Below, piece by piece: positions 1 to 64,000 of a DNA stretch of 64,000 bases (position 1 is its first letter; each line of letters starts with the position of its first letter). Both the position numbers and the translations under genes were made by a program. The notes under the pieces were generated by a model. It was not told the origin of the DNA. It made no database searches and saw only the letters and a list, made by a program, of their open reading frames with translations. This DNA is from Candidatus Woesebacteria bacterium (lineage in GTDB: Bacteria; Patescibacteriota; Microgenomatia; UBA1400; PJMF01). The DNA is taken from the NCBI GenBank assembly GCA_017999345.1, contig JAGNLY010000003.1, positions 4,138 to 68,137 of the forward strand, written 5' to 3'.

Positions 1-1
1 A

Positions 2-235
2 ATATTTAATGAGGGAGACTTAGTTAACATTGAAAAATATCACGTCTATATCAAAACCATTGTTAAAAACGAACCAGTGCCACCTTTTAGTATGTCACTT
101 GAAAAAGATATGGATGATATCAAGGCTAGAATGAATCCAAAACAGGCAGAAATGATCAAAGAGCTATCAAGACTTAAATATGGTAAAAATGTTGATGTTG
201 TTCAGGCTGAAATTCAAAGTAGAAGTAATTTGTAA
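2..235 (+). CDS. hypothetical protein, C-terminal fragment (ORF open to left window edge)
   Basis: Frame 2 has no stop from nt 2 to TAA at 233-235 (...YHVYIKTIVKNEPVPPFSMSLEKD...SRSNL*). Absent from the track because it has no in-window start. Family not identifiable from the fragment. Confidence 0.55.
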   Translation: MFNEGDLVNIEKYHVYIKTIVKNEPVPPFSMSLEKDMDDIKARMNPKQAEMIKELSRLKYGKNVDVVQAEIQSRSNL

Positions 236-327
236 ATAAATATTTTTGGCGCAAGCTCGATTTCGCTGATTTAAAAATAATTATAAATCACGCTTCAATA
301 GGCTTGCTTACACAAATATTTATTTAC
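232..327 (+). repeat. imperfect-palindrome element, copy A
   Basis: Perfect 14-nt outer arms (232-245 / 314-327), then GCAAGC/GCTTGC, then gattta/taaatc. Core 255-303 matches the reverse complement of 13544-13594 in blocks CTCGATTTCGCT and CGCTTCAATAGGC. Lies between convergent stops. Confidence 0.7.
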
Positions 328-343
328 AAGCTAATTTAGTCAA

Positions 344-856
344 TTATAGATTATTAACTTCCTCGTAATCCTTCACAACAGATTTGCAGTAAATATACTG
401 TCCGTATTCTAGGGTTTTTTCATGAAGTGGTTTTGAATCTTGAGTGGCTTCGATTGGAGATTCTAACATTTTTGAGGCGCCAAGTATGTTGCCCACATGA
501 TCTTTTACCTCTAAAGTTTTGGATGATAATTGAGAAAATTCTGCTCCAGCACTCTCAATTGTATCGTCTAAATTGAAATTACTTTTTTTTGAGTTGGCTT
601 CTTGTAGTTTTTGGCTCAGTCCACTTAGAGGCGTTTTTTCGAGAGATTCTAGGGCAGATTGAGTTACTTTTTGAGAATCACCAAAATAATAAAAAGCTGC
701 AATTGCTCCAATAAGCAATAATATTAAGACAAATTTATTTTTTAAAATTCTCATAATTTTAGTATACATGCTTAATTGATTATCTGTAATATATTCAAAA
801 TACTCTCTACGAAGCAAAGCTTCTAATGATTGCATTTTAATATTATTACGAACCAC
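344..856 (-). CDS. hypothetical single-pass membrane protein
   Basis: 170-aa ORF with one hydrophobic helix (FVLILLLIGAIAAFYYF). GTG start as tracked; an in-frame ATG at 835 is an alternative. No family recognised. Confidence 0.5.
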   Translation of the reverse strand: MVRNNIKMQSLEALLRREYFEYITDNQLSMYTKIMRILKNKFVLILLLIGAIAAFYYFGDSQKVTQSALESLEKTPLSGLSQKLQEANSKKSNFNLDDTIESAGAEFSQLSSKTLEVKDHVGNILGASKMLESPIEATQDSKPLHEKTLEYGQYIYCKSVVKDYEEVNNL

Positions 857-927
857 TTATCTAAGGAAATAATATGCCAATTTGTAAAATAAATATTTCT
901 GAATTGTTGCTCTTGTTTGAAGATTCA

Positions 928-2136
928 CTACTCGTACCTGAGTGCCTCGATAGGAGAGAGTTTAGAGGCCCTTCTAGCTGGTGCTGCGCCAAACACTAAT
1001 CCAACTACGGTGGAAACTCCAAAAGCGAGAATCACAGCTTGTAAGGTAATTTTTGCTGGGAAGTAGATTTGGATAGCCAAAGTTCCCAAAAAGGCGATTA
1101 ATAGGCCAATCAAACCTCCTAGAATTGATAAAACAGCTGCCTCAATCAAGAATTGTAATAAGATTATGTTTGGAGTGGCACCAAGTGCTTTTCTCAGACC
1201 AATCTCTCTAGTTCTTTCAGTCACTGAAACGAGCATTATATTCATAATACCAATACCGCCAACCAAGAGGGATATACTAGAAATTCCCCCAAGGGCGATT
1301 GTCAAAACTCCTAATATTTGGTTGATTGTGTCTAAAATTTCAGATTGATCAAAAACGGAAAATTCGTCTTTTTCATACTTTTTAGCCAATTGTTTTTCGA
1401 TTGCGGCAATACTTTCTGGTATATTTTCTGCACTTTTAGTTTTAACAACTATTTCAACAATTTTTTTTGTATCGTATTGTTTAAACATAGTTTCTAGAGG
1501 AATATAAATATATGTGTCTAAACTTGGTCCTCCAAATGTACCACCGGCTTCCTCTTGGACACCAATAACAGTGAAAGTTTGATTGCCAATTTTTACTTTT
1601 TTACCAATTGGGTCAATATCACCAAATAATTCTTCGGCAACAGTGTGTCCAATCGAAACTACTTTTTTCTTGGAGTCATTTTCATTTTTATTAAAGAATC
1701 TGCCTTTTGCAACTTTTGTGCTAGGTTGAGCCGCGAGATATTGTTCAGTTGAGCCGATTACTGTGACCGATTTATCTTGATCTCTATAAGAAATATTGTC
1801 AGTTTGACTGTTAAAAGGCACCGCAATATCAACAAATTCTTTAATTTTTTCAATATCTTTGACATCTTCCATCTCAATTTTACTATTTGCAAGTGCATTA
1901 AGTTGATTTTCTCTGTTAAATCCACCATTTTCACCAAATGGATCTCCAGGAAAAACTAAAACTGTATTTGCACCTAACTCATCAAACTGTTCGGAAATAT
2001 ATGCTTGCAGTCCAGTACCGATGGCGGTTAGCATTACCACTGAGCCAACACCGATTATGACTCCCAACATTGTTAGAAATGCTCGATATTTATTGACTAG
2101 AATTGCTTTGATCGCAATTTTAAATGTATTTAACAT
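928..2136 (-). CDS. ABC transporter permease, MacB/FtsX family
   Basis: 402 aa. N-terminal TM, large extracytoplasmic domain, C-terminal FtsX-type 3-TM bundle (REIGLRKALGAT...). Start ATG overlaps the upstream stop by 1 nt (TAATG). Confidence 0.85.
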   Translation of the reverse strand: MLNTFKIAIKAILVNKYRAFLTMLGVIIGVGSVVMLTAIGTGLQAYISEQFDELGANTVLVFPGDPFGENGGFNRENQLNALANSKIEMEDVKDIEKIKEFVDIAVPFNSQTDNISYRDQDKSVTVIGSTEQYLAAQPSTKVAKGRFFNKNENDSKKKVVSIGHTVAEELFGDIDPIGKKVKIGNQTFTVIGVQEEAGGTFGGPSLDTYIYIPLETMFKQYDTKKIVEIVVKTKSAENIPESIAAIEKQLAKKYEKDEFSVFDQSEILDTINQILGVLTIALGGISSISLLVGGIGIMNIMLVSVTERTREIGLRKALGATPNIILLQFLIEAAVLSILGGLIGLLIAFLGTLAIQIYFPAKITLQAVILAFGVSTVVGLVFGAAPARRASKLSPIEALRYE

Positions 2137-2828
2137 TATTTCTTTTTGATTTTCTTGGTTTTAGAATCTTTAATAATCTGACCATCCTTAAAAACAATTT
2201 GTCTTTTGGCAAATTGAGCAATATCCTCTTCATGAGTAACCATCACAATTGTCTTACCTTCTTTATTTAATCTCATCAGAATATCCATAATTTCATCGCC
2301 AGATTTAGAATCTAAATTTCCAGTTGGTTCATCAGCAAAAATAATTGAAGGATTATTAATTAATGCTCTAGCTATGGCCACTCTTTGTTGTTGGCCTCCT
2401 GAAAGCTGAGCAGGGGAGTTACTCAATCTATCTCCTAAGCCAACTTTTTCTAAAATTTCTTTTGCTCTTCTAACTTGTTCAGAATGTTTAACTCCGGCAT
2501 AAACTAGAGGAAGACAAACATTGTCGAGTGAAGAAGTTCTAGCTAATAAGTTGAATTGCTGAAAAATAAAGCCAATTTCTTTATTTCTCAGTTTTGACCT
2601 TTCTATTTCATTGTATTGGCCAACTTCTTTGTCTTTGAGATAAATTTGGCCGCTGGTTGGTTCAGCTAACATGCTGGCAACCTGAAGAAATGTTGATTTA
2701 CCTGATCCAGAAGGTCCCATTATGGATATAAATTCTCCTTCTTCAATTTCAACACTAACATTATTGAGCGCTTTTATTAGGTTATCTCCTAATTGGTAGT
2801 TTTTTGAAACTTTTGATAGTTTTAACAT
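2136..2828 (-). CDS. ABC transporter ATP-binding protein (MacB/LolD-type)
   Basis: Walker [10 protein letters not shown], signature [15 protein letters not shown], Walker [16 protein letters not shown] at 2828 lies 4 nt after the upstream stop; the tracked start 2849 would overlap it. Confidence 0.9.
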
Positions 2829-2832
2829 GCTT

Positions 2833-3876
2833 TTATTGTTGTGGAACAACTATTTCGTCAGATTCACTCAAGCCAGAAGTTACTTCAATCAAATCATCTG
2901 TCTCCAATCCAATTTGTATTTCTCTTTCCTCAGATTGATTTTCGCCGGTTTTAACACTGACGTAGTTTTTGTTATCTCTTTGAGTAATTGAAATTGTTGG
3001 AACAGTTAATATATTTTCTTTTGTTTCTAATAAAATATTGATGTCACCATTCATTCCAATTCTTAGCATGTTTCCATTTGCTAATTGATTAAGTGGAAAT
3101 TCGATTGTAAAAGCAGTGCCACTACTTGTTTCTGTACTTGTGTAGGAAACATAATTGACGGTTGTTGATATTGTTTCATCTGGAAATGCATCCAAAACCA
3201 GTTTGGCTTCTTGACCTTCAGAAATGAAAGAAATATCAGATTCATCAACCGCTGCTCTAAAAATTAAAGACTCTGGGTTAACAATTTCAAAATAATCTGA
3301 AGCTAATAATTGTATTCCAGTTACTGCGGTTGGCGAACTTGTTAGAATGCCTTCAAATGGAGCATAAATAGCTGTATTTTTGATGGCAATGTCCTGAATT
3401 TCAACATCAATTACAGTGTTGTTTAAGTCCCATTGATTTTTGTCGACTTCTCTTTGCTCGGTAGTTTCTAGTGGCTTATCTTTAATACTATCGACAGTAT
3501 TTTCCCAATCCCATCTTTCTTTCATGTATAAATTAAGATCTTTTTGGAGACTTTTTGCTAATGCAGCGCCATCAATTGTTGCGATTGTTTGCCATTTTTT
3601 AACTTTTTCGCCTTCTTTAGCGCCTAAATAAACAACTTTTCCTCCAGCAGCAAATCTTAGTCTAGCTTTTTCTTTGGCATCAACGTGTCCTGAAACTTCT
3701 AAAGTTTTATTAATAGTTTGTCGGTTTGGGTTCTCAAAAACTAGCTTTTCGTTATTTTTTGCTGCATTTGATTTAGAAATAGAAATAATCGCTAATATCA
3801 AGATTATTGCTATTACGCTGGAAATTTTCCATCTTTTTTTAATTGTTTTTAATATATTACTGATCATTTTTTTCAT
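2833..3876 (-). CDS. efflux transporter periplasmic-adaptor (HlyD/MacA-like) subunit
   Basis: 347 aa. N-terminal anchor, then barrel-sandwich and beta-barrel style sequence (YAPFEGILT..., GMNGDINILLE). Operon position upstream of the MacB-type ATPase and permease. Confidence 0.65.
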   Translation of the reverse strand: MKKMISNILKTIKKRWKISSVIAIILILAIISISKSNAAKNNEKLVFENPNRQTINKTLEVSGHVDAKEKARLRFAAGGKVVYLGAKEGEKVKKWQTIATIDGAALAKSLQKDLNLYMKERWDWENTVDSIKDKPLETTEQREVDKNQWDLNNTVIDVEIQDIAIKNTAIYAPFEGILTSSPTAVTGIQLLASDYFEIVNPESLIFRAAVDESDISFISEGQEAKLVLDAFPDETISTTVNYVSYTSTETSSGTAFTIEFPLNQLANGNMLRIGMNGDINILLETKENILTVPTISITQRDNKNYVSVKTGENQSEEREIQIGLETDDLIEVTSGLSESDEIVVPQQ

Positions 3877-3916
3877 TTTAACTCTTTCTTTCCACTAAAG
3901 ATTATATCATTTAAGA

Positions 3917-3944
3917 TTGATGTTGAGTTTTTGTGTTATATAAT
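3917..3944 (+). promoter_or_regulatory. sigma70-like promoter for tRNA-Ile
   Basis: TTGATG (3917-3922), 16-nt spacer, TATAAT (3939-3944), about 15 nt upstream of the tRNA 5' end. Confidence 0.45.
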
Positions 3945-3959
3945 AAGTTTTGTGATAAA

Positions 3960-4032
3960 GAGTCGATAGCTCAGTTGGTAGAGCGGTAAGCTTATACCTT
4001 ACTGGTCGGGGGTTCGAGTCCCTCTCGACTCA
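3960..4032 (+). tRNA. tRNA-Ile, anticodon UAU
   Basis: 73-nt cloverleaf. Acceptor GAGTCGA/TCGACTC, D stem GCTC/GAGC, anticodon stem GTAAG/CTTAC, loop CTTATAC, T arm GGGGG-TTCGAGT-CCCTC, discriminator A. No encoded CCA. Confidence 0.85.
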
Positions 4033-4037
4033 CATAT

Positions 4038-4069
4038 TAAAAAGCCCTGCTATATGCTGGGCTTTTTTA
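4038..4069. terminator. bidirectional intrinsic terminator
   Basis: aaaaAGCCCTGC-tata-TGCTGGGCTtttttt: GC-rich stem flanked by an A-run and a T-run, between the tRNA (+) and the stop of the 4087 gene (-). Confidence 0.7.
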
Positions 4070-4086
4070 GTTATTTTTGTAAATTT

Positions 4087-6489
4087 TTATAGTAGTAGGA
4101 AGAGAGCAACTCCAATTCCTAGGGTTGTTAAACCAGCCTTTAGCCATAGTAACCAGTCTTCAGGGCCAGTAGCAGGAAGCTCTGGAGGAAGGGTTGGTTG
4201 TGTTGTTTCAGATCCGGCAAGTGTGCAGTCTGTGGAGTTGGTGGAAGTTTCTAGTCTACATTTATTAGAGCCATCCGCAGTTGTCACACAGATGTGATTG
4301 TTGTTTGAACAATCTGCGTTGCTGATACAAGTCTCGTTGCAGCCAGGTTCTGAGGTAGGAGTAGGTGTTGGACTTGGCGTAGGCGTTGGCGTAGGACTTG
4401 GGGTAGGTGTAGGACTTGATGCGGCAGCAGAACAATTGGTGGACGATGGATTAGAAGCTAATCTACATTTGTCAGAAGTTGCATCACAAGTCCAACCAGC
4501 GTTTACACTCGAGCAATCAGTGTCTGAGGTACATGAATCATTACAATCTAAATCTCCTGCGGCAACCTCACAAGTAGTTGATGTTGGATTAGAAGCAAGT
4601 CTACATTTGTCGGAAGTTGCGTCACAAGTCCAACCAGCATTAGTAGTGGTGCATTGAAGATCACTCGTACAAGCAACATTACAGTTTACGCCTACTACAG
4701 CTTCACAAGTTGTCGATGTTGGATTAGAAGTCAATCTACATTTGTCGGAAGTTGCGTCACAAGTCCAGGCAGAATTGACACTTGAACACTCTGCATTAGT
4801 TGCGCAGCTGTCATTGCAGGCTAAATCCTCAACTACAGGAGCAGCACAAGTTGTCGATGTTGGATTAGAAGCTAGCCTACATTTATCAGAGGTTGCATCG
4901 CAAGTCCAGGAAGAATTGACACTAGAACACTCTGTATTAGTTGTACAGCTGTCATTACAGGCTAAATCCTCAACTACAGCAGCTTCACAGGTTGTAGATG
5001 TTAAATTTGAGGCTAATCTACATTTACTTGTAGTTTCATCACATGTCCAACCTGCATTAGTATTACTGCACTGACTATCAACGGTGCAAGTAGAGTTACA
5101 AATTTGTCCAGGTGGCGTACCATTTTCACAATAGACTTCGGTGCACTCAGCATCGCAGCCGCCTTGCTCAAGAGTTACTCCTTCTGGATGGCATGCCATC
5201 ATGCACTCGAACCAGACGCAACCGTTTGCATTACAGCTAGTAGAACTTGTCATTTCATCGCAGGATGAAGCAACTGCTTCTTGGCAGGTTATTGAAGTTG
5301 GATTTGTGGCTAATCTACATTTATTTGAAGTGTCGTCGCAAGTCCAGGCAGAGTTGGCGGATGAACATTGTTCATCTGTAGTACAGGATTGGTTACAAGT
5401 TAAAGTAGTCGCAGCCTCGCAGGTTAGTGATGTTGGATTACTTATCAATCGACATTTACTTGAAGCAGTATCGCATGTCCAATTTGGATTAACTGTAGCG
5501 CATTGAAAACTGGTAATACATGTTTCATTACAAGTCAGTGCTGCAACTGGAGGAGCACAAGTTAGAGATGTTGGATTTGAGGTAAGTCGACATTTATTAG
5601 TTGCAGTGTCACAACTCCAATCTGGATTAGTGCTCGAACATTGAGAATTTTCACTACAAGCGTCATTACAACTTAATGAAACTAATTCTTGGCAAGCTGT
5701 TGAGGTAGGATTGCTTGCTAATCTGCATGTATTTGAAGTTGCATCACAGGTCCAACCAGGATTACTGCTAGTACATTGAGCATTTGAGGTACATGTGTCA
5801 TTACATGCCTTTGGTTGAGGGCACGAAGTCATGTCAGTTGACCAAGTTGAGCCGTTGCAACAAAAGTTTTGACCACCACATGATTCAACTCTACCCACAA
5901 ATTGTCCGTTACAAACGCTAGAATTTGGAGAGCCGTCAGGTTCTACTGCATCACAACTATTTAAAATAGTTGGATCGTATGTGCCAGGACATTGTTCTTC
6001 TTCTGGACAAACTCCAGTTGTTGAAGCTTGTTGTCTGAGATCTTGACTTTGTTGACTTAAATAAAAACCAGCGCCAGATCCCAAAACAACTAAGAGCAAG
6101 ACGATAATGCCAATTACCATTTTTAAATTAAATTTTTTCTTAGGTTGTGAACCGGAATTAGCTTGCTCATTATTATCTGAGCTTGCAGAAGCGGTTGTGA
6201 CTGTACCGTCAGCCTTAACTAGACTTGCTTGAGTTGGGTCAGGAAATTTTGGTTTAGCAGGCATCACAGGTCCGGAAGTTGTTGGTGGTTTCTGTGTTGT
6301 TATGCCTGGTATTGGCGCAGTGGTTTGAACAAAACTATTTGGCTGAGCATTTGCCGGTGGCATTTGACTAGCAGGTGCAGATTGCACCCCAGTCATAAAG
6401 CTTCGATTTTGTTGTGCTGGATTATAAGTTGGGAAAGAAGGAGCAGTTTGAGTATTTATATCGCCAGGATTTGGTGCTGCTTTAATCAT
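4087..6489 (-). CDS. Cys-rich repeat surface protein (N-terminal TM anchor, 10 six-Cys modules, PT linker, C-terminal LPATG signal)
   Basis: 800 aa. P/Q/T-rich N-terminus, TM (MVIGIIVLLLVVLGSGAGFY), 10 modules C-x3-C-x5-C-x8-C-x6-C-x10-C (CNDSC..C..W.CD...KCRL.SNPTSTTC), SPTPTP linker, ELPATG plus hydrophobic tail. Confidence 0.85.
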   Translation of the reverse strand: MIKAAPNPGDINTQTAPSFPTYNPAQQNRSFMTGVQSAPASQMPPANAQPNSFVQTTAPIPGITTQKPPTTSGPVMPAKPKFPDPTQASLVKADGTVTTASASSDNNEQANSGSQPKKKFNLKMVIGIIVLLLVVLGSGAGFYLSQQSQDLRQQASTTGVCPEEEQCPGTYDPTILNSCDAVEPDGSPNSSVCNGQFVGRVESCGGQNFCCNGSTWSTDMTSCPQPKACNDTCTSNAQCTSSNPGWTCDATSNTCRLASNPTSTACQELVSLSCNDACSENSQCSSTNPDWSCDTATNKCRLTSNPTSLTCAPPVAALTCNETCITSFQCATVNPNWTCDTASSKCRLISNPTSLTCEAATTLTCNQSCTTDEQCSSANSAWTCDDTSNKCRLATNPTSITCQEAVASSCDEMTSSTSCNANGCVWFECMMACHPEGVTLEQGGCDAECTEVYCENGTPPGQICNSTCTVDSQCSNTNAGWTCDETTSKCRLASNLTSTTCEAAVVEDLACNDSCTTNTECSSVNSSWTCDATSDKCRLASNPTSTTCAAPVVEDLACNDSCATNAECSSVNSAWTCDATSDKCRLTSNPTSTTCEAVVGVNCNVACTSDLQCTTTNAGWTCDATSDKCRLASNPTSTTCEVAAGDLDCNDSCTSDTDCSSVNAGWTCDATSDKCRLASNPSSTNCSAAASSPTPTPSPTPTPTPSPTPTPTSEPGCNETCISNADCSNNNHICVTTADGSNKCRLETSTNSTDCTLAGSETTQPTLPPELPATGPEDWLLWLKAGLTTLGIGVALFLLL
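4351..4420 (-). repeat. Pro-Thr/Ser linker microsatellite-like repeat
   Basis: Plus strand reads ggtagg/agtagg/tgttgg/acttgg units with 6/12/18-nt periodicity, encoding SPTPTPSPTPTPTPSPTPTPT. Confidence 0.7.
4432..5107 (-). repeat. tandem coding repeat, 5 six-Cys modules (~135-nt period)
   Basis: Five consecutive units ...CN[DSV][SA]C...W[T]CD[AE]T[ST][DS]KCRL[AT]SN[PL][TS]ST[TN]C. Recurring DNA strings such as ctacatttgtc(a/g)gaagttgc(a/g)tcacaagtcca. Confidence 0.85.
5284..5810 (-). repeat. tandem coding repeat, 4 six-Cys modules
   Basis: Four units from PKACNDTC... to ...NPTSITC, same Cys spacing. Separated from the 5-module block by a different Cys-rich insert (CDEMTSSTSCNANGCVWFECMMACHPEG...). 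Confidence 0.8.
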
Positions 6490-6518
6490 TTTTATTAATT
6501 ATCTATTAAATCATTGTT

Positions 6519-6564
6519 CAAAGCTTAGCAAGATCATTTTAAGTTGAGATCTTACTAAGCTTTG
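6519..6564 (-). terminator. stem-loop between tandem paralogs (possible terminator or processing site)
   Basis: caaagcttagcaagatc (6519-6535) pairs with gatcttactaagctttg (6548-6564), 16/17 complementary, 12-nt loop. No clear U-tract. Confidence 0.4.
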
Positions 6565-6577
6565 ATTGTTTTCAGTT

Positions 6578-8659
6578 TTAGAGTAGTAGGAACAACATTG
6601 TACCGACTCCTAGAGTGACCAATCCTGCTTTCAACCAGTTTAACCAATCTTCAGGACCTGTTGCAGGTAATTCTGCTGGTAACTCAGGTTGTTGTGTAGC
6701 GGTTGTTTGAGCTACTGGCACAGTACATGATGTTGAGTCTGGATGGCTTTCTAATCTACATTTATTAGAGCCGTCTGCAGTTGTCACACAGATGTGATTG
6801 TTGTTTGAACAATCTGCGTTGCTGATACAAGTCTCATTACATCCAGGTGCTGGGGTAGGTGTAGGTGTTGGGCTTGGTGTAGGCGTTGGACTTGGAGTAG
6901 GTGTTGGACTTGGTGTTGGGGTAGGTGTTGTGGCTGGAGTACAACTTGTATTAGTTAAGTTAGTTTCCAATCTACAAACTTTACCTTCACTTGATGCATA
7001 GCAGACATAATTATCATTTACACTTTGGCAATGAGCGTTGGTTTCACAAGTTTCATTGCAAGCATATGTGACTTCAACTACTTCAATCTTTAATGGTAAC
7101 TCGCAAGTGTGTTCGCTTTCACCGTCTGTAGTAACAGTAGCTATGTTATCAATGGTTGTGCCTTCTGGTTCTGCAACAACCTGTACTTTGAATTGAACGT
7201 CTTTAACATCATTGTCTTGCATGACGCCGTAGTTCATGGTTACTTTTCTAGTGGTTGTGTCGTATTCAATACCCTCGGTGTTACTAGAGTCTTCGACAAA
7301 GATTAAGTTTGCTGATAATTGATCAACGACGACGACATCGCCATTTGTTGTTCCTTCAGCTTTGACTGAAACTTTGTAGATGAATTCTTGTCCGGCAGTT
7401 ACTTCACTATTTGCAGCTATCTCAGTGCCATCGAAATCCTCAAATGCCTGTTTTTCGACACATTGAGCAGTTCCATTTGGAACGATAGAGTGGGCAACTT
7501 CGCAAACACTACCAGAATCTTGAGCAACTTGCTCAGTAGTTCCATCAGTCATAATGTATACAACAGCGGAGTTAGTGAAGTCGCCAACTTTTGGTTGAGC
7601 CACAACTTTAACTACGAAGCCTAGGTTGACAGTTTCATTTTCTAGAACACCAAAGTTGACCGTAATTTCATTGTTTCCGGCAGCATTAGTGATATATTGA
7701 GCACTGTCGGCTAGTGGTCTGACGAACTCTAATGTCTCTGGGATTAGATCATATAATTTAACATCACCGTTTGTTTTGTTGCTTGCATCGACAGTTATAT
7801 AGTAGATGTATTCATCACCAATAGTTAAAGCACTACCTGCTGGAACTAGTTGAGTATGAGCATCATCTGCGTTGCCGAAGTATAGTTTTTTGCTAATACA
7901 TTCTACAGTTCCCTCAAGAGATTTGTATTGATAACTACAGACTGATGTAGTTGTAGCATCATTATTTGTAACAACTTTTACAGTATTAGTTGCTGAGAAT
8001 GCATTTGAGCCCAATCCTTCTTCTAATGATGGAATTACCTCGACCATAAATTCAACCACTGTTGTATCATTTTGAGCCATCTCTCCTAAATCAGCAGTTA
8101 CGGTTTGGCTGTCAAAACCTTCATGGGTCATTACAACTTCTAGTCCTGGTGTATTACCTGCATTTTCAACATATTTTAAATTCTTTGGAAGAACATCTAA
8201 CACTTCTACACTGCCTTCAGTGTCATCAGTTGCTGAAACCGTAATTTTAAAGACAAATTGATCTCCAATATTAAAACTGGTATTTTCTGGAATCAGAGTT
8301 CCATCATTTGCGGTGAAATCAGTTAAAGCAACTTTGTTGTCACAGACAGCATCTCCTTTTGGAACCAAAAAGCTAGCTACACAATAGTTGTTCTCATCTA
8401 TGGTTGCTTTTGGTTGAGAAGATGGGGCATTAGGAGCAACAGTTTCAACTTCACCAGTTTTGGATATTTGTTTTTGAGCAATAAATACTCCTGTTGAAGC
8501 AGCTGCTACAAAGAAGAATATACCAATGATTGCAAGAATATTTTTGAAGTTATTCTTTTTTGGTTTATTGGTTTTTTCAACCATATTTTCACTTTTAGTA
8601 CCATTATTAACTGGTATTTTTGTGTAAAAAGCTTGTGGTTGTGTGTTGTTGTTTTCCAT
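6578..8659 (-). CDS. surface protein with three DUF11-like repeat modules, 2 six-Cys modules, PT linker and LPATG signal
   Basis: 693 aa. N-terminal anchor (ILAIIGIFFFVAAASTGVFI). Three ~140-aa modules with G[DQ][EQ][FY].[FY].[IV].V.A....G.V.[VL].D.[LI]...L.[YF]V (DUF11-like). C-terminus nearly the same module as the 4087 gene, including ELPATGPEDWL. Confidence 0.8.
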   Translation of the reverse strand: MENNNTQPQAFYTKIPVNNGTKSENMVEKTNKPKKNNFKNILAIIGIFFFVAAASTGVFIAQKQISKTGEVETVAPNAPSSQPKATIDENNYCVASFLVPKGDAVCDNKVALTDFTANDGTLIPENTSFNIGDQFVFKITVSATDDTEGSVEVLDVLPKNLKYVENAGNTPGLEVVMTHEGFDSQTVTADLGEMAQNDTTVVEFMVEVIPSLEEGLGSNAFSATNTVKVVTNNDATTTSVCSYQYKSLEGTVECISKKLYFGNADDAHTQLVPAGSALTIGDEYIYYITVDASNKTNGDVKLYDLIPETLEFVRPLADSAQYITNAAGNNEITVNFGVLENETVNLGFVVKVVAQPKVGDFTNSAVVYIMTDGTTEQVAQDSGSVCEVAHSIVPNGTAQCVEKQAFEDFDGTEIAANSEVTAGQEFIYKVSVKAEGTTNGDVVVVDQLSANLIFVEDSSNTEGIEYDTTTRKVTMNYGVMQDNDVKDVQFKVQVVAEPEGTTIDNIATVTTDGESEHTCELPLKIEVVEVTYACNETCETNAHCQSVNDNYVCYASSEGKVCRLETNLTNTSCTPATTPTPTPSPTPTPSPTPTPSPTPTPTPAPGCNETCISNADCSNNNHICVTTADGSNKCRLESHPDSTSCTVPVAQTTATQQPELPAELPATGPEDWLNWLKAGLVTLGVGTMLFLLL
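6848..6940 (-). repeat. Pro-Thr/Ser linker microsatellite-like repeat
   Basis: ggggtaggtgtaggtgttgggcttggtgtaggcgttggacttgg..., encoding TPTPTPSPTPTPSPTPTPSPTPTPTPAP. Confidence 0.7.
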
Positions 8660-8682
8660 TTTGTTTTTATTTATTGCTGTTT

Positions 8683-10821
8683 TTAATTACTAACTTCGAT
8701 CCAATCTTGGCATGCATCACCTGTACAAACTCTACATTGAACTTGGTGACTTAAGTATTGGTTAATTTGATATGCCTGTGAAGTTGCTGATGAGCCTGCT
8801 GGATTAATTGCAGAGCCTTCAACTACAGTTCCATCAGGTTCAGTGACTTTAAATTCGTAGTTCGTGACTTGATTGTCTACATCGTCAGCTGCACATCTGA
8901 ATTTAAGGATCATGCCAATAGAGAAGGTGCTTGAATTTGGATTGAGAACATTGTTATTTTCATCCAAAATTGCGACATCTTTACACATTGGTTCATTCAA
9001 AACTACTTCTGGCTCGCAAGTTGTAGAAGTTAAGTTGGATGCTAATCTACATTTATTAGATGTATCATCGCAAGTCCAACCTGCATTTACTCCTGAACAT
9101 TGTAGATCAGTTGTACATGCGTCGTTACATCCTGGAATTACTTCTGCCTCACAGGTTGTAGATACAGGATTTGATGCTAATCTACACTTTTCAGATGTTT
9201 CATCGCATGTCCATGCTGAATTTACACTTGAACATTGAATATCAGCAGTACATGTTTCATTACAAGTTAGTGGAACAGCTTCTGCACAAGTTGTAGAGGT
9301 TGGATTTGTTTCTAATCTACATTTGTTGCTTTGAGCATCGCAGGTCCAATCTGGATTGACACTTGAGCATTGGATAGAATCAGTACATGTTTCATTACAA
9401 GTTAGTGGAACAGCTTCCTCACAAGTTGTTGAAGTTGGATTTGTTTCTAATCTACATTTATTAGCTGTTGTATCGCAAGTCCAATCTGGATTGACACTTG
9501 AGCATTCGCTAGCATAAGTACAGCTGTCATTACAGGTTAGTGGAACTGCTTCAGCACATGTTGTAGATGTTAAGTTTGATGCTAATCTACATTTATTAGA
9601 TGTATCATCGCAAGTCCATGCAGCATTGACACTTGAGCATTGAGTATCAGTAGTACAAGCTTCATTACATGTTAATGGAACAGCTGGTTGACATGTTGTT
9701 GATGTTGGATTTGCTGCTAATCTACATTTATTAGATGTGGCATCGCAGGTCCAGTTTGGATTTACTCCAGAACATTGAGCGTTTGTTGTACAACTTTCAT
9801 TACATGTTAGTGCAGCAGCTGGTTGGCATGTTGTTGAGGTTGGATTTGCTGCTAATCTACATTTATTAGATGTGGCATCGCAAGTCCATGCTGAATTTAT
9901 ACTTGAACATTCGGTGTTGGTACTACATGTTGAGTTACATACTAAAGCAGGTGGTGTATTTGGAGGTGTTGTTGGCTCATCGCTTCCTGGTGGTTTTGGA
10001 GTTGGTGATCCTGTGAAATAGCAACCTAATCTATTTTCTCCACAAGTGTAGCCTTCAACACAGCAGGTATTTGCTAATCCACCTTGGTTTATACACCAAG
10101 ATCTGCCTTGTTTAAGGCATGAATCATAATTTTCATCACGAGTTTCACATCTCATGTCAGTACAAGCATTTCCATCTTGGCAGTGACAAACAAGGTCACC
10201 TGCGCATAAATTACTGACGATATCGCAAGGCTCTCCAACTCCTGGTGCATCGGTAGCAGCCTGACAGTACCAAGCCCCATCACCATCATCGTCAGCGCAT
10301 ACTGTTGTATCTGAGCATCTTAATGGAGATCCTTCTGTTGCCATAGGGTCACATGGGCGCATTAAATCATGGTTAAAAGATGCTTGTTGTCTTAAATCTT
10401 GACTTTGTTGAGATAAGAAAAAGGCTGATCCAGCTCCTACAAAAAGCATAATAAGCACAACAAGAGCAGTGACGAGTTTTACATTAAATTTCTTTTTTGG
10501 TTTTGAGCCCATTGCTGAGTCAGTTCCGCCACCAAAAGCCGGTGGTGTTGCAGTAGGTGATGTGACGCTATCCATAGGTTTGGCTGTGTTGCCAACTCCA
10601 GTCATCACATTTACTCTTTGAGAAGCAATGTTTGGTGTGGTCATTGTGATTGGGGTCATTGGCATGGAATTTATATTTCTAACGTTATTCATTGGGTTTT
10701 GCATGCCTTGAGCTTGATTTACTGGTTGAGCAGATGTTGCAACATTCATTGGTGCTGAAGTTACTGCATTTGAGTTTGAATTTGTTACTTGTGGTATGTT
10801 GTCGTTGCTTGCGTTAATCAT
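8683..10821 (-). CDS. Cys-rich repeat surface protein (N-terminal TM anchor, 7 six-Cys modules, C-terminal beta-rich domain, no LPXTG)
   Basis: Start taken at ATG 10821 (MINASNDN..., parallels MIKAAPNP of the 4087 gene). The tracked 10911 start would run through a good promoter. TM and LSQQSQDLRQQAS motif shared with the 4087 gene. Only 23 nt from the next gene. Confidence 0.8.
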   Translation of the reverse strand: MINASNDNIPQVTNSNSNAVTSAPMNVATSAQPVNQAQGMQNPMNNVRNINSMPMTPITMTTPNIASQRVNVMTGVGNTAKPMDSVTSPTATPPAFGGGTDSAMGSKPKKKFNVKLVTALVVLIMLFVGAGSAFFLSQQSQDLRQQASFNHDLMRPCDPMATEGSPLRCSDTTVCADDDGDGAWYCQAATDAPGVGEPCDIVSNLCAGDLVCHCQDGNACTDMRCETRDENYDSCLKQGRSWCINQGGLANTCCVEGYTCGENRLGCYFTGSPTPKPPGSDEPTTPPNTPPALVCNSTCSTNTECSSINSAWTCDATSNKCRLAANPTSTTCQPAAALTCNESCTTNAQCSGVNPNWTCDATSNKCRLAANPTSTTCQPAVPLTCNEACTTDTQCSSVNAAWTCDDTSNKCRLASNLTSTTCAEAVPLTCNDSCTYASECSSVNPDWTCDTTANKCRLETNPTSTTCEEAVPLTCNETCTDSIQCSSVNPDWTCDAQSNKCRLETNPTSTTCAEAVPLTCNETCTADIQCSSVNSAWTCDETSEKCRLASNPVSTTCEAEVIPGCNDACTTDLQCSGVNAGWTCDDTSNKCRLASNLTSTTCEPEVVLNEPMCKDVAILDENNNVLNPNSSTFSIGMILKFRCAADDVDNQVTNYEFKVTEPDGTVVEGSAINPAGSSATSQAYQINQYLSHQVQCRVCTGDACQDWIEVSN
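9016..9939 (-). repeat. tandem coding repeat, 7 six-Cys modules (~132-nt period)
   Basis: 924 nt = 7 x ~44 codons: CN[SED][STA]C......C[S]..N..WTCD..[SA][NE]KCRL[AE][AST]N[PL][TV]STTC plus a 5-7 aa linker ending LTC. Confidence 0.85.
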
Positions 10822-10898
10822 TTTATTTGTTGCTTTTAAGGCTAAGTTATTTATTAAAAATAACCAAAATACATAATAATTTAAATGTCCTGTTACTA

Positions 10899-10928
10899 AG
10901 AATACAAACATTGCCTATCCCAAGTCAA
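10899..10928 (-). promoter_or_regulatory. sigma70-like promoter for the Cys-rich gene cluster
   Basis: On the minus strand: TTGACT (10928-10923), 18-nt spacer, TATTCT (10904-10899), about 75 nt upstream of ATG 10821. Confidence 0.4.
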
Positions 10929-10967
10929 TACCGAGTTTTACAGAACTATATCAAAAGCCAAAAATTA

Positions 10968-12266
10968 TTACTCATTTTCTTGGATTGGTTGTAGTCCTGG
11001 TAGTTTTTTACCACTTAATAGATCGAGAGCAGCTCCTCCAGCTGCTGAAACGTAGCTAAATTGTTTTTCTAAACCAAAATGTCCAGCGGCACTAATTGTG
11101 TCGCCACCACCGATAATTGTTTCTGCACTTGAAAGAGCTACAGATGCTCCAACCTTTTTTGTGCCATTTTCAAAGATTGGATTTTCCCAAACACCCATTG
11201 GTCCATTCCAAAAAACTGTTTTGGCTCGTTCTATTATTTCTTGGTAAAGCCTGGTGGTTTTTGGTCCAATATCAAGATAAAGCAAGTTCTTGCTGTTTTT
11301 GTGTTCACTTTCTACTGTTAAATCAATAACTTGTGCTTTTTCAGGATCAGTTTCTTCAAGAGAGGTAGCTGCAATGACATCAATTGGATGTAAAATTTTT
11401 GGCATTGGAATGTAGCCATCCATAAGCATTTTTTCAGTTTTATGACTCTCAATAAGTTTACTTGCTACATCAACATAATCAATGTCTTTCTTTTTTAGAT
11501 CAGCAGAAACTTCTTCTATATAAGATTTATATGTTTCCAGACCATCAGCTTTTAGAAAACTATTTGCGACAGCTCCTCCAACCAAGACAATATCAGCAAT
11601 TTTTGCTAAGTGTTCAATGGCGCCAACTTTGTCCGATATCTTAGCTCCTCCCAAGATAATCACTAAAGGTCGTTTAGGATCGCTCATCATTTTGGCAAAA
11701 GTACTAACTTCTTTTTCTAGTGCAAAGCCAGCAAAAGAGGGAAGATGTTTGGTGATACCTACTATAGATGCATGTGCTCTGTGAGAAGTTGAAAAAGCTT
11801 CATTTATATAGACATCCATGTTTTCAGCCAGCGCTTTGGAAAATTTTGAATCATTTTGTTCTTCTTCCTCATGAAAGCGCAAATTTTCTAGCAAAAATAT
11901 TTTAGGTTGGTCTGATCCTGAAACAGATTTAAGAGCATCTTCAACTTCTGTGCCAATACAGCTTTTTACAAATCTCACAGGCAAATTGAGATTTTTATTC
12001 ATGTAATTTGCAATTGTCTCAAGACTAAATTGTGTATCAGCGCTAGAAGTTGGCCTTCCAAGATGTGAGGCCATAACCACAGTGGCATTATTTTTGACTA
12101 AAAAATTTATGGTTTCAAGCGAAGCCTTAATTCTTTCATCATCGGTGACAATGCTGGTTTTTTCACCTTTGCCATTATCAACAATTTTTAGAGGTACATT
12201 AAAATCTACTCTGACAAAAACAGTTTTATTTTTAATGTCGGCAATCTTAGGTAATTTTAGTTTCAT
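10968..12266 (-). CDS. pgk: phosphoglycerate kinase
   Basis: 432 aa. VFVRVDFNVPL, ASHLGRP, C-terminal GGGDT..A motifs. Longer than the ~395-aa typical form because of an insertion near residues 250-320. Confidence 0.93.
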   Translation of the reverse strand: MKLKLPKIADIKNKTVFVRVDFNVPLKIVDNGKGEKTSIVTDDERIKASLETINFLVKNNATVVMASHLGRPTSSADTQFSLETIANYMNKNLNLPVRFVKSCIGTEVEDALKSVSGSDQPKIFLLENLRFHEEEEQNDSKFSKALAENMDVYINEAFSTSHRAHASIVGITKHLPSFAGFALEKEVSTFAKMMSDPKRPLVIILGGAKISDKVGAIEHLAKIADIVLVGGAVANSFLKADGLETYKSYIEEVSADLKKKDIDYVDVASKLIESHKTEKMLMDGYIPMPKILHPIDVIAATSLEETDPEKAQVIDLTVESEHKNSKNLLYLDIGPKTTRLYQEIIERAKTVFWNGPMGVWENPIFENGTKKVGASVALSSAETIIGGGDTISAAGHFGLEKQFSYVSAAGGAALDLLSGKKLPGLQPIQENE

Positions 12267-12377
12267 AAGCTTAAAATTATCACAATCTGACTTACTTTAG
12301 AATAGTTGTTTAGTTGGGAAAAGAATACTCAAGTATGGTATACTCCTCACACCTTAAGAAAGGGGAATTTATTTTTT

Positions 12378-13493
12378 ATGTCATCTACGAATGATAAATC
12401 AATCAAGAAGCCAAAAACCATGGCTGAGTTATTAGCAAATGCTAGTCACAAAATGGTTATCCCAAAGAAAGGATCTGTCGTTTCAGGCATAATTACATCT
12501 ATTGGAAAGAGATCGCTTGTTTTAGATATCGGTGCCAAAACAGAAGGAATTGTTGTTGATAAAGAATTTGAGAATGCTAAAGAATACGTTAACGAACTAA
12601 AAGTCGGTCAAGTTTTAGAAGCAATTGTTTTTTCAGTTGAAAATGATAGAGGTCAAGTTTTGCTTTCACTTAAAAAAGCAGCAACTGATTCCAAATGGGA
12701 ATACTTTACTGAAGCATTTGAAAAAGAAGAAATTCTTGATGCTAAGGGTTTGGAAGTTAATAAAGGTGGCTTGATCGTTTTGGTCAATGGTACCAGAGGT
12801 TTTGTTCCATCAAGTCAATTCGGCAAAGAATTAGTTGGTAATTTTTCTCAACTAAAAGGCGAAGACATCAAAGTCAGAGTCATTGAAGTTGACAGAGAAA
12901 AAAACCGTTTAATATTTTCTGAAAGACACGTTTCTGAAGCAAAAGAAATTTCTCAAAAAACTGCAGCTCTAGAATCTGTAGAAGTTGGCAAGATCTATGA
13001 AGGTGTTGTCTCTGGAGTTATGCATTTTGGCTTGTTTGTAACTGTTGAAGTTCCAGTTGAAGACAGTAAAAATGTTGGACATGTCGAAGGATTGGTTCAC
13101 ATTTCTGAAATTTCATGGGAAAAAGTTACTCATCCAAAAGATTTCAACGCTGTTGGAGATAGAATTAAAGTTAGAGTTTTGGGAATTGATGAAAAAACTG
13201 GCAAACTTAATCTCTCTGTCAAACAACTTTCAGATGATCCATGGCAATCAATTGCTGACAACTATCAAGTTGGCACAACAGTTGAGGGCACAGTTTCAAG
13301 AATTGAAGCTTTTGGAGCATTTATTAATGTTGAGCCTGGAATTGATGGCTTGATTCATTCAAGTAAATTAGATTCTTCAGTTGAGCTCAAAAAAGGTGAC
13401 AAAATCACTGTCAACGTCGAGAGTGTTGATCCAGATCACAGAAGAATGAGCTTAAGTTTGGTCTTAACAGAAGTACCGGTTGGGTACAAATAA
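12378..13493 (+). CDS. rpsA: 30S ribosomal protein S1 (short, four to five S1 domains)
   Basis: Repeated S1/OB motifs (G.VV.G.I......G..V.V....G..H.S). ATG at 12378 preceded by aaGGGGa. The tracked TTG start at 12306 is less likely. Confidence 0.85.
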   Translation: MSSTNDKSIKKPKTMAELLANASHKMVIPKKGSVVSGIITSIGKRSLVLDIGAKTEGIVVDKEFENAKEYVNELKVGQVLEAIVFSVENDRGQVLLSLKKAATDSKWEYFTEAFEKEEILDAKGLEVNKGGLIVLVNGTRGFVPSSQFGKELVGNFSQLKGEDIKVRVIEVDREKNRLIFSERHVSEAKEISQKTAALESVEVGKIYEGVVSGVMHFGLFVTVEVPVEDSKNVGHVEGLVHISEISWEKVTHPKDFNAVGDRIKVRVLGIDEKTGKLNLSVKQLSDDPWQSIADNYQVGTTVEGTVSRIEAFGAFINVEPGIDGLIHSSKLDSSVELKKGDKITVNVESVDPDHRRMSLSLVLTEVPVGYK

Positions 13494-13518
13494 GACTTTA
13501 GTTATTAGATAGTATAAA

Positions 13519-13619
13519 ATTAGGTGGGTTTAATATTTATTTAGCCTATTGAAGCGCAGATTTAAAATGTTTTGAAAATCTAGCGAAATCGAGATGAATA
13601 AATAATAAACCCACCTAAT
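13519..13619 (-). repeat. imperfect-palindrome element, copy B (inverted relative to copy A)
   Basis: Outer arms attaggtgggttta (13519-13532) / taaacccacctaat (13606-13619). Core 13544-13594 is the reverse complement of the copy A core. Sits directly after the rpsA stop. Confidence 0.7.
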
Positions 13620-13640
13620 ACAAACTAGATAAAAGGAAAT

Positions 13641-13799
13641 ATGGCAAAACAACGAATGATCGTAACCGATGATCAACTACTAATCGATATGGACTTACTT
13701 TTCAACTCTATCAGAGACGCTAATGGCGATTGGGAAAAAGTTGAGCAAGATATGAAAAATTATCTTTCTGCTATTCAATCTATGGTTGGAGAAGAATAA
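13641..13799 (+). CDS. small hypothetical protein (52 aa), below the ORF-track cutoff
   Basis: ATG 13641 preceded by aaAAGGAAat. MAKQRMIVTDDQLLIDMDLLFNSIRDANGDWEKVEQDMKNYLSAIQSMVGEE*. Acidic and helical-looking. The antisense 65-aa ORF is less plausible. Confidence 0.45.
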   Translation: MAKQRMIVTDDQLLIDMDLLFNSIRDANGDWEKVEQDMKNYLSAIQSMVGEE

Positions 13800-13916
13800 C
13801 TTTTTGCGATTACACAGCCAAAAGTGGTTGATACATGATATAATACCCTTAGATTTACCGAAATTAGAGTTGCAATTTATTATAGTTGCCAATTCTAAGG
13901 AAACGAGGATGTTTAT

Positions 13917-14567
13917 ATGACAGAAGCCGAAGAAGTAATCGAAAATAAAGTTTCAGCATACGTAATTACCTGTGGAGACGAAGGTGTCCAAATCAATGAA
14001 GGCATTAGGCTTGGTTTTGTTGGAGCTGGTTTCAAACTAGAAGGTTTCGAAAAAGCAGTAGAAGCCTTAAAATCACTTTTCGTTGGTGAAGACTTGCGTA
14101 TCGCCGCTTCTGAAGAATGCGATTGGATTAAAGAACAACTAGATTTATCAAATTGGGAACAAACAACTGCAAGTTCTCAACAACATATTGAGTCTTTAGC
14201 TGACAAAGTTGGCTTGCTTTATAGTGGTTTTTTACCATTCAAAGATCCAAGAAAATTGAACCATGACATTAAAGGTCACATGGTTAGACCTCATAATATT
14301 CACGTTGCAAATAAAATTTGTTTTACTTTGGCCGGTGGTGAACAAACCTACAACTTAGGTTGCTACTTGGTTAGTGCAGAATGGGTACACAAGGTTTCAC
14401 CTAAAATTGCCAAAAAACTAATTGACGTTCAAGTAGAGTTTTATAAGAAAATTTCCAAGAACGATAATTTAATCTTCACCTTTGAAAAGGGTGGAATTCT
14501 TGGCGAAAAAATTGCTGAGAAAAACGTCAAAGCCTTGAAAAAAATTGGCATCGTTGCTAAAGCATAA
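13917..14567 (+). CDS. hypothetical protein (216 aa), no recognisable family
   Basis: Clean ORF with an upstream AAGGAAACGAGGA. An extended -10 (TGaTATAAT, 13836-13844) lies upstream. Soluble, composition like core genes. Confidence 0.7.
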   Translation: MTEAEEVIENKVSAYVITCGDEGVQINEGIRLGFVGAGFKLEGFEKAVEALKSLFVGEDLRIAASEECDWIKEQLDLSNWEQTTASSQQHIESLADKVGLLYSGFLPFKDPRKLNHDIKGHMVRPHNIHVANKICFTLAGGEQTYNLGCYLVSAEWVHKVSPKIAKKLIDVQVEFYKKISKNDNLIFTFEKGGILGEKIAEKNVKALKKIGIVAKA

Positions 14568-14685
14568 TCTTTTTTTTGAATATTCTTATTTTAATTAGAG
14601 TGGTTTAAAATACTGGATTGTCAATCCTATGGTTGATTTATAGTTAAAAGAAATTACAAATATGTACGATAGTGAGGAGTACGAT

Positions 14686-15510
14686 ATGCAAGCATTAACG
14701 GATAATCAAAAACTTCAACTAAAAATATTAATTAACAATTTAGAAGCAATAGGTAAAGTTCCTGAGGATGTTTTGACTCATGTAAAAGAAAATTTGGTGG
14801 CTCCAACAAATGATTCCTCAATCTGTGTTGACGGTGGTTATACAAAAGAAGAGGCAGCTGGAGAGTTGGCAAGACCTGGAGCTGACTTAGGAATTTCAAT
14901 TGCATTTCTCAAACTTGGGTTTTCACCTGAAGAAGCTTTTTTAACAGTTTATGTTTATCGTCTTAAAAATGGACAAAAGTATGGCTGGCACACAGATACT
15001 CATGTTGATCCCGTTGACGGATCTCAAGCACATTCAGAAGCAATTTGTGGTTGTGGGCACTGCAATATGGCAAAACATAGATCTGGAGAGTACGGAGTTG
15101 ACGGCAACCATGTGCTTGATCATTTAAATATTATTAAAAAACATCAAGCTTCAAATCCGGAAAACATGAGATTTGTTAATTTGGACCGAGATCATCAAGA
15201 GAAGGGTATTTTAGTTATAAATAGCGACCAGGTGACTGTTTCACCTTGGGATAAATTAAAAAATTCACAGTTTTTTGTTTATGATGCTGCAAGAGATGCC
15301 CAGCTTTTGAGAAATATTGTTGAAAGTATAAATAATGATGGAAGAGGTAAAAATGTTACTTTTGAACAATTAAAAGAGGTTGTTGATAATCATACAAAAG
15401 CAACTTTGGGACTGTTGGGTACGAGCAAAGGCAAGCCAATATACAACATTACTGTTAATGGAGATAAATTGATAATTGAGCTAGTTGGCAATGCGCCAAC
15501 AATTGATTAG
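14686..15510 (+). CDS. hypothetical protein with Cys/His cluster (WHTDTH...HSEAICGCGHC)
   Basis: ATG 14686 has GAGGAG 6 nt upstream; the tracked ATG 14662 is in frame but lacks an SD. Motifs CVDGGY, RPGADLG, WHTDTHVD, CGCGHC suggest a metal or active site. Family unknown. Confidence 0.7.
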   Translation: MQALTDNQKLQLKILINNLEAIGKVPEDVLTHVKENLVAPTNDSSICVDGGYTKEEAAGELARPGADLGISIAFLKLGFSPEEAFLTVYVYRLKNGQKYGWHTDTHVDPVDGSQAHSEAICGCGHCNMAKHRSGEYGVDGNHVLDHLNIIKKHQASNPENMRFVNLDRDHQEKGILVINSDQVTVSPWDKLKNSQFFVYDAARDAQLLRNIVESINNDGRGKNVTFEQLKEVVDNHTKATLGLLGTSKGKPIYNITVNGDKLIIELVGNAPTID

Positions 15511-15599
15511 CTGGACTTCATTTTTGCACTAATTTAGCTCTTTAGCTGTTTAAATTCATTTTAGAAATCTGGATAATTTAATCTTTAGTCTTGGTTTTC

Positions 15600-15628
15600 T
15601 TGTACTGTCTGATATATTTTGATATAAT
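15600..15628 (+). promoter_or_regulatory. strong sigma70-like promoter
   Basis: TTGTAC (15600-15605), 17-nt spacer, TATAAT (15623-15628). Confidence 0.6.
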
Positions 15629-15632
15629 GACG

Positions 15633-15850
15633 TGTGCAGAAGAACTTAATTCTTTTGTGGATCTTTAAAAATTTAGTTGGAGGGGAAAAGTTGCTAATTT
15701 TGCTAATTGTGGCAATAAATTTTGGCAAAACGGTGAAAATTCTGCACTGGTTTTTGTCTAAGTTTTTTGGTAATTTTGGTTTCGGTGTAATTGGCGATTT
15801 TTTCCCTCCTACTTTAAAATTGTTTGATAAGGGGGGATACAACCAAAACT
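15633..15850 (+). promoter_or_regulatory. candidate structured 5' leader / riboswitch-like RNA
   Basis: Long-range complementarity: GTGCAGAA (15633-40) with TTCTGCAC (15740-47), and GGAGGGGAAAA (15679-89) with TTTTCCCTCC (15800-09). Lies between a promoter and a terminator hairpin, upstream of a membrane-protein gene. Confidence 0.4.
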
Positions 15851-15881
15851 GAGAATCGCTGCCCAAGTGATTCTCTTTATT
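15851..15881 (+). terminator. intrinsic terminator-like hairpin in leader (possible expression platform)
   Basis: GAGAATCGC-TGCCCAA-GTGATTCTC (9 bp including one G-U) followed by TTTATT. Ends 22 nt before the RBS GAAGGAGG and ATG 15903. Confidence 0.5.
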
Positions 15882-15902
15882 AGATTGCCGAAGGAGGCAA
15901 AA

Positions 15903-16670
15903 ATGGATCTTCTGGGATTGTTAAGATTTGGTTACGAGAACGCTTTGGCAAACGGGTCGGTGCTTTTGGTACCGACTCTGTGCTATGCGATTGCTGCAAC
16001 TCTCCTCGCCATTATATTGGGGTGGGGGAAGATTTTGTTTCAGGAAGTTAATGGGACACTTGTCCTTAAACTTCCAGGTGGCCCTCTGATGGGATCGCTG
16101 CCTTTTGCAGAAATGATTATGCTCGGTTTCGTGTTGGTGCAAAATCCCTTCATGAATGAAGGGATGTCGTTGCTCTGGTTAGGACTCAGTTTCTTTGTAG
16201 TCCTACGCCTCGAGCTGGCGGCATTGACCCACATTTTAGTGTTCTTCGGGTCAATTTATGCAAGGGGCATGGGTGGATACAAGTTTGCTATTGAGTGCAT
16301 GGATGAACGTTGCACCCATGGCATACGAACTGGGAGCTTCCTACACTACTGGGCATGCGGTGGCTTTACGCTACTAACAGCCCTTGGAGTTGCTCCCTTG
16401 ATCCTGCTCCCAGTATTTTTGGGATTGCCGGATGGTGGATTTGGGATTGCGATTCTGATATTTTGTTGCATCCCGTATCCTTTCATTATTGGGAAATTAC
16501 TTGCATCAAGATTTACCGATGACGGGCAAAAGATCGTGAAGGGCGCAGTCGATGTGTGGATGTTCATAACCGAAACGCCTGGATGGCTGATCGGTTGTGT
16601 CACAATGTCCATAGTTGCGCTCCGGTTTATGTTGCCAGGAATCAGCCCTACCAAGCTGAATAACAACTAG
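15903..16670 (+). CDS. polytopic membrane protein, unknown family, GC-rich relative to neighbours
   Basis: ATG 15903 preceded by GAAGGAGGcaaaa. About 6-7 hydrophobic segments. A hand count of 15961-16020 gives 29/60 G+C. Confidence 0.75.
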   Translation: MDLLGLLRFGYENALANGSVLLVPTLCYAIAATLLAIILGWGKILFQEVNGTLVLKLPGGPLMGSLPFAEMIMLGFVLVQNPFMNEGMSLLWLGLSFFVVLRLELAALTHILVFFGSIYARGMGGYKFAIECMDERCTHGIRTGSFLHYWACGGFTLLTALGVAPLILLPVFLGLPDGGFGIAILIFCCIPYPFIIGKLLASRFTDDGQKIVKGAVDVWMFITETPGWLIGCVTMSIVALRFMLPGISPTKLNNN

Positions 16671-16692
16671 TAAAGGTTGGATCAATTAAGTC

Positions 16693-16790
16693 GAACTCGA
16701 TCAGACAGTTTTTAGTCTGCTTCGAGTTCCAAAGTTCACAAAGTAAATTTAAAATTTATTTTTTTTGTGTGTTTTGGAACGAAGCAGACT
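16693..16790. other. three-segment mutually exclusive hairpin region
   Basis: X1 gaactcgatcagac (16693-706), X2 gtctgcttcgagttc (16715-729), X3 ggaacgaagcagac (16776-789). X2 is complementary to both X1 and X3. Confidence 0.5.
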
Positions 16791-17067
16791 TTGTTCGTGT
16801 GTAAATTATTATGGCTAACGCCATAAGGTTTATGCCTTTCAAAGTAGGATGGAAATAATCAAGGGCTTCATTTACAATGCGTATTTGAGGCCCTTTTTTG
16901 TTGATTATTTTTACTGTTGCACATCTCAAACTCTTGTCATATAATATCATTCTGATTGTTCGGGAAACACTCATTTTAGACATTCTATTTATTAAATAAT
17001 AAATAAGAATCCCTCGAAAAAATTCAAAAATAAATAAAGATTGATAAATTTTTAGTGGGTTGATCAA
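16756..17067 (-). CDS. doubtful hypothetical ORF (103 aa)
   Basis: Only ORF in a 425-nt AT-rich gap. No RBS seen, K/I-rich low-complexity sequence. May be non-coding. Confidence 0.2.
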   Translation of the reverse strand: MINPLKIYQSLFIFEFFRGILIYYLINRMSKMSVSRTIRMILYDKSLRCATVKIINKKGPQIRIVNEALDYFHPTLKGINLMALAIIIYTRTKSASFQNTQKK

Positions 17068-17096
17068 ATCTTCTCATTAATAAATTTTTCAGATTT

Positions 17097-17170
17097 GGGC
17101 CCTTAGCTCAGCTGGTCAGAGCGCTTCATTTGCAATGAAGAGGTCAAGGGTTCGACTCCCTTAGGGTCCA
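17097..17170 (+). tRNA. tRNA-Ala, anticodon UGC
   Basis: Acceptor GGGCCCT/AGGGTCC with the G3:U70 alanine identity pair, anticodon stem CTTCA/TGAAG, loop TTTGCAA, T loop GGTTCGACTCC. No encoded CCA. Confidence 0.92.
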
Positions 17171-17220
17171 CAATCTAAGAGGTCAATCAATTATTTACTT
17201 GGATTATTTTTGAACCGAAC

Positions 17221-17333
17221 TTGCTCTTTAAATAAAAATAATAAATAAATTAATATTAGAAAAGCGAACATCTAAGCTTTGCTTAGCAGAGAGCTTTTAA
17301 AATATTTAATTTATTTTTTGTATTTAAAAGCAA
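17221..17333. repeat. long AT-rich inverted repeat in the tRNA-Ala/23S spacer
   Basis: ttgctctttaaataaaaataataaataaattaatatt (17221-57) is roughly complementary to aatatttaatttattttttgtatttaaaagcaa (17301-33). Tip hairpin CTAAGC-ttt-GCTTAG. Confidence 0.5.
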
Positions 17334-17566
17334 AATTGGTTTTTAAATATTAGTTCTTTGGTTTTACCTAACCGGGTCTTACTGAGAACTAACATTTAGC
17401 AACTAATTATTGCTAAGAAATAAGGTAGTTAATACAGATGGACTCTCAAAAGTTATTAAGACTGTATAGAAACCTAAAACCTTAAAATCTGGAATGGAAA
17501 CAACTAATTGTTTGTGATTGCCGACATGGCGACTAATAACAAGTTTTCAGAAAAGAGTTGATCATT

Positions 17567-17600
17567 AACAAGTGAAGAAAACTGTCATGTATAGGTCAAA
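17567..17600 (+). promoter_or_regulatory. pre-23S processing stem, 5' strand
   Basis: aacaagtgaagaaaactgtcatgtataggtcaaa pairs with 20827-20857 (tttgacccatggcagattttcttcacttgtt). A second segment ccatgcatctttttaaaaattt (17622-43) pairs with aaatttaaaaagcatgg (20755-71). Confidence 0.7.
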
Positions 17601-17790
17601 ATGATGATTTAATCATCAGTGGCCATGCATCTTTTTAAAAATTTCAACATCAATTTATACTTTATGTATAAATATTTCGTCGAAATTACGAAAGAAAATA
17701 AAATGCTACAAGTCGAGACTGTAAGAAGTCTCGCATGCTAAAGTCTATGGCACAGCGCAAGTTGTGTTCATAGCAAGCTTATTAAACATA

Positions 17791-20732
<2,942 letters not shown>

Positions 20733-20826
20733 ATTTTTTAAATTTGTATTTATATAAATTTAAAAAGCATGGTTACTGTGTTTACGTCAACTAAATTTTA
20801 ATCTAATTAAACGTTTTTTATATCTT

Positions 20827-20857
20827 TTTGACCCATGGCAGATTTTCTTCACTTGTT
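20827..20857 (+). promoter_or_regulatory. pre-23S processing stem, 3' strand
   Basis: Complement of 17567-17600 (see that feature). Confidence 0.7.
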
Positions 20858-20998
20858 AGAGTTCAACTCTAACAAGGGTGGTGCGCACAATTTTGTGTCG
20901 CAAACCCAATTAACAATTTAATATCTAGTTTTCATAGTAAAATATGAATATTAGAAATTGCATCTGTCTTAATCAGATGTGCGACTAAGAACGTTTAA

Positions 20999-21116
20999 TT
21001 CTGGTCTCTAGAGCGAGGTGGAACCAACTCTTCCCTTCCCGAACAGAGTCTTGAAACTCCTCAGCGCTGACAATAGTGCACGGGCAACTGTGTGTGAAGA
21101 TAGGTCGAGGCCAGAA
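20999..21116 (+). rRNA. rrf: 5S ribosomal RNA
   Basis: ttctggtc...ccgaacagag...ggccagaa. Terminal helix extends into the flanks (acgtttaattctgg / ccagaattaagcgt) and is followed by a T9 run. Confidence 0.88.
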
Positions 21117-21156
21117 TTAAGCGTTTTTTTTGTGCCTTTTTATATATAATAGGATC

Positions 21157-22080
21157 ATGAAATTTTCAGTTGCAATTTGTAGTAAAAATAGAGAAAAGTC
21201 TCTTGAGAGAACTGTGCGCTCTATTTTAAATCAATCATTACTGCCATCCACTATATTTATCGTAAAGACTGTAAAAGTAGTTACCAAAAATTTTCATAAA
21301 AAAATAATAATAATCAAAGATAGTGCTATTGAGATTTACCTAATAGAAATATCAGAGAATAAGGCTAAGACAATCGGATTTTCAAGAAATATCGCCTTAA
21401 GTCTATGCAAAACAAAAGAATTATTTTTTGTGGATGATGATGTTATTTTAAAATTTAATACTTTTAAAAAACTCATGAAAGTATTAAAGAACGACAATAG
21501 ATTATTTTCTGCATCTGGAAGGGTGGTAGGAATTGACTCCTCACTTTTTTCTAGATATATGACATTTTTTCACTCGCAAGGATTTCTGAATCCATCTGTG
21601 CCACAACTGATGGATAATGCTAGTACAACATGTGTTTTAATTGACATGGATAAATGGAGAAAAAATAAAATATTTTTCCCAACTGAAATTAGCGCAGGAG
21701 AAGACGTATTATTTTTTGCATACTTTAGAGAACAAAAATATTCTTTAATGTATTGTCCAAAAATAACCATAAAACATGATTTTTTCCCTAATCGCTTTGA
21801 TTTTTTTAGAAGATTCTTTTGGTACAGCTCATCAATGATAGAAACTAATAAGATAGATAATAGATTTTTTTATGAATACTTTGATTATCTACCATTAAGG
21901 AGATTGCATTTAATTTTTTTTCCATTTTTTTTAATATTTAGAGCTTTTTCACTTACTAAAGTTTCCTATAATTCAGAAAAAATCAGAGACAAATCGCTTT
22001 TTTGGGCAGAGTATTTAAGAAATATGACATATGTTGTTGGTGTAACATACTCAAAGTTCTTCAAGAAATCTTTTATATAA
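21157..22080 (+). CDS. glycosyltransferase family 2
   Basis: MKFSVAICSKNREKSLERTVRSILNQS..., FFVDDDV motif. ATG 21157 with AGGA upstream, 41 nt after 5S. Confidence 0.75.
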   Translation: MKFSVAICSKNREKSLERTVRSILNQSLLPSTIFIVKTVKVVTKNFHKKIIIIKDSAIEIYLIEISENKAKTIGFSRNIALSLCKTKELFFVDDDVILKFNTFKKLMKVLKNDNRLFSASGRVVGIDSSLFSRYMTFFHSQGFLNPSVPQLMDNASTTCVLIDMDKWRKNKIFFPTEISAGEDVLFFAYFREQKYSLMYCPKITIKHDFFPNRFDFFRRFFWYSSSMIETNKIDNRFFYEYFDYLPLRRLHLIFFPFFLIFRAFSLTKVSYNSEKIRDKSLFWAEYLRNMTYVVGVTYSKFFKKSFI

Positions 22081-23146
22081 TTTTTTGTAGTAAAGGATAA
22101 ACTTGATCGTTAAGATTATTTAGTGGCATAGCATTGAACCATGGTGTTTTATCAGAAGATTTTATCTTGTAAATAATGCTATGAGCCAAGTACTTATACA
22201 TAAGTCTTTTATCTTTTTCTCCAGTAAAATGGATGACTTTAACCTTCGTAGGAATTAATTCATTATGAAAATTTGTCCTAAAAAAAGGTGCTAAAGTGTA
22301 ACTACTTGGTAGTTTTTTTGTTGGAAGAACATTAAAAAACCATGCATGAAGAGATTGTTCGATGACGCTTTTGCCAAAGCAAAAATCCAGCACTGCAATT
22401 TTTGATCTTGGAAAATCATTGGTATCAGTTAGTAGTCGATCATCCATTTGATCAATCATTGCTAGAAATATTTGATTAATTTTTGACAATAAGTTTTTCT
22501 TAGTAAGCAGGTGTTTTTGAATTGCGACCATGCCGGAGTTTACATTAGAGAAATTGTGTTTCTTTTTTAGCAATCTATCCATTTCTAATTTTGATAAAAC
22601 AGAGTAATTTCTGCAGTCAAATGAAAAGCGAGAAAACTTTGTTTCATTTTCTATCCAGTCAATAAGCTCCTTAGGTTTTTTTAAGAATAGAATATCGCAA
22701 TCAAATATTAAATACTTGCTTTTTTTTGAGTGAATAATGGGAGATAAAAACTTTCCCGCAGCCCATGTTTTATTGCTCCACTCGATTAGTTCAGGGAATT
22801 TTTTAATGCTCGATAAGTGAAAGTTATGTTTCAATAATTCAATTTGTGGGAAAAACATTTTAAAAAGATAGATTTGCCACTTTTTAAGTGATCCATCATT
22901 AATAATATGGATTTTAGTGTTATAGAAGAATAAAAAACTTGAAATACCGGCTATTGATACCCAAAAATATCTTCCTGGAACAGGCACGTATATATCACAA
23001 TCAGGTTTATGCAAAGACGTATCTTTGTTTTTTATAAGTTCAAAGAAGGCGCGTATGTTCACTAAATATTCATAGAATATTATGACAACTTTATTTCTTA
23101 TTTTTTTTAAAAATGTTTTCATTAATTTTTTTGTATTATATCCCAA
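22073..23146 (-). CDS. putative glycosyltransferase, GT8-like
   Basis: GT8-style motif order: IFDCDILF (DxD), NVNSGMVAI, VIHFTGEKDK. An alternative start ATG at 23122 would overlap the upstream stop as TAATG. Confidence 0.45.
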   Translation of the reverse strand: MGYNTKKLMKTFLKKIRNKVVIIFYEYLVNIRAFFELIKNKDTSLHKPDCDIYVPVPGRYFWVSIAGISSFLFFYNTKIHIINDGSLKKWQIYLFKMFFPQIELLKHNFHLSSIKKFPELIEWSNKTWAAGKFLSPIIHSKKSKYLIFDCDILFLKKPKELIDWIENETKFSRFSFDCRNYSVLSKLEMDRLLKKKHNFSNVNSGMVAIQKHLLTKKNLLSKINQIFLAMIDQMDDRLLTDTNDFPRSKIAVLDFCFGKSVIEQSLHAWFFNVLPTKKLPSSYTLAPFFRTNFHNELIPTKVKVIHFTGEKDKRLMYKYLAHSIIYKIKSSDKTPWFNAMPLNNLNDQVYPLLQKII

Positions 23147-23943
23147 GTTATTTCTAATGCTTTTTTAATTTTAGTGAATGAATATTTTAAGCGATTACTT
23201 GCTAAAACCGGGACGTTTTCTCCATTTTCTAGTTTTACAACATTGCAACTAATTTTTAATTTGTCACAAATATTGTTTGCAAAATCTGAAAGGGTTACTG
23301 ATTCTTTACCAGTTAAATGTATAATTCCGTTTATATTTTCCAACATTAACTTTTCAATAATTATATTGAAATCGTCAATAAAAATCGGCTTTCTTTTTAT
23401 TTTCGAATTAAGGTGAATAGTTTTATTATTTATAAGTGTTCCAATAAAACCATTATTTTTGTGAATAGGATCGTAACCATAGATCATGTCAGATCTGATA
23501 ATTAAATGGTCTGAAATTTTCTTAATAAGATTTTCAGATTCGATTTTTAGTTTTCCATACAAGTTGAAAGGACTACTAATATCTTGCTCAAAATATTTGT
23601 TTTTTTTGCCATCAAAAACATATATTGAAGACAAAAAAATTACTTTTATATTCAGTTTATTAATAGTTTTTAGAATAGGAACTAGTGAGGAAACATTAAT
23701 TTTAAATGCATCATCAAGATTTTTCTCTACTTCATTTGGTCTAGCGATTCCAGCAGCAAAGATAATAACATTTGGCTTAATGGAATTAATGATATTTATA
23801 GTTTCTTTTCGATTTTTTAAATCAAGCTTTATAAATGGAGGAAGGCTGTGTCTTGAAGTACCAAAAACATGATGCCTTTTCTCAAGAAATGTATATAGTT
23901 TATTTCCTAAAAAGCCAGATGCACCAATAATTAATATTTTCAT
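23122..23943 (-). CDS. SDR-family sugar-nucleotide reductase/epimerase (RmlD-like)
   Basis: MKILIIGASGFLGNKLY Rossmann motif. SSIYVFDG....Y.E......P.N.YGKLK resembles dTDP-4-dehydrorhamnose reductase. Start at ATG 23943. Confidence 0.65.
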   Translation of the reverse strand: MKILIIGASGFLGNKLYTFLEKRHHVFGTSRHSLPPFIKLDLKNRKETINIINSIKPNVIIFAAGIARPNEVEKNLDDAFKINVSSLVPILKTINKLNIKVIFLSSIYVFDGKKNKYFEQDISSPFNLYGKLKIESENLIKKISDHLIIRSDMIYGYDPIHKNNGFIGTLINNKTIHLNSKIKRKPIFIDDFNIIIEKLMLENINGIIHLTGKESVTLSDFANNICDKLKISCNVVKLENGENVPVLASNRLKYSFTKIKKALEITWDIIQKN

Positions 23944-24023
23944 AAAAAGGTATTTATGGATTATATCAAAGTACAGCTTAAATATGTTAATCATGTTAAA
24001 ATCAGAGTTGGAGTTTTTTTATA

Positions 24024-25220
24024 ATGACTTTTAATAAAAATACAAAAAGAATCATATTTGTAACTGACTATGTCAAAGTTGGCGGAAGCAGAACATTTCT
24101 AAATGACCTGTTGAAAGAATGTTATAAAGCCAAGATATATGTTGAGGTCATATTTTTTTCAAAAGAGATAGTTGATGATGAAGAATATAAATCTAGTAGA
24201 TTTAATTTTATAAAGATTCCATCTCTTAATTATCTATTTACTTTTTATAGGTTTTTTTCGCTAATTAGTTGGATTTCAAAATTTAAAAAGCACAATACAG
24301 TCATATTAACTGATTTATTTTTTCCTGCTTTTTCATTAATTTTAATAAAGAAATTTTTTAGAATAAAAACTAATATCGTTTATCAATTTCATGGATTTGA
24401 TTCTTATGAACAACAGAGCAGAGCAATTTATGAAAATATTTATAAAAGCAAACACTATTTATTTTCACAGATATTAAAAAAAATAATTGAAAGGTTTGTA
24501 TTAAGAAATGTAGACGAAGTTATCTGTTTTAGTAATTATTCAAAAAGCTTAGTTATGAAAGAGCTTAAAAATTTTAAAAATATTTCTGTTATCAATCCTG
24601 GATATTCATCAATATTTGGTCTTAATAAATTTACAAAAAAAGAATACAGACAACAAATTGGTTTATCAAATGAAGCAAAGGTAATTTTATATATTGGTAG
24701 AATAGAACCCAGAAAAGGCATTTTTAATTTTTTTAATGAGTTGGAAAAGAATCTAGATTTTTCAAAAAAATATACAATATTATTTGTTAGTTCATTTACT
24801 GATAGCTCTTTTGCAATAGATTTATTTAAATTATCTAAAAAGACAAATTATATATCAAACATATTATTTATTAATAATCCTCCTAGAAAAGATATTGATA
24901 AATTTTATTATGCTAGTGATTTAATGATTTTGCCTTCTTTAGATCTCGAAACATTTGGTTTTGTAACGCTTGAGGCAATGGCTTGTGATTTGCCCACTGT
25001 TGGTTTTGATATTGGAGCAAATGAAGATTTAATTAACAAAAATCTGCTTGTGGATAGGAAATCTGGTATGAAGGGGATTATAGATAAAATTGATTATTAT
25101 TTTTCTCTGGAAAATAAGAAAAAGAGATTGATTATTAGTTCACTAAAAAATAAAACAAATGATTACACATACAAAAATTACGTTAGCAATCTTGACAAAT
25201 ATTTTACCAAATTAAGCTAG
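24024..25220 (+). CDS. glycosyltransferase family 4 (GT-B, Glycos_transf_1)
   Basis: C-terminal ...PSLDLETFGFVTLEAMACDLPTVGFDIGANEDLI, with the E-x7-E-type motif. Confidence 0.8.
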   Translation: MTFNKNTKRIIFVTDYVKVGGSRTFLNDLLKECYKAKIYVEVIFFSKEIVDDEEYKSSRFNFIKIPSLNYLFTFYRFFSLISWISKFKKHNTVILTDLFFPAFSLILIKKFFRIKTNIVYQFHGFDSYEQQSRAIYENIYKSKHYLFSQILKKIIERFVLRNVDEVICFSNYSKSLVMKELKNFKNISVINPGYSSIFGLNKFTKKEYRQQIGLSNEAKVILYIGRIEPRKGIFNFFNELEKNLDFSKKYTILFVSSFTDSSFAIDLFKLSKKTNYISNILFINNPPRKDIDKFYYASDLMILPSLDLETFGFVTLEAMACDLPTVGFDIGANEDLINKNLLVDRKSGMKGIIDKIDYYFSLENKKKRLIISSLKNKTNDYTYKNYVSNLDKYFTKLS

Positions 25221-25244
25221 TTTGATTGTGTTAGAATAACCTTT

Positions 25245-26015
25245 ATGCCTCGATATTTTTCAAAGAATTGGATAGATTTTATTTGGGTCATGACTCATAA
25301 AGAGATCAAGGCCAGGTACAAAAGAGCATTTTTGGGATTCTTATGGATATTTTTAAATCCTTTGCTTCAAATGATTGTCATAGGTTACATATTTCAATTT
25401 TTTGTTCCTGTAAAAATTGATCATTATTTTAATTTTTTATTTTCTGGATTACTTCCATGGAATTTTATTTCATATACAGTATTAAAATGCACTCCGTTAA
25501 TTTACAACGAGAGATCATTAATACAAAAAGCAAAATTTCCTAGAGAAGCCTTAGTACTTTCTATTATATTTTCCAACTTATTTCATTTTCTTATATCCAT
25601 CGGAATTTTGCTTATATTTACAATTTTATTTGGTTCGATTTCAATAGCCAAAATTGTATTGCTAATATTTGCAATTTTTATTATGACAATATTCGTAACT
25701 GGTTTATCATTTTTGTTATCTGCATTATATGTAAAGTATCGAGATATTAAATTTATTGTTAATGCTTTAGTTCCACTTTGGTTTTATGCAACTCCAGTTG
25801 TATACACAAGATCTTTATTAGCGGGCTGGCTTGATAAAATAATTCAATTTAATCCTATTACTGGAATAATTGAGTTATTTCAATATATTTTTACTGATGC
25901 CGTTGCTGTTAACCAATTGGTTTTAGGAAAATCTATAATTATTTCAGTCGTTGTTTTTATTCTTGGTATTTATGTTTTTTCACGGGAATCAGAATATTTT
26001 GATGATTGGCTATAA
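25245..26015 (+). CDS. polysaccharide/teichoic-acid ABC exporter permease (ABC-2, Wzm/TagG-like)
   Basis: 256 aa, 6 TM. N-terminal KEIKARYKRAFLGFLWIFLNPLLQM is typical of ABC-2 type glycan exporters. Confidence 0.85.
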   Translation: MPRYFSKNWIDFIWVMTHKEIKARYKRAFLGFLWIFLNPLLQMIVIGYIFQFFVPVKIDHYFNFLFSGLLPWNFISYTVLKCTPLIYNERSLIQKAKFPREALVLSIIFSNLFHFLISIGILLIFTILFGSISIAKIVLLIFAIFIMTIFVTGLSFLLSALYVKYRDIKFIVNALVPLWFYATPVVYTRSLLAGWLDKIIQFNPITGIIELFQYIFTDAVAVNQLVLGKSIIISVVVFILGIYVFSRESEYFDDWL

Positions 26016-26017
26016 AT

Positions 26018-26752
26018 ATGAAAAAAAGCAAAAGTATCGTAATTGATGCTAAAAATATATCAAAAAAATATTTATTGAGACATGAAAAACCAACATTTGT
26101 GGAAAACCTGCTTTATAAATCAAAAACTGAATACCATACGGCATTGGACGATGTAACTTTATCTATTTTTAAAGGGGACAGACTAGGAATAATTGGAAAA
26201 AATGGTTCAGGAAAAACAACTTTGCTTAAGCTTTTCTCAGGCATCACAAGGCAGCAAACGGGCAAGCTATCTATCCATGGTAAAGTTGTATCATTAATCG
26301 ACTTAGAAGCAGGTTTTCATCCAGATTTATCTGGTGAAGATAATATTTTTTTACAAGGATTAATTCTTGGAATGAGTGTAAATGAATTATCTGAAAAAAA
26401 GAGTGAAATTATTCAATTTGCAGAGATTGGTAAGTTTATTGATGCTCCAGTATATACGTATTCAAGTGGAATGAAATTGAGATTAGGTTTTTCTATAGCA
26501 ATTCACTCTAATCCAGATATATTGCTTTTAGATGAAAATTTTGCAGTTGGTGACGAAGCTTTTAGAAATAAAATTCGTATTAAATTTAAGGAGTTTCGTA
26601 AGAATAATATAACATTAATATTGGTGAGTCACTGGATTGAGGAGCTAGAAAAAAGTTGCAATAAATTTTTGTGGTTAGATAATGGAAGAGTTGTTGCTTA
26701 TGGTGGTAAGAAAGTTATTGAAAAATATAAAAAGTCATTTTTGAACAAATAA
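26018..26752 (+). CDS. polysaccharide/teichoic-acid ABC exporter ATPase (Wzt/TagH-like, short form)
   Basis: Walker A GKNGSGKTTL, signature YSSGMKLRLGFS, Walker B ILLLDENFAVGD. ATG 26018 lies just after the permease stop. Confidence 0.88.
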   Translation: MKKSKSIVIDAKNISKKYLLRHEKPTFVENLLYKSKTEYHTALDDVTLSIFKGDRLGIIGKNGSGKTTLLKLFSGITRQQTGKLSIHGKVVSLIDLEAGFHPDLSGEDNIFLQGLILGMSVNELSEKKSEIIQFAEIGKFIDAPVYTYSSGMKLRLGFSIAIHSNPDILLLDENFAVGDEAFRNKIRIKFKEFRKNNITLILVSHWIEELEKSCNKFLWLDNGRVVAYGGKKVIEKYKKSFLNK

Positions 26753-27628
26753 TAAATTAAATCTTTGTTTTAAGTAAATTAGTAAACCTAACATAAGTCC
26801 AGTAACTTTTATTAAAAATTCTTTAGCAATAAAATTATAGTAAATATTTTTGAATTCATTTTTTATTAGATCCTTAGAAAATTTGTTCCCATTAAATAAT
26901 AATGAAGAATAACACGCGGTACCGCCAAGAGAGTAACTCAAATAAAGATTTCTGTTTTCTTTAGTACTAATCCATCTATTATGGTAAATTACCATGAATG
27001 GATTGTAGGCAATTTTATGTCCTAGCAAAAGACATTTATTGGCTATTTCAGCATCTTCAGCTGATCTACCTATCGATCCAGGTCCTAGCAAAGTTTCAAA
27101 TTTAATTACTTGGTTAAAAATATTTTTTCTAAAAGACATGTTATTGCCAAAGCCTATTTCTTCCCAATGCTTGCAAGGATTTTTTGTATAAGAAATGTAA
27201 TCATTTTCTTTAGAGAAAGTTGCCGGACAAATCATGTCTTTTTTCTTTGTTAAAATGAATGGTTTTGTATTACCAAAAACAATACTTTCTTTTTCATTTT
27301 TTTGAAAAAATTCGCTTATTTGTTTAATCCATCTTATATCAATAACACAGTCATCATCTGTGAAAGCAAGTATATTTCCTTTTGCTCTAGAAATTGCATC
27401 ATTCAAGCTTCTTGATTTACCTACATAATTAACTTTGTAGTATTTAACAATAGGAGAATTCTTTTTTTGAACTATTTTCTTTGTTTTATCAGATTTGCTT
27501 TGATCAATAACAATTATTTCAAACGGTAACACCTCAGATTTTAGAAGTGAGTAAATGCATCTGTATAGATCTTTTGGTCTATCTCTTGTGGCAATAATTA
27601 CTGAAACATTTAAAACAGATTTAGCCAT
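26735..27628 (-). CDS. glycosyltransferase family 2
   Basis: VSVIIATRDRPKDLYRCIYSLL...IIVIDQS...AFTDDDC. Confidence 0.8.
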   Translation of the reverse strand: MAKSVLNVSVIIATRDRPKDLYRCIYSLLKSEVLPFEIIVIDQSKSDKTKKIVQKKNSPIVKYYKVNYVGKSRSLNDAISRAKGNILAFTDDDCVIDIRWIKQISEFFQKNEKESIVFGNTKPFILTKKKDMICPATFSKENDYISYTKNPCKHWEEIGFGNNMSFRKNIFNQVIKFETLLGPGSIGRSAEDAEIANKCLLLGHKIAYNPFMVIYHNRWISTKENRNLYLSYSLGGTACYSSLLFNGNKFSKDLIKNEFKNIYYNFIAKEFLIKVTGLMLGLLIYLKQRFNLLFVQK

Positions 27629-28590
27629 ATTAAAGTAGCTTTTTTTAGATTTTTAAAGTATTCATTTTTTGGAAAGTTTACTTTTTTAATTAATTCTCGA
27701 TAGCTCCCAACAACATCTTTTGAAGTTAGTTTTACTTTTTCAACTTCGAGCCAAATTTTTTCATTGATTTCAATACCGGCGGCTTCTTTAATCAGATTTT
27801 TAAATGGATCTGAAGCTTTTCTATGTTCTATAAAAGGTGCGCCATTAATTACAGACATTCCTAGATGATCCATAATTTTTTTTGAAAAGATTCCTGCCCA
27901 AATATCGTCAAATCTATCGTAACCCCATTTTTTGCCATTTTTATCTTCACCCATAAGAGGAAAGTACATTAATGGAGTAATTTCTCGATTAAAAGCTAAA
28001 TTCATTGAGCACATGGGATAATAACTATTGGTTGGAATTATTTGTAAAAAGTGCTCTGCAAATTTGGCTTCGAACTGAAGATTTTGCAAATGAGTCGGGC
28101 CGTCAAAATCCAGTGCGTTCGTCCAGAGTCCATGGCTAATCATCACAGGAGCTTGGTTGCGGTTTAAATATGGCATTCCACGAGTGTACATATATCTTGA
28201 ATCAGGATAAGTATTAGTCCATTTTTGAGGTGTTTTAAGATTTAGGTTTTGTTCGTGAAGCTTGATTAGCTGGTGGTTTTTGACAGGGTAGCAGTCGTCA
28301 TCAATGGTAACTATTTTTTTTGCGCCCATTTTGTAGGCTTGTAAAAATCCATAATTACGAATCGCAGAAACTTTTCTTGGAATAATCCAGCTGTTATCTT
28401 TTAGATCTTCATCTATTTCTTTCCATGAGTAGTGAAATGTTTTTTTGCCAACTTTTGGAATTTTTACGGATTTTTCAGGTTTATCTTCGCAAACAATAAT
28501 AGTTGTGTTTTGAAACTGTTTTTTCCAGTCTAGAAGGAAGTCAAGATTGCGGATAGTTGGGATGACTATAAAGGTTTTTTCCATTGTCAT
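27610..28590 (-). CDS. reversibly-glycosylated-polypeptide family protein (GT75; UDP-arabinopyranose-mutase-like)
   Basis: Matches recalled plant RGP motifs in order: IVIPTIRNLDFL, TIDDDC, SHGLW.N..D.D.PT.L, PMCSMNLAFNRE, DDIWAG, HRKASDPFKNL.KE. Confidence 0.75.
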   Translation of the reverse strand: MTMEKTFIVIPTIRNLDFLLDWKKQFQNTTIIVCEDKPEKSVKIPKVGKKTFHYSWKEIDEDLKDNSWIIPRKVSAIRNYGFLQAYKMGAKKIVTIDDDCYPVKNHQLIKLHEQNLNLKTPQKWTNTYPDSRYMYTRGMPYLNRNQAPVMISHGLWTNALDFDGPTHLQNLQFEAKFAEHFLQIIPTNSYYPMCSMNLAFNREITPLMYFPLMGEDKNGKKWGYDRFDDIWAGIFSKKIMDHLGMSVINGAPFIEHRKASDPFKNLIKEAAGIEINEKIWLEVEKVKLTSKDVVGSYRELIKKVNFPKNEYFKNLKKATLIWLNLF

Positions 28591-28631
28591 ATATTAACAG
28601 CTATTGTTCTATTACGCCAATGATATCTAGC

Positions 28632-29813
28632 TCAAATTATATCGCTAATAGCCTCAACTTTATTTTCCCAAGAGTTGTCAATAGCAAGCAATTGCTCTTT
28701 TTTTTGCAATTCTTTTGGCCATGGTTTTTTTAATAAGGATTTAATATGTATTTCCCATTCTTTCGCAGTATCACCAATTTTAATTAGATTTTTGAATTTT
28801 GTATGCTTAAGTTCTTCAATTGGAGTACTAATTACTGGCTTTTTCATATAAAAATACTCAAAAAGTTTCATTGGATAGCAGAAACGGTTAAAATCATAGG
28901 AGATATCATAAGGTATTACGCAGATGTCTAGTTGTTTTATTATTGAGCCAATTTGATCTTTAGGTTGCGAATCAAACCACATGCAGTTTTCAAACTTTAT
29001 AAGTTCTTCAAATCTTTTTAAGAAATGATGTTTTTTATTAACTATAATGTTCGGTTCATGATGCTTTGGTCCTACAAAAATAAAATTCCATTGTTCATTT
29101 TGGCTTATTAATTCTTTTAAAAGCTCAAAATCTAGTCTTTGGCTTATTTGACCAATGAAGCCAATCAGAGGCTTATCATTTTTTAGCGTGATCTTGCTTT
29201 TGCTTTGGTTATTTTCAAATTTATCGTAACTAAATCCTTGAGGAACGACAGTCATTGGTTTATTTGTCAGAATTTTAAATTTTTTTTCTAGAATGTATGA
29301 ATTTACTGTAATAACATCAGATTTTAATAGCAAAAGTTGTTTCTGAATTGTAAGATTTTTTTGTTCTTGATAGTTCGGTGAGGTATGAAAGTCAACAATG
29401 TCATCAATAACTTTCCAAAAAGGTAGTTTAACTTTAATTAACTGGACTAGTTGAGGGAAAAACATCCATATTAAATGATTTTTCGCACTAGGGTATTTTA
29501 GCTTTAGTATAAGTTGAATTGCAACTGAATAAATTATGGAGTTAATATCTCCGATAAGTTTGATTCTTTTAAATGGGATTAGATCAATGGGATACAAGTA
29601 GCAAATATTATCTATTTTTTTTGAAAAAGTTAGTTTTTGCTGAGTTGCGAATTTTATGAAAATTTCTTTAATTGATAGAGATTGCGTATGATATAGTATG
29701 AATACTCTATTGCTGTTATTTTTAGCCAATATATTTGCAGTCTGTTCAAGATAATCACAGACTTGGGCTTGATGAGAGATATTTGGAATTAGTATTACTG
29801 AGTTTTTAATCAT
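28632..29813 (-). CDS. glycosyltransferase (GT-B fold, GT4/TuaH-like)
   Basis: 393 aa. LIGFIGQISQRLDFELL...FIFVGP... architecture. Start codon shares 2 nt with the divergent ATG at 29812. Confidence 0.5.
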   Translation of the reverse strand: MIKNSVILIPNISHQAQVCDYLEQTANILAKNNSNRVFILYHTQSLSIKEIFIKFATQQKLTFSKKIDNICYLYPIDLIPFKRIKLIGDINSIIYSVAIQLILKLKYPSAKNHLIWMFFPQLVQLIKVKLPFWKVIDDIVDFHTSPNYQEQKNLTIQKQLLLLKSDVITVNSYILEKKFKILTNKPMTVVPQGFSYDKFENNQSKSKITLKNDKPLIGFIGQISQRLDFELLKELISQNEQWNFIFVGPKHHEPNIIVNKKHHFLKRFEELIKFENCMWFDSQPKDQIGSIIKQLDICVIPYDISYDFNRFCYPMKLFEYFYMKKPVISTPIEELKHTKFKNLIKIGDTAKEWEIHIKSLLKKPWPKELQKKEQLLAIDNSWENKVEAISDII

Positions 29814-31365
29814 GCGCTTATACGATTATAATCTTTCTAAATTGCTTCATATCATGCAGAAAGATAAAATTTTAACAATATTTGCTAAATTTACTAAAGA
29901 TTTAGATTCTGCTGCTATTATATCAGTTAATGTTTATTTTTTAGTTTCGCTTGCAATTTCTTCAACAAAGATATCTTTTTTATTTAGTTTTATTTTTTTT
30001 GCTTTTCTAGTTTATTATTACTCATTTTATAAAGCTATGGTTTATAGCATGCTACCTTTATTATATTTTGGATTGGGTCAAATCCACTCTTTTATTGCAG
30101 TTCCTGCTTCAGCAGTTTTTAGCCCTCAATATTGGGAGGGCAGGCAGTTAGTTTTTTCTTTATCACCTTTTTTTATCATTTTTTTATCTGGTTTAATATT
30201 ATTAATTTTTTTGTGGAGAAAAATTAATTTGAGATTTTTAATGCATGAAAAAATGATACTAATATTATTCGCGATGTTTGGACTCTCTTTTGTCGGATCC
30301 GTAATGCCTTTCATAAGTTTTGCTTTTACAATGAACGATCTCCTATTGATTGTTTGGGGAATTTATTTGGTTTTAGCTACAAAAAATATCTCCAAATTAA
30401 AAGTAAAAAAAATATTACTTACTTTGGCAATAATTTTTGTAGCAATTTTATTGCAAAATTCACTGCTTGTTTTTGGACAAATAATTAAGGGCGGTGCTTT
30501 AGGATTAGCGATTGAAAGAACGGAAGTTGCACCGGTTTTTGGACTCGGGGCCGATGAAAGGGCGGGAGTTTTTAGGCCATTTGGTTTTAATATTCATCCT
30601 AACGGTCTTGCCAACGAAGTTATTTTAATTGGAATAAGTATTCTGATTATGCTCCAATATTTATTTGAAAAATTTACCAAAAAAAATAAAACATTTAATA
30701 TTTTAGTCATCGCTGTCTTTTTAGTATCATTATTAATAATAATACTAACTCTTAGTAGAGCAGCGTTTGTTGCAATCTTTTTATCTTTATTATTTTTTGC
30801 GCATAGACACCCAAAACAGCTTAAAAAAATTGAAAACTTGCAACAGAGAATAGCAAGCAAATCTAACCCTTGGTTGAAAGTTGTTATATTTATTGTGTTG
30901 GCAGTCTTAACTTTTAAGTTAACAAGTAGGCTATTTGATACCATCTATTCATTTAGCGAGTTAGGTGGTGTTTCTACCAGAATTGAGCAGTATAAAGAGG
31001 CATTTGAAGTTTTTAAGAATTATCCGTTATTTGGAGTAGGAGTTGGTATGTTTATGCCAGCTTCATATCAATTATTTCCTGATGGAATAATGAGATATTT
31101 TCCAGAACCAGTTCATAATGGTTTTTTACTGTTTTTAGTTGAAAGAGGTGCATTTGGTGCGATAACTTATTTGATATTTTTAATATATTTTTATTCAGAA
31201 ATTAGTAAGTTAAAACTCAGGAAGCTTACTAAGACTATGATATACTTAGGCATTATTTCTAGCTTCGTAATGATGTTATTTCATCCGCAAAATAACTTTT
31301 TAAGTTTTTTAATTGTCTTTATTTTATTTATTATTCATTATGAAAAAACAAATATTAAAATATAA
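29812..31365 (+). CDS. O-antigen ligase/polymerase family (Wzy_C) membrane protein
   Basis: 517 aa, at least 10 TM. LTLSRAAFVAIFLSLLFF plus the loop HNGFLLFLVERGAFGAITY is typical of Wzy_C. A possible later start is ATG 29854. Confidence 0.7.
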   Translation: MRLYDYNLSKLLHIMQKDKILTIFAKFTKDLDSAAIISVNVYFLVSLAISSTKISFLFSFIFFAFLVYYYSFYKAMVYSMLPLLYFGLGQIHSFIAVPASAVFSPQYWEGRQLVFSLSPFFIIFLSGLILLIFLWRKINLRFLMHEKMILILFAMFGLSFVGSVMPFISFAFTMNDLLLIVWGIYLVLATKNISKLKVKKILLTLAIIFVAILLQNSLLVFGQIIKGGALGLAIERTEVAPVFGLGADERAGVFRPFGFNIHPNGLANEVILIGISILIMLQYLFEKFTKKNKTFNILVIAVFLVSLLIIILTLSRAAFVAIFLSLLFFAHRHPKQLKKIENLQQRIASKSNPWLKVVIFIVLAVLTFKLTSRLFDTIYSFSELGGVSTRIEQYKEAFEVFKNYPLFGVGVGMFMPASYQLFPDGIMRYFPEPVHNGFLLFLVERGAFGAITYLIFLIYFYSEISKLKLRKLTKTMIYLGIISSFVMMLFHPQNNFLSFLIVFILFIIHYEKTNIKI

Positions 31366-32227
31366 AAAACTTTTGATTACAAAATTTAAATTTGTAGATA
31401 TTTTTGGTTTATTACTTATTTTTTTTGTTATCTCTTTGTCATATTTGCTTCTTAATAGAAAAGTCGAGTACTTAAATATAACTTTGAGGTTATTTAATTA
31501 CGAAGGCTCTGAATATGGTATAGGGACTAATAAGCCTCGTCCATGGTATGTAGAGCAAATTAAACCTGGAAAAAAACTAGTTGGTGGTTTTGGTCAAACT
31601 TTAATTGAAGTTACAGATGTTTACAACTATGAAGGTCCATCAACATTGCAAGATACTTATGTAACCTTAAAAATTAGAGCTGCTCAAAATAAAACTAGCA
31701 AACAGTATATTTATAATGGAAGTCCATTATTGATTCATGATGTTAGGTCATTTAAAGTCCAAGACTTGTTAATAATTGGAGAAATAATTGATATTGAAGA
31801 TAGTGAAATTAATATCAAAAAGGAAACAAAGAAATTTTTAATTTCTTTAGACTTATTTAGTCAGTTAAGTAATAATATTAATAGAAGCGATGTAGTTATA
31901 GAAGGTGTAGAAGACTATATTGCAAATTCCATAGAAAAAGGAATGAAAATTAAAGATAGTAACAATAATGTAGTTGTCGAAATTATAGATATGACAACTT
32001 CACCTGGCATAAGAAGTTGGGTTGGTCCAAATGGATATGTTGAAACAGTAGACCCTAATCGTACAAAAGTAAAATTAAAAGTGGAAATTGTGGGAGAAGA
32101 GATCAACAACTATTACTACTATCGTCGTGAAGCCCCATTTATTGTTGGCGGCGGTTTGCATCTTATATTTAATAATACGTCTGTGGTTGGGACTATAACA
32201 GATGTAAAACCATTGTCGGAAAATTAA
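31340..32227 (+). CDS. membrane-anchored hypothetical protein (DUF4330-like)
   Basis: N-terminal FKFVDIFGLLLIFFVISLSYLLL anchor, then a beta-rich ectodomain. Start at ATG 31340 (MKKQILKY). Confidence 0.45.
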   Translation: MKKQILKYKKLLITKFKFVDIFGLLLIFFVISLSYLLLNRKVEYLNITLRLFNYEGSEYGIGTNKPRPWYVEQIKPGKKLVGGFGQTLIEVTDVYNYEGPSTLQDTYVTLKIRAAQNKTSKQYIYNGSPLLIHDVRSFKVQDLLIIGEIIDIEDSEINIKKETKKFLISLDLFSQLSNNINRSDVVIEGVEDYIANSIEKGMKIKDSNNNVVVEIIDMTTSPGIRSWVGPNGYVETVDPNRTKVKLKVEIVGEEINNYYYYRREAPFIVGGGLHLIFNNTSVVGTITDVKPLSEN

Positions 32228-33078
32228 TGAAAAGATTCCCAAAAATATCAATTGTTACTCCGTCTTTCAATCAGGGAAATTTTTTAGAGAGAACTATTCT
32301 CTCTGTTATAGAACAAAATTACCCCAATTTTGAATATGTAATTATTGACGGTGGATCTAATGACGGAAGTCAAAAGATTATAAAAAAATATAAAAAATAT
32401 TTGAAATATTGGGAAAGTAAGCCAGATAGAGGCCAATCGCATGCGATTAACAAGGGTTTTGCTAAAACTGATGGCGAGATAATGTTTTGGATTAATAGTG
32501 ATGATGTTTTGAGGCCAGGAGCATTGCACTTGGTAGCTAGTATTTTTAATAAGTTTAGCGAGATTAATTGGCTAACTAGTTTGCCATCAACAGTGAATGA
32601 TGAAGGTTATCAGCTTTATTTAGCTCAGCCACCTTTATATATAAATAATTTTATTAAAAGAGGGTGGTACACTCGAAAATTTATGGGATTTATTATGCAA
32701 GAGGGCACTTTTTGGAGAAGGACTTTGTGGAATAAAGCAGGCGGAAAGTTAGAAGAGGTACCTTACTCAATGGATCTTAAACTTTGGCAATCATTTGCAA
32801 AATATGAAAAATTATATTGTGTGCATGCTTGTTTGTCTTCATACAGACTTAATCCAAATCGTAAAAACAATGATGGCCATAAAAAATATTATAAAGAAAT
32901 TAATGCTTGGGTTCCTGAAAATATTAGTTTATTAGGAAAAATCATCTGGCGCCAAATTGCAAAATTTGCAAATCATTCTAAATTAAATCCAGGAATATAT
33001 TATGATCAAAAAGAGTTGAAGTGGTATTTTAGGAAAAACATATTTAATTCTCGCAGTTTTAAATTGCTGAAAATATGA
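32227..33078 (+). CDS. glycosyltransferase family 2
   Basis: ISIVTPSFNQGNFLERTILSVIEQNYPNFEYVIIDGGSNDGS...WINSDD. TAATG overlap with the upstream gene. Confidence 0.85.
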   Translation: MKRFPKISIVTPSFNQGNFLERTILSVIEQNYPNFEYVIIDGGSNDGSQKIIKKYKKYLKYWESKPDRGQSHAINKGFAKTDGEIMFWINSDDVLRPGALHLVASIFNKFSEINWLTSLPSTVNDEGYQLYLAQPPLYINNFIKRGWYTRKFMGFIMQEGTFWRRTLWNKAGGKLEEVPYSMDLKLWQSFAKYEKLYCVHACLSSYRLNPNRKNNDGHKKYYKEINAWVPENISLLGKIIWRQIAKFANHSKLNPGIYYDQKELKWYFRKNIFNSRSFKLLKI

Positions 33079-35672
33079 AAAAAATAATCAACATTATAAT
33101 TATTTTTGTTGTTTTAACCTTCTTGTATTTTTTTAATGGTAGAAACAAAGAAGGCATTAATTGGGAATTTTATATTGATAAACAAACTGGAGCAAACTCA
33201 GTTCTTAATATTGGAAGGAATTTAACTTTCGATAATGACTTTATATATTTTAGTGATGGAGCTGGCACTATTTATTCTATTCTCCAAAAAGATGGTTCTA
33301 TTAATTGGACGAGCAAGTTAGCTAATCACACGCCATTTGAAATTACTCAGGATGATACTTCGATTTACATTGCTAGCTTTGATAAACATATTTATAAATT
33401 AGATAAAAGCAATGGGTACATCGAATGGAGCTATGTTATAGAAAGCCAATATTGGCCAGATACGGAAGTAATACTTGATGAAAATGATAAGTATGTATTT
33501 TTTGCTGATCGCGGAGGTAATTTATATGCTTTAGATAAAAATTCTGGCAACGAAGTATGGAGAAAAGAGTTTCAAGCTATTGATAATACTGTTGAATTTA
33601 AAGAAGGCTCCATTCACTTTGGTTTTTTGACACAAAATGAAGATGAACTTATTGTAGATCATTTTCCAAGCAAAACTATTTATAGGGTTAACAAAACAGA
33701 TGGATTAATTCTTGAAGAAAGCGAACCATCTTTAGATTTTAAACCTGTAAAAACAAAAGAAAACTTATTTTTTGATCAAGATGATCTTGATATAAAAAGG
33801 AATGTTGCTAACCAGCCAGCTCTTAGTTTATTTGATAAAGATGATAATTTAATTTGGGTCTATCAAACTAAAAGAAAAATTAACTTTAACGAAATATATC
33901 AATATAAAAATAGGGCTTATTTTTTAGATATTAATAATCAGATATTGTCATCAATAATAATTAGTTCTGATCCCTTGGAAGAAGAAAAAATTGTTCAAAC
34001 AAACTTTAAAGTTGAGGAAAATTTTTCTTCCCATGGTCCTTTTAATGTTTATCCTAATCCACATATTCGTTTTGAAAAAGAAAGTTCTATTACTGAAGGA
34101 ATCAAACAAAAAATTAAGGGAATATCTAATTATTTTATGTACATTTTAGATAACTTTAAAGAACTTTTTGATTTCAAAATTAATACTGAAGAGAAATATG
34201 ATTACACAGAGTTTAGTATTTTGCATCAAGATAATTTTTATAATAATAAGTTTACAGAAGTTAAAATTAATGGTGAATTTGAAAATAAATTAACAAATGA
34301 AAAACTAAAAATAAGCGGTTTTTATTATGATAAAAATACTTGGAAGCTTAGAGCAAAGCTAAATGAGGGTGAGTGGATTTACAATATCAAGGTTATCACC
34401 CCGTTTTGGATTAAGAAATTTAAAGGTTCTTTGCAAGTGAATAAGGAAAAAGAACCAGAATTATTAGTTAAAAATGGCGAATTTGTAGTTGGCGAGAATC
34501 TTTTTCTCCCGTTGGGTTTACAAGACGCAATAGTTGATTTGAGTGATGATGGAAATAGGTTAAATATGATGGGACATGCTTTTTCAAATAAACCATTGGA
34601 AGATAATTATGAATATTTGCCATTTAAAGATTATCTTGATCTTTACAAAAATGAATCATCGATGAATATTTTTCGTTACGGTCCAGATAATTGGGCTCCT
34701 TCAATTTGGAAAAACCTCAATGATTCTGAACAATTTGAAATGGATATAAATGGCAATTATGAGGGTGATTTTATTACTCAAGAGGCCAAAAAGAGAGGTT
34801 ATAGAGTAATGATGAGTGTGTTCGCATTCTATCCTCCATATTCTTCTAAGGAAGAATTTTCAAAAAAATCAAACCGTCTGGTTTTGGAAAAATATTTGGA
34901 CTATGTCATAGCACGTTATGGGGCTTCAGTAGATATTTGGGAACTTGCAAATGAAGCGATTCCTACATTAGAGTGGCAAAATTTTATTAGTGATTACTTA
35001 ATAAATAATGATCCATATAAGCACCCAATCACTATTAATTTGGAAGATTCAAGATTGGATAATTCAGATCTTCTATCAATTCATTATGTGGCAGAAGAAC
35101 CTCTTGATAATAAAAATTTTGTTTATATGATTGAAAATTTTAATACTAAACATGATCAAGATATGACTAAGATAATTAGTGAATTTGGTTTTATAAATGC
35201 CAATCATTTTCCTGGTTCAGCTGAGTGGCAACGTAAATTTGCGTGGGCTTTTTCATTTCAAAAAATTGGTATTATTTTTTGGAACACCGGATTTGGTTAT
35301 TTTGAAAATATTGAAAATCAAAACAGTAATATTTATCTTGGACCTGAAGAAAGATTTTACTTAAAAAATTTAAGAAATTTTTTACCTGATATGAGTGCAG
35401 ACTCCATTAGTAAATTATATTTTGAGAATGAAAATAAAATAGCAGTATTCAGCTTAAGTGATAATAATTTTGATTTATATTATTTGTTGAATTTGGATCA
35501 ATCTAATAAAAGTCAATTTTTTGAGGTTGATGCAACAAGCAGCGGTGTTGCTACTTTTATTAGTCCCAAAACAGGAAATAAGTTACAAGAATTTCCAGTT
35601 AAAGAAGGAAAACAACAACTAAGCTTACCTGATTTCAATGATGATCTAGCAATTAAGATTAGTTATGACTGA
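33075..35672 (+). CDS. secreted/anchored PQQ-like beta-propeller + Ig-like + GH5-like (TIM-barrel glycoside hydrolase) protein
   Basis: 865 aa. N-terminal anchor, PQQ-type repeats (GTIYSILQKDGSINW, HIYKLDKSNGYIEW, GNLYALDKNSGNEVW). C-terminal VDIWELANE resembles the GH5 acid/base NE(P) motif. Confidence 0.55.
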   Translation: MKKIINIIIIFVVLTFLYFFNGRNKEGINWEFYIDKQTGANSVLNIGRNLTFDNDFIYFSDGAGTIYSILQKDGSINWTSKLANHTPFEITQDDTSIYIASFDKHIYKLDKSNGYIEWSYVIESQYWPDTEVILDENDKYVFFADRGGNLYALDKNSGNEVWRKEFQAIDNTVEFKEGSIHFGFLTQNEDELIVDHFPSKTIYRVNKTDGLILEESEPSLDFKPVKTKENLFFDQDDLDIKRNVANQPALSLFDKDDNLIWVYQTKRKINFNEIYQYKNRAYFLDINNQILSSIIISSDPLEEEKIVQTNFKVEENFSSHGPFNVYPNPHIRFEKESSITEGIKQKIKGISNYFMYILDNFKELFDFKINTEEKYDYTEFSILHQDNFYNNKFTEVKINGEFENKLTNEKLKISGFYYDKNTWKLRAKLNEGEWIYNIKVITPFWIKKFKGSLQVNKEKEPELLVKNGEFVVGENLFLPLGLQDAIVDLSDDGNRLNMMGHAFSNKPLEDNYEYLPFKDYLDLYKNESSMNIFRYGPDNWAPSIWKNLNDSEQFEMDINGNYEGDFITQEAKKRGYRVMMSVFAFYPPYSSKEEFSKKSNRLVLEKYLDYVIARYGASVDIWELANEAIPTLEWQNFISDYLINNDPYKHPITINLEDSRLDNSDLLSIHYVAEEPLDNKNFVYMIENFNTKHDQDMTKIISEFGFINANHFPGSAEWQRKFAWAFSFQKIGIIFWNTGFGYFENIENQNSNIYLGPEERFYLKNLRNFLPDMSADSISKLYFENENKIAVFSLSDNNFDLYYLLNLDQSNKSQFFEVDATSSGVATFISPKTGNKLQEFPVKEGKQQLSLPDFNDDLAIKISYD

Positions 35673-36841
35673 TTTCCAGAATATAATTTTTCAAGTTGTT
35701 TAGCTACAATCTTCCAAGATAGTGATTCTGCTACTTTTCTTGAATTTTTTCCTAGTGTTTCAATTTTTTTAGGATTATCCAATAGATTACTAATTGCCAT
35801 AGCAAATTTTTTAGGATTTTCTGAGGCCAAGATCCCAACTTTTTCTTTATTCAGCAATTTCTCAACTTCCCCGGTTGGGTTAGCAGCAATTGGTCTACCT
35901 GCAGCCAAATAATCACCTAGTTTGTTTGGGAATTTACCAAGGTTAATTTCTTTATTAGCAAAAGGAAGCAGCATTATGTCGCTTGCAGCCAGACAGAGCG
36001 GAAGTAGTTTTCTAGAAACTATCCCAGGATGCATGACTTTTTTTAGAGCTACTGGATAATTATCAAATTCTTCATAAAATTTATCGATATTTTTTGGTCC
36101 CAACACCAGCAAAAAAGTGTCGTTTCTAATTTCGTTGAGAGCAATGAAGGTTTTAGCCAGTAGTACTTCGTCATAAGTGCCTACATAAAGATAAGTTATG
36201 ACTTTATAGTTCGCAGGAAAAGAAATTTTTTTTCTGGCTTTATCTTTCGACATTGGTTTAATGCCATCAATATTACATCCGATTGGTAAAAAGAAAATAT
36301 TTTTCTCTGAACCCCTTATTTTTATTGATTTTTTTACCAGGTCATCACTGATTGGAGTCACATATTGCGCGTGTTTGATAAACCATTGCTCAAAGTTGTG
36401 GTCTAGAGTAACCGGGATCAAACGAAAACGACCATAGCGTCGATCTGCAATTCCTCCTTTACCCCATAAATCAGCCCAATCAAGAAACCATTTAGTTTGT
36501 TTACTAAAGAATGATTTTATAAATCCTGGAACTGATGCCGCTGGCCGGTGATTAAAAGTATGAATAACATCACATTTTGAAAAAAGAATACTTAGAGAGC
36601 GATATAAAATATCAAATGGGTCATAGCCACCTTTTCTAAATCGGTAAGGAAAAATACCAATTGATTCAATCACTTTAACTTTTTTTTCAAATGACATTTT
36701 CCTGGTAATGGAAATTTCTTTTGCACTTGTCCAAAGTGTAACTTCATGTCCAAGTTCAGTTAATCCTTGAGCAAGAGATAGAGAGCGCAAATAACTGCCT
36801 CCAATTTCTTTAGCTTCGTAAGTCGAGAAAATAATTTTCAT
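35663..36841 (-). CDS. glycosyltransferase family 4
   Basis: Start ATG 36841 (MKIIFSTYEAKEIGGSYLRSLSLAQGL), 2 nt after the upstream stop. The tracked longer start overlaps the previous gene. Confidence 0.75.
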   Translation of the reverse strand: MKIIFSTYEAKEIGGSYLRSLSLAQGLTELGHEVTLWTSAKEISITRKMSFEKKVKVIESIGIFPYRFRKGGYDPFDILYRSLSILFSKCDVIHTFNHRPAASVPGFIKSFFSKQTKWFLDWADLWGKGGIADRRYGRFRLIPVTLDHNFEQWFIKHAQYVTPISDDLVKKSIKIRGSEKNIFFLPIGCNIDGIKPMSKDKARKKISFPANYKVITYLYVGTYDEVLLAKTFIALNEIRNDTFLLVLGPKNIDKFYEEFDNYPVALKKVMHPGIVSRKLLPLCLAASDIMLLPFANKEINLGKFPNKLGDYLAAGRPIAANPTGEVEKLLNKEKVGILASENPKKFAMAISNLLDNPKKIETLGKNSRKVAESLSWKIVAKQLEKLYSGNQS

Positions 36842-36843
36842 TT

Positions 36844-37566
36844 TTATTTGTTTGCCTTGAATAATTTTCTTATTATAGTTGAAAAGATAAAATTTGGAAT
36901 GACGATTAAATATCGTCTCCATAATCTTTTTGGTTCTGTAATTAACCTGAAAAGCCATTCCATCCCAATTTGTTGTATAAACTTAGGAGCCTGTTTTTTA
37001 TTATTGGTGATAAAGTCAAAGGCAGCACCCACGCAGAAAACAGTAGTTTTTTTAAGTCTAGATTTTAGTCTTGCAGCTAGTTCAACTTGTTTGGGAGAGC
37101 CAATTCCAATCCACAGGACGTCTGGCTGGATTTTAATAATCTTGTTTAATATTTCTTGTTCTTTTTTGTTAGAATCAGATTTTTTAATGAACAAATAGTA
37201 TTGAAATTGGTTTTTATCGAGTGTCTTCTTCTCTAATTTATGGAGTGTTTGTGCATCGGTACCTAAAAATACACTTGAAAAATTTTTTCTTTTTACTTTT
37301 TTCAAAATTGAGAGCATTAGGTTGGGGCCGTACACTCTATCAATAATAAAATTATTTTTAAATCTAAACCACCATGTTAGCCACATGCTATCCGTAGTAT
37401 ATATGTCAATTTTATTATAAAAGGTGTTACTTTTAGCTTGAGCCAGAGAATGAAGATCGCAAGGAAGAACGATTATTGTTTTTTGTTTTCCAATTTTACT
37501 ATTAATATTGTCTGCGACTGATTCAAAATCTCCTAGGATAAACTTGTCGCTATAAATACTCTTCAT
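36844..37566 (-). CDS. WecB/TagA/CpsF-family glycosyltransferase (GT26)
   Basis: VLWIGIGSPKQVELA..., FCVGAAFDFITNNKKQAPKFIQQIGMEWLFRLITEPKRLWRRY. Start at ATG 37566. Confidence 0.85.
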   Translation of the reverse strand: MKSIYSDKFILGDFESVADNINSKIGKQKTIIVLPCDLHSLAQAKSNTFYNKIDIYTTDSMWLTWWFRFKNNFIIDRVYGPNLMLSILKKVKRKNFSSVFLGTDAQTLHKLEKKTLDKNQFQYYLFIKKSDSNKKEQEILNKIIKIQPDVLWIGIGSPKQVELAARLKSRLKKTTVFCVGAAFDFITNNKKQAPKFIQQIGMEWLFRLITEPKRLWRRYLIVIPNFIFSTIIRKLFKANK

Positions 37567-37698
37567 AATATATAATCTTTTAGATCGGACTGTTTTTTTT
37601 GATGTCTTACAATGTTGCTTAATCCACAAGCATGCAGTTAGTATAACCTAATTTTTTTAATTTCTTATCAAAGTTATGAACAATTTTAAAGAAAAAGT

Positions 37699-38334
37699 AT
37701 GCCAGAAATAACCAAAAACTATAAAAATTTGACTATTCTCGAAAAAATATTCCTTTTTATACGTTACATTACGGCTCCTTTTGCTAGTTTAAGTAAATAT
37801 CTTCCTAAAAAAGGATTAATTTTAGATGTTGGTTGTGGTCCCGGATTACTTGAAAGTTATTTTACTAACAAAAATGATAAGTTGTTTTTTATTGGAATTG
37901 ATCCAGATCGAAAAAAGATAAAGATTGCTTCAAAACTAATCTTTGAGAGAGCGAGATTTGTTTGCGGCTACTTAGAATCTTTTTTAACTAAGTTAAAATT
38001 TGATTGCATTACCTTGATTGACGTGGAGTATTTGTTAAATACTCAAGAAAAGATAGGGTTATTAAATCAATGTACTAAGCTTTTAAATAAAGATGGAATG
38101 ATTCTACTCAAAACAAATGATGACAATGGAAGCATTGGATTTAAGCTAGGAAAGCTTCAAGAATTCTTTTCTTTAAAGATTGGGATTACAAAATCCAATA
38201 ATTCAATTAATTTTTTGACAGTCGAGGAATACAAAAGTATTTTTAACCAAATTGGTCTAAAAGTTGTTGATGAAAAAAGATTGCACACCAGGTTTTTTCA
38301 TACCCACTATTTGTTTGTTTTAAAACGTAATTGA
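37699..38334 (+). CDS. class I SAM-dependent methyltransferase
   Basis: Motif I ILDVGCGPGLL, then GIDPD... Confidence 0.75.
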   Translation: MPEITKNYKNLTILEKIFLFIRYITAPFASLSKYLPKKGLILDVGCGPGLLESYFTNKNDKLFFIGIDPDRKKIKIASKLIFERARFVCGYLESFLTKLKFDCITLIDVEYLLNTQEKIGLLNQCTKLLNKDGMILLKTNDDNGSIGFKLGKLQEFFSLKIGITKSNNSINFLTVEEYKSIFNQIGLKVVDEKRLHTRFFHTHYLFVLKRN

Positions 38335-38423
38335 ATTGTTACATCTCATACCTTACAATAATTTATGTTGTATAAGTATATAGTTAATACAATATAGATA
38401 ATTTATCTTTTTTTTTCAAAGAT

Positions 38424-39416
38424 ATGACTAAACCTAAAGAAAACGTAGTTATTTTAGTTGCTGGAGCTGGTGGTTTTATTGGCGGACACTTAGTCAAGTA
38501 TTTATTTGAATTAGGCTACAGACAAATTAGAGCAGTTGATATTAAGCCATTGGATGACTGGTATCAGAAGAGCCAGATGGCTGAGAACATAAGTTTAGAT
38601 TTGAGAGATCTTAAAAATTGCCAAACTGTTACTCGTGGAGTAGATGAAGTTTACAATTTAGCTGCAGATATGGGCGGCATGGGGTTTATCGAAGCTAATA
38701 AAGCTTTGTGTATGTTGAATGTTTTGATTAATACTCATTTGCTAATTGCAGCTAAAGATAATGGTATAAAACGATTTTTTTTCTCTTCCTCAGCTTGTGT
38801 TTATGCAAAAGACAAGCAACAACGTACTGATATGGATGGCCTAAAAGAGTCCGATGTTTATCCAGCAATGCCAGAAGATGGTTACGGTTGGGAAAAACTG
38901 TTTTCAGAGCGTATGTGTAGGCATTTTATGGAAGATTTTGGCTTAGAAACCAGAGTAGCTCGTTTTCATAATGTTTATGGTCCTCATGGCGAATATAAAG
39001 GTGGAAGAGAAAAAGCTCCGGCGGCAATTATTCGCAAGGTAGTATCAGCTCAAAAAACAGAAATGAATGAAATTGAAATTTGGGGAGATGGCAAACAGTC
39101 GCGTACTTTTATGTTTATAGATGATTGTGTAAAAGGCATTGATTTAATCATGCATAGCGATATTAGAGAACCAATTAATTTAGGGAGAAGTGAGTTAGTT
39201 ACTATAAATGAACTTGTTACTATCGTAGAATCAATCGCAAAAATCAAGTTGAAGCGCATTCATAACTTGAACGCTCCTCAGGGTGTCCGTGGAAGAAGTA
39301 GTGACAACACTTTAATTAGGAAGTTGTTGAATTGGGAACCTACTATTCCTTTGCAAGAGGGAATAGAAAAAACTTATGAGTGGATTAAAGGAGAGATGAA
39401 GAATGGCCAAAATTAA
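38424..39416 (+). CDS. gme: GDP-mannose 3,5-epimerase
   Basis: GAGGFIGGHL, NLAADMGGMGFI (recalled GME signature), SSACVY, YGWEKL, GGREKAPAA, GDGKQSRTF.FIDDCV, GVRGRSSDN. Collinear with plant GME as recalled. Confidence 0.85.
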   Translation: MTKPKENVVILVAGAGGFIGGHLVKYLFELGYRQIRAVDIKPLDDWYQKSQMAENISLDLRDLKNCQTVTRGVDEVYNLAADMGGMGFIEANKALCMLNVLINTHLLIAAKDNGIKRFFFSSSACVYAKDKQQRTDMDGLKESDVYPAMPEDGYGWEKLFSERMCRHFMEDFGLETRVARFHNVYGPHGEYKGGREKAPAAIIRKVVSAQKTEMNEIEIWGDGKQSRTFMFIDDCVKGIDLIMHSDIREPINLGRSELVTINELVTIVESIAKIKLKRIHNLNAPQGVRGRSSDNTLIRKLLNWEPTIPLQEGIEKTYEWIKGEMKNGQN

Positions 39417-40878
39417 AAAGCGCTGGAAGGAAGTTTTAATTATTTTTTCCTTTTGCCTTTTATTCTTCATTCCAAGGTATTTTGCTAGTAATTTATTTGA
39501 TCCAATGGAAGATGAATTTCTATCTTTCATGTTTTCAAGAGATCTTGGATTTGGGAAATTGCTATTGGCACCAGATTATGTTCATCCAGGATTATGGTAT
39601 GCGTTGATGAGAATTCCTATTATCTTTTTCAACACAGGAATAGACATAGGCTTGTATAGGTCAATTCAAGTTTTGATTATATTTTTTTGTTTAGTTTTTT
39701 CATATATTCATTTTAGAAAAAAGTTGTCTAATTCTTTTTTGTTTATTTTTTTTACACTATTTTTGAGTAACATATTTATTGTTCACATAACCATTCAATA
39801 CAGAATGTTTTCAATGATGCTGGGTTTAGCTGTGATTTATTCTTTATTTTGGTTTGAGCTAATAAAAAATAAGGGAGTTCTTTCTTATAAAAAAGTTTTG
39901 CTTTTATCCGTTCTAGCTGTAGTTGGATTTTTTACTGATTACAGCATGATATGGATTATTCCTTTTTGGCCTTTAGTTTATTTATTTTGTCAAAAAAAAT
40001 TAAATTTATTATCTTCACACTTTAAGAAAATATATTTATTCTTTTTCACAGTTTTTATTGGCTTGATCTGGTTCTTACCAATTTTTATTCAGAACATAAA
40101 GCAATCATTACCAGATAATAATTGGCTCCCTCCATTTAACCTTAAAAATATTCTGGAAATATTTGGCACTAGTTTCGGTGTAATTCCTCTAGTAGATTTG
40201 TCTAAATTAAATTTTTTGATTGTTCCTTATACGCTTATATTAGTTTATATAATTTGGAAGACTTTTAAGAAAAATATTAATACAAACTTAAGAAAAATGT
40301 TTGTAGGAATCTTTTTAATATTAATATTTTTTTTGATATCAAATTATTTCGTAAATAACAAACTTTTTTATGCAAGAGCGATATTATCTTTGATTCCTGT
40401 TTTCTACATTTTGTTAGCAGATTTTTTAACTACCTTTCTAAAGATAAGCCCATTTAAAAAAATATTTGTTTTACTTGTATTGATTCAATTGAGCCAATTT
40501 ATAATATATTTTTTTCAAAGTGATACTGTATTTGAAAAATATAGTTACTTTAATTTTCAAAAGCACCCAATGGCTTTTTTTAGCAATTTTCCATTTTTAT
40601 ACAACAGTTGTTTGTTACCAATTCCTGGATGGAATTCAACTTCGTTAGAATATTTTTTTGAGTCAAAAATAAATGTAATTTCAATCGAGAGTTTAAATGA
40701 CCAACTAAGTGACACCAATAAGGACTGTGCAAATATTTATCTCTTAGATCAAATCTCTGTTGAAAGAGATCAAATTGATGTTAAATATGATTATAAAATA
40801 TTAACGCAACTTGGCTATCAACCAAGAAAACTGAGTGAAAATTATAACCAAGTACTTTTTATTTTAGAGAAACATTAA
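39403..40878 (+). CDS. polytopic membrane protein, putative GT-C glycosyltransferase (paralog 1)
   Basis: 491 aa, about 11 TM. First-loop acidic motif FDPMEDE, then HPGLWY. Homologous along its full length to the next gene. Confidence 0.5.
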   Translation: MAKIKKRWKEVLIIFSFCLLFFIPRYFASNLFDPMEDEFLSFMFSRDLGFGKLLLAPDYVHPGLWYALMRIPIIFFNTGIDIGLYRSIQVLIIFFCLVFSYIHFRKKLSNSFLFIFFTLFLSNIFIVHITIQYRMFSMMLGLAVIYSLFWFELIKNKGVLSYKKVLLLSVLAVVGFFTDYSMIWIIPFWPLVYLFCQKKLNLLSSHFKKIYLFFFTVFIGLIWFLPIFIQNIKQSLPDNNWLPPFNLKNILEIFGTSFGVIPLVDLSKLNFLIVPYTLILVYIIWKTFKKNINTNLRKMFVGIFLILIFFLISNYFVNNKLFYARAILSLIPVFYILLADFLTTFLKISPFKKIFVLLVLIQLSQFIIYFFQSDTVFEKYSYFNFQKHPMAFFSNFPFLYNSCLLPIPGWNSTSLEYFFESKINVISIESLNDQLSDTNKDCANIYLLDQISVERDQIDVKYDYKILTQLGYQPRKLSENYNQVLFILEKH

Positions 40879-40880
40879 AA

Positions 40881-42341
40881 ATGGAATTTCTTTTAAAAAA
40901 CAAAAAATTTCAAACCTTTTTACTTTTTACTTCTTTTTGCTTACTTTTTTTTGTTCCAAGATATTTTGCTAGCACTAGATACGATGCCTTAGAAGATGAG
41001 ATCTTGGCAATTCAAAATAATATGAATTATTCAGTTAAAGAATTTATCTTCGCTCCAGATTTTACTCATCCAGGATTTTGGTACATGTTAATGGATTTTC
41101 CAACAAGTATATTGGGCATTAGTCACGGAATTTTTTATTATAGATTGATACAGGTTTTAAATTTATTAGTTTTAATAATTTTTGCATTTTTTTATTTTAG
41201 AAAGAAATTGTCAAATGTTTTTATTTTAATATTTTTTATACTATTTTTTACCAATATATATTTGGTTCATTTAACTGTTCAGCATAGAATGTATTCTTTA
41301 GTATTGGGATTAAGCATAATTTATTCTTTTTATTGGTATCATCTTTTTCTAAAGAAAAATGTAATTTCTTATAAAGAGGCAATATATTTGGGGGTACTAG
41401 CGTCAGCAAGCTTTTTTACGAATTATAGTGTTATATGGCTAATTCCCATTTGGCCATTGGCATATCTTGTATATAAAAGGAGCTTCCCAGTTCTAAAAAA
41501 AATGTCGGTATTTGGTTTAACAATTTTAACTTGTGTGGGGTGGTTTATACCTATTTTTATAAAAAATGCAAATACAAGTATAACTCATAATCAATGGACT
41601 CAACATTTTAGCTTGAGAAACTTTTTACAACTTATCGGTAATTATTTTGGTCTAATTCCTAGAAATTTAGGCACAAATGAAATCAATTTTTTTGTTTTGC
41701 CTTTTATATTTTTATTTATCTTTATTATTATTTGGATGATTTTTGTTAAAAAAATCATTTATATGAGATATTTGTTTCTTTCCTTACTTATTTTTTTTGC
41801 AGCCTTTGTGTTTGCTGTTCGCATAACTGGCAATAGTTTGTTGTATGCAAGAACATCAATTCCATTTGTTGTTCTTGTATACGTCATGATTGCTGATTCT
41901 TTCATTAGGGGTAATAAAGTCATCAAATTTTTATCAATTTGTTTGATGATAATGCAGCTCTTTCAATTTTTTATTTATTTTTCTTCAAATAAAGAAATTG
42001 ATGAGATGTATCATTTATTTGATTATAAAGAAAACACCTTAGGTCATTTCAAAAAATATAAGTTTGAGGAGGGGAGTTGTTTGATTCCAATACCTGGATG
42101 GAATACTACCTCAGCACATTTTTTTCTTGATAAATCTGTAAAAGTTATTGCAACAGATCTCAAGGATGTTGATCAGGAATTAAAAAAAATGTCGAGTTGT
42201 TCGAAGATTTATGTTTTAGATCAAACTTCTGTTGATAGAACAATTACTAGCCAATTTTATCAATATTTTAATATAGCTGAATCAAAAATAGAACTGGTTG
42301 AGGTTTATATAAATCAGTCGTTATATGTTCTAGAAAATTAG
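40881..42341 (+). CDS. polytopic membrane protein, putative GT-C glycosyltransferase (paralog 2)
   Basis: 486 aa. Shares LLFF[IV]PRYFAS, D.[ML]EDE, HPG[LF]WY, FRKKLSN.F, CL[LI]PIPGWN[ST]TS, IY[LV]LDQ.SV.R with the previous gene. Confidence 0.5.
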   Translation: MEFLLKNKKFQTFLLFTSFCLLFFVPRYFASTRYDALEDEILAIQNNMNYSVKEFIFAPDFTHPGFWYMLMDFPTSILGISHGIFYYRLIQVLNLLVLIIFAFFYFRKKLSNVFILIFFILFFTNIYLVHLTVQHRMYSLVLGLSIIYSFYWYHLFLKKNVISYKEAIYLGVLASASFFTNYSVIWLIPIWPLAYLVYKRSFPVLKKMSVFGLTILTCVGWFIPIFIKNANTSITHNQWTQHFSLRNFLQLIGNYFGLIPRNLGTNEINFFVLPFIFLFIFIIIWMIFVKKIIYMRYLFLSLLIFFAAFVFAVRITGNSLLYARTSIPFVVLVYVMIADSFIRGNKVIKFLSICLMIMQLFQFFIYFSSNKEIDEMYHLFDYKENTLGHFKKYKFEEGSCLIPIPGWNTTSAHFFLDKSVKVIATDLKDVDQELKKMSSCSKIYVLDQTSVDRTITSQFYQYFNIAESKIELVEVYINQSLYVLEN

Positions 42342-42353
42342 AATAATTAAAGT

Positions 42354-43790
42354 TTATTTTGGTTTAAAAACAAGAAATTTACCTATTCTTTTATCAAATC
42401 TATAATTTGACCACATCGCAATATATGTTTGACTTGACCAATGCATATATTTGTTTGCCGTAGCTATTGCCAATGAGTCAGAATCTAATTGATAGAAATC
42501 TGGTTGTTGAATTGAAATCAAAATTAAATCCGCCTTTTTTGTATTAATATAATTTATTAAAATTGAGTTTTCTATTTGCTCTCTATGGAGCATTTGCGTC
42601 GTTGCAAAGGGATCAATTATAATTTCTTTACCTGCTAATGGCAAAAGCGCAATGCTATTATCATCAGCCAATATTTTATCTGCGCGTTGAATTTCATTTA
42701 ATAACTCATGTTCTGATTGTGAAAAATTTTGTTTTGATAAAGTTATAGTCTCTCTGAAATTTATATTAATTGCTAGATACACAATAATCAAAAGAAAACT
42801 TATAATGTCGCTATGTTTAACATTTCTAATTGATTTGGTTGTCAACCAAACCAACCCAATCGTAGCCTCAAGAAAATAATTTCCGTCAGATCCTGCTTTA
42901 AAGGCTGTAATTGTAATGAGCAAAGCAGCTAAAACATAGGAAACTAATTTTATGTCCTTAAAAAATTCCTTTTTAGTAAAATAAGCAATGATTACTAGTA
43001 GTAATAATAAAATGGCATTTTGGTAGAAAAAATTTCTAAGGAAGGGCAGGATATGGAGCAAAGACCAATCCATTTTAAAATTGACAGTAATTAAGTTAAA
43101 GTAAAAACTACCATTTGTTATCAGATTAATTATAAGAAATGGAATACCAATAAATGATATTAAATATTTAATAAGATTTGATAATTCTGAATATTTTTTT
43201 TCTGTTAATAAACCAACAATCATATATACAAATGCTGGTATTCCAATATTTTGTTTAGTTAACACAGCTAATGATAAAAATAATGCGCTATAAAATATTT
43301 TATGATGTTTAACTTTTTCAAAAACCCATATTGAAAAAATACTGAATGCTATGGCCAAACCACAGACTCTATTTAATGTAAACCATTTAATTAAGTCAGG
43401 TGAGCTAAAAAAGATTATAAAAAAAGTTAGCTTATTTAAATAACTTCTTCGATCCAAAGATATTAAAACTTTGAAAATAATCAGTAAAGAAATTATTGAT
43501 AAAAAACGGCCGCCAAAAAATGACTGACTCTCGCCAAAAATTATGTGATTTATACCATAAAAAACTGGAGTATAAGCATTTAAAAGTGAAGGCTCATTCT
43601 TGAATGAAGGATACATTTTGTTCCAATTAGGAAAATTGTTACTGTTTTGTAAAACATAGCCTTCGACTAAGTTTAGAGGAGCTTTATAGTTTAATTGGTT
43701 AATAGCTACAATAAAAAATCTAAAGCCAATTATTATTGCGACTAAAGTTAAAATAATTTCACTGATCGATAATTTCGGATATTTACGCAC
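42354..43790 (-). CDS. polytopic membrane protein, possibly GT-C-like
   Basis: 478 aa, at least 10 TM, soluble C-terminal ~110 aa. GTG start. Context among glycan genes. Family not recognised. Confidence 0.4.
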   Translation of the reverse strand: MRKYPKLSISEIILTLVAIIIGFRFFIVAINQLNYKAPLNLVEGYVLQNSNNFPNWNKMYPSFKNEPSLLNAYTPVFYGINHIIFGESQSFFGGRFLSIISLLIIFKVLISLDRRSYLNKLTFFIIFFSSPDLIKWFTLNRVCGLAIAFSIFSIWVFEKVKHHKIFYSALFLSLAVLTKQNIGIPAFVYMIVGLLTEKKYSELSNLIKYLISFIGIPFLIINLITNGSFYFNLITVNFKMDWSLLHILPFLRNFFYQNAILLLLLVIIAYFTKKEFFKDIKLVSYVLAALLITITAFKAGSDGNYFLEATIGLVWLTTKSIRNVKHSDIISFLLIIVYLAININFRETITLSKQNFSQSEHELLNEIQRADKILADDNSIALLPLAGKEIIIDPFATTQMLHREQIENSILINYINTKKADLILISIQQPDFYQLDSDSLAIATANKYMHWSSQTYIAMWSNYRFDKRIGKFLVFKPK

Positions 43791-43939
43791 GTTTATGAGT
43801 TTATATTGTCATAAGTTGTTGATTCAAGTATCAAAAAAAATAGTGGCAGTTTAGCTTTTAATTTATCAAAGTCATATCTGAAGATAAGTTTTAAAAAGAG
43901 ACAGGAAGTCCAAAAATCACAAATTAGCAGCTAATAATA

Positions 43940-45262
43940 TCAATCAAAATTAGATCCTGGATGGACAATGAAATCTAAACTTTTGCTTTTTTCAACTTTT
44001 TTTTGTTTGTATATCAGCTTCAAGATTTCAGAAATTATAAAATGTATCAGGTATTTGTGAATCTTTGGTTTTAAATAATTTCTTATTGAATTCAAAGACC
44101 TAACTTTTTTAATTCCATTTTTTTCAGCTACTTCATTGAATATGCTCCTAACTGGTTCAAATGCATGAAGATGCTGTTCAGAGTTAATCTCTTTAATAGC
44201 AATATTATTTTGTTTAAAAAATAATATCTGAGCTTCAATTTCTTTAGCAATTTCTTTTTTTGAAATTCTTTTAAATAAAAGTTTAATCAAAAAAACTGGG
44301 AGACTAAAAAATATTCCATTTCGATCAACTAAGCTTGGTATAATTTTAGGCTTTAGTATTGGTTTTCCTCTCAAAATGTTTATGTGGGCAATTATATTAG
44401 ATTCATTTATAACTTTTTTAAGCATCTGCAAATCATTGATAGAAACAAGGTTTGCAAAAATTGATACATGGGTAATTGATCCCGCTGTAGCTTGGTCTAA
44501 AATCGCATTATTGATTATTTTTGACATTCCATAGTCGTCAGCTACAATTTTTTTTGATACATCTGGTTGTAATTTTTTAAATGCAAATAATCTCATAAAG
44601 TCGATCAAGATTCCAGAAATTCTTTTTAAAGAGGAATAACTTTTTGGTTTTAGTTCTTGGATGGAAGTTGGAATTTCAATTATTTCGTTTTTAAGTTTTA
44701 GTAATAGTTCGTTATCGAATAGTTCATGTTTTGTTATTGTTTCCAGCAATATTTTTTTTAGTCTTTTTGTGTTCTTAAATGCCATTATTTTATGTCCATC
44801 AGTTCCTTTGAGTTCAAAAAAACGATATGAAAATAGCTCGATTAGCTTTGCAATAGCTATTTCAAAAAAAGGTCTGTAGTCATTATTATTTTCTGATTTT
44901 AAAGCACAAACAATATTTTTTGTTTTTAGTTTTATTAGTGATTTTTTTATAAAGTTTGTATCATGAAAATCAAGGTCTAGCACGAAAAGATATGCGCAAT
45001 TAGAGCTTAAAAGTCCATGCTTTATTGCTTGTCCGTATGATGAAAATGATATTCGTCTTTTTTTAATGAAACTGTATTTTTTTTCTAGGTTACATATTTC
45101 TTCCCATGAGTTATCCAAACTTCCGTTTTCAACTAAAATAATTTCGTTTATGGGTATCTTGGATTGTTTAAGAGTCTTAATAAAAACTTCTATTTTTATT
45201 GTCAAATTTTTCTCTTCATTATAAACAGGGAAAATATAGCTAGTTTTTATTTTCTTGAACAT
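43940..45262 (-). CDS. fusion protein: GT2 polyprenol-phosphate glycosyltransferase-like domain + YdjC/ChbG-family carbohydrate deacetylase domain
   Basis: N-terminus YIFPVYNEEKNL...ILVENGSLDNS...FVLDLDF (DPM1/GtrB-like GT2). C-terminus IVADDYGMSKIINNAILDQATAGSITHVSIFANL ... HLHAFEPV ... DFIVHPG (YdjC-like). Confidence 0.7.
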   Translation of the reverse strand: MFKKIKTSYIFPVYNEEKNLTIKIEVFIKTLKQSKIPINEIILVENGSLDNSWEEICNLEKKYSFIKKRRISFSSYGQAIKHGLLSSNCAYLFVLDLDFHDTNFIKKSLIKLKTKNIVCALKSENNNDYRPFFEIAIAKLIELFSYRFFELKGTDGHKIMAFKNTKRLKKILLETITKHELFDNELLLKLKNEIIEIPTSIQELKPKSYSSLKRISGILIDFMRLFAFKKLQPDVSKKIVADDYGMSKIINNAILDQATAGSITHVSIFANLVSINDLQMLKKVINESNIIAHINILRGKPILKPKIIPSLVDRNGIFFSLPVFLIKLLFKRISKKEIAKEIEAQILFFKQNNIAIKEINSEQHLHAFEPVRSIFNEVAEKNGIKKVRSLNSIRNYLKPKIHKYLIHFIISEILKLIYKQKKVEKSKSLDFIVHPGSNFD

Positions 45263-45395
45263 GTTGCTTATAGTTATTTTTTGACATTAAATTGAGTTGT
45301 AGTATGAAGCAGCTAACTACTGAGTATATATAGCAGATATAACAATATATGTACAACTACAACTTTTATTATAGTATTTATGCTAATATTAGTAT

Positions 45396-47711
45396 ATGCA
45401 TTTTTCTCCTAAAAAGACTATTTTTTTATCAATATTTGCTTGTTTTCAATTATTGATATTTTTAACTTTTTCAACAATGTACTCTTTCATAGTAATTGCG
45501 TTTTTTTTATCTTTTTTACTTTTTTATTCTTGGTATTTCAAGTTAAAAATGGCCTTGGATTTAAAAATCTTATTGCCTTGGATTTCATTTATTGTTTTAT
45601 TGGCAATTTCATCAATATTTACGCACAGTATTTCTTTAACTTTAGATGAAGTTATTTTTCATCTAGCATCATTTTGTATTTTCATGTTCTTTTTAAGTTT
45701 GGGTGAAAGTAGAATCTTTTCTAAGTCTGATTTTATTTCAACTTTTCTAATTATTGGCATAGTTTTTTCTATTTTTTTCATAGTATTCTTTAGTTTTTCA
45801 AATCTGACATTTTTTTTGCCACCATTAAATATCTTCACAGCAGTTAACGGGCATAGTCATATGGCGGCTGTATTGCTAATTTTAATACCGCTTTCATGGA
45901 TATTTGCTTCATCAAATAAATATTCAAACTTTAGTCATCGATACCTCTTGGTAGTTTTATTTTATATTTTGTTAGTGTTAAATTTTGGAAGATTTTCTAT
46001 TTTATTAGCTTTAATCCAATTACCATTTTTATATCTATCAATTTCAAAGAAGGTTATAAATAAAAAATATTTTTTAATGGCTATTTTTTTATTAGTATTT
46101 TCAATTATATCGATTGGCTATTTTTCATTTGATGATAGAAAAACTTGCAAAGTTAGAGAGTTTGATCTTCAGTTGTGCAAACCACTTGTTCATGAAGCCA
46201 GACCTGATTATTTTAGAAGAGCAATTTTAGGAATAAAAGACTTTCCATTTTTTGGCTATGGTCCTGGTACGTATAGGCTATTAAGTGCAAAATACAACTT
46301 TGATAATAAAAATTTATCAACTTTTGCTCATAATGTGTTTTTGGAGATGTATGCTGGATCTGGAATTTTTGTTGGCACTGCTTATTTAGTGTTAATTTTT
46401 ATTTTGTTTAAATTAATGTTTTCAGTACGAGAAAATGGATATAACACCATTATTTTAATTGGTTTAATGGGGTTGCTGCTGAATTCCTTTATGGATTATG
46501 ATTGGAATGGTTTTCCAATTTATCAAATGTCGATGATTTTTATTTCATTAGTGCTTTGGGATTATCAACAAAAAAAATCGTATTCTAGTAAAATTTCTAG
46601 TAAATTAATATGGAATTTATTAACTATATTAATAATTATTTTAGGATTAGTAAATTTAACAACGAAGTTATTAATCAACTTTGATAGAGATGAAGATGCT
46701 TTTAATTTTTTTCCACACTTTTATTTTCACTCAAATTATTTTTTAACCGAATCAAATATAACTAATGATCAGAAAAAAAAGTTATACGAACTTAATCCTT
46801 ATGACGAAAAGTATGTTTATCAAAATATTTCTGAATCAACTGATCCACAAGAAAAGTCTTTATTGTATGGGAGGCTTTTGGACATATCACCTTTGATTTC
46901 TATTAATTCTTCATATTTTGATAATTTGAAGCAAATTAATGACTACGAAATGTTGGCAAGTGTCGCCACTAAAGGATTCAATTTATTAAACCAAGCAGAA
47001 GTTAATTCTTATTTGCAAAAAGATAGACTTAAAAGTGAAATTTTAAGTGTTATTCATGAAGGATCGATAAGTCTTATTGAAAGTGGTAATTTAGATAGTG
47101 CAATAAATTACTATGACACTATCTTAGAAGTTGTTTTTAATGTGTCTTTGGAAAATAATTTTCATGTTTTTTATAGTGAGTATTACTCTCTATGGAGTTC
47201 TAATTTAAATACTTTTTTTGATAAACTTTATAAAAAAGACCCAGAAAAAGTCAGATTTGAGCTTCAAAAAATATATTCTTATGATGCTAACTCTAAAAAA
47301 AGAGATGGGGAAGTAACAGTTTTTGCATATGATATTCTTTCTGCATATGCTGTAAAACTTGCTAAGTCAGATTTGGAGAGCGGAAGGTTTTCAGATTCGG
47401 CCAAGATGCTTGTTATAGCTCAAAGTTTTAATAAGTGGGTTTTAAATGAGCTTCCAGATGATTTTTTTGATCTATTGAATGCTGATGTTGAAAATGAAAA
47501 AATATTTTGGTTGGCTATGGATGAATTTCCAGACGAATATTTTGTTAAGTTTAGTGGTTTAGCATATGAAAAGAATACCATTCTTCTTTTAGAAGAATCT
47601 GACTATGATGCTTTTAAAAAAAGGCTAGAAAGAATTTTAAAAATTGCTCATTGGATTGAAAATACCCAAGAATATAAAGATCTCTCAGAAAAATTTCTTC
47701 AAGATAATTAA
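45396..47711 (+). CDS. Wzy_C (O-antigen ligase/oligosaccharyltransferase-like) membrane domain + C-terminal helical-repeat domain
   Basis: 771 aa. About 400 aa polytopic with FAHNVFLEMYAGSGIFVGTAYLVLIF (Wzy_C loop). About 330 aa soluble helical, TPR-like tail. Confidence 0.65.
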   Translation: MHFSPKKTIFLSIFACFQLLIFLTFSTMYSFIVIAFFLSFLLFYSWYFKLKMALDLKILLPWISFIVLLAISSIFTHSISLTLDEVIFHLASFCIFMFFLSLGESRIFSKSDFISTFLIIGIVFSIFFIVFFSFSNLTFFLPPLNIFTAVNGHSHMAAVLLILIPLSWIFASSNKYSNFSHRYLLVVLFYILLVLNFGRFSILLALIQLPFLYLSISKKVINKKYFLMAIFLLVFSIISIGYFSFDDRKTCKVREFDLQLCKPLVHEARPDYFRRAILGIKDFPFFGYGPGTYRLLSAKYNFDNKNLSTFAHNVFLEMYAGSGIFVGTAYLVLIFILFKLMFSVRENGYNTIILIGLMGLLLNSFMDYDWNGFPIYQMSMIFISLVLWDYQQKKSYSSKISSKLIWNLLTILIIILGLVNLTTKLLINFDRDEDAFNFFPHFYFHSNYFLTESNITNDQKKKLYELNPYDEKYVYQNISESTDPQEKSLLYGRLLDISPLISINSSYFDNLKQINDYEMLASVATKGFNLLNQAEVNSYLQKDRLKSEILSVIHEGSISLIESGNLDSAINYYDTILEVVFNVSLENNFHVFYSEYYSLWSSNLNTFFDKLYKKDPEKVRFELQKIYSYDANSKKRDGEVTVFAYDILSAYAVKLAKSDLESGRFSDSAKMLVIAQSFNKWVLNELPDDFFDLLNADVENEKIFWLAMDEFPDEYFVKFSGLAYEKNTILLLEESDYDAFKKRLERILKIAHWIENTQEYKDLSEKFLQDN

Positions 47712-48308
47712 ATTAATTGATTGAAAAATTAATTTTAAATCCAATATGCTTGACCCATGTTTTATCGTTTCAAGCTCGAGTTTTTTCCAAGCTTGAAGTG
47801 ACTTGTATCTATTTTTCGATATTGCCCATTTTGATAAAATTCCTGGCCTTACAAGATATCTAAAGTTCCATTCTGCTGGAAGTTTTTTTGCTTCATCAAG
47901 AGGTAGCGGGCGAGGTCCAACGAAACTCATTTCACCTTTAAGTATATTTAATAGTTGTGGCGCTTCATCAATTCCTAACTTTGAAATAATTTTGCCAAAT
48001 TTGATGAACCTTGGATCATCATTAACTTTAAACATAGGGTATGGGGCAGTGCTTAGTTTTCTGTACTTACTTTGTTGTTTTTCGGAGCCATTTTTCATTG
48101 TTCTAATTTTATAAATAGTAAAAGGAACTTTATCTTTGCCCATTCTTTTTTGTTTAAAGATAAAAGGTTTGCCAATCAGAAATATAAATAGGGGATAGAT
48201 GATCGCTAGAAATGGAATTATAAATAAAATACCACTTACAGATAAAATAATATCAAAAAATCTTTTTTTAAATGAATGGTAGTATGAATGAATAATATAT
48301 TTAGCCAT
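47685..48308 (-). CDS. small monotopic phosphoglycosyl transferase (bacterial sugar transferase, PglC/WbaP C-terminal type)
   Basis: FIFKQKRMGKDKVPFTIYKIRTM...DEAPQLLNILKGEMSFVGPRPLP. Confidence 0.88.
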   Translation of the reverse strand: MAKYIIHSYYHSFKKRFFDIILSVSGILFIIPFLAIIYPLFIFLIGKPFIFKQKRMGKDKVPFTIYKIRTMKNGSEKQQSKYRKLSTAPYPMFKVNDDPRFIKFGKIISKLGIDEAPQLLNILKGEMSFVGPRPLPLDEAKKLPAEWNFRYLVRPGILSKWAISKNRYKSLQAWKKLELETIKHGSSILDLKLIFQSINLIILKKFF

Positions 48309-48366
48309 GAAACATTTTGAATTTTATCACATGTAAATAAAGCTAGATTGTGGCAATTGTATAAAT

Positions 48367-50115
48367 TTAGACGCTAAATTTATTTTTATCGAGCTGTGTT
48401 GAGATCCAGAAGCTCCATAGTCCTGAAATTATGAAGAATAATCCTCCAAAGATTAATGCCATAGTAGTTCCAACTGATCCAGAAACTGGTGTTCCTTCGT
48501 CTGTGGCTAGATTTTCGGTTCTTGCCTCTGCTGTTGCTTCTGCTGAGTCAGTTGCTTCAGTTTCTGCCTCTTTAGTGGCTTCTGGTTCGGCAGTGGCTAC
48601 TTCCTCTTCCTCTTCTTCAATAGGATATGGGTTTCCTGAACCATAAGGAACTGAATTTCGATTTGATGTCGTACTAGATTGCGCAGCTGCTATTTCAGCT
48701 TGACTTACTGCATCAGCACTAACTGTAAAGTTCATGGTTTTTTTCACTACCATACCTGTGTTTGGGTCAATATAAGAGTAGTTGATTGTGTGTTCTCCAG
48801 GCTCTAATGTCTCCGACAGTTCTGCGATGTCTAATACAAACTCTCCATTTTCATTGGCAGTCAAAGTTTGTTCAATTTGGGCTTCAGAATGAACAGTTAT
48901 GTAAACTTCTGCACTTGGAAGAGCTTTTCCAACTACAGTTGGTTGAGTTGTTGTTACTGTCTGGTGGGTTTCCAATTCTAGGTCAACTTTCGTTACAACA
49001 GCACTCTCACTAGAATCATCATTGGTAAGATCATCAATTAATGCAGTTCTGTTGGAGTCATCAACTATCTCTTCTTCGTCTGTTGCTTCTTGTGAAGCTG
49101 CCATTTCCTCATCAATTTCTGCTTGCGCACGTGCTAATTCGGCAGCTTTACTTGCTTCATCTTGTTCGCGTGCTAATTCAGCGGCTTCACTGGCTGCTAA
49201 AAGACTATCTACGCTAGCTTCGCTATCTCTAATAGATTCTGGTTCAGTAATTGTTCCATCTTCATTTGAGGCAACAGTGTCTTTGCCAAGTGTAATGCCC
49301 TCAACTGGCTGAGATAGAGCAACAGTAGTAGCAAAAAAAGACTTTTGGGAACTAAGAGGACCCTGAACATTTATTATGACATTATCTTCATCCAAAATTT
49401 GTGCATAGGCGCTTCCATCCGTTGTTCTTGCATTAGAGAGGGGAATAGCCCAACTTCCAGATGCTTTAACCTGCGAAGACATAGTGCCTGCACCTTTTAC
49501 ATCCACATAAACTACAGATCCTTCAGCCGGAGCTCCTGTTTCTGTAGTCACACTTCCATAAATCGTTTTTGCTGCTGCTGGCACACCATTTCTTTTGGCT
49601 GTTTTAATCTTGAATGGTTCGCCATTATCGTCAAAAGTACTCCCACTTCCTGTGCCAAGAAGATAAAAGTAAGTAGTATCTTCTTGCAATCCTCTAATTG
49701 TGATGTGGTGGATTTGAAATTCGCCAACAGTGCCAGTTATTTGATCTCTGTCATCGCTAGCTTGAGAATTTAGACTATTTGCCTCAGTTCCATATTTTAC
49801 AAAACCAGCAACCAGATCATCAGTTAAAAATGAAATAGTAAAGCTAGTATCATGAACATTTGTAACTTTGACATTTTTTGGAGTTGTTTCAACAGAAGCT
49901 CTTGGAGCAAAAACTCCACCACCTTTTCCAATCAGAAGGGTGCCCGATATCAAAGCAACGACTAGAACAACAATTCCAAGTATTGTTGGAATTCGTTTGT
50001 CTAAAATCTTTTTTGGTACCTGAATCTTGTTCATAAATGGCAAGCTGTCAATCGAGTTTTTTTTATTTTTATCCATTAAAAAAAATAATCTAATTTTTAA
50101 TGATAATCCCTTCAT
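48367..50115 (-). CDS. large surface protein (FN3/PAP-N-like, CarboxypepD_reg-like and Ig-like domains, acidic coiled region, C-terminal TM)
   Basis: 582 aa. N-terminal anchor IPTILGIVVLVVALISGTLLI. VKVTNVHDTSFTISFLT...YFYLLG (FN3-like). E/A-rich AELAREQDEASKAAELARAQAE. C-terminal TPVSGSVG + TM + DKNKFSV. Start uncertain (50115, 50076 or 50034). Confidence 0.7.
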   Translation of the reverse strand: MKGLSLKIRLFFLMDKNKKNSIDSLPFMNKIQVPKKILDKRIPTILGIVVLVVALISGTLLIGKGGGVFAPRASVETTPKNVKVTNVHDTSFTISFLTDDLVAGFVKYGTEANSLNSQASDDRDQITGTVGEFQIHHITIRGLQEDTTYFYLLGTGSGSTFDDNGEPFKIKTAKRNGVPAAAKTIYGSVTTETGAPAEGSVVYVDVKGAGTMSSQVKASGSWAIPLSNARTTDGSAYAQILDEDNVIINVQGPLSSQKSFFATTVALSQPVEGITLGKDTVASNEDGTITEPESIRDSEASVDSLLAASEAAELAREQDEASKAAELARAQAEIDEEMAASQEATDEEEIVDDSNRTALIDDLTNDDSSESAVVTKVDLELETHQTVTTTQPTVVGKALPSAEVYITVHSEAQIEQTLTANENGEFVLDIAELSETLEPGEHTINYSYIDPNTGMVVKKTMNFTVSADAVSQAEIAAAQSSTTSNRNSVPYGSGNPYPIEEEEEEVATAEPEATKEAETEATDSAEATAEARTENLATDEGTPVSGSVGTTMALIFGGLFFIISGLWSFWISTQLDKNKFSV

Positions 50116-50209
50116 CTACTTTAGATAAATACTGTCAAGAAAGCAACGCGAACAAACTACGAATGTAATATACAAAATGAGTACAAAAGGTATCTGTTTA
50201 ATTTGAATT

Positions 50210-50698
50210 TTATTCTTGGCTCTGAGATGATTCTGAAGCAGTGTCAATTTTTGACGAATTGTCTTCTGATTCTAGAAGAGCATTTAGATTCTTTTTAGGT
50301 AGTGGAACAGCTGTGGCTTTTGGTTCAATATCGTCAATGGTGACTTCAATTGGAACCACTTTTTCATCTTTTCCATTTCTACTCACCAAAATCTTATAAA
50401 TTACGAAGGATGACAATTCCTGTTGAGTATATGAGTGTTTATCCTGAATTTTTAGCAAAGTATCTCTGTCAAAATTTGGAATAAGTGGCTTTGCGAGGTT
50501 AGTCAATTCTTTTGAAATTTCCTCTTTTGATTGAGAGGTAATTAAACTAATAGAAATCCAAAAAAGGATTGATACAAAAAGCAAAATAAGTATGGTCAAA
50601 AATTGCCTATTTGTTTTTAGACCCTGCAAATCCTTTTTGATTTCGCTTCTTGAGTTAGGGCTTGCTGATATAATTTCATTCATAGTTTTTTTATTCAA
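50210..50698 (-). CDS. hypothetical single-pass membrane protein (pilus-operon context)
   Basis: 162 aa. TM FLTILILLFVSILFWISISLI. 3 nt downstream of the pilO-like gene. Confidence 0.6.
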   Translation of the reverse strand: MNKKTMNEIISASPNSRSEIKKDLQGLKTNRQFLTILILLFVSILFWISISLITSQSKEEISKELTNLAKPLIPNFDRDTLLKIQDKHSYTQQELSSFVIYKILVSRNGKDEKVVPIEVTIDDIEPKATAVPLPKKNLNALLESEDNSSKIDTASESSQSQE

Positions 50699-50701
50699 AC
50701 T

Positions 50702-51337
50702 TTAAGAGTTTGGTTCTTTAGCTTCTGCTGTATCAACTCCAAAATAAGGAATATTTATTGTTATATTTGCGTTCAATTTTTTATTACCTTTTTCTTCCTC
50801 AAGTTCAAATGTAACTGACTCAATCACATAGCTTTTTCTTGAGTTTCTTAGCGTTTCTGCAAAATTTCTAATAGAAATATAATCTCCTGAAATACTAAGA
50901 GAGAAGGTTAGGTTTTGTTTTGATTTTTGTGAAAAAGGAATATTTTCACCAGTATTTTGAGGTAACTCAAAAATACTCATGCTTTTAATTAATACTTTAT
51001 TGTCGGCAGCAACTTTTTCAATAATTTTGGCACTTTTGATTATTTCTGGAGAAGATGGAATTGCCTCATCTAGCATTGGTAACATGGCTTCAATAGATAA
51101 ATACTCAGCTTGAGCTGTTTGCAATGCTGCAATTTTTTGAGTTAGCTGTTTTTCAAGTTTTTGTTTATTTTCAATTTCCTTAATTAGCTCAGACATGGTG
51201 AGAACCGTTGGCTTAATTGCGAAAATTGCTAAAAATAAGACTAGACCTACGGTTAGGAAAAGCTCCAAAGAAACCTTAGCAATTGGGTTTTTGTAAAAGT
51301 GGTTTAGTGTGCTAGTGATTTCGCTACTTTTTTTCAT
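50702..51337 (-). CDS. pilO: type IV pilus assembly protein PilO-like
   Basis: Short cytoplasmic N-terminus, TM, coiled coil (ELIKEIENKQKLEKQLTQKIAALQTAQAEY), C-terminal ferredoxin-like region (LTFSLSISGDYISIRNFAETL). Confidence 0.6.
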   Translation of the reverse strand: MKKSSEITSTLNHFYKNPIAKVSLELFLTVGLVLFLAIFAIKPTVLTMSELIKEIENKQKLEKQLTQKIAALQTAQAEYLSIEAMLPMLDEAIPSSPEIIKSAKIIEKVAADNKVLIKSMSIFELPQNTGENIPFSQKSKQNLTFSLSISGDYISIRNFAETLRNSRKSYVIESVTFELEEEKGNKKLNANITINIPYFGVDTAEAKEPNS

Positions 51338-51361
51338 CTTTTAAATAATTATTATTTCAAT

Positions 51362-51961
51362 TTATAACTCTTCCGTTTCAGGAGCTGCTTTTTTGGTAGG
51401 AGCCTTTTCAATTTTAACCTCTGGTTTTGTATCAGCTTTTATACTAAAGGATAATCCTGGATTATCTTTGCTGGATTCAATCTCGCTAACGTTTATGTTT
51501 GAAAATTTACTAGAAAGTTGTAAGTTATTTATTAACAAATTGAATGAATTTTGAGAAAGTGTTTGTCCAGCAATGATTACGTTTGTTGGTCTAATTGCAA
51601 GCTCGTTTAAAACAATTCCTTCAGGCATAACATTACTTATGCTTTCAAAAGTTTCAACAATATTTGTTTCCTGTTCAGTTTGTTTGTATTGGGTAATTTT
51701 TTCTTGGATTGTTCTAAAAGTTTCTTCTGTATCTCCATAAGATAAAATTATTTGTTTTTTTTGATTGATGGAGGAGTTGAGATCTGTGACTTGTCTATCA
51801 AGAGTGAATCTGGCAATAAAACTCATGATCACCACAAGTTCTGTAAAAATCACGATATATCTACCAGCAGACAAAGACCACTTCAAAATTTTTCCTATAA
51901 TTGTTGAAAAAAAAGGGTCTTTAGGAAGTAGATTAATTTCTATTTGGGCAGCTTTTTTCAT
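51362..51961 (-). CDS. pilN: type IV pilus assembly protein PilN-like
   Basis: N-terminal IEINLLPKD motif, then TM and coiled coil. Sits immediately upstream of the PilO-like gene. Confidence 0.6.
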   Translation of the reverse strand: MKKAAQIEINLLPKDPFFSTIIGKILKWSLSAGRYIVIFTELVVIMSFIARFTLDRQVTDLNSSINQKKQIILSYGDTEETFRTIQEKITQYKQTEQETNIVETFESISNVMPEGIVLNELAIRPTNVIIAGQTLSQNSFNLLINNLQLSSKFSNINVSEIESSKDNPGLSFSIKADTKPEVKIEKAPTKKAAPETEEL

Positions 51962-52030
51962 TACTTAAATTATTGTACAAGAAATTTTATTACTCTGCCA
52001 AACTAAATTAAAAGTATGAGTTTTGTTGGC

Positions 52031-53722
52031 TTAAACTAAATCATCATCAACCGATGATTCTATTAAAAACTCTTGAGATTCTTCAACACTTGATTTCCAT
52101 ATTTGACTAAAGCTTCTCATAGCTTTATTGATTAATTCTAGTTCTTTAATTTCAAAAATAGCTGCAAAATAAATGTATACGAGCATGCCGATGGTCGCAG
52201 TTGTGACGGTTAGGGCAATCAATTCAATTGTTTTGGTGGTGTCGAAGATAAGTTCGTCAAAGATTCTGAATGGAAGATAGAGAAAAATTGCCATCAAAAA
52301 TCCGGCTGAGACTATTTTTAATTGAGGCACGATCAATGCTTTTCCGATAAACTTTGGTATAAACCTGTTGAAAATAATCATAAATAGAAATAATTCCAGC
52401 AAAAAGCTAACAGAGCTGACTACTGCCAAGCCCAATATTCCATAATTTGTGTAGTTGACGACAATATATGAGGAAATTAGGTAGAAAGTGGTAAATAATA
52501 CCGAAATAATTAGTGGAGTTTTAGTGTCCTTTAGCGCGTGGAATCCTCTAATTAGAAGTTGAACCATAGCTTGAGCTGCGATAGATATCGTTAATATAGC
52601 CAAAACTTTTCCGGTTGTAATTGTTGAGTGCCAGCTAAAGTTATCTGTTCCAAATGCCAAACGAACAATTGGAACTCTCAAGATAAGTAGTAACACCGAA
52701 GTAGGAATTGCTAGGAAAGAAATTTGGTTTAACGATTGCAAGATTAAATCTCTAAATTTCTCAATGTTTTCATTTCCAGATTGTTGCGAGAGAAATGGTA
52801 GAGCAGCTTGACTTAGGGGTACACCAAATAATCTTACTGGGAACACAGAAAGATAAGTTGCATAAGAAATATATAGAAAACTAAGCTGTCCAATTGAGGT
52901 TGCAAAATATCCAAGCGCTAGGGTTTGAATTTGGCTAACTCCAATTGTTAAAAATCGAGCAGGAGAAAGCAGGAAAAGTTTTTTTACGCCAGGAAAATTG
53001 ATGTTTACAGAAAATGTTGGTTTGTATCCTAGTTTTAGAGCAAGAGGGATTTGCACAATCATGTGAAATAAAGCTCCAATAATTACTCCGATTCCAGCTG
53101 AGTAAATGCCAAAGGTTTTGTGGAAGACTGCCACACCAACAATAATTCCAAAATTGTAAATAATAGGTGCGATGCTTGGAACGATGAATCTTTTGTAAGA
53201 TTGCAATATTCCAGTCATCACGTTAGAAACAGCAAAGAAAACTTGTGCAAGCAACATTATTCTTGTTAGATTTATCACAATTGTTAATTGTTCGGCAGAG
53301 AGTTTATCGCCAATTCTTGCTAAAGTTAGTGGCTCCGCAAAAATATAAATTAGTACGCTTGTAGCCAGAAAAACTAAAAGTAAGATATTGAGAACTATCG
53401 AGCTCATCTTAAAAGCAGTTTCTTTGTTATGCTTCTCTTTTATTGATAGAAATATCGGAATGAATGAAGCTGAAAGTGCTCCAAAAATTAAAAGTTGAAA
53501 CAACATATCAGGAATTTGAAATGCAAGTGTCCAAGCTGTAACAGTTTCTTCATTAAAATATGACAAAATTGTTCTAGTTCTTACAAAACCAGAGATAATA
53601 GAGAGGATATTGGCTAAGGCAATAACTGCTGCAGCAGAGTTAATGCTTGTTTGTTGTTTTTCAAGCCACTTTCCGTTGTTGGTGAGAAGTTTGGCAAGTG
53701 TATATTTTGTAAATGAGAACAT
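52031..53722 (-). CDS. murJ: lipid II flippase MurJ (MviN family)
   Basis: 563 aa, about 14 TM, MOP-superfamily pattern (..TRTILSYFNEETVTAWTLAFQIPDMLFQLL.. and R/K-rich loops). Confidence 0.85.
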   Translation of the reverse strand: MFSFTKYTLAKLLTNNGKWLEKQQTSINSAAAVIALANILSIISGFVRTRTILSYFNEETVTAWTLAFQIPDMLFQLLIFGALSASFIPIFLSIKEKHNKETAFKMSSIVLNILLLVFLATSVLIYIFAEPLTLARIGDKLSAEQLTIVINLTRIMLLAQVFFAVSNVMTGILQSYKRFIVPSIAPIIYNFGIIVGVAVFHKTFGIYSAGIGVIIGALFHMIVQIPLALKLGYKPTFSVNINFPGVKKLFLLSPARFLTIGVSQIQTLALGYFATSIGQLSFLYISYATYLSVFPVRLFGVPLSQAALPFLSQQSGNENIEKFRDLILQSLNQISFLAIPTSVLLLILRVPIVRLAFGTDNFSWHSTITTGKVLAILTISIAAQAMVQLLIRGFHALKDTKTPLIISVLFTTFYLISSYIVVNYTNYGILGLAVVSSVSFLLELFLFMIIFNRFIPKFIGKALIVPQLKIVSAGFLMAIFLYLPFRIFDELIFDTTKTIELIALTVTTATIGMLVYIYFAAIFEIKELELINKAMRSFSQIWKSSVEESQEFLIESSVDDDLV

Positions 53723-53822
53723 TGTTTCAATTATAGAACATTTCTGATATAATTCCTGCCTAGCTCAAAAATTTTATATATTAGAAAGTTAGATTAATTA
53801 TAATTAGTATTAAACAATAAAT

Positions 53823-54182
53823 ATGCCAATATTACAAAACGCAAAAAAAGCACTTAGATCCAGCAAGAGAAAAGAAGTATTTAATTCAAGAATTAAATCA
53901 ATTCTCAAAACAATGGTTGATAAAATTAAAAAAGATCCAACCAAAAGTAATCTATCACTCGCATTTTCTAGTATAGACAAATCTGTCAAGAAAAATTTAA
54001 TGCATAAAAACAAGGCTGGTAGAATGAAATCACAGCTAAGTAAACTAGTTGGTGCTCCAAAAGATTCTAAAACAGAAAAGACAGCAACTTCCAAAGCAGT
54101 TAAGTCAGTTAAAAAAGTTGCAGCTAAGAAAAAAGTAGCCACCAAAACTAAAAAAACTGTTAAGAAGACAGTAAAAAAATAA
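53823..54182 (+). CDS. rpsT: 30S ribosomal protein S20 with Lys-rich C-terminal extension
   Basis: MPILQNAKKALRSSKRKEVFNSRIKS... is a typical S20 N-terminus. 119 aa, ending ...KKVAAKKKVATKTKKTVKKTVKK. Confidence 0.88.
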   Translation: MPILQNAKKALRSSKRKEVFNSRIKSILKTMVDKIKKDPTKSNLSLAFSSIDKSVKKNLMHKNKAGRMKSQLSKLVGAPKDSKTEKTATSKAVKSVKKVAAKKKVATKTKKTVKKTVKK

Positions 54183-54215
54183 CATCCTGTTTTTAATAGG
54201 TGAAGAAGGTGAAAA

Positions 54216-56027
54216 ATGGAAAGCCAAGTCTATTCGCGTTCATTCATTCGTAATTTCTCAATTATTGCTCATATAGATCATGGTAAAACCACGCTAACAG
54301 ACAGGTTTTTGCGTTTCACAAACACGGTTGATAAATTGGATTTTCAAGACAGAATGATGGATAGTAATCCTATCGAAAGAGAGAGAGGAATTACTATTAA
54401 ATTAGCTCCAGTCAGAATTGAATATGTCAGTGAAAAGCATGAAAATAAAACATATATTTTTAACTTAATTGATACTCCAGGCCATGTGGATTTTGCATAT
54501 GAAGTTAGTCGTTCCTTAGCTGCGTGCGAAGGTGTGGTACTTGTTGTTGACGCAACTCAAGGAATTCAAGCCCAGACCTTATCAAATTTTGATCAAGCCA
54601 GAGCTTTGGGATTGTCTGTAATTCCTGTTTTAAATAAAGTTGATCTTCCATCTGCCGAAGTCGAAAGAGTTTCACTTGAAGTTATGGAGCTTTGTGACTG
54701 CACAGAAGAAGAATTGATTATGGTTTCTGCAAAGACTGGTGAAAATGTTCAGGCAGTTTTGGAAGCAGTGATTGATAGAATTCCAGCGCCCGGTGGTGAC
54801 GATAAAAAAGATCCTAGAGCATTATTGATAACTTCTCATTTTGACGTTCACAAAGGTGCGGTTGCATTGATCAGAGTTATTGATGGAGTTATTAAGAAGG
54901 AAAAAATGGGTTTTACTCAATCCAGAGCAGCTTTTTCTCCTGTTGATATTGGAGTTTTTGTCCCAGGAATGAAACCAGTTGAAGAACTCAGAGCCGGTGA
55001 AGTGGGTTATATATCCACTGGTTTAAAAGATATTAAATCTTTAAAAATAGGTGACACACTAACAGCTTTTAGCAAAAGAGATAAAGTTCAGTCTCTTCCA
55101 GGTTATAAAGTGCCAATGCCAATGGTTTATATGGAAATTTATCCAACAGATGCGGGAGAATTTACATTTCTTCAAGATGCGATGGACAAACTTTCACTTA
55201 GAGATGCTGCGCTTATATTTTCTGGAACACATTCGCAGGCTTTAGGTAGCGGACTTAGAGTTGGATTTCTTGGAATTTTACATGCAGAAATTGTTGTTGA
55301 AAGACTTAAGAGAGAATTTAATTTGGAATTGATAGCAACTGTTCCATCTGTTACTTATGAAGTAACCACCAGCTCTGGAGAAGAGCTAATTGTGAGAACT
55401 CCTGCAGATATGCCTGATCCTTCAATTATTAGAGAAATTAGAGAGCCAATTACCACCACAAATATTTTGGCACCTATCAATCAAATGAGTGACATCATTA
55501 ATTTGTGTAGAGACAGAAGGGGTGATTTTGTAAAAAGTTCTCATGTCGGTGGAAGAGTAAACATAGAATGCACTATTCCATTGGCTGAAATAATTACAGA
55601 TTTTCATGACACATTGAAATCTCTTACCTCTGGTTATGCTTCTATGGAATACAAAATAATTCGTTTTGAGCCAGTCGATGCTGTCAAAGTTTCTATTTTG
55701 CTAAATGGCGAAGAAGTTGAGGCATTAAGTTTTATGACTGTCAGAGCCACCGCCCCTCAGCAAGGAAGAAGAGTTGTGGCCAAGCTGAAAGAAGTGATTC
55801 CAAGGCAAATGTTTGAACTTCCGGTTCAAGCTGCAATTGGAGGCACAGTTGTCGCTAGAGAAACGGTCAAAGCATTTAGAAAAGATGTTACTGCAAAGCT
55901 GTATGGTGGTGACGTTACCAGAAGAAAAAAACTTTTGTCAAAACAAACCAAGGGTAAAAAGCGTATGAAACAGTTTGGAAAAGTTGAACTTAATCAAGAC
56001 ACTTTTATGGCTGTTTTGAAGCGCTAG
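54216..56027 (+). CDS. lepA: translation elongation factor 4 (LepA)
   Basis: IRNFSIIAHIDHGKTTLTDR, DTPGHVDF, NKVDL, and the C-terminal LepA-specific region ...YGGDVTRKKKLL.KQ..GKKRMK. Confidence 0.95.
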   Translation: MESQVYSRSFIRNFSIIAHIDHGKTTLTDRFLRFTNTVDKLDFQDRMMDSNPIERERGITIKLAPVRIEYVSEKHENKTYIFNLIDTPGHVDFAYEVSRSLAACEGVVLVVDATQGIQAQTLSNFDQARALGLSVIPVLNKVDLPSAEVERVSLEVMELCDCTEEELIMVSAKTGENVQAVLEAVIDRIPAPGGDDKKDPRALLITSHFDVHKGAVALIRVIDGVIKKEKMGFTQSRAAFSPVDIGVFVPGMKPVEELRAGEVGYISTGLKDIKSLKIGDTLTAFSKRDKVQSLPGYKVPMPMVYMEIYPTDAGEFTFLQDAMDKLSLRDAALIFSGTHSQALGSGLRVGFLGILHAEIVVERLKREFNLELIATVPSVTYEVTTSSGEELIVRTPADMPDPSIIREIREPITTTNILAPINQMSDIINLCRDRRGDFVKSSHVGGRVNIECTIPLAEIITDFHDTLKSLTSGYASMEYKIIRFEPVDAVKVSILLNGEEVEALSFMTVRATAPQQGRRVVAKLKEVIPRQMFELPVQAAIGGTVVARETVKAFRKDVTAKLYGGDVTRRKKLLSKQTKGKKRMKQFGKVELNQDTFMAVLKR

Positions 56028-56099
56028 TTTTAAGATTGTGAGTTTGGGACTTTTGAAGTACATTAATATTTACTTATTAATCTACTAGACAAAGATTTC

Positions 56100-56696
56100 A
56101 TGAAAAAAACCTCAAAAAATTCAAAACCTAAATTGATATTAGGTTTGGTTGGTCCAATTGCGAGTGGTAAAGGCACAATTTCTGAGTATTTAAAATCAAA
56201 GGGATTTAAATATTTTTCATTGTCAGATGTAGTGAGGTCTGAAACAAAAAGTCGTGGCTTAGAACTTAATAGAAAAAATTTGCAAGATGTGGGTAATGAT
56301 TTGAGAGAAAATTTTTCAGGCTCAGTCTTAGTTGATAGGATTGCTGATAAGGTTAAGAAACATAATTTGGTGATTATAGACGGAATTCGTAATCCTCATG
56401 AAATAGCCAAAATTAAAAAAGAACTAGGTGGCAAAATTGTTCATATTTCCGCATATAAAAATAGAAGACTAGAAAGATATTTGGAGCGAGCCAAAGTCAG
56501 AGGTGAAGATGACGCTTCAACCTCAAAATTTAAGCAAGTTGAAGAACGAGATTTGGGTAAAGGTGAGGGAAAAAATGGTCAACAAGTTCTTGAATGTCTA
56601 AGATTGGCTGATTTTAAATTGATTAATAATTCAACGATAGACCAGTTTTATCTCGACTGTCAAAATATGTTAGACGAGCTCTTGTTAGCCGATTAA
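56100..56696 (+). CDS. P-loop nucleotide kinase (dephospho-CoA kinase / dNMP kinase-like)
   Basis: ILGLVGPIASGKGTISEYL P-loop, about 200 aa. Exact substrate not inferable. Confidence 0.5.
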   Translation: MKKTSKNSKPKLILGLVGPIASGKGTISEYLKSKGFKYFSLSDVVRSETKSRGLELNRKNLQDVGNDLRENFSGSVLVDRIADKVKKHNLVIIDGIRNPHEIAKIKKELGGKIVHISAYKNRRLERYLERAKVRGEDDASTSKFKQVEERDLGKGEGKNGQQVLECLRLADFKLINNSTIDQFYLDCQNMLDELLLAD

Positions 56697-56711
56697 ATGT
56701 TATAATAACTT

Positions 56712-57368
56712 ATGTCAAATAAAAAAGTTGGTACGACTTCAGCAGAAAGAAGCACACCAAAACGCCATGTTGATGAATATTCAGAAACGATGAGAAATGA
56801 AGTTTCTTGTGATAATCATGGAGGTACATATGTGCCAAAACCAAACAAATTATCAATTGATATTCAGGCAGAAGACGAACAAATAATTCTTTTGCTTAGA
56901 CAACATTTGCTTACTCAGTTAAATTGGGTATTTATAGCGCTGCTTTTATCCTTAGCACCAATTCTTTTTTCAGCTGCAAATATTTTTGATTTTTTGCCAA
57001 TGTCATATAGAATCGGAGGAGTACTCGGCTGGTATTTATTGGTTATTGGTTTTTCACTTGAGTCATATTTAAAATGGTTTTACAGAGTATTTGTGATCAC
57101 GGATGAAAGAATCATTGACGTTGATATAACTTCAATGATTCATAAAGATATTTCAACTACAAAGTTAGATAAAATAGAGGATATATCAGCTGTTTCAAGT
57201 GGTTTTCTTTCATCAATATTTGATTATGGTACAGTGGTAATTCAGACAGCTGGAACCGAGCAAGTCGTTGAGTTTGAAGACGTACCTCATCCAGCAAAAG
57301 TTTCAACATTATTAAATGAAATGCTGCTTGAAGAAGAACTTGAAAAATTTGAGGGGAGAGTAAAGTAA
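56712..57368 (+). CDS. membrane protein with bacterial PH (bPH_2/YdbT-like) domain
   Basis: Two TM helices, then YRVFVITDERIIDVD...YGTVVIQTAG...VEFEDVPHPAKV. Confidence 0.65.
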   Translation: MSNKKVGTTSAERSTPKRHVDEYSETMRNEVSCDNHGGTYVPKPNKLSIDIQAEDEQIILLLRQHLLTQLNWVFIALLLSLAPILFSAANIFDFLPMSYRIGGVLGWYLLVIGFSLESYLKWFYRVFVITDERIIDVDITSMIHKDISTTKLDKIEDISAVSSGFLSSIFDYGTVVIQTAGTEQVVEFEDVPHPAKVSTLLNEMLLEEELEKFEGRVK

Positions 57369-57604
57369 TGACCACATTTTTACCACAACTTCCAGAAAAT
57401 AATCAATTTCTTTTGATCGGGGTCAAAATCATGTTTGTCTTAGCGGGATTTCTTTATTTGCTTTTTGCTTTATTAATTACAAAGCAAGTTTCACTGATGA
57501 GTAAAACTTTGGGAACTACTCATGCTGCAAGAAATAAATTCTTAGCATTTATACATTTGATCATAAGTATAGGGGTTTTGATATACTATTTACTAGTTTT
57601 GTAA
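57368..57604 (+). CDS. small two-TM membrane protein
   Basis: 78 aa. TAATG-coupled to the upstream gene. Confidence 0.55.
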   Translation: MTTFLPQLPENNQFLLIGVKIMFVLAGFLYLLFALLITKQVSLMSKTLGTTHAARNKFLAFIHLIISIGVLIYYLLVL

Positions 57605-57639
57605 GGTAATTTTCATTTTCGTGTGATAGAATTTCATTA

Positions 57640-59688
57640 ATGATTCGACTAAAGGTAACTCCAGTTGTGGGATTGCCGCAGTTCACTGGCTGGTCTCAAG
57701 TGGCTGAAAGTACATCCTCTTTAAGCACTAGATTAATTAGTGTTTTTGCAATTTCTGGAAAACACGCCGGCAATGTTGGAAGAGACGTTTCAGATAAAAT
57801 TTCAGATTATTATTTTTCAGATATTGAGCAACTTCATCAATTTATTCAAGAACTTATTCTTTTTGTCGATGAGAATGAATGCGAATTATTTATCGCCTGC
57901 GCAATTGTTTCTGGAGGTAAAAGCATTTTTGTAACTAAAGGTGGATCAGTATTTTTGAAACGTGGTGAAAAAGCAGGAAAAATATTGTCTTCGGAAAATC
58001 AAATCAAAATTATTAAAGGAAACTACACTGAAAATGACGTTTTTGTTCTAACCACTTATCAGGCTTCTCAATTTTTAAATGAGATTGAACAAAAATTTTT
58101 ACAAGGATTTGACGTCGATATAATTATCACCTCAATTGTGCCAGGACTTCATGCTCAAGCAGATTCATCTTTATCAGCAATAGTTTTCATAAATCAAGAA
58201 ATCAGAGCAGTGGAAAGTTCTGAAGAGTTAGCAAATTATGCTCAAGGAATTGATTCCGAATCTAGTTCTGGTGATCAAACATTTTCACGATCTTCCTTAG
58301 AAATTGAAAATCTCGATGAAAATCATGAAAGCATTGAGGCAACAATAGACATTGAAGATGATGATGAAAATAAAATAGAGGCAAAAATCGAGTTCATTTC
58401 AGATGTCAAAACTGCCACAACAAATAAACCAAATTATTTCTTTAGTTTTTTTGGAAAGTTTTTTCAGTCATTTAAGAAAATACTTGAAATAGTATTCTTA
58501 ATTACTGTTAAGTCATTTAAAAAATTATTGCATTTAGTAAAGAGTTTTGACGTTAAAAATTTTTCCATTAATTTTGGCTCATTTTCCAATAAGTTAAATA
58601 AGAAACTGATTTTTATAGCTATACTTATCATTTTTATAGTAGTTTTTGCTTTGTCTATTTTTATAAAAAATAAGCAGGAAACAGAGAGAATTAATGGTCT
58701 TATCAACCCATATTTAGAAAAAATTGCCATAGCTAAAGAGCAAAAGGATACAGATCCAATTGCTTCGCGAGACACAGTTCGTGAAGTTATTAACTCATTA
58801 AATGTTTTACAAAAGGAAAATTCCAAAAGTAGTGCCATTAAATTAATTGATAATCAGTTAAAAGATTTATCAAATTTTTATAACGATATTTCTGGCAAGG
58901 AAGAACTCAGCGATTTAGATACTTTTTATGATCTCAGATTAATTCAGTCAGACTATATTGCAAATGATGTTGATGTTATTGGAGATCAACTGGCTATGAT
59001 AGATTCAGAAAAAAAACAAGTTGTTGTTTTGGATGTAAATACAAAAAAGGTTTATGTAAAAAGCTTTTCAGAATATGACAATGTTAAAGATTTATCTATT
59101 AATGCTGGAAAAGTTTTTGTTTTGGCAGATGGTGTTAAATCTTTTGAATTAAAAGAAGATAGTCAAATAGAGGAGGTAAAAGAACTAGGCGACTCTAATC
59201 GAGATGCTTCATTAATTAATACCTACGACAGATTTGTTTATATTCTGAATCCAGAAAAAAGAGATGTATATAGATATTCTATTGGCGAAGATGGTTATTC
59301 GGATCCGGTTGGTTGGATGAAGTCAGCCACCGGGCTTAAATATGATGAAATTACTTCATTTTCAGTTGATGGAGATATTTGGTTTTCTACAATTGATGGA
59401 CAAATTAAAAAATTTTCCGCAGGAAAAGAAGATCGGTATGAAATCAGAGGTTTAACAGAAGCTTTTTCCAAGAGAATAGAGGTTTATACAAATGCTGATT
59501 TAGAAAATATTTATGTTTTAGAAGCAGATGAAAATCGCATAGTTATTTTATCTAAATCTGGAGAATTCAAAAAAGAAATCAAGTCATCATCCCTATCAAC
59601 TGTCGGATCATTCGCTGTCAATGAAAAACTTAACAAAATCTTTGCAGTTTCTGGATCGATTATTTTTGAGATTCCAATTTCTTTATAA
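57640..59688 (+). CDS. large bitopic hypothetical protein (cytoplasmic N-domain, acidic linker, TM, extracytoplasmic beta-rich C-domain)
   Basis: 682 aa. TM LIFIAILIIFIVVFALSIFI near residues 340-360. C-terminal half has recurring strand-like motifs (possible propeller). No family recognised. Confidence 0.7.
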   Translation: MIRLKVTPVVGLPQFTGWSQVAESTSSLSTRLISVFAISGKHAGNVGRDVSDKISDYYFSDIEQLHQFIQELILFVDENECELFIACAIVSGGKSIFVTKGGSVFLKRGEKAGKILSSENQIKIIKGNYTENDVFVLTTYQASQFLNEIEQKFLQGFDVDIIITSIVPGLHAQADSSLSAIVFINQEIRAVESSEELANYAQGIDSESSSGDQTFSRSSLEIENLDENHESIEATIDIEDDDENKIEAKIEFISDVKTATTNKPNYFFSFFGKFFQSFKKILEIVFLITVKSFKKLLHLVKSFDVKNFSINFGSFSNKLNKKLIFIAILIIFIVVFALSIFIKNKQETERINGLINPYLEKIAIAKEQKDTDPIASRDTVREVINSLNVLQKENSKSSAIKLIDNQLKDLSNFYNDISGKEELSDLDTFYDLRLIQSDYIANDVDVIGDQLAMIDSEKKQVVVLDVNTKKVYVKSFSEYDNVKDLSINAGKVFVLADGVKSFELKEDSQIEEVKELGDSNRDASLINTYDRFVYILNPEKRDVYRYSIGEDGYSDPVGWMKSATGLKYDEITSFSVDGDIWFSTIDGQIKKFSAGKEDRYEIRGLTEAFSKRIEVYTNADLENIYVLEADENRIVILSKSGEFKKEIKSSSLSTVGSFAVNEKLNKIFAVSGSIIFEIPISL

Positions 59689-59724
59689 TAGACTTGACGT
59701 GAAGTAAGTTATAATAGCTAACAT

Positions 59725-60171
59725 ATGCTTTTGCTAAAAAATAAAAGAGCTAATCATGACTATGCTATAGGAAAAACCTTTTTGGCAGGTGTTGTTTTGT
59801 CTGGAGCAGAGGTAAAAAGTCTCAGAGGGAAATCTGGTAGTTTTGTTGGAAGTTATGTAAAAGTTTTGAGTGATGAGATTTTTTTAATTAATGCTCAAAT
59901 TACTCCTTATAAATATGCAGACAATTTAAAGTATGATCCAAAAAGAACAAGGAAATTATTATTGCGAAAACAAGAGATTGCTAGTCTGACAGAAGAGCTG
60001 GACAAAAAAAACAAAACATTAGTACCTTTAAGTTTTGAGGCGCTTGGTAGAAATATTAAATTAAGAATTGGCGTTGGTACCGGTCTAAAGCTCCATGATA
60101 AAAGAGCAAAACTTAAAAAGGCAACGATCGCTAGAGACATTGCAAAAGATCTTAAATTTTCTGGAAGATAA
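59725..60171 (+). CDS. smpB: SsrA-binding protein SmpB
   Basis: NKRANHDYAIGKTFLAGVVLSGAEVKS..., PKRTRKLLL.K.EI. Confidence 0.93.
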   Translation: MLLLKNKRANHDYAIGKTFLAGVVLSGAEVKSLRGKSGSFVGSYVKVLSDEIFLINAQITPYKYADNLKYDPKRTRKLLLRKQEIASLTEELDKKNKTLVPLSFEALGRNIKLRIGVGTGLKLHDKRAKLKKATIARDIAKDLKFSGR

Positions 60172-60262
60172 AAAATAAAAATCGCTCTCGACTTTTAGTT
60201 AAATTTAATCTTTAATAGATAATAGGATTTTATAATATAATTTATTAAGGAGTACACTAATT

Positions 60263-60514
60263 ATGCCTAAAAAAGTTTTCTGGCCTGCCTCACTTGTAAC
60301 CATGGGATTTGTTTTTTTGGCATCAAATCTTGGTTACTTGCCTAGAGCTTTTTGGAATCTTTGGCCAGTTATTTTGATCGTTGTTGGCTTAGGTGGACTT
60401 TTAACTTCTGATAGTGATGCTTGGGATACTGCAAAATCAACTGAAGTTAAAAAAGCTCCAGCTCAGAAAATGGCTAAGAAGTCAGCTAAGACAACGCGCA
60501 AAAGAAAGAAGTAG
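60263..60514 (+). CDS. small membrane protein with Lys/Arg-rich tail
   Basis: 83 aa. AAGGAG RBS, two TM helices, tail KKAPAQKMAKKSAKTTRKRKK. Confidence 0.6.
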   Translation: MPKKVFWPASLVTMGFVFLASNLGYLPRAFWNLWPVILIVVGLGGLLTSDSDAWDTAKSTEVKKAPAQKMAKKSAKTTRKRKK

Positions 60515-60516
60515 AG

Positions 60517-61233
60517 TTGAGTAATTTTTTCCACATTGCCATTGACGGTCCAGTTGCGGCCGGAAAAGGTACGATCTCCAGAATTATTGCTGAGAGGCTT
60601 GGTTTTTTGTATATCGATACCGGCGCTATGTATCGAGTAGCTGCTATGATTGCAATTAATAATGGCGTTGATTTTAATGATGTTACTAAGCTCGTGGATT
60701 TAATCGATAAAACAGAAATAAAAATGCACAATCCAGTTGATAGCGAAAAAGACGGTAGACTTACTACTGTTATCGCAAATGGAGAAGACGTATCTTGGAA
60801 AATCAGAACAGAAGATGCTGGACAAGGAGCTGCTATTGTTGGCCAAATCTCAGAAGTTCGAAAAGTTTTAGTGAGAAAACAACAAGAAATTTCACAAACT
60901 CAGAATGTGGTGATGGAGGGTAGAGATATCACTTATCGCGTTCTTCCAAATGCAAATTTAAAAATTTATCTCACGGGCAAGGATTTTGTTAGAGCAAACA
61001 GAAGACATATTCAGCTTCAAAGTAGAGGAATTGACCTTTCTTTTAATCAAGTTTATATGGACTTAATTCATAGAGACAAGATTGATATGGAAAGAGACAC
61101 CGATCCTCTTAAAATTGTTGAAGATGCTTGGGTTATAGACACTACTGATTTATCTATCGACCAAGTGGTTAATTTAGTTGTTTTTAAAGTTAAAATTATG
61201 CAAGAAACATTATCACAAAATGGCCAGAAATAA
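60517..61233 (+). CDS. cmk: cytidylate kinase
   Basis: IAIDGPVAAGKGTISRIIAERLGFLYIDTGAMYR. Apparent TTG start 2 nt after the previous stop. Confidence 0.9.
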   Translation: MSNFFHIAIDGPVAAGKGTISRIIAERLGFLYIDTGAMYRVAAMIAINNGVDFNDVTKLVDLIDKTEIKMHNPVDSEKDGRLTTVIANGEDVSWKIRTEDAGQGAAIVGQISEVRKVLVRKQQEISQTQNVVMEGRDITYRVLPNANLKIYLTGKDFVRANRRHIQLQSRGIDLSFNQVYMDLIHRDKIDMERDTDPLKIVEDAWVIDTTDLSIDQVVNLVVFKVKIMQETLSQNGQK

Positions 61234-61447
61234 ATCAGCAGACTACGAACTTACAAATGAAGAATTGATAAAGAGAACTCAAGAGGTAGAAGACGAAAAA
61301 GAAGATAAAAAAAGACTTCGATTAGAAAACAAAGAAGCTAAGGAAAGAAAAAAAAGACAGGAGCAAAGGGAAAAACTAGTTGCTCCAATTCTCTTAATAA
61401 TCACTGTTATTATTTCATTAATTGTTAAACTTTTGAGCAACAATTAG
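61220..61447 (+). CDS. small charged tail-anchored membrane protein
   Basis: ATG 61220 (MARNKSADYE...). K/E-rich helix, then C-terminal TM LVAPILLIITVIISLIV. Overlaps the cmk end by 14 nt. Confidence 0.5.
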   Translation: MARNKSADYELTNEELIKRTQEVEDEKEDKKRLRLENKEAKERKKRQEQREKLVAPILLIITVIISLIVKLLSNN

Positions 61448-63636
61448 TTTGGTTTTTGTTCAATATCTTGCTTTTTTACCACGCAATATCTAGTATCTTC
61501 TTTAGGTTCAGTGCCTTTTATAAAATATTCATCAACAATTTTTGTGCCTTTGCAAACTTTTCTAGTAACAATGTTGGTTGGAATAGTAAAAATATGTGGT
61601 TCTGTTTCACTAAGTTGGGTTCTCATGATTTTGTTCCATATTGGTGAGGCTCCAGTAATTCCAGAAGCAACATAGCTCATTGAAGTATTATCATTATTTC
61701 CCACCCAAACAGAAACCAATCTATTTGTGGTGTATCCAAACGTCCAGTTATCTCTCAAATTATTTGTAGTTCCAGTTTTGACAGCTACTTGTTGATTGGG
61801 AATATGCAGGGTAGAGATTGGTCCAAAGGCTGGGGTTCTAGCATCGTTGTCAGATAGAATACTAGAAATTAAATAGGCAATTCCAGTGTTTAGAACTTTT
61901 TTATCAAAGCAGGTAATTTTGTGCAAAACACATTCATTTTGATAATAAACTGTTCCTTTGTAGTCTTTAACTTCGATAATTGGATTAACCTCAACATGAT
62001 ATCCTCCAGTTGCAAAAGTGCCATAAACTTCTGTCATATCAAGCATCGTCACTTCGCCACCACCCAAAGTTAGAGACAGCCCAAATCTCGATCTGTCTTT
62101 CCAGGTTGAAATTCCCATTTTTTCTCCCAAGTCAATCATATTGTTAACACCATTTTCTGCCAAAGTTTTAACAGCGGGAATATTGTAAGAAGATGCAAGT
62201 GATTCTCTAATTGTAACGTTACCATGATATTTTCCGTCATAGTTATTTGGTGAATATGGTTTTGATCCAAAGATATTGTAAGTAATTGGAGCGTCACTTA
62301 TAACAGTGTTGGTGGTTTTACCATTAGAGAGTGCGAGGGCATAATTAATTGGTTTGATTGAACTTCCTGGCTGTCTATTTCTAAGCGCGACATTCACTTG
62401 ACCATCATTTTCAAAATCAAAGTAATCTGCGCTTCCAACCATCGCGAGAATTTCTCCAGTTTGTGGGTTGGTCACCATAGCAGCGCCATTTCCCACTCTT
62501 AATCTTTGCAGACTTAGAATTTCGTTATATACAATTTCTTCCACATTTTCTTGAGTTTTGAGATCTAGCGTCGTGGTGACTTCTAGTCCGCCATTATTTA
62601 ACAAATCCTCACCATATTGTTCAGCTAGAATTTTTTTGACATACATCACGAAATGTGGTGCTTTTATATCAATTTTACTTGTATTTAGAATTAAAGTTTC
62701 ATCTTCAGCTTTTTTTGCTGTTTCTTCTTGAATATAGCCATCTTCCACCATTCGTCTTAAAACCTCTTGTTGTCTTTGTACTGCAAGTTCTGGAGTAGAG
62801 CCAAAAGGTGTGTACACTGATGGAGACTGAGGCAAACCAGCAAGTAGGGCGCTTTCTGATAGGTTTAGTTGGCTGGCTTGTTTATTAAAGTATCTTTGTG
62901 CGGCTTCTTCAATTCCGTAAGTTGAACCACCGTATGGAACTTGATTGAGGTACATTTCTAAAATTTCATCTTTGGTATAAAAACCTTCAACCAGAACTGA
63001 GAGTAACAATTCTTTAATTTTTCTACTAAATGTTCGTTGTGAATTTAAAAGTCTGCTTTTGACCAGTTGTTGAGTTATTGTTGAACCACCCTGAAGTCTT
63101 TCACCTTTGAAATTGGCGACTACTGCTCTGGAGATTCCTCTAATTGAAAATCCATGATGGTTATAAAAGTCTTTATCTTCAATGGCAATGGTGGCATAAA
63201 TTAGGCTTTTGGGAATTTCTGACAGTGGAATAATAGTTCTATTTTCTTCTGAGTAAATCTTGAATAACAATTCACCATTTCGATCCAAAATTTTGGTGGA
63301 AACGCTTTGTTCTTTTTTAGTTAAATCCAAAGGAGAGGGTAGGTCTTTGAATATTTCATAGTATGTCCAGTAGGTGGCTGACATTATTAATAAACTGATC
63401 AAAATTGAGATAACAACATGAATTTTATAATTACTAAAAGTTTGTTTGAATGAATCTAATATTTCAAAAAATAGTTGATAGAGAGGGGATTGAATTTTTT
63501 TTGGAGGTGATTTTTTTTCTACCAGAAAACCATTATTTTTGAGTTTTTTGCTTTGGTTTATGGCATAGGAAAGTAAATACCTTTTTAGGTATTTTTTCCT
63601 TGTGGCAGTTAGTTTGATGGAATTTAATTTATCCAT
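61444..63636 (-). CDS. bifunctional penicillin-binding protein 1A (transglycosylase + transpeptidase)
   Basis: GT51 motifs IAIEDKDFYNHHGF, GGSTITQQL, RKIKE. Transpeptidase motifs SSIKP (SxxK) and KTGTTN. Confidence 0.92.
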   Translation of the reverse strand: MDKLNSIKLTATRKKYLKRYLLSYAINQSKKLKNNGFLVEKKSPPKKIQSPLYQLFFEILDSFKQTFSNYKIHVVISILISLLIMSATYWTYYEIFKDLPSPLDLTKKEQSVSTKILDRNGELLFKIYSEENRTIIPLSEIPKSLIYATIAIEDKDFYNHHGFSIRGISRAVVANFKGERLQGGSTITQQLVKSRLLNSQRTFSRKIKELLLSVLVEGFYTKDEILEMYLNQVPYGGSTYGIEEAAQRYFNKQASQLNLSESALLAGLPQSPSVYTPFGSTPELAVQRQQEVLRRMVEDGYIQEETAKKAEDETLILNTSKIDIKAPHFVMYVKKILAEQYGEDLLNNGGLEVTTTLDLKTQENVEEIVYNEILSLQRLRVGNGAAMVTNPQTGEILAMVGSADYFDFENDGQVNVALRNRQPGSSIKPINYALALSNGKTTNTVISDAPITYNIFGSKPYSPNNYDGKYHGNVTIRESLASSYNIPAVKTLAENGVNNMIDLGEKMGISTWKDRSRFGLSLTLGGGEVTMLDMTEVYGTFATGGYHVEVNPIIEVKDYKGTVYYQNECVLHKITCFDKKVLNTGIAYLISSILSDNDARTPAFGPISTLHIPNQQVAVKTGTTNNLRDNWTFGYTTNRLVSVWVGNNDNTSMSYVASGITGASPIWNKIMRTQLSETEPHIFTIPTNIVTRKVCKGTKIVDEYFIKGTEPKEDTRYCVVKKQDIEQKPN

Positions 63637-63735
63637 GAATAATCAAGTCTTAGGCTTGATTTTGGATAATAGCATAACCAAGATACTGATACAATTAGAT
63701 ATAATTTAAATACGTAGCGAATGTATATTTAGTGA

Positions 63736-64000
63736 CTAATTATTTCGTCTAATAATATCTTGAACTTCAACGGCATCTTCTATCGCTCTTTGTCTAGCAT
63801 CTTGTCTCTCTCTGCCTTTAAGCTCTTTCATCTTTTTGTTAAATTCTTCATATAGCATTGGCGCATCTTTATGCATGTTAATTTCATCATTTGTAGCATT
63901 CAATTGAATGTCATCTATGATATGTAATAAAGCATCTGAAAATCTGCTTAACTTAATCATTTCTAATATATGTTTAGCATTATCTTCTTGAATTTTTTTC
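63736..64000 (-). CDS. hypothetical protein, possibly N-terminally truncated by the window edge
   Basis: The tracked 74-aa ORF starts at ATG 63960, but the same frame stays open to nt 64000 (...KKIQEDNAKHILE-MIKLSRF...). Confidence 0.5.
   Translation of the reverse strand, partial: KKIQEDNAKHILEMIKLSRFSDALLHIIDDIQLNATNDEINMHKDAPMLYEEFNKKMKELKGRERQDARQRAIEDAVEVQDIIRRNN

What the first reader, a model, noticed from the sequence alone, without database searches (positions are those of the whole stretch)
43940..45262. Single-polypeptide fusion of a GT2 (polyprenol-phosphate glycosyltransferase-like) and a YdjC-family deacetylase
The N-terminal ~230 aa look like DPM1/GtrB/ArnC-type GT2, though the usual DDGS is ENGS and DxD is LDLD. 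The C-terminal ~200 aa carry YdjC hallmarks: ADDYGMS...G.ITH.S..AN, H.H, HPG. In Francisella, separate enzymes FlmF2 (GT2), NaxD (YdjC family) and FlmK (ArnT-like GT-C) make Und-P-GalNAc, deacetylate it to Und-P-GalN, and transfer it outside the membrane. Here the first two steps appear fused, and GT-C-like genes are adjacent. This predicts a lipid-linked amino-sugar donor for extracytoplasmic modification of a wall polymer or protein, in an organism with no lipid A.
Basis: partly seen in the sequence, partly recalled or inferred. Interest (0 to 1): 0.65.

Follow-up and report, generated by a model that had tools for sequence, protein, structure and literature searches.

The report
Fused sugar-lipid synthase and deacetylase gene
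One gene of an uncultured Woesebacteria (CPR) bacterium joins a glycosyltransferase of the type that loads sugars onto a lipid carrier to a YdjC-type deacetylase, next to the membrane enzymes that would use such a lipid-linked amino sugar; the fusion is real and conserved, but in this copy the glycosyltransferase half has lost residues that every relative keeps.

Summary
Window 43940-45262, on the minus strand, is one uninterrupted 440-aa ORF. Pfam finds Glycos_transf_2 at residues 9-114 and YdjC at residues 239-393.

The same architecture occurs in at least 43 clusters at 50% identity. It also occurs as two adjacent overlapping genes, so it is not an assembly artefact.

The GT2 half is closest in sequence and fold to the polyprenyl-phosphate glycosyltransferases ArnC, DPMS and GtrB. 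It has no transmembrane helices. Elsewhere the same GT2 subfamily is fused to GT-C membrane domains. The window's paralogs at 39403-42341 are homologous to those domains, and a model of the 40881-42341 copy has the ArnT/STT3 fold.

The YdjC half keeps all five ChbG catalytic positions.

There is one qualification. In this protein and its 84% relative, residues invariant in 46 other members are replaced. These include the Arg and Ser/Thr equivalents that bind the acceptor phosphate in ArnC and DPMS. dN/dS in that half is about three times higher. The glycosyltransferase activity of this particular copy is therefore doubtful.

No flippase was found. Nothing has been tested biochemically.

Verdict: a new variant of a known kind, of moderate interest.

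The parts
43940..45262 (-). Whole ORF: a 440-aa GT2-YdjC fusion protein with no predicted transmembrane helix.
   Evidence: ORF list and translation. Pfam. 100% match to an NCBI Woesebacteria protein. AF2 model with pLDDT 89.3 and pTM 0.90. Hydropathy scan finds no TM segment.
44933..45262 (-). GT2 donor-binding half (residues 1-110). It contains PVYNE, VENGS (45119-45130), SYG and D96-L-D98-F-H-D (44969-44977). It is conserved like its relatives.
   Evidence: All family-conserved positions are kept except Q23K. dN/dS against P0002 is 0.11. It aligns to ArnC, GtrB and DPMS.
44555..44932 (-). GT2 acceptor/juxtamembrane half (residues 111-236). Its signature is eroded: K122 is kept, but E134/I137/A138 replace R..R-T, GTDGHKIMAF replaces GTDTHGIKAF, DNE replaces DTE, and ELKPKSY replaces ELRPSRY.
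   Evidence: Eleven of the twelve family-conserved GT2 positions that differ in the window lie in residues 120-208. The site table covers 46 other members. Mapping to ArnC R128/R137/S141/R205 comes and PMC12690121. dN/dS is 0.33, against 0.10 in the sister pair.
43943..44554 (-). YdjC-type de-N-acetylase domain (residues 237-440). It contains ADDYG (44528-44542), H293 (44384-44386), SEQHLH (44165-44182) and HPG (43955-43963).
   Evidence: Pfam YdjC E 6.4e-28. PDB profile hits to 2i5i, 7vi8 (ChbG) and 8jqe. Catalytic residues of KpChbG are taken from PMC9402603. Only 1 of 32 conserved positions differs, L296I. dN/dS is 0.13.
42354..43790 (-). 478-aa membrane protein with about 9-10 TM segments, immediately downstream on the same strand. 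It is possibly GT-C-like, but this is unproven.
   Evidence: No Pfam, NCBIfam or PDB hit. It is a near-orphan. hhalign against GT2-GT-C fusions gives only 31% probability, around 'LSLAVLTKQ'. No terminator-like site lies between it and the fusion gene. It is the positional analogue of the membrane proteins downstream of the fusion in L001, L008 and L009.
40881..42341 (+). 486-aa GT-C-fold glycosyltransferase (TM486) with an invariant D39-E40 (in the conserved E38-D39-E40 stretch) in the loop after TM1.
   Evidence: AF2 with 31 sequences gives pLDDT 92.7 and pTM 0.92. Foldseek top hits are ArnT 5f15/5ezm, STT3, ALG12, AftA/B and Pmt4. hhalign against the membrane part of GT2-GT-C fusions gives 96.7% probability, E 4.4e-10. 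Invariant D39 and E40.
39403..40878 (+). 491-aa tandem paralog of TM486 (38% identity), presumed to be GT-C.
   Evidence: BLAST E 2.5e-105. HMM of the TM486 family, 582 bits.
37699..38334 (+). Class I SAM methyltransferase. Homologs recur next to the fusion gene in other lineages.
   Evidence: Pfam. Homologs lie beside the fusion in L001, L009 and L014. GT2-methyltransferase fusions exist in the same GT2 subfamily. The homology to them is only class-level.
38424..39416 (+). NAD-dependent sugar-nucleotide epimerase/reductase.
   Evidence: Pfam Epimerase E 2.4e-45. Closest NCBIfam model is GDP-fucose synthase, below cutoff.
36844..37629 (-). WecG/TagA/CpsF-family glycosyltransferase. It acts on a Und-PP-linked linkage unit.
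   Evidence: Pfam E 1.1e-42. NCBIfam superfamily model above cutoff.
45396..47711 (+). 771-aa Wzy_C (O-antigen ligase/polymerase-like) membrane protein, divergently transcribed from the fusion gene.
   Evidence: Pfam Wzy_C E 1.3e-10. It is syntenic with the fusion in L004, L005, L006 and L007.
47685..48308 (-). Small monotopic polyprenyl-phosphate phosphoglycosyl transferase (Bac_transf).
   Evidence: Pfam E 3.6e-47. In the sister clade its gene overlaps the 3' end of the fusion gene.
25245..26752 (+). Wzm/Wzt-type ABC-2 transporter pair belonging to the same glycan cluster.
   Evidence: Pfam ABC2_membrane and ABC_tran. Homologs lie near the fusion in L001, L008 and L009.

Best explanation
The gene encodes a cytoplasmic, probably membrane-peripheral, two-domain enzyme. 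It belongs to a family found mainly in Patescibacteria.

Proposed function of the family (inferred):
1. The N-terminal GT2 has no TM helices and is ArnC/DPMS/GtrB-like. It transfers an N-acetylhexosamine from a UDP-sugar to polyprenyl phosphate.
2. The fused YdjC domain is a metal-dependent hydrolase. It removes the N-acetyl group on the cytoplasmic face, giving polyprenyl-P-hexosamine.
3. The lipid-linked amino sugar is flipped across the membrane. No flippase has been identified.
4. The neighbouring GT-C enzymes (TM486, TM491, perhaps TM478) use it to decorate a surface glycopolymer. That polymer would be built by the surrounding cluster: phosphoglycosyl transferase, WecG/TagA, GT1/GT2/GT4 enzymes, a Wzm/Wzt exporter and Wzy_C proteins.

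What is shown: the domain identities, the catalytic-residue conservation, the GT-C fold of the neighbour, and the fusion and gene-order links.

What is inferred: the lipid acceptor, the sugar, the order of the steps, the topology and the final acceptor.

For this particular copy, the deacetylase is predicted to be active. The GT2 acceptor site has lost its family-invariant residues. The GT2 domain is probably impaired or retargeted, and may survive as a UDP-sugar-binding, lipid-binding or scaffolding module. In that case another enzyme would supply the lipid-linked HexNAc.
For: Domains: Pfam GT2 plus YdjC.

GT2 type:
- A PDB profile aligns the family to E. coli ArnC residues 7-228, including the juxtamembrane helices, and to DPMS and GtrB.
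- Foldseek top hits for the AF2 model are ArnC (8.6e-11), DPMS and GtrB.
- The family keeps K122, R134 or R137, and S/T138. These correspond to ArnC R128/R137/S141 and DPMS R117/R131/S135, which hold the acceptor phosphate. It also keeps R205.

Rosetta-stone links:
- The same GT2 subfamily is fused to GT-C membrane domains; P0085 matches PMT_2 at 1.4e-12.
- The window's TM486/TM491 are homologous to that membrane domain (hhalign 96.7%).
- A model of TM486 has the ArnT/STT3 fold.

YdjC:
- D242, D243, H293, E362 (His in some members) and H434 match KpChbG D10, D11, H61, H125 and H206.

Linkage of the two activities:
- Fused in at least 43 clusters.
- Encoded as adjacent overlapping genes in L010 and L014.

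Context recurs across lineages: GT-C-like membrane proteins, methyltransferase, PGT, WecG, Wzy_C and the ABC transporter.

Erosion in this copy.

Precedent for the chemistry: NaxD, a YdjC-family enzyme, deacetylates Und-P-GalNAc (PMC11279074). Three-component GT2/flippase/GT-C systems are also described (PMC11127046).
Against: - There is no biochemical evidence at all.
- The GT2 has no transmembrane helices.
- In most family members the first Asp of DxD, proposed as the catalytic base in ArnC, is Asn. The metal-binding Gln is replaced by an aromatic residue or His.
- No GtrA-, SMR- or MATE-type flippase gene is in the cluster. Only MurJ is present, about 7 kb away.
- In the sister clade the fusion gene is translationally coupled to an epimerase and a phosphoglycosyl transferase. 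That arrangement would also fit a role in building a Und-PP-linked repeat unit.
- In one lineage (L003) the gene is not in a glycan cluster.
- TM478, the gene most likely to be co-transcribed, could not be shown to be GT-C.
- For this copy, dN/dS of 0.33 is still below 1. The GT2 half is therefore not free of selection and may simply have changed specificity.
Confidence: 0.6

Rival explanations
1. The GT2 domain is an ordinary cytoplasmic chain-building transferase. It adds a HexNAc to a Und-PP-linked sugar made by the neighbouring phosphoglycosyl transferase, and the YdjC domain then deacetylates that residue within the repeat unit. A free-amine sugar would thus be built into the polymer backbone rather than delivered from outside by a GT-C enzyme.
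For: - In the sister clade, epimerase, fusion and small Bac_transf PGT genes overlap in one operon.
- The GT2 lacks TM helices.
- It deviates from the DADLQ motif of Pren-P GTs.
- The cluster contains WecG/TagA and several GT1/GT2 enzymes that act on Und-PP intermediates.
Against: - The best sequence and fold matches over the full catalytic domain plus juxtamembrane helices are Pren-P GTs.
- The family keeps the acceptor-phosphate triad.
- The same GT2 subfamily is repeatedly fused to GT-C domains, which use Pren-P-sugar donors.
- The genes directly downstream are GT-C-like membrane proteins in several lineages.
Confidence: 0.2
2. In this lineage the protein works only as a deacetylase. The GT2 half is a pseudo-enzyme domain kept for folding, membrane or substrate docking, or partner binding. 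A separate enzyme elsewhere in the genome makes the lipid-linked HexNAc. This refines the best explanation rather than excluding it.
For: - Six residues invariant in 46 relatives are replaced in the window and in P0002/P0003. P0002 has additionally lost K122, T154, D155 and R214.
- dN/dS of the GT2 C-half is 0.33, against 0.10 in the sister pair. The YdjC half stays at 0.13.
- The epimerase-fusion-PGT operon is broken up in this lineage.
Against: - The donor-binding half is fully conserved (dN/dS 0.11).
- K122, D128, R130, D155 and H157 are kept in the window.
- A nearby Lys (K139, K205, K207) may replace each lost Arg.
- dN/dS is still well below 1.
- No second Pren-P GT of this subfamily is present in the 64 kb window, and the rest of the genome could not be searched.
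Confidence: 0.45
3. The pair acts on a membrane lipid that is not a polyprenyl carrier, as HpnI/HpnK do on bacteriohopanetetrol. It would make a cationic glucosaminyl lipid as an end product.
For: - The best NCBIfam hit of the YdjC half is HpnK (E 7.9e-20).
- A distant GT2-YdjC fusion (P0206) is directly followed by a B12-binding radical SAM gene, as in hpnI/J/K.
Against: - The HpnK score of 71 bits is far below the 232.6 cutoff.
- The GT2 is ArnC/DPMS-like.
- There are strong fusion and neighbourhood links to GT-C transferases, which need a donor rather than an end-product lipid.
- No hopanoid genes are in the window.
Confidence: 0.07
4. The fusion is an artefact (a frameshift or assembly join of two genes), or it is a catabolic ChbG-like chitobiose deacetylase.
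For: - Split versions with separate GT2 and YdjC genes exist.
- NCBI names the protein a ChbG/HpnK family deacetylase.
Against: - The same in-frame architecture is found in dozens of independent assemblies, down to 30% identity.
- The AF2 model has pTM 0.90.
- The ChbG equivalog scores 57.6 against a cutoff of 227.
- The context is biosynthetic, with no chb or PTS genes.
Confidence: 0.02

Closest known systems
Francisella FlmF2 / NaxD / FlmK (and Bordetella LgmA / LgmC / LgmB): lipid A galactosamine or glucosamine modification
   Same: The chemical logic is the same. An ArnC-like GT2 makes Und-P-HexNAc, a YdjC-superfamily deacetylase converts it to Und-P-HexN, and an ArnT-like GT-C transfers it outside the membrane. 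The NaxD function is cited from PMC11279074. The roles of FlmF2, FlmK and the Lgm proteins are from my own knowledge and the titles and abstracts.
   Different: - Here the first two enzymes are one polypeptide.
- The GT2 has no TM helices.
- The organism is a Woesebacteria (CPR) bacterium, so the acceptor cannot be assumed to be lipid A.
- There are two or three GT-C paralogs rather than one.
- Relatedness of this YdjC domain to NaxD specifically could not be tested, because no NaxD sequence or model was available in the tools.
ArnC / ArnD / ArnT (Und-P-L-Ara4FN synthesis, deformylation, transfer)
   Same: A Pren-P GT2 is followed by removal of an N-acyl group at the lipid-linked stage, and then by GT-C transfer. 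ArnC is the best structural and profile match of the GT2 half. ArnT is the best fold match of the neighbouring TM486.
   Different: - ArnD is a CE4-type deformylase, not a YdjC enzyme (from knowledge).
- ArnC has two TM helices and a DADLQN motif. This protein has none of the helices, and its motif reads D-L-D-F-H-D.
- The ArnC R137, S141 and R205 equivalents are missing in this copy.
Three-component extracytoplasmic glycosylation systems (GtrB/GtrA/Gtr*; C. youngae ORF15/ORF14/ORF12)
   Same: A lipid-P-sugar synthase and a GT-C transferase decorate a polymer that can be ABC-transporter dependent. ORF15 is itself a fusion of a carrier-charging enzyme with an enzyme that edits the lipid-linked sugar (PMC11127046).
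   Different: No flippase gene was recognised here. The editing step is de-N-acetylation rather than dephosphorylation.
Hopanoid HpnI / HpnK / HpnJ
   Same: A GT2 adds GlcNAc to a membrane lipid and a YdjC-family enzyme deacetylates it (from knowledge). HpnK is the top NCBIfam hit of the C-terminal half.
   Different: The score is far below the HpnK cutoff. The lipid would be a carrier, not an end product. No hopanoid genes are nearby.
ChbG (chitooligosaccharide deacetylase; PDB 7VI8) and EF_3048 (2I5I)
   Same: Same YdjC fold and the same catalytic constellation: Asp-Asp, His, His/Glu, His.
   Different: - ChbG is a soluble catabolic enzyme of about 250 aa.
- This domain is about 204 aa.
- Pfam matches only model positions 4-155 of 266.
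- The domain has family-specific hydrophobic helices at residues 316-333 and 400-416.
Mycobacterial PpgS (Rv3631) / Rv3779 galactosamine decoration of arabinogalactan
   Same: It is a wall polymer, not lipid A, that is decorated with a free-amine hexosamine by a GT-C enzyme. Rv3779 is cited from PMC7502851. The role of PpgS in making polyprenyl-P-GalNAc is from my own knowledge; the primary paper was not held.
   Different: The proteins are separate, and to my knowledge the deacetylase is not identified there.

Membership tests
GT2 / GT-A glycosyltransferase (Pfam PF00535) | Profile match above the curated cutoff | tested here: met
   35.0 bits against a cutoff of 23.3, residues 9-114.
GT2 / GT-A glycosyltransferase (Pfam PF00535) | GT-A fold and a DxD motif | tested here: met
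   The AF2 model matches GT-A enzymes at Foldseek probability 1.00. D96-L-D98 is present.
Polyprenyl-phosphate glycosyltransferases (ArnC/GtrB/DPMS type) | Closest similarity over the catalytic domain plus juxtamembrane helices | tested here: met
   The profile aligns to ArnC residues 7-228. The top Foldseek hits are ArnC, DPMS and GtrB.
Polyprenyl-phosphate glycosyltransferases (ArnC/GtrB/DPMS type) | Acceptor-phosphate triad (ArnC R128/R137/S141 = DPMS R117/R131/S135) | tested here: not met
   The window has K122 but E134/I137 and A138. All 46 other family members keep a basic residue at 134 or 137, and all but one keep S/T138. The feature is met for the family and not for this copy.
Polyprenyl-phosphate glycosyltransferases (ArnC/GtrB/DPMS type) | DxDLQ metal/base motif and the donor-phosphate Arg (ArnC R205) | tested here: inconclusive
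   The window reads D-L-D-F-H-D, with Gln replaced by His. Most relatives have N-x-D-F-(F/Y/W). R205 is Lys in the window and Arg in all the others.
Polyprenyl-phosphate glycosyltransferases (ArnC/GtrB/DPMS type) | C-terminal transmembrane helices | tested here: not met
   No TM segment by hydropathy. TM-less members such as human DPM1 are known, but that is from my own knowledge.
Polyprenyl-phosphate glycosyltransferases (ArnC/GtrB/DPMS type) | Forms polyprenyl-P-sugar from a nucleotide sugar | not testable with these tools
   This needs an enzyme assay.
YdjC family (Pfam PF04794) | Profile match above the curated cutoff | tested here: met
   98.8 bits against a cutoff of 29.7, though only model positions 4-155 of 266 are matched. 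PDB profile hits to 2i5i, 7vi8 and 8jqe.
YdjC family (Pfam PF04794) | Catalytic set as in KpChbG: base D10, metal ligands D11/H61/H125, acid H206 | tested here: met
   D242, D243, H293, E362 (Glu here, His in 5 of the 24 fused members) and H434. D242, D243, H293 and H434 are invariant across the 24 fused members; position 362 is always Glu or His. The same motifs recur in the standalone and split-form YdjC proteins. The H434 to H206 correspondence rests on the shared C-terminal HPG motif and the NCBIfam ChbG alignment (residues 240-435 to model positions 8-203), not on a residue-level structural superposition.
ChbG equivalog (NF002559) / HpnK (TIGR03473) | Score above the equivalog cutoff | tested here: not met
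   57.6 against 227, and 71.2 against 232.6.
NaxD-type lipid-linked HexNAc deacetylase | YdjC-superfamily enzyme genetically coupled to a Pren-P GT2 and a GT-C transferase | tested here: met
   It is fused to the GT2. GT-C genes are adjacent. Split forms occur as adjacent genes.
NaxD-type lipid-linked HexNAc deacetylase | Deacetylates Und-P-GalNAc or Und-P-GlcNAc; specific sequence relatedness to NaxD | not testable with these tools
   No NaxD sequence or model is in the libraries. The primary paper is not held.
Three-component extracytoplasmic glycosylation system | GT-C transferase present | tested here: met
   A model of TM486 has the ArnT/STT3/ALG/Aft fold. TM491 is its paralog.
Three-component extracytoplasmic glycosylation system | Dedicated flippase (GtrA, SMR or MATE type) in the locus | tested here: not met
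   None was found among the ORFs between 21 and 50 kb. MurJ at 52031-53722 is the only MOP-family protein.

The most novel reading that the evidence does not exclude
Patescibacteria use a single fused 'charge-and-edit' enzyme to make a lipid-linked free-amine hexosamine. A set of previously unclassified GT-C enzymes then installs it on their surface polymer, giving a cationic wall decoration in a lineage without lipid A. In the window's lineage the glycosyltransferase half has become a pseudo-enzyme domain, retained under purifying selection beside an active deacetylase. That would be a rare example of a pseudo-glycosyltransferase serving as a docking module.
Probability: 0.3. Interest if true: 0.6.

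Novelty: new variant of a known kind. Interest (0 to 1): 0.45.

Why it matters
Almost nothing is known experimentally about the cell envelope of CPR/Patescibacteria.

This locus gives a concrete, testable prediction. These bacteria would make a polyprenyl-P-hexosamine donor with one fused enzyme and attach it outside the membrane with ArnT-like GT-C enzymes. Those GT-C enzymes currently have no Pfam or NCBIfam family.

The modular GT2 subfamily occurs standalone and fused to YdjC, to a methyltransferase or to GT-C. That offers a Rosetta-stone map of which enzymes edit and consume lipid-linked sugars.

The eroded GT2 half in this copy is a natural experiment on which residues a Pren-P glycosyltransferase needs.

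The chemistry itself is not new. It is the NaxD/ArnD logic.

Tried and rejected
- The + strand reading of the stated coordinates has stops throughout. The gene is on the minus strand.
- TM478 could not be classified. There was no Pfam or NCBIfam hit and no PDB sequence hit. Only one distant homolog was found. hhalign against GT2-GT-C fusions gave 31%. Its GT-C status is left open.
- A PDB sequence search with the TM486/TM491 profile found nothing. Only the fold search worked.
- The afdb50 library was unavailable. UniProt-wide architecture and taxonomy of the fusion could not be surveyed.
- The cluster-member look-up returned no names. Taxonomy of the distant fusions therefore remains unknown.
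- The primary papers on NaxD (PMC3841722) and on mycobacterial GalN (PMC3009860) are not held. The identity of PDB 8JQE could not be traced.
- The promoter scan was not above chance, and no terminator-like sites were found.
- Homology of the window methyltransferase to the methyltransferase domain of GT2-MT fusions scored 96.8% by hhalign. I treat this only as shared class I fold, not as orthology.
- The other GT2 genes in the window (21130-22080, 26735-27628, 32227-33078) are not Pren-P-GT-like. No second copy of this subfamily is in the window.
Full report
**1. Observation**

The stated interval holds a single ATG-started ORF of 440 codons, but on the minus strand. The + strand reading is full of stops.

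Pfam finds two domains:
- Glycos_transf_2 at residues 9-114 (E 1.8e-8, 35.0 bits, cutoff 23.3)
- YdjC at residues 239-393 (E 6.4e-28, 98.8 bits, cutoff 29.7)

NCBIfam gives only sub-threshold hits. For the C-terminal half these are HpnK (71 bits, cutoff 233) and ChbG (58 bits, cutoff 227). For the N-terminal half they are weak ArnC, PgfS and PgaC hits.

The identical protein is deposited as 'ChbG/HpnK family deacetylase [Candidatus Woesebacteria bacterium]'. The window also carries 23S and 5S rRNA and has about 26-31% G+C around the gene, so the gene looks native.

**2. The fusion is real and conserved**

- A word-indexed search found 26 clusters of 439-466 aa with both Pfam domains, down to 30% identity. 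The named ones are Woesebacteria, Pacebacteria and 'Patescibacteria group'.
- A profile of 24 members (A1) was run against 1.84 billion representatives. At least 43 of the top 150 hits span the whole profile.
- Ten of the more distant hits all carry both Pfam domains. Two of them have a full-length canonical YdjC.
- In two genomes (L010, L014) the same GT2 and YdjC are separate adjacent genes whose stop and start overlap.

Fusion and split forms of the same pair are classic evidence that the two activities work together.

**3. What kind of GT2 is it**

Profiles of the family align to E. coli ArnC over residues 7-228, that is, the catalytic domain plus the juxtamembrane helices. They also align to GtrB and DPMS.

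The AF2 model (pLDDT 89.3, pTM 0.90) has ArnC, DPMS and GtrB as its best Foldseek matches (E about 1e-10).

The ArnC paper (PMC12690121) names these functional residues:
- The acceptor phosphate is held by ArnC R128/R137/S141, equivalent to DPMS R117/R131/S135.
- The donor phosphate is held by R205.

In the alignment these correspond to family K122, position 134 (Arg, or Arg one helical turn later at 137), S/T138 and R205. All are conserved across 22 other fusions and 24 standalone members.

The family differs from canonical enzymes in three ways:
- It has no transmembrane helix.
- The first Asp of DxD is usually Asn.
- The metal-binding Gln is not kept.

ENGS is the family norm and a conservative form of D(D/N)GS, so it is not a defect.

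**4. Rosetta-stone and neighbourhood evidence for a GT-C consumer**

The same GT2 subfamily occurs in four forms:
- standalone, about 235 aa
- fused to YdjC
- fused to a SAM methyltransferase, about 465 aa
- fused to a membrane domain of 10 or more TM helices, about 640-770 aa; P0085 matches Pfam PMT_2 at E 1.4e-12

The window's tandem paralogs at 39403-40878 and 40881-42341 have no Pfam, NCBIfam or PDB sequence hit. By profile-profile comparison, however, they are homologous to that fused membrane domain (hhalign 96.7%, E 4.4e-10).

An AF2 model of the second paralog (31 sequences, pLDDT 92.7, pTM 0.92) matches GT-C enzymes: ArnT (5f15, TM 0.56/0.52), STT3, ALG12, AftA/B and Pmt4. It has an invariant D39-E40, within the conserved E38-D39-E40 stretch, in the loop after TM1.

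In other lineages the fusion gene is followed directly by two conserved multi-TM proteins with 'LPFYWDT' and 'AGDEGVQLL' loops. One of them gives weak HMM hits to the GT-C part of the fusions.

The window's directly downstream gene (42354-43790) is the positional analogue. It is a near-orphan and could not be classified.

Recurrent neighbours across lineages are a methyltransferase, WecG/TagA, a small phosphoglycosyl transferase, Wzy_C proteins and a Wzm/Wzt ABC transporter. In the window these sit in a glycan cluster of about 27 kb.

**5. The deacetylase half**

HMMER alignments to EF_3048 (2I5I) and KpChbG (7VI8) were combined with the ChbG structure paper (PMC9402603). That paper assigns D11/H61/H125 as metal ligands, D10 as the base and H206 as the acid. 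The window equivalents are:
- D243, H293 and E362 as metal ligands
- D242 as the base
- H434 (in HPG) as the acid

In the fused members, position 362 is Glu in 19 and His in 5. The standalone and split-form YdjC proteins show the same Glu/His alternation. Both residues can bind metal.

The other four catalytic positions are invariant in the fused members, and the same motifs recur in the standalone forms. Only one of 32 family-conserved YdjC positions differs in the window, a conservative L296I.

**6. The twist: this copy's GT2 acceptor half is eroded**

Twelve of 44 family-conserved GT2 positions differ in the window, eleven of them in residues 120-208. Six residues that are identical in all 46 other members examined, or nearly so, are replaced:
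- no Arg at 134 or 137 (E134, I137)
- A138 for S/T
- K158 for G
- M160 for K/R
- K205 for R
- N184 for T/S

The 84%-identical P0002/P0003 share these changes. They have further lost K122, T154, D155 and R214, so this is not a sequencing error.

Nei-Gojobori dN/dS values:

| Pair | Residues 1-110 | Residues 111-236 | YdjC half |
|---|---|---|---|
| Window vs P0002 | 0.11 | 0.33 | 0.13 |
| Sister pair P0004 vs P0007 | 0.09 | 0.10 | 0.15 |

Constraint on the acceptor half is therefore relaxed about three-fold, but not abolished.

The sister clade's overlapping epimerase-fusion-PGT operon is also broken up in this lineage. No second copy of the subfamily lies in the window.

**7. Mechanism**

For the family, the best-supported model is as follows. 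A peripheral cytoplasmic enzyme loads HexNAc onto polyprenyl phosphate and de-N-acetylates it. The resulting lipid-P-hexosamine is flipped and used by the adjacent GT-C enzymes to decorate a surface polymer.

This is the logic of NaxD (PMC11279074), of ArnC/ArnD/ArnT, and of three-component systems (PMC11127046).

Shown: the domain identities, residue conservation, fold of the GT-C neighbour, and fusion and gene-order links.

Inferred: the acceptor lipid, the sugar, the order of steps, the topology and the final acceptor.

For this copy I predict an active deacetylase. I give roughly even odds that the GT2 half is catalytically impaired or retargeted.

**8. Weaknesses**

- There is no biochemistry.
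- No flippase was found in the locus.
- The operon with a PGT in the sister clade also fits a role in building a Und-PP-linked repeat unit.
- One lineage has the gene outside a glycan cluster (L003).
- Taxonomy of the distant fusions is unknown.
- The UniProt/AFDB survey was impossible.

**9. Novelty**

I found no paper describing a GT2-YdjC fusion. Databases annotate these proteins only generically.

The chemistry is a known kind. What is new is the single-polypeptide form, the TM-less Pren-P-GT-like subfamily with its modular partners, the unclassified GT-C family next door, the CPR host and the eroded GT2 half.

I rate it a new variant of a known kind, with interest 0.45.

Noticed in passing
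L088 10001-11551 and flanks (protein P0206): A distant GT2-YdjC fusion (516 aa, with a full-length canonical YdjC) sits in an operon with four B12-binding radical SAM genes, one of which overlaps its 3' end. The operon also holds a DegT aminotransferase, a GT9 heptosyltransferase, a DUF2079 protein and a PMT_2 GT-C. The arrangement is reminiscent of hopanoid hpnI/hpnK/hpnJ, so a lipid-linked aminocyclitol or otherwise remodelled amino sugar may be made there.
   Followed up: partly
P0079, P0081, P0087, P0095 (about 465 aa); P0085, P0104, P0108, P0113, P0114, P0117, P0129, P0133, P0094 (639-773 aa): The same TM-less GT2 subfamily is fused to a class I SAM methyltransferase in some proteins and to a GT-C-like membrane domain in others. 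Standalone copies are common in Myxococcota genomes.
   Followed up: partly
window 27610-28590 (-): A 326-aa protein matches Pfam RGP (reversibly glycosylated polypeptide / UDP-arabinopyranose mutase family) at E 1.1e-49. This family is mainly known from plants. The gene lies inside the bacterial glycan cluster, which hints at a furanose sugar in the polymer.
   Followed up: no
window 39403-42341 (+): Two tandem paralogs (38% identical) belong to a GT-C-fold family that has no Pfam, NCBIfam or PDB sequence match. The family has at least 30 relatives, all 472-500 aa, with an invariant D39-E40 (within the conserved E38-D39-E40 stretch) after TM1.
   Followed up: yes
window 42354-43790 (-): A near-orphan 478-aa multi-TM protein lies directly downstream of the fusion gene. 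Only one weak homolog turned up among 5.8 billion proteins.
   Followed up: partly
window 45396-47711 (+) and 29812-31365 (+); pilus genes 50210-51961 (-): There are two Wzy_C (O-antigen ligase/polymerase-like) proteins. One has a C-terminal extension of about 350 aa. They lie a few kb from PilN-type pilus assembly genes that are syntenic in relatives. Pilin or surface-protein O-glycosylation is a possible target of the cluster.
   Followed up: no
window 48367-50115 (-): A 582-aa predicted surface protein has an N-terminal TM segment, Pur_ac_phosph_N (FN3-like) and Big_6 domains, a long acidic low-complexity stretch and a C-terminal TM segment. It lies in a locally G+C-richer segment (38% against about 28%).
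   Followed up: no
window 17097-21116; L003 6200-9900: 23S and 5S rRNA are preceded by a tRNA, and no 16S rRNA is in the window. In another lineage (L003) the fusion gene lies directly beside the 23S/5S genes.
   Followed up: no
L004 14269-15969; L005 3645-5345: A carbamoyltransferase (Carbam_trans_N/C) preceded by a 63-aa ORF lies near the fusion gene in relatives (directly downstream in L005, about 3 kb away in L004) but is absent from the corresponding place in the window. O- or N-carbamoylation of the sugar is possible in those lineages.
   Followed up: no
window 33075-35672 (+): An 865-aa protein with an N-terminal TM segment, a PQQ-like beta-propeller and DUF5060 lies inside the glycan cluster.
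   Followed up: no
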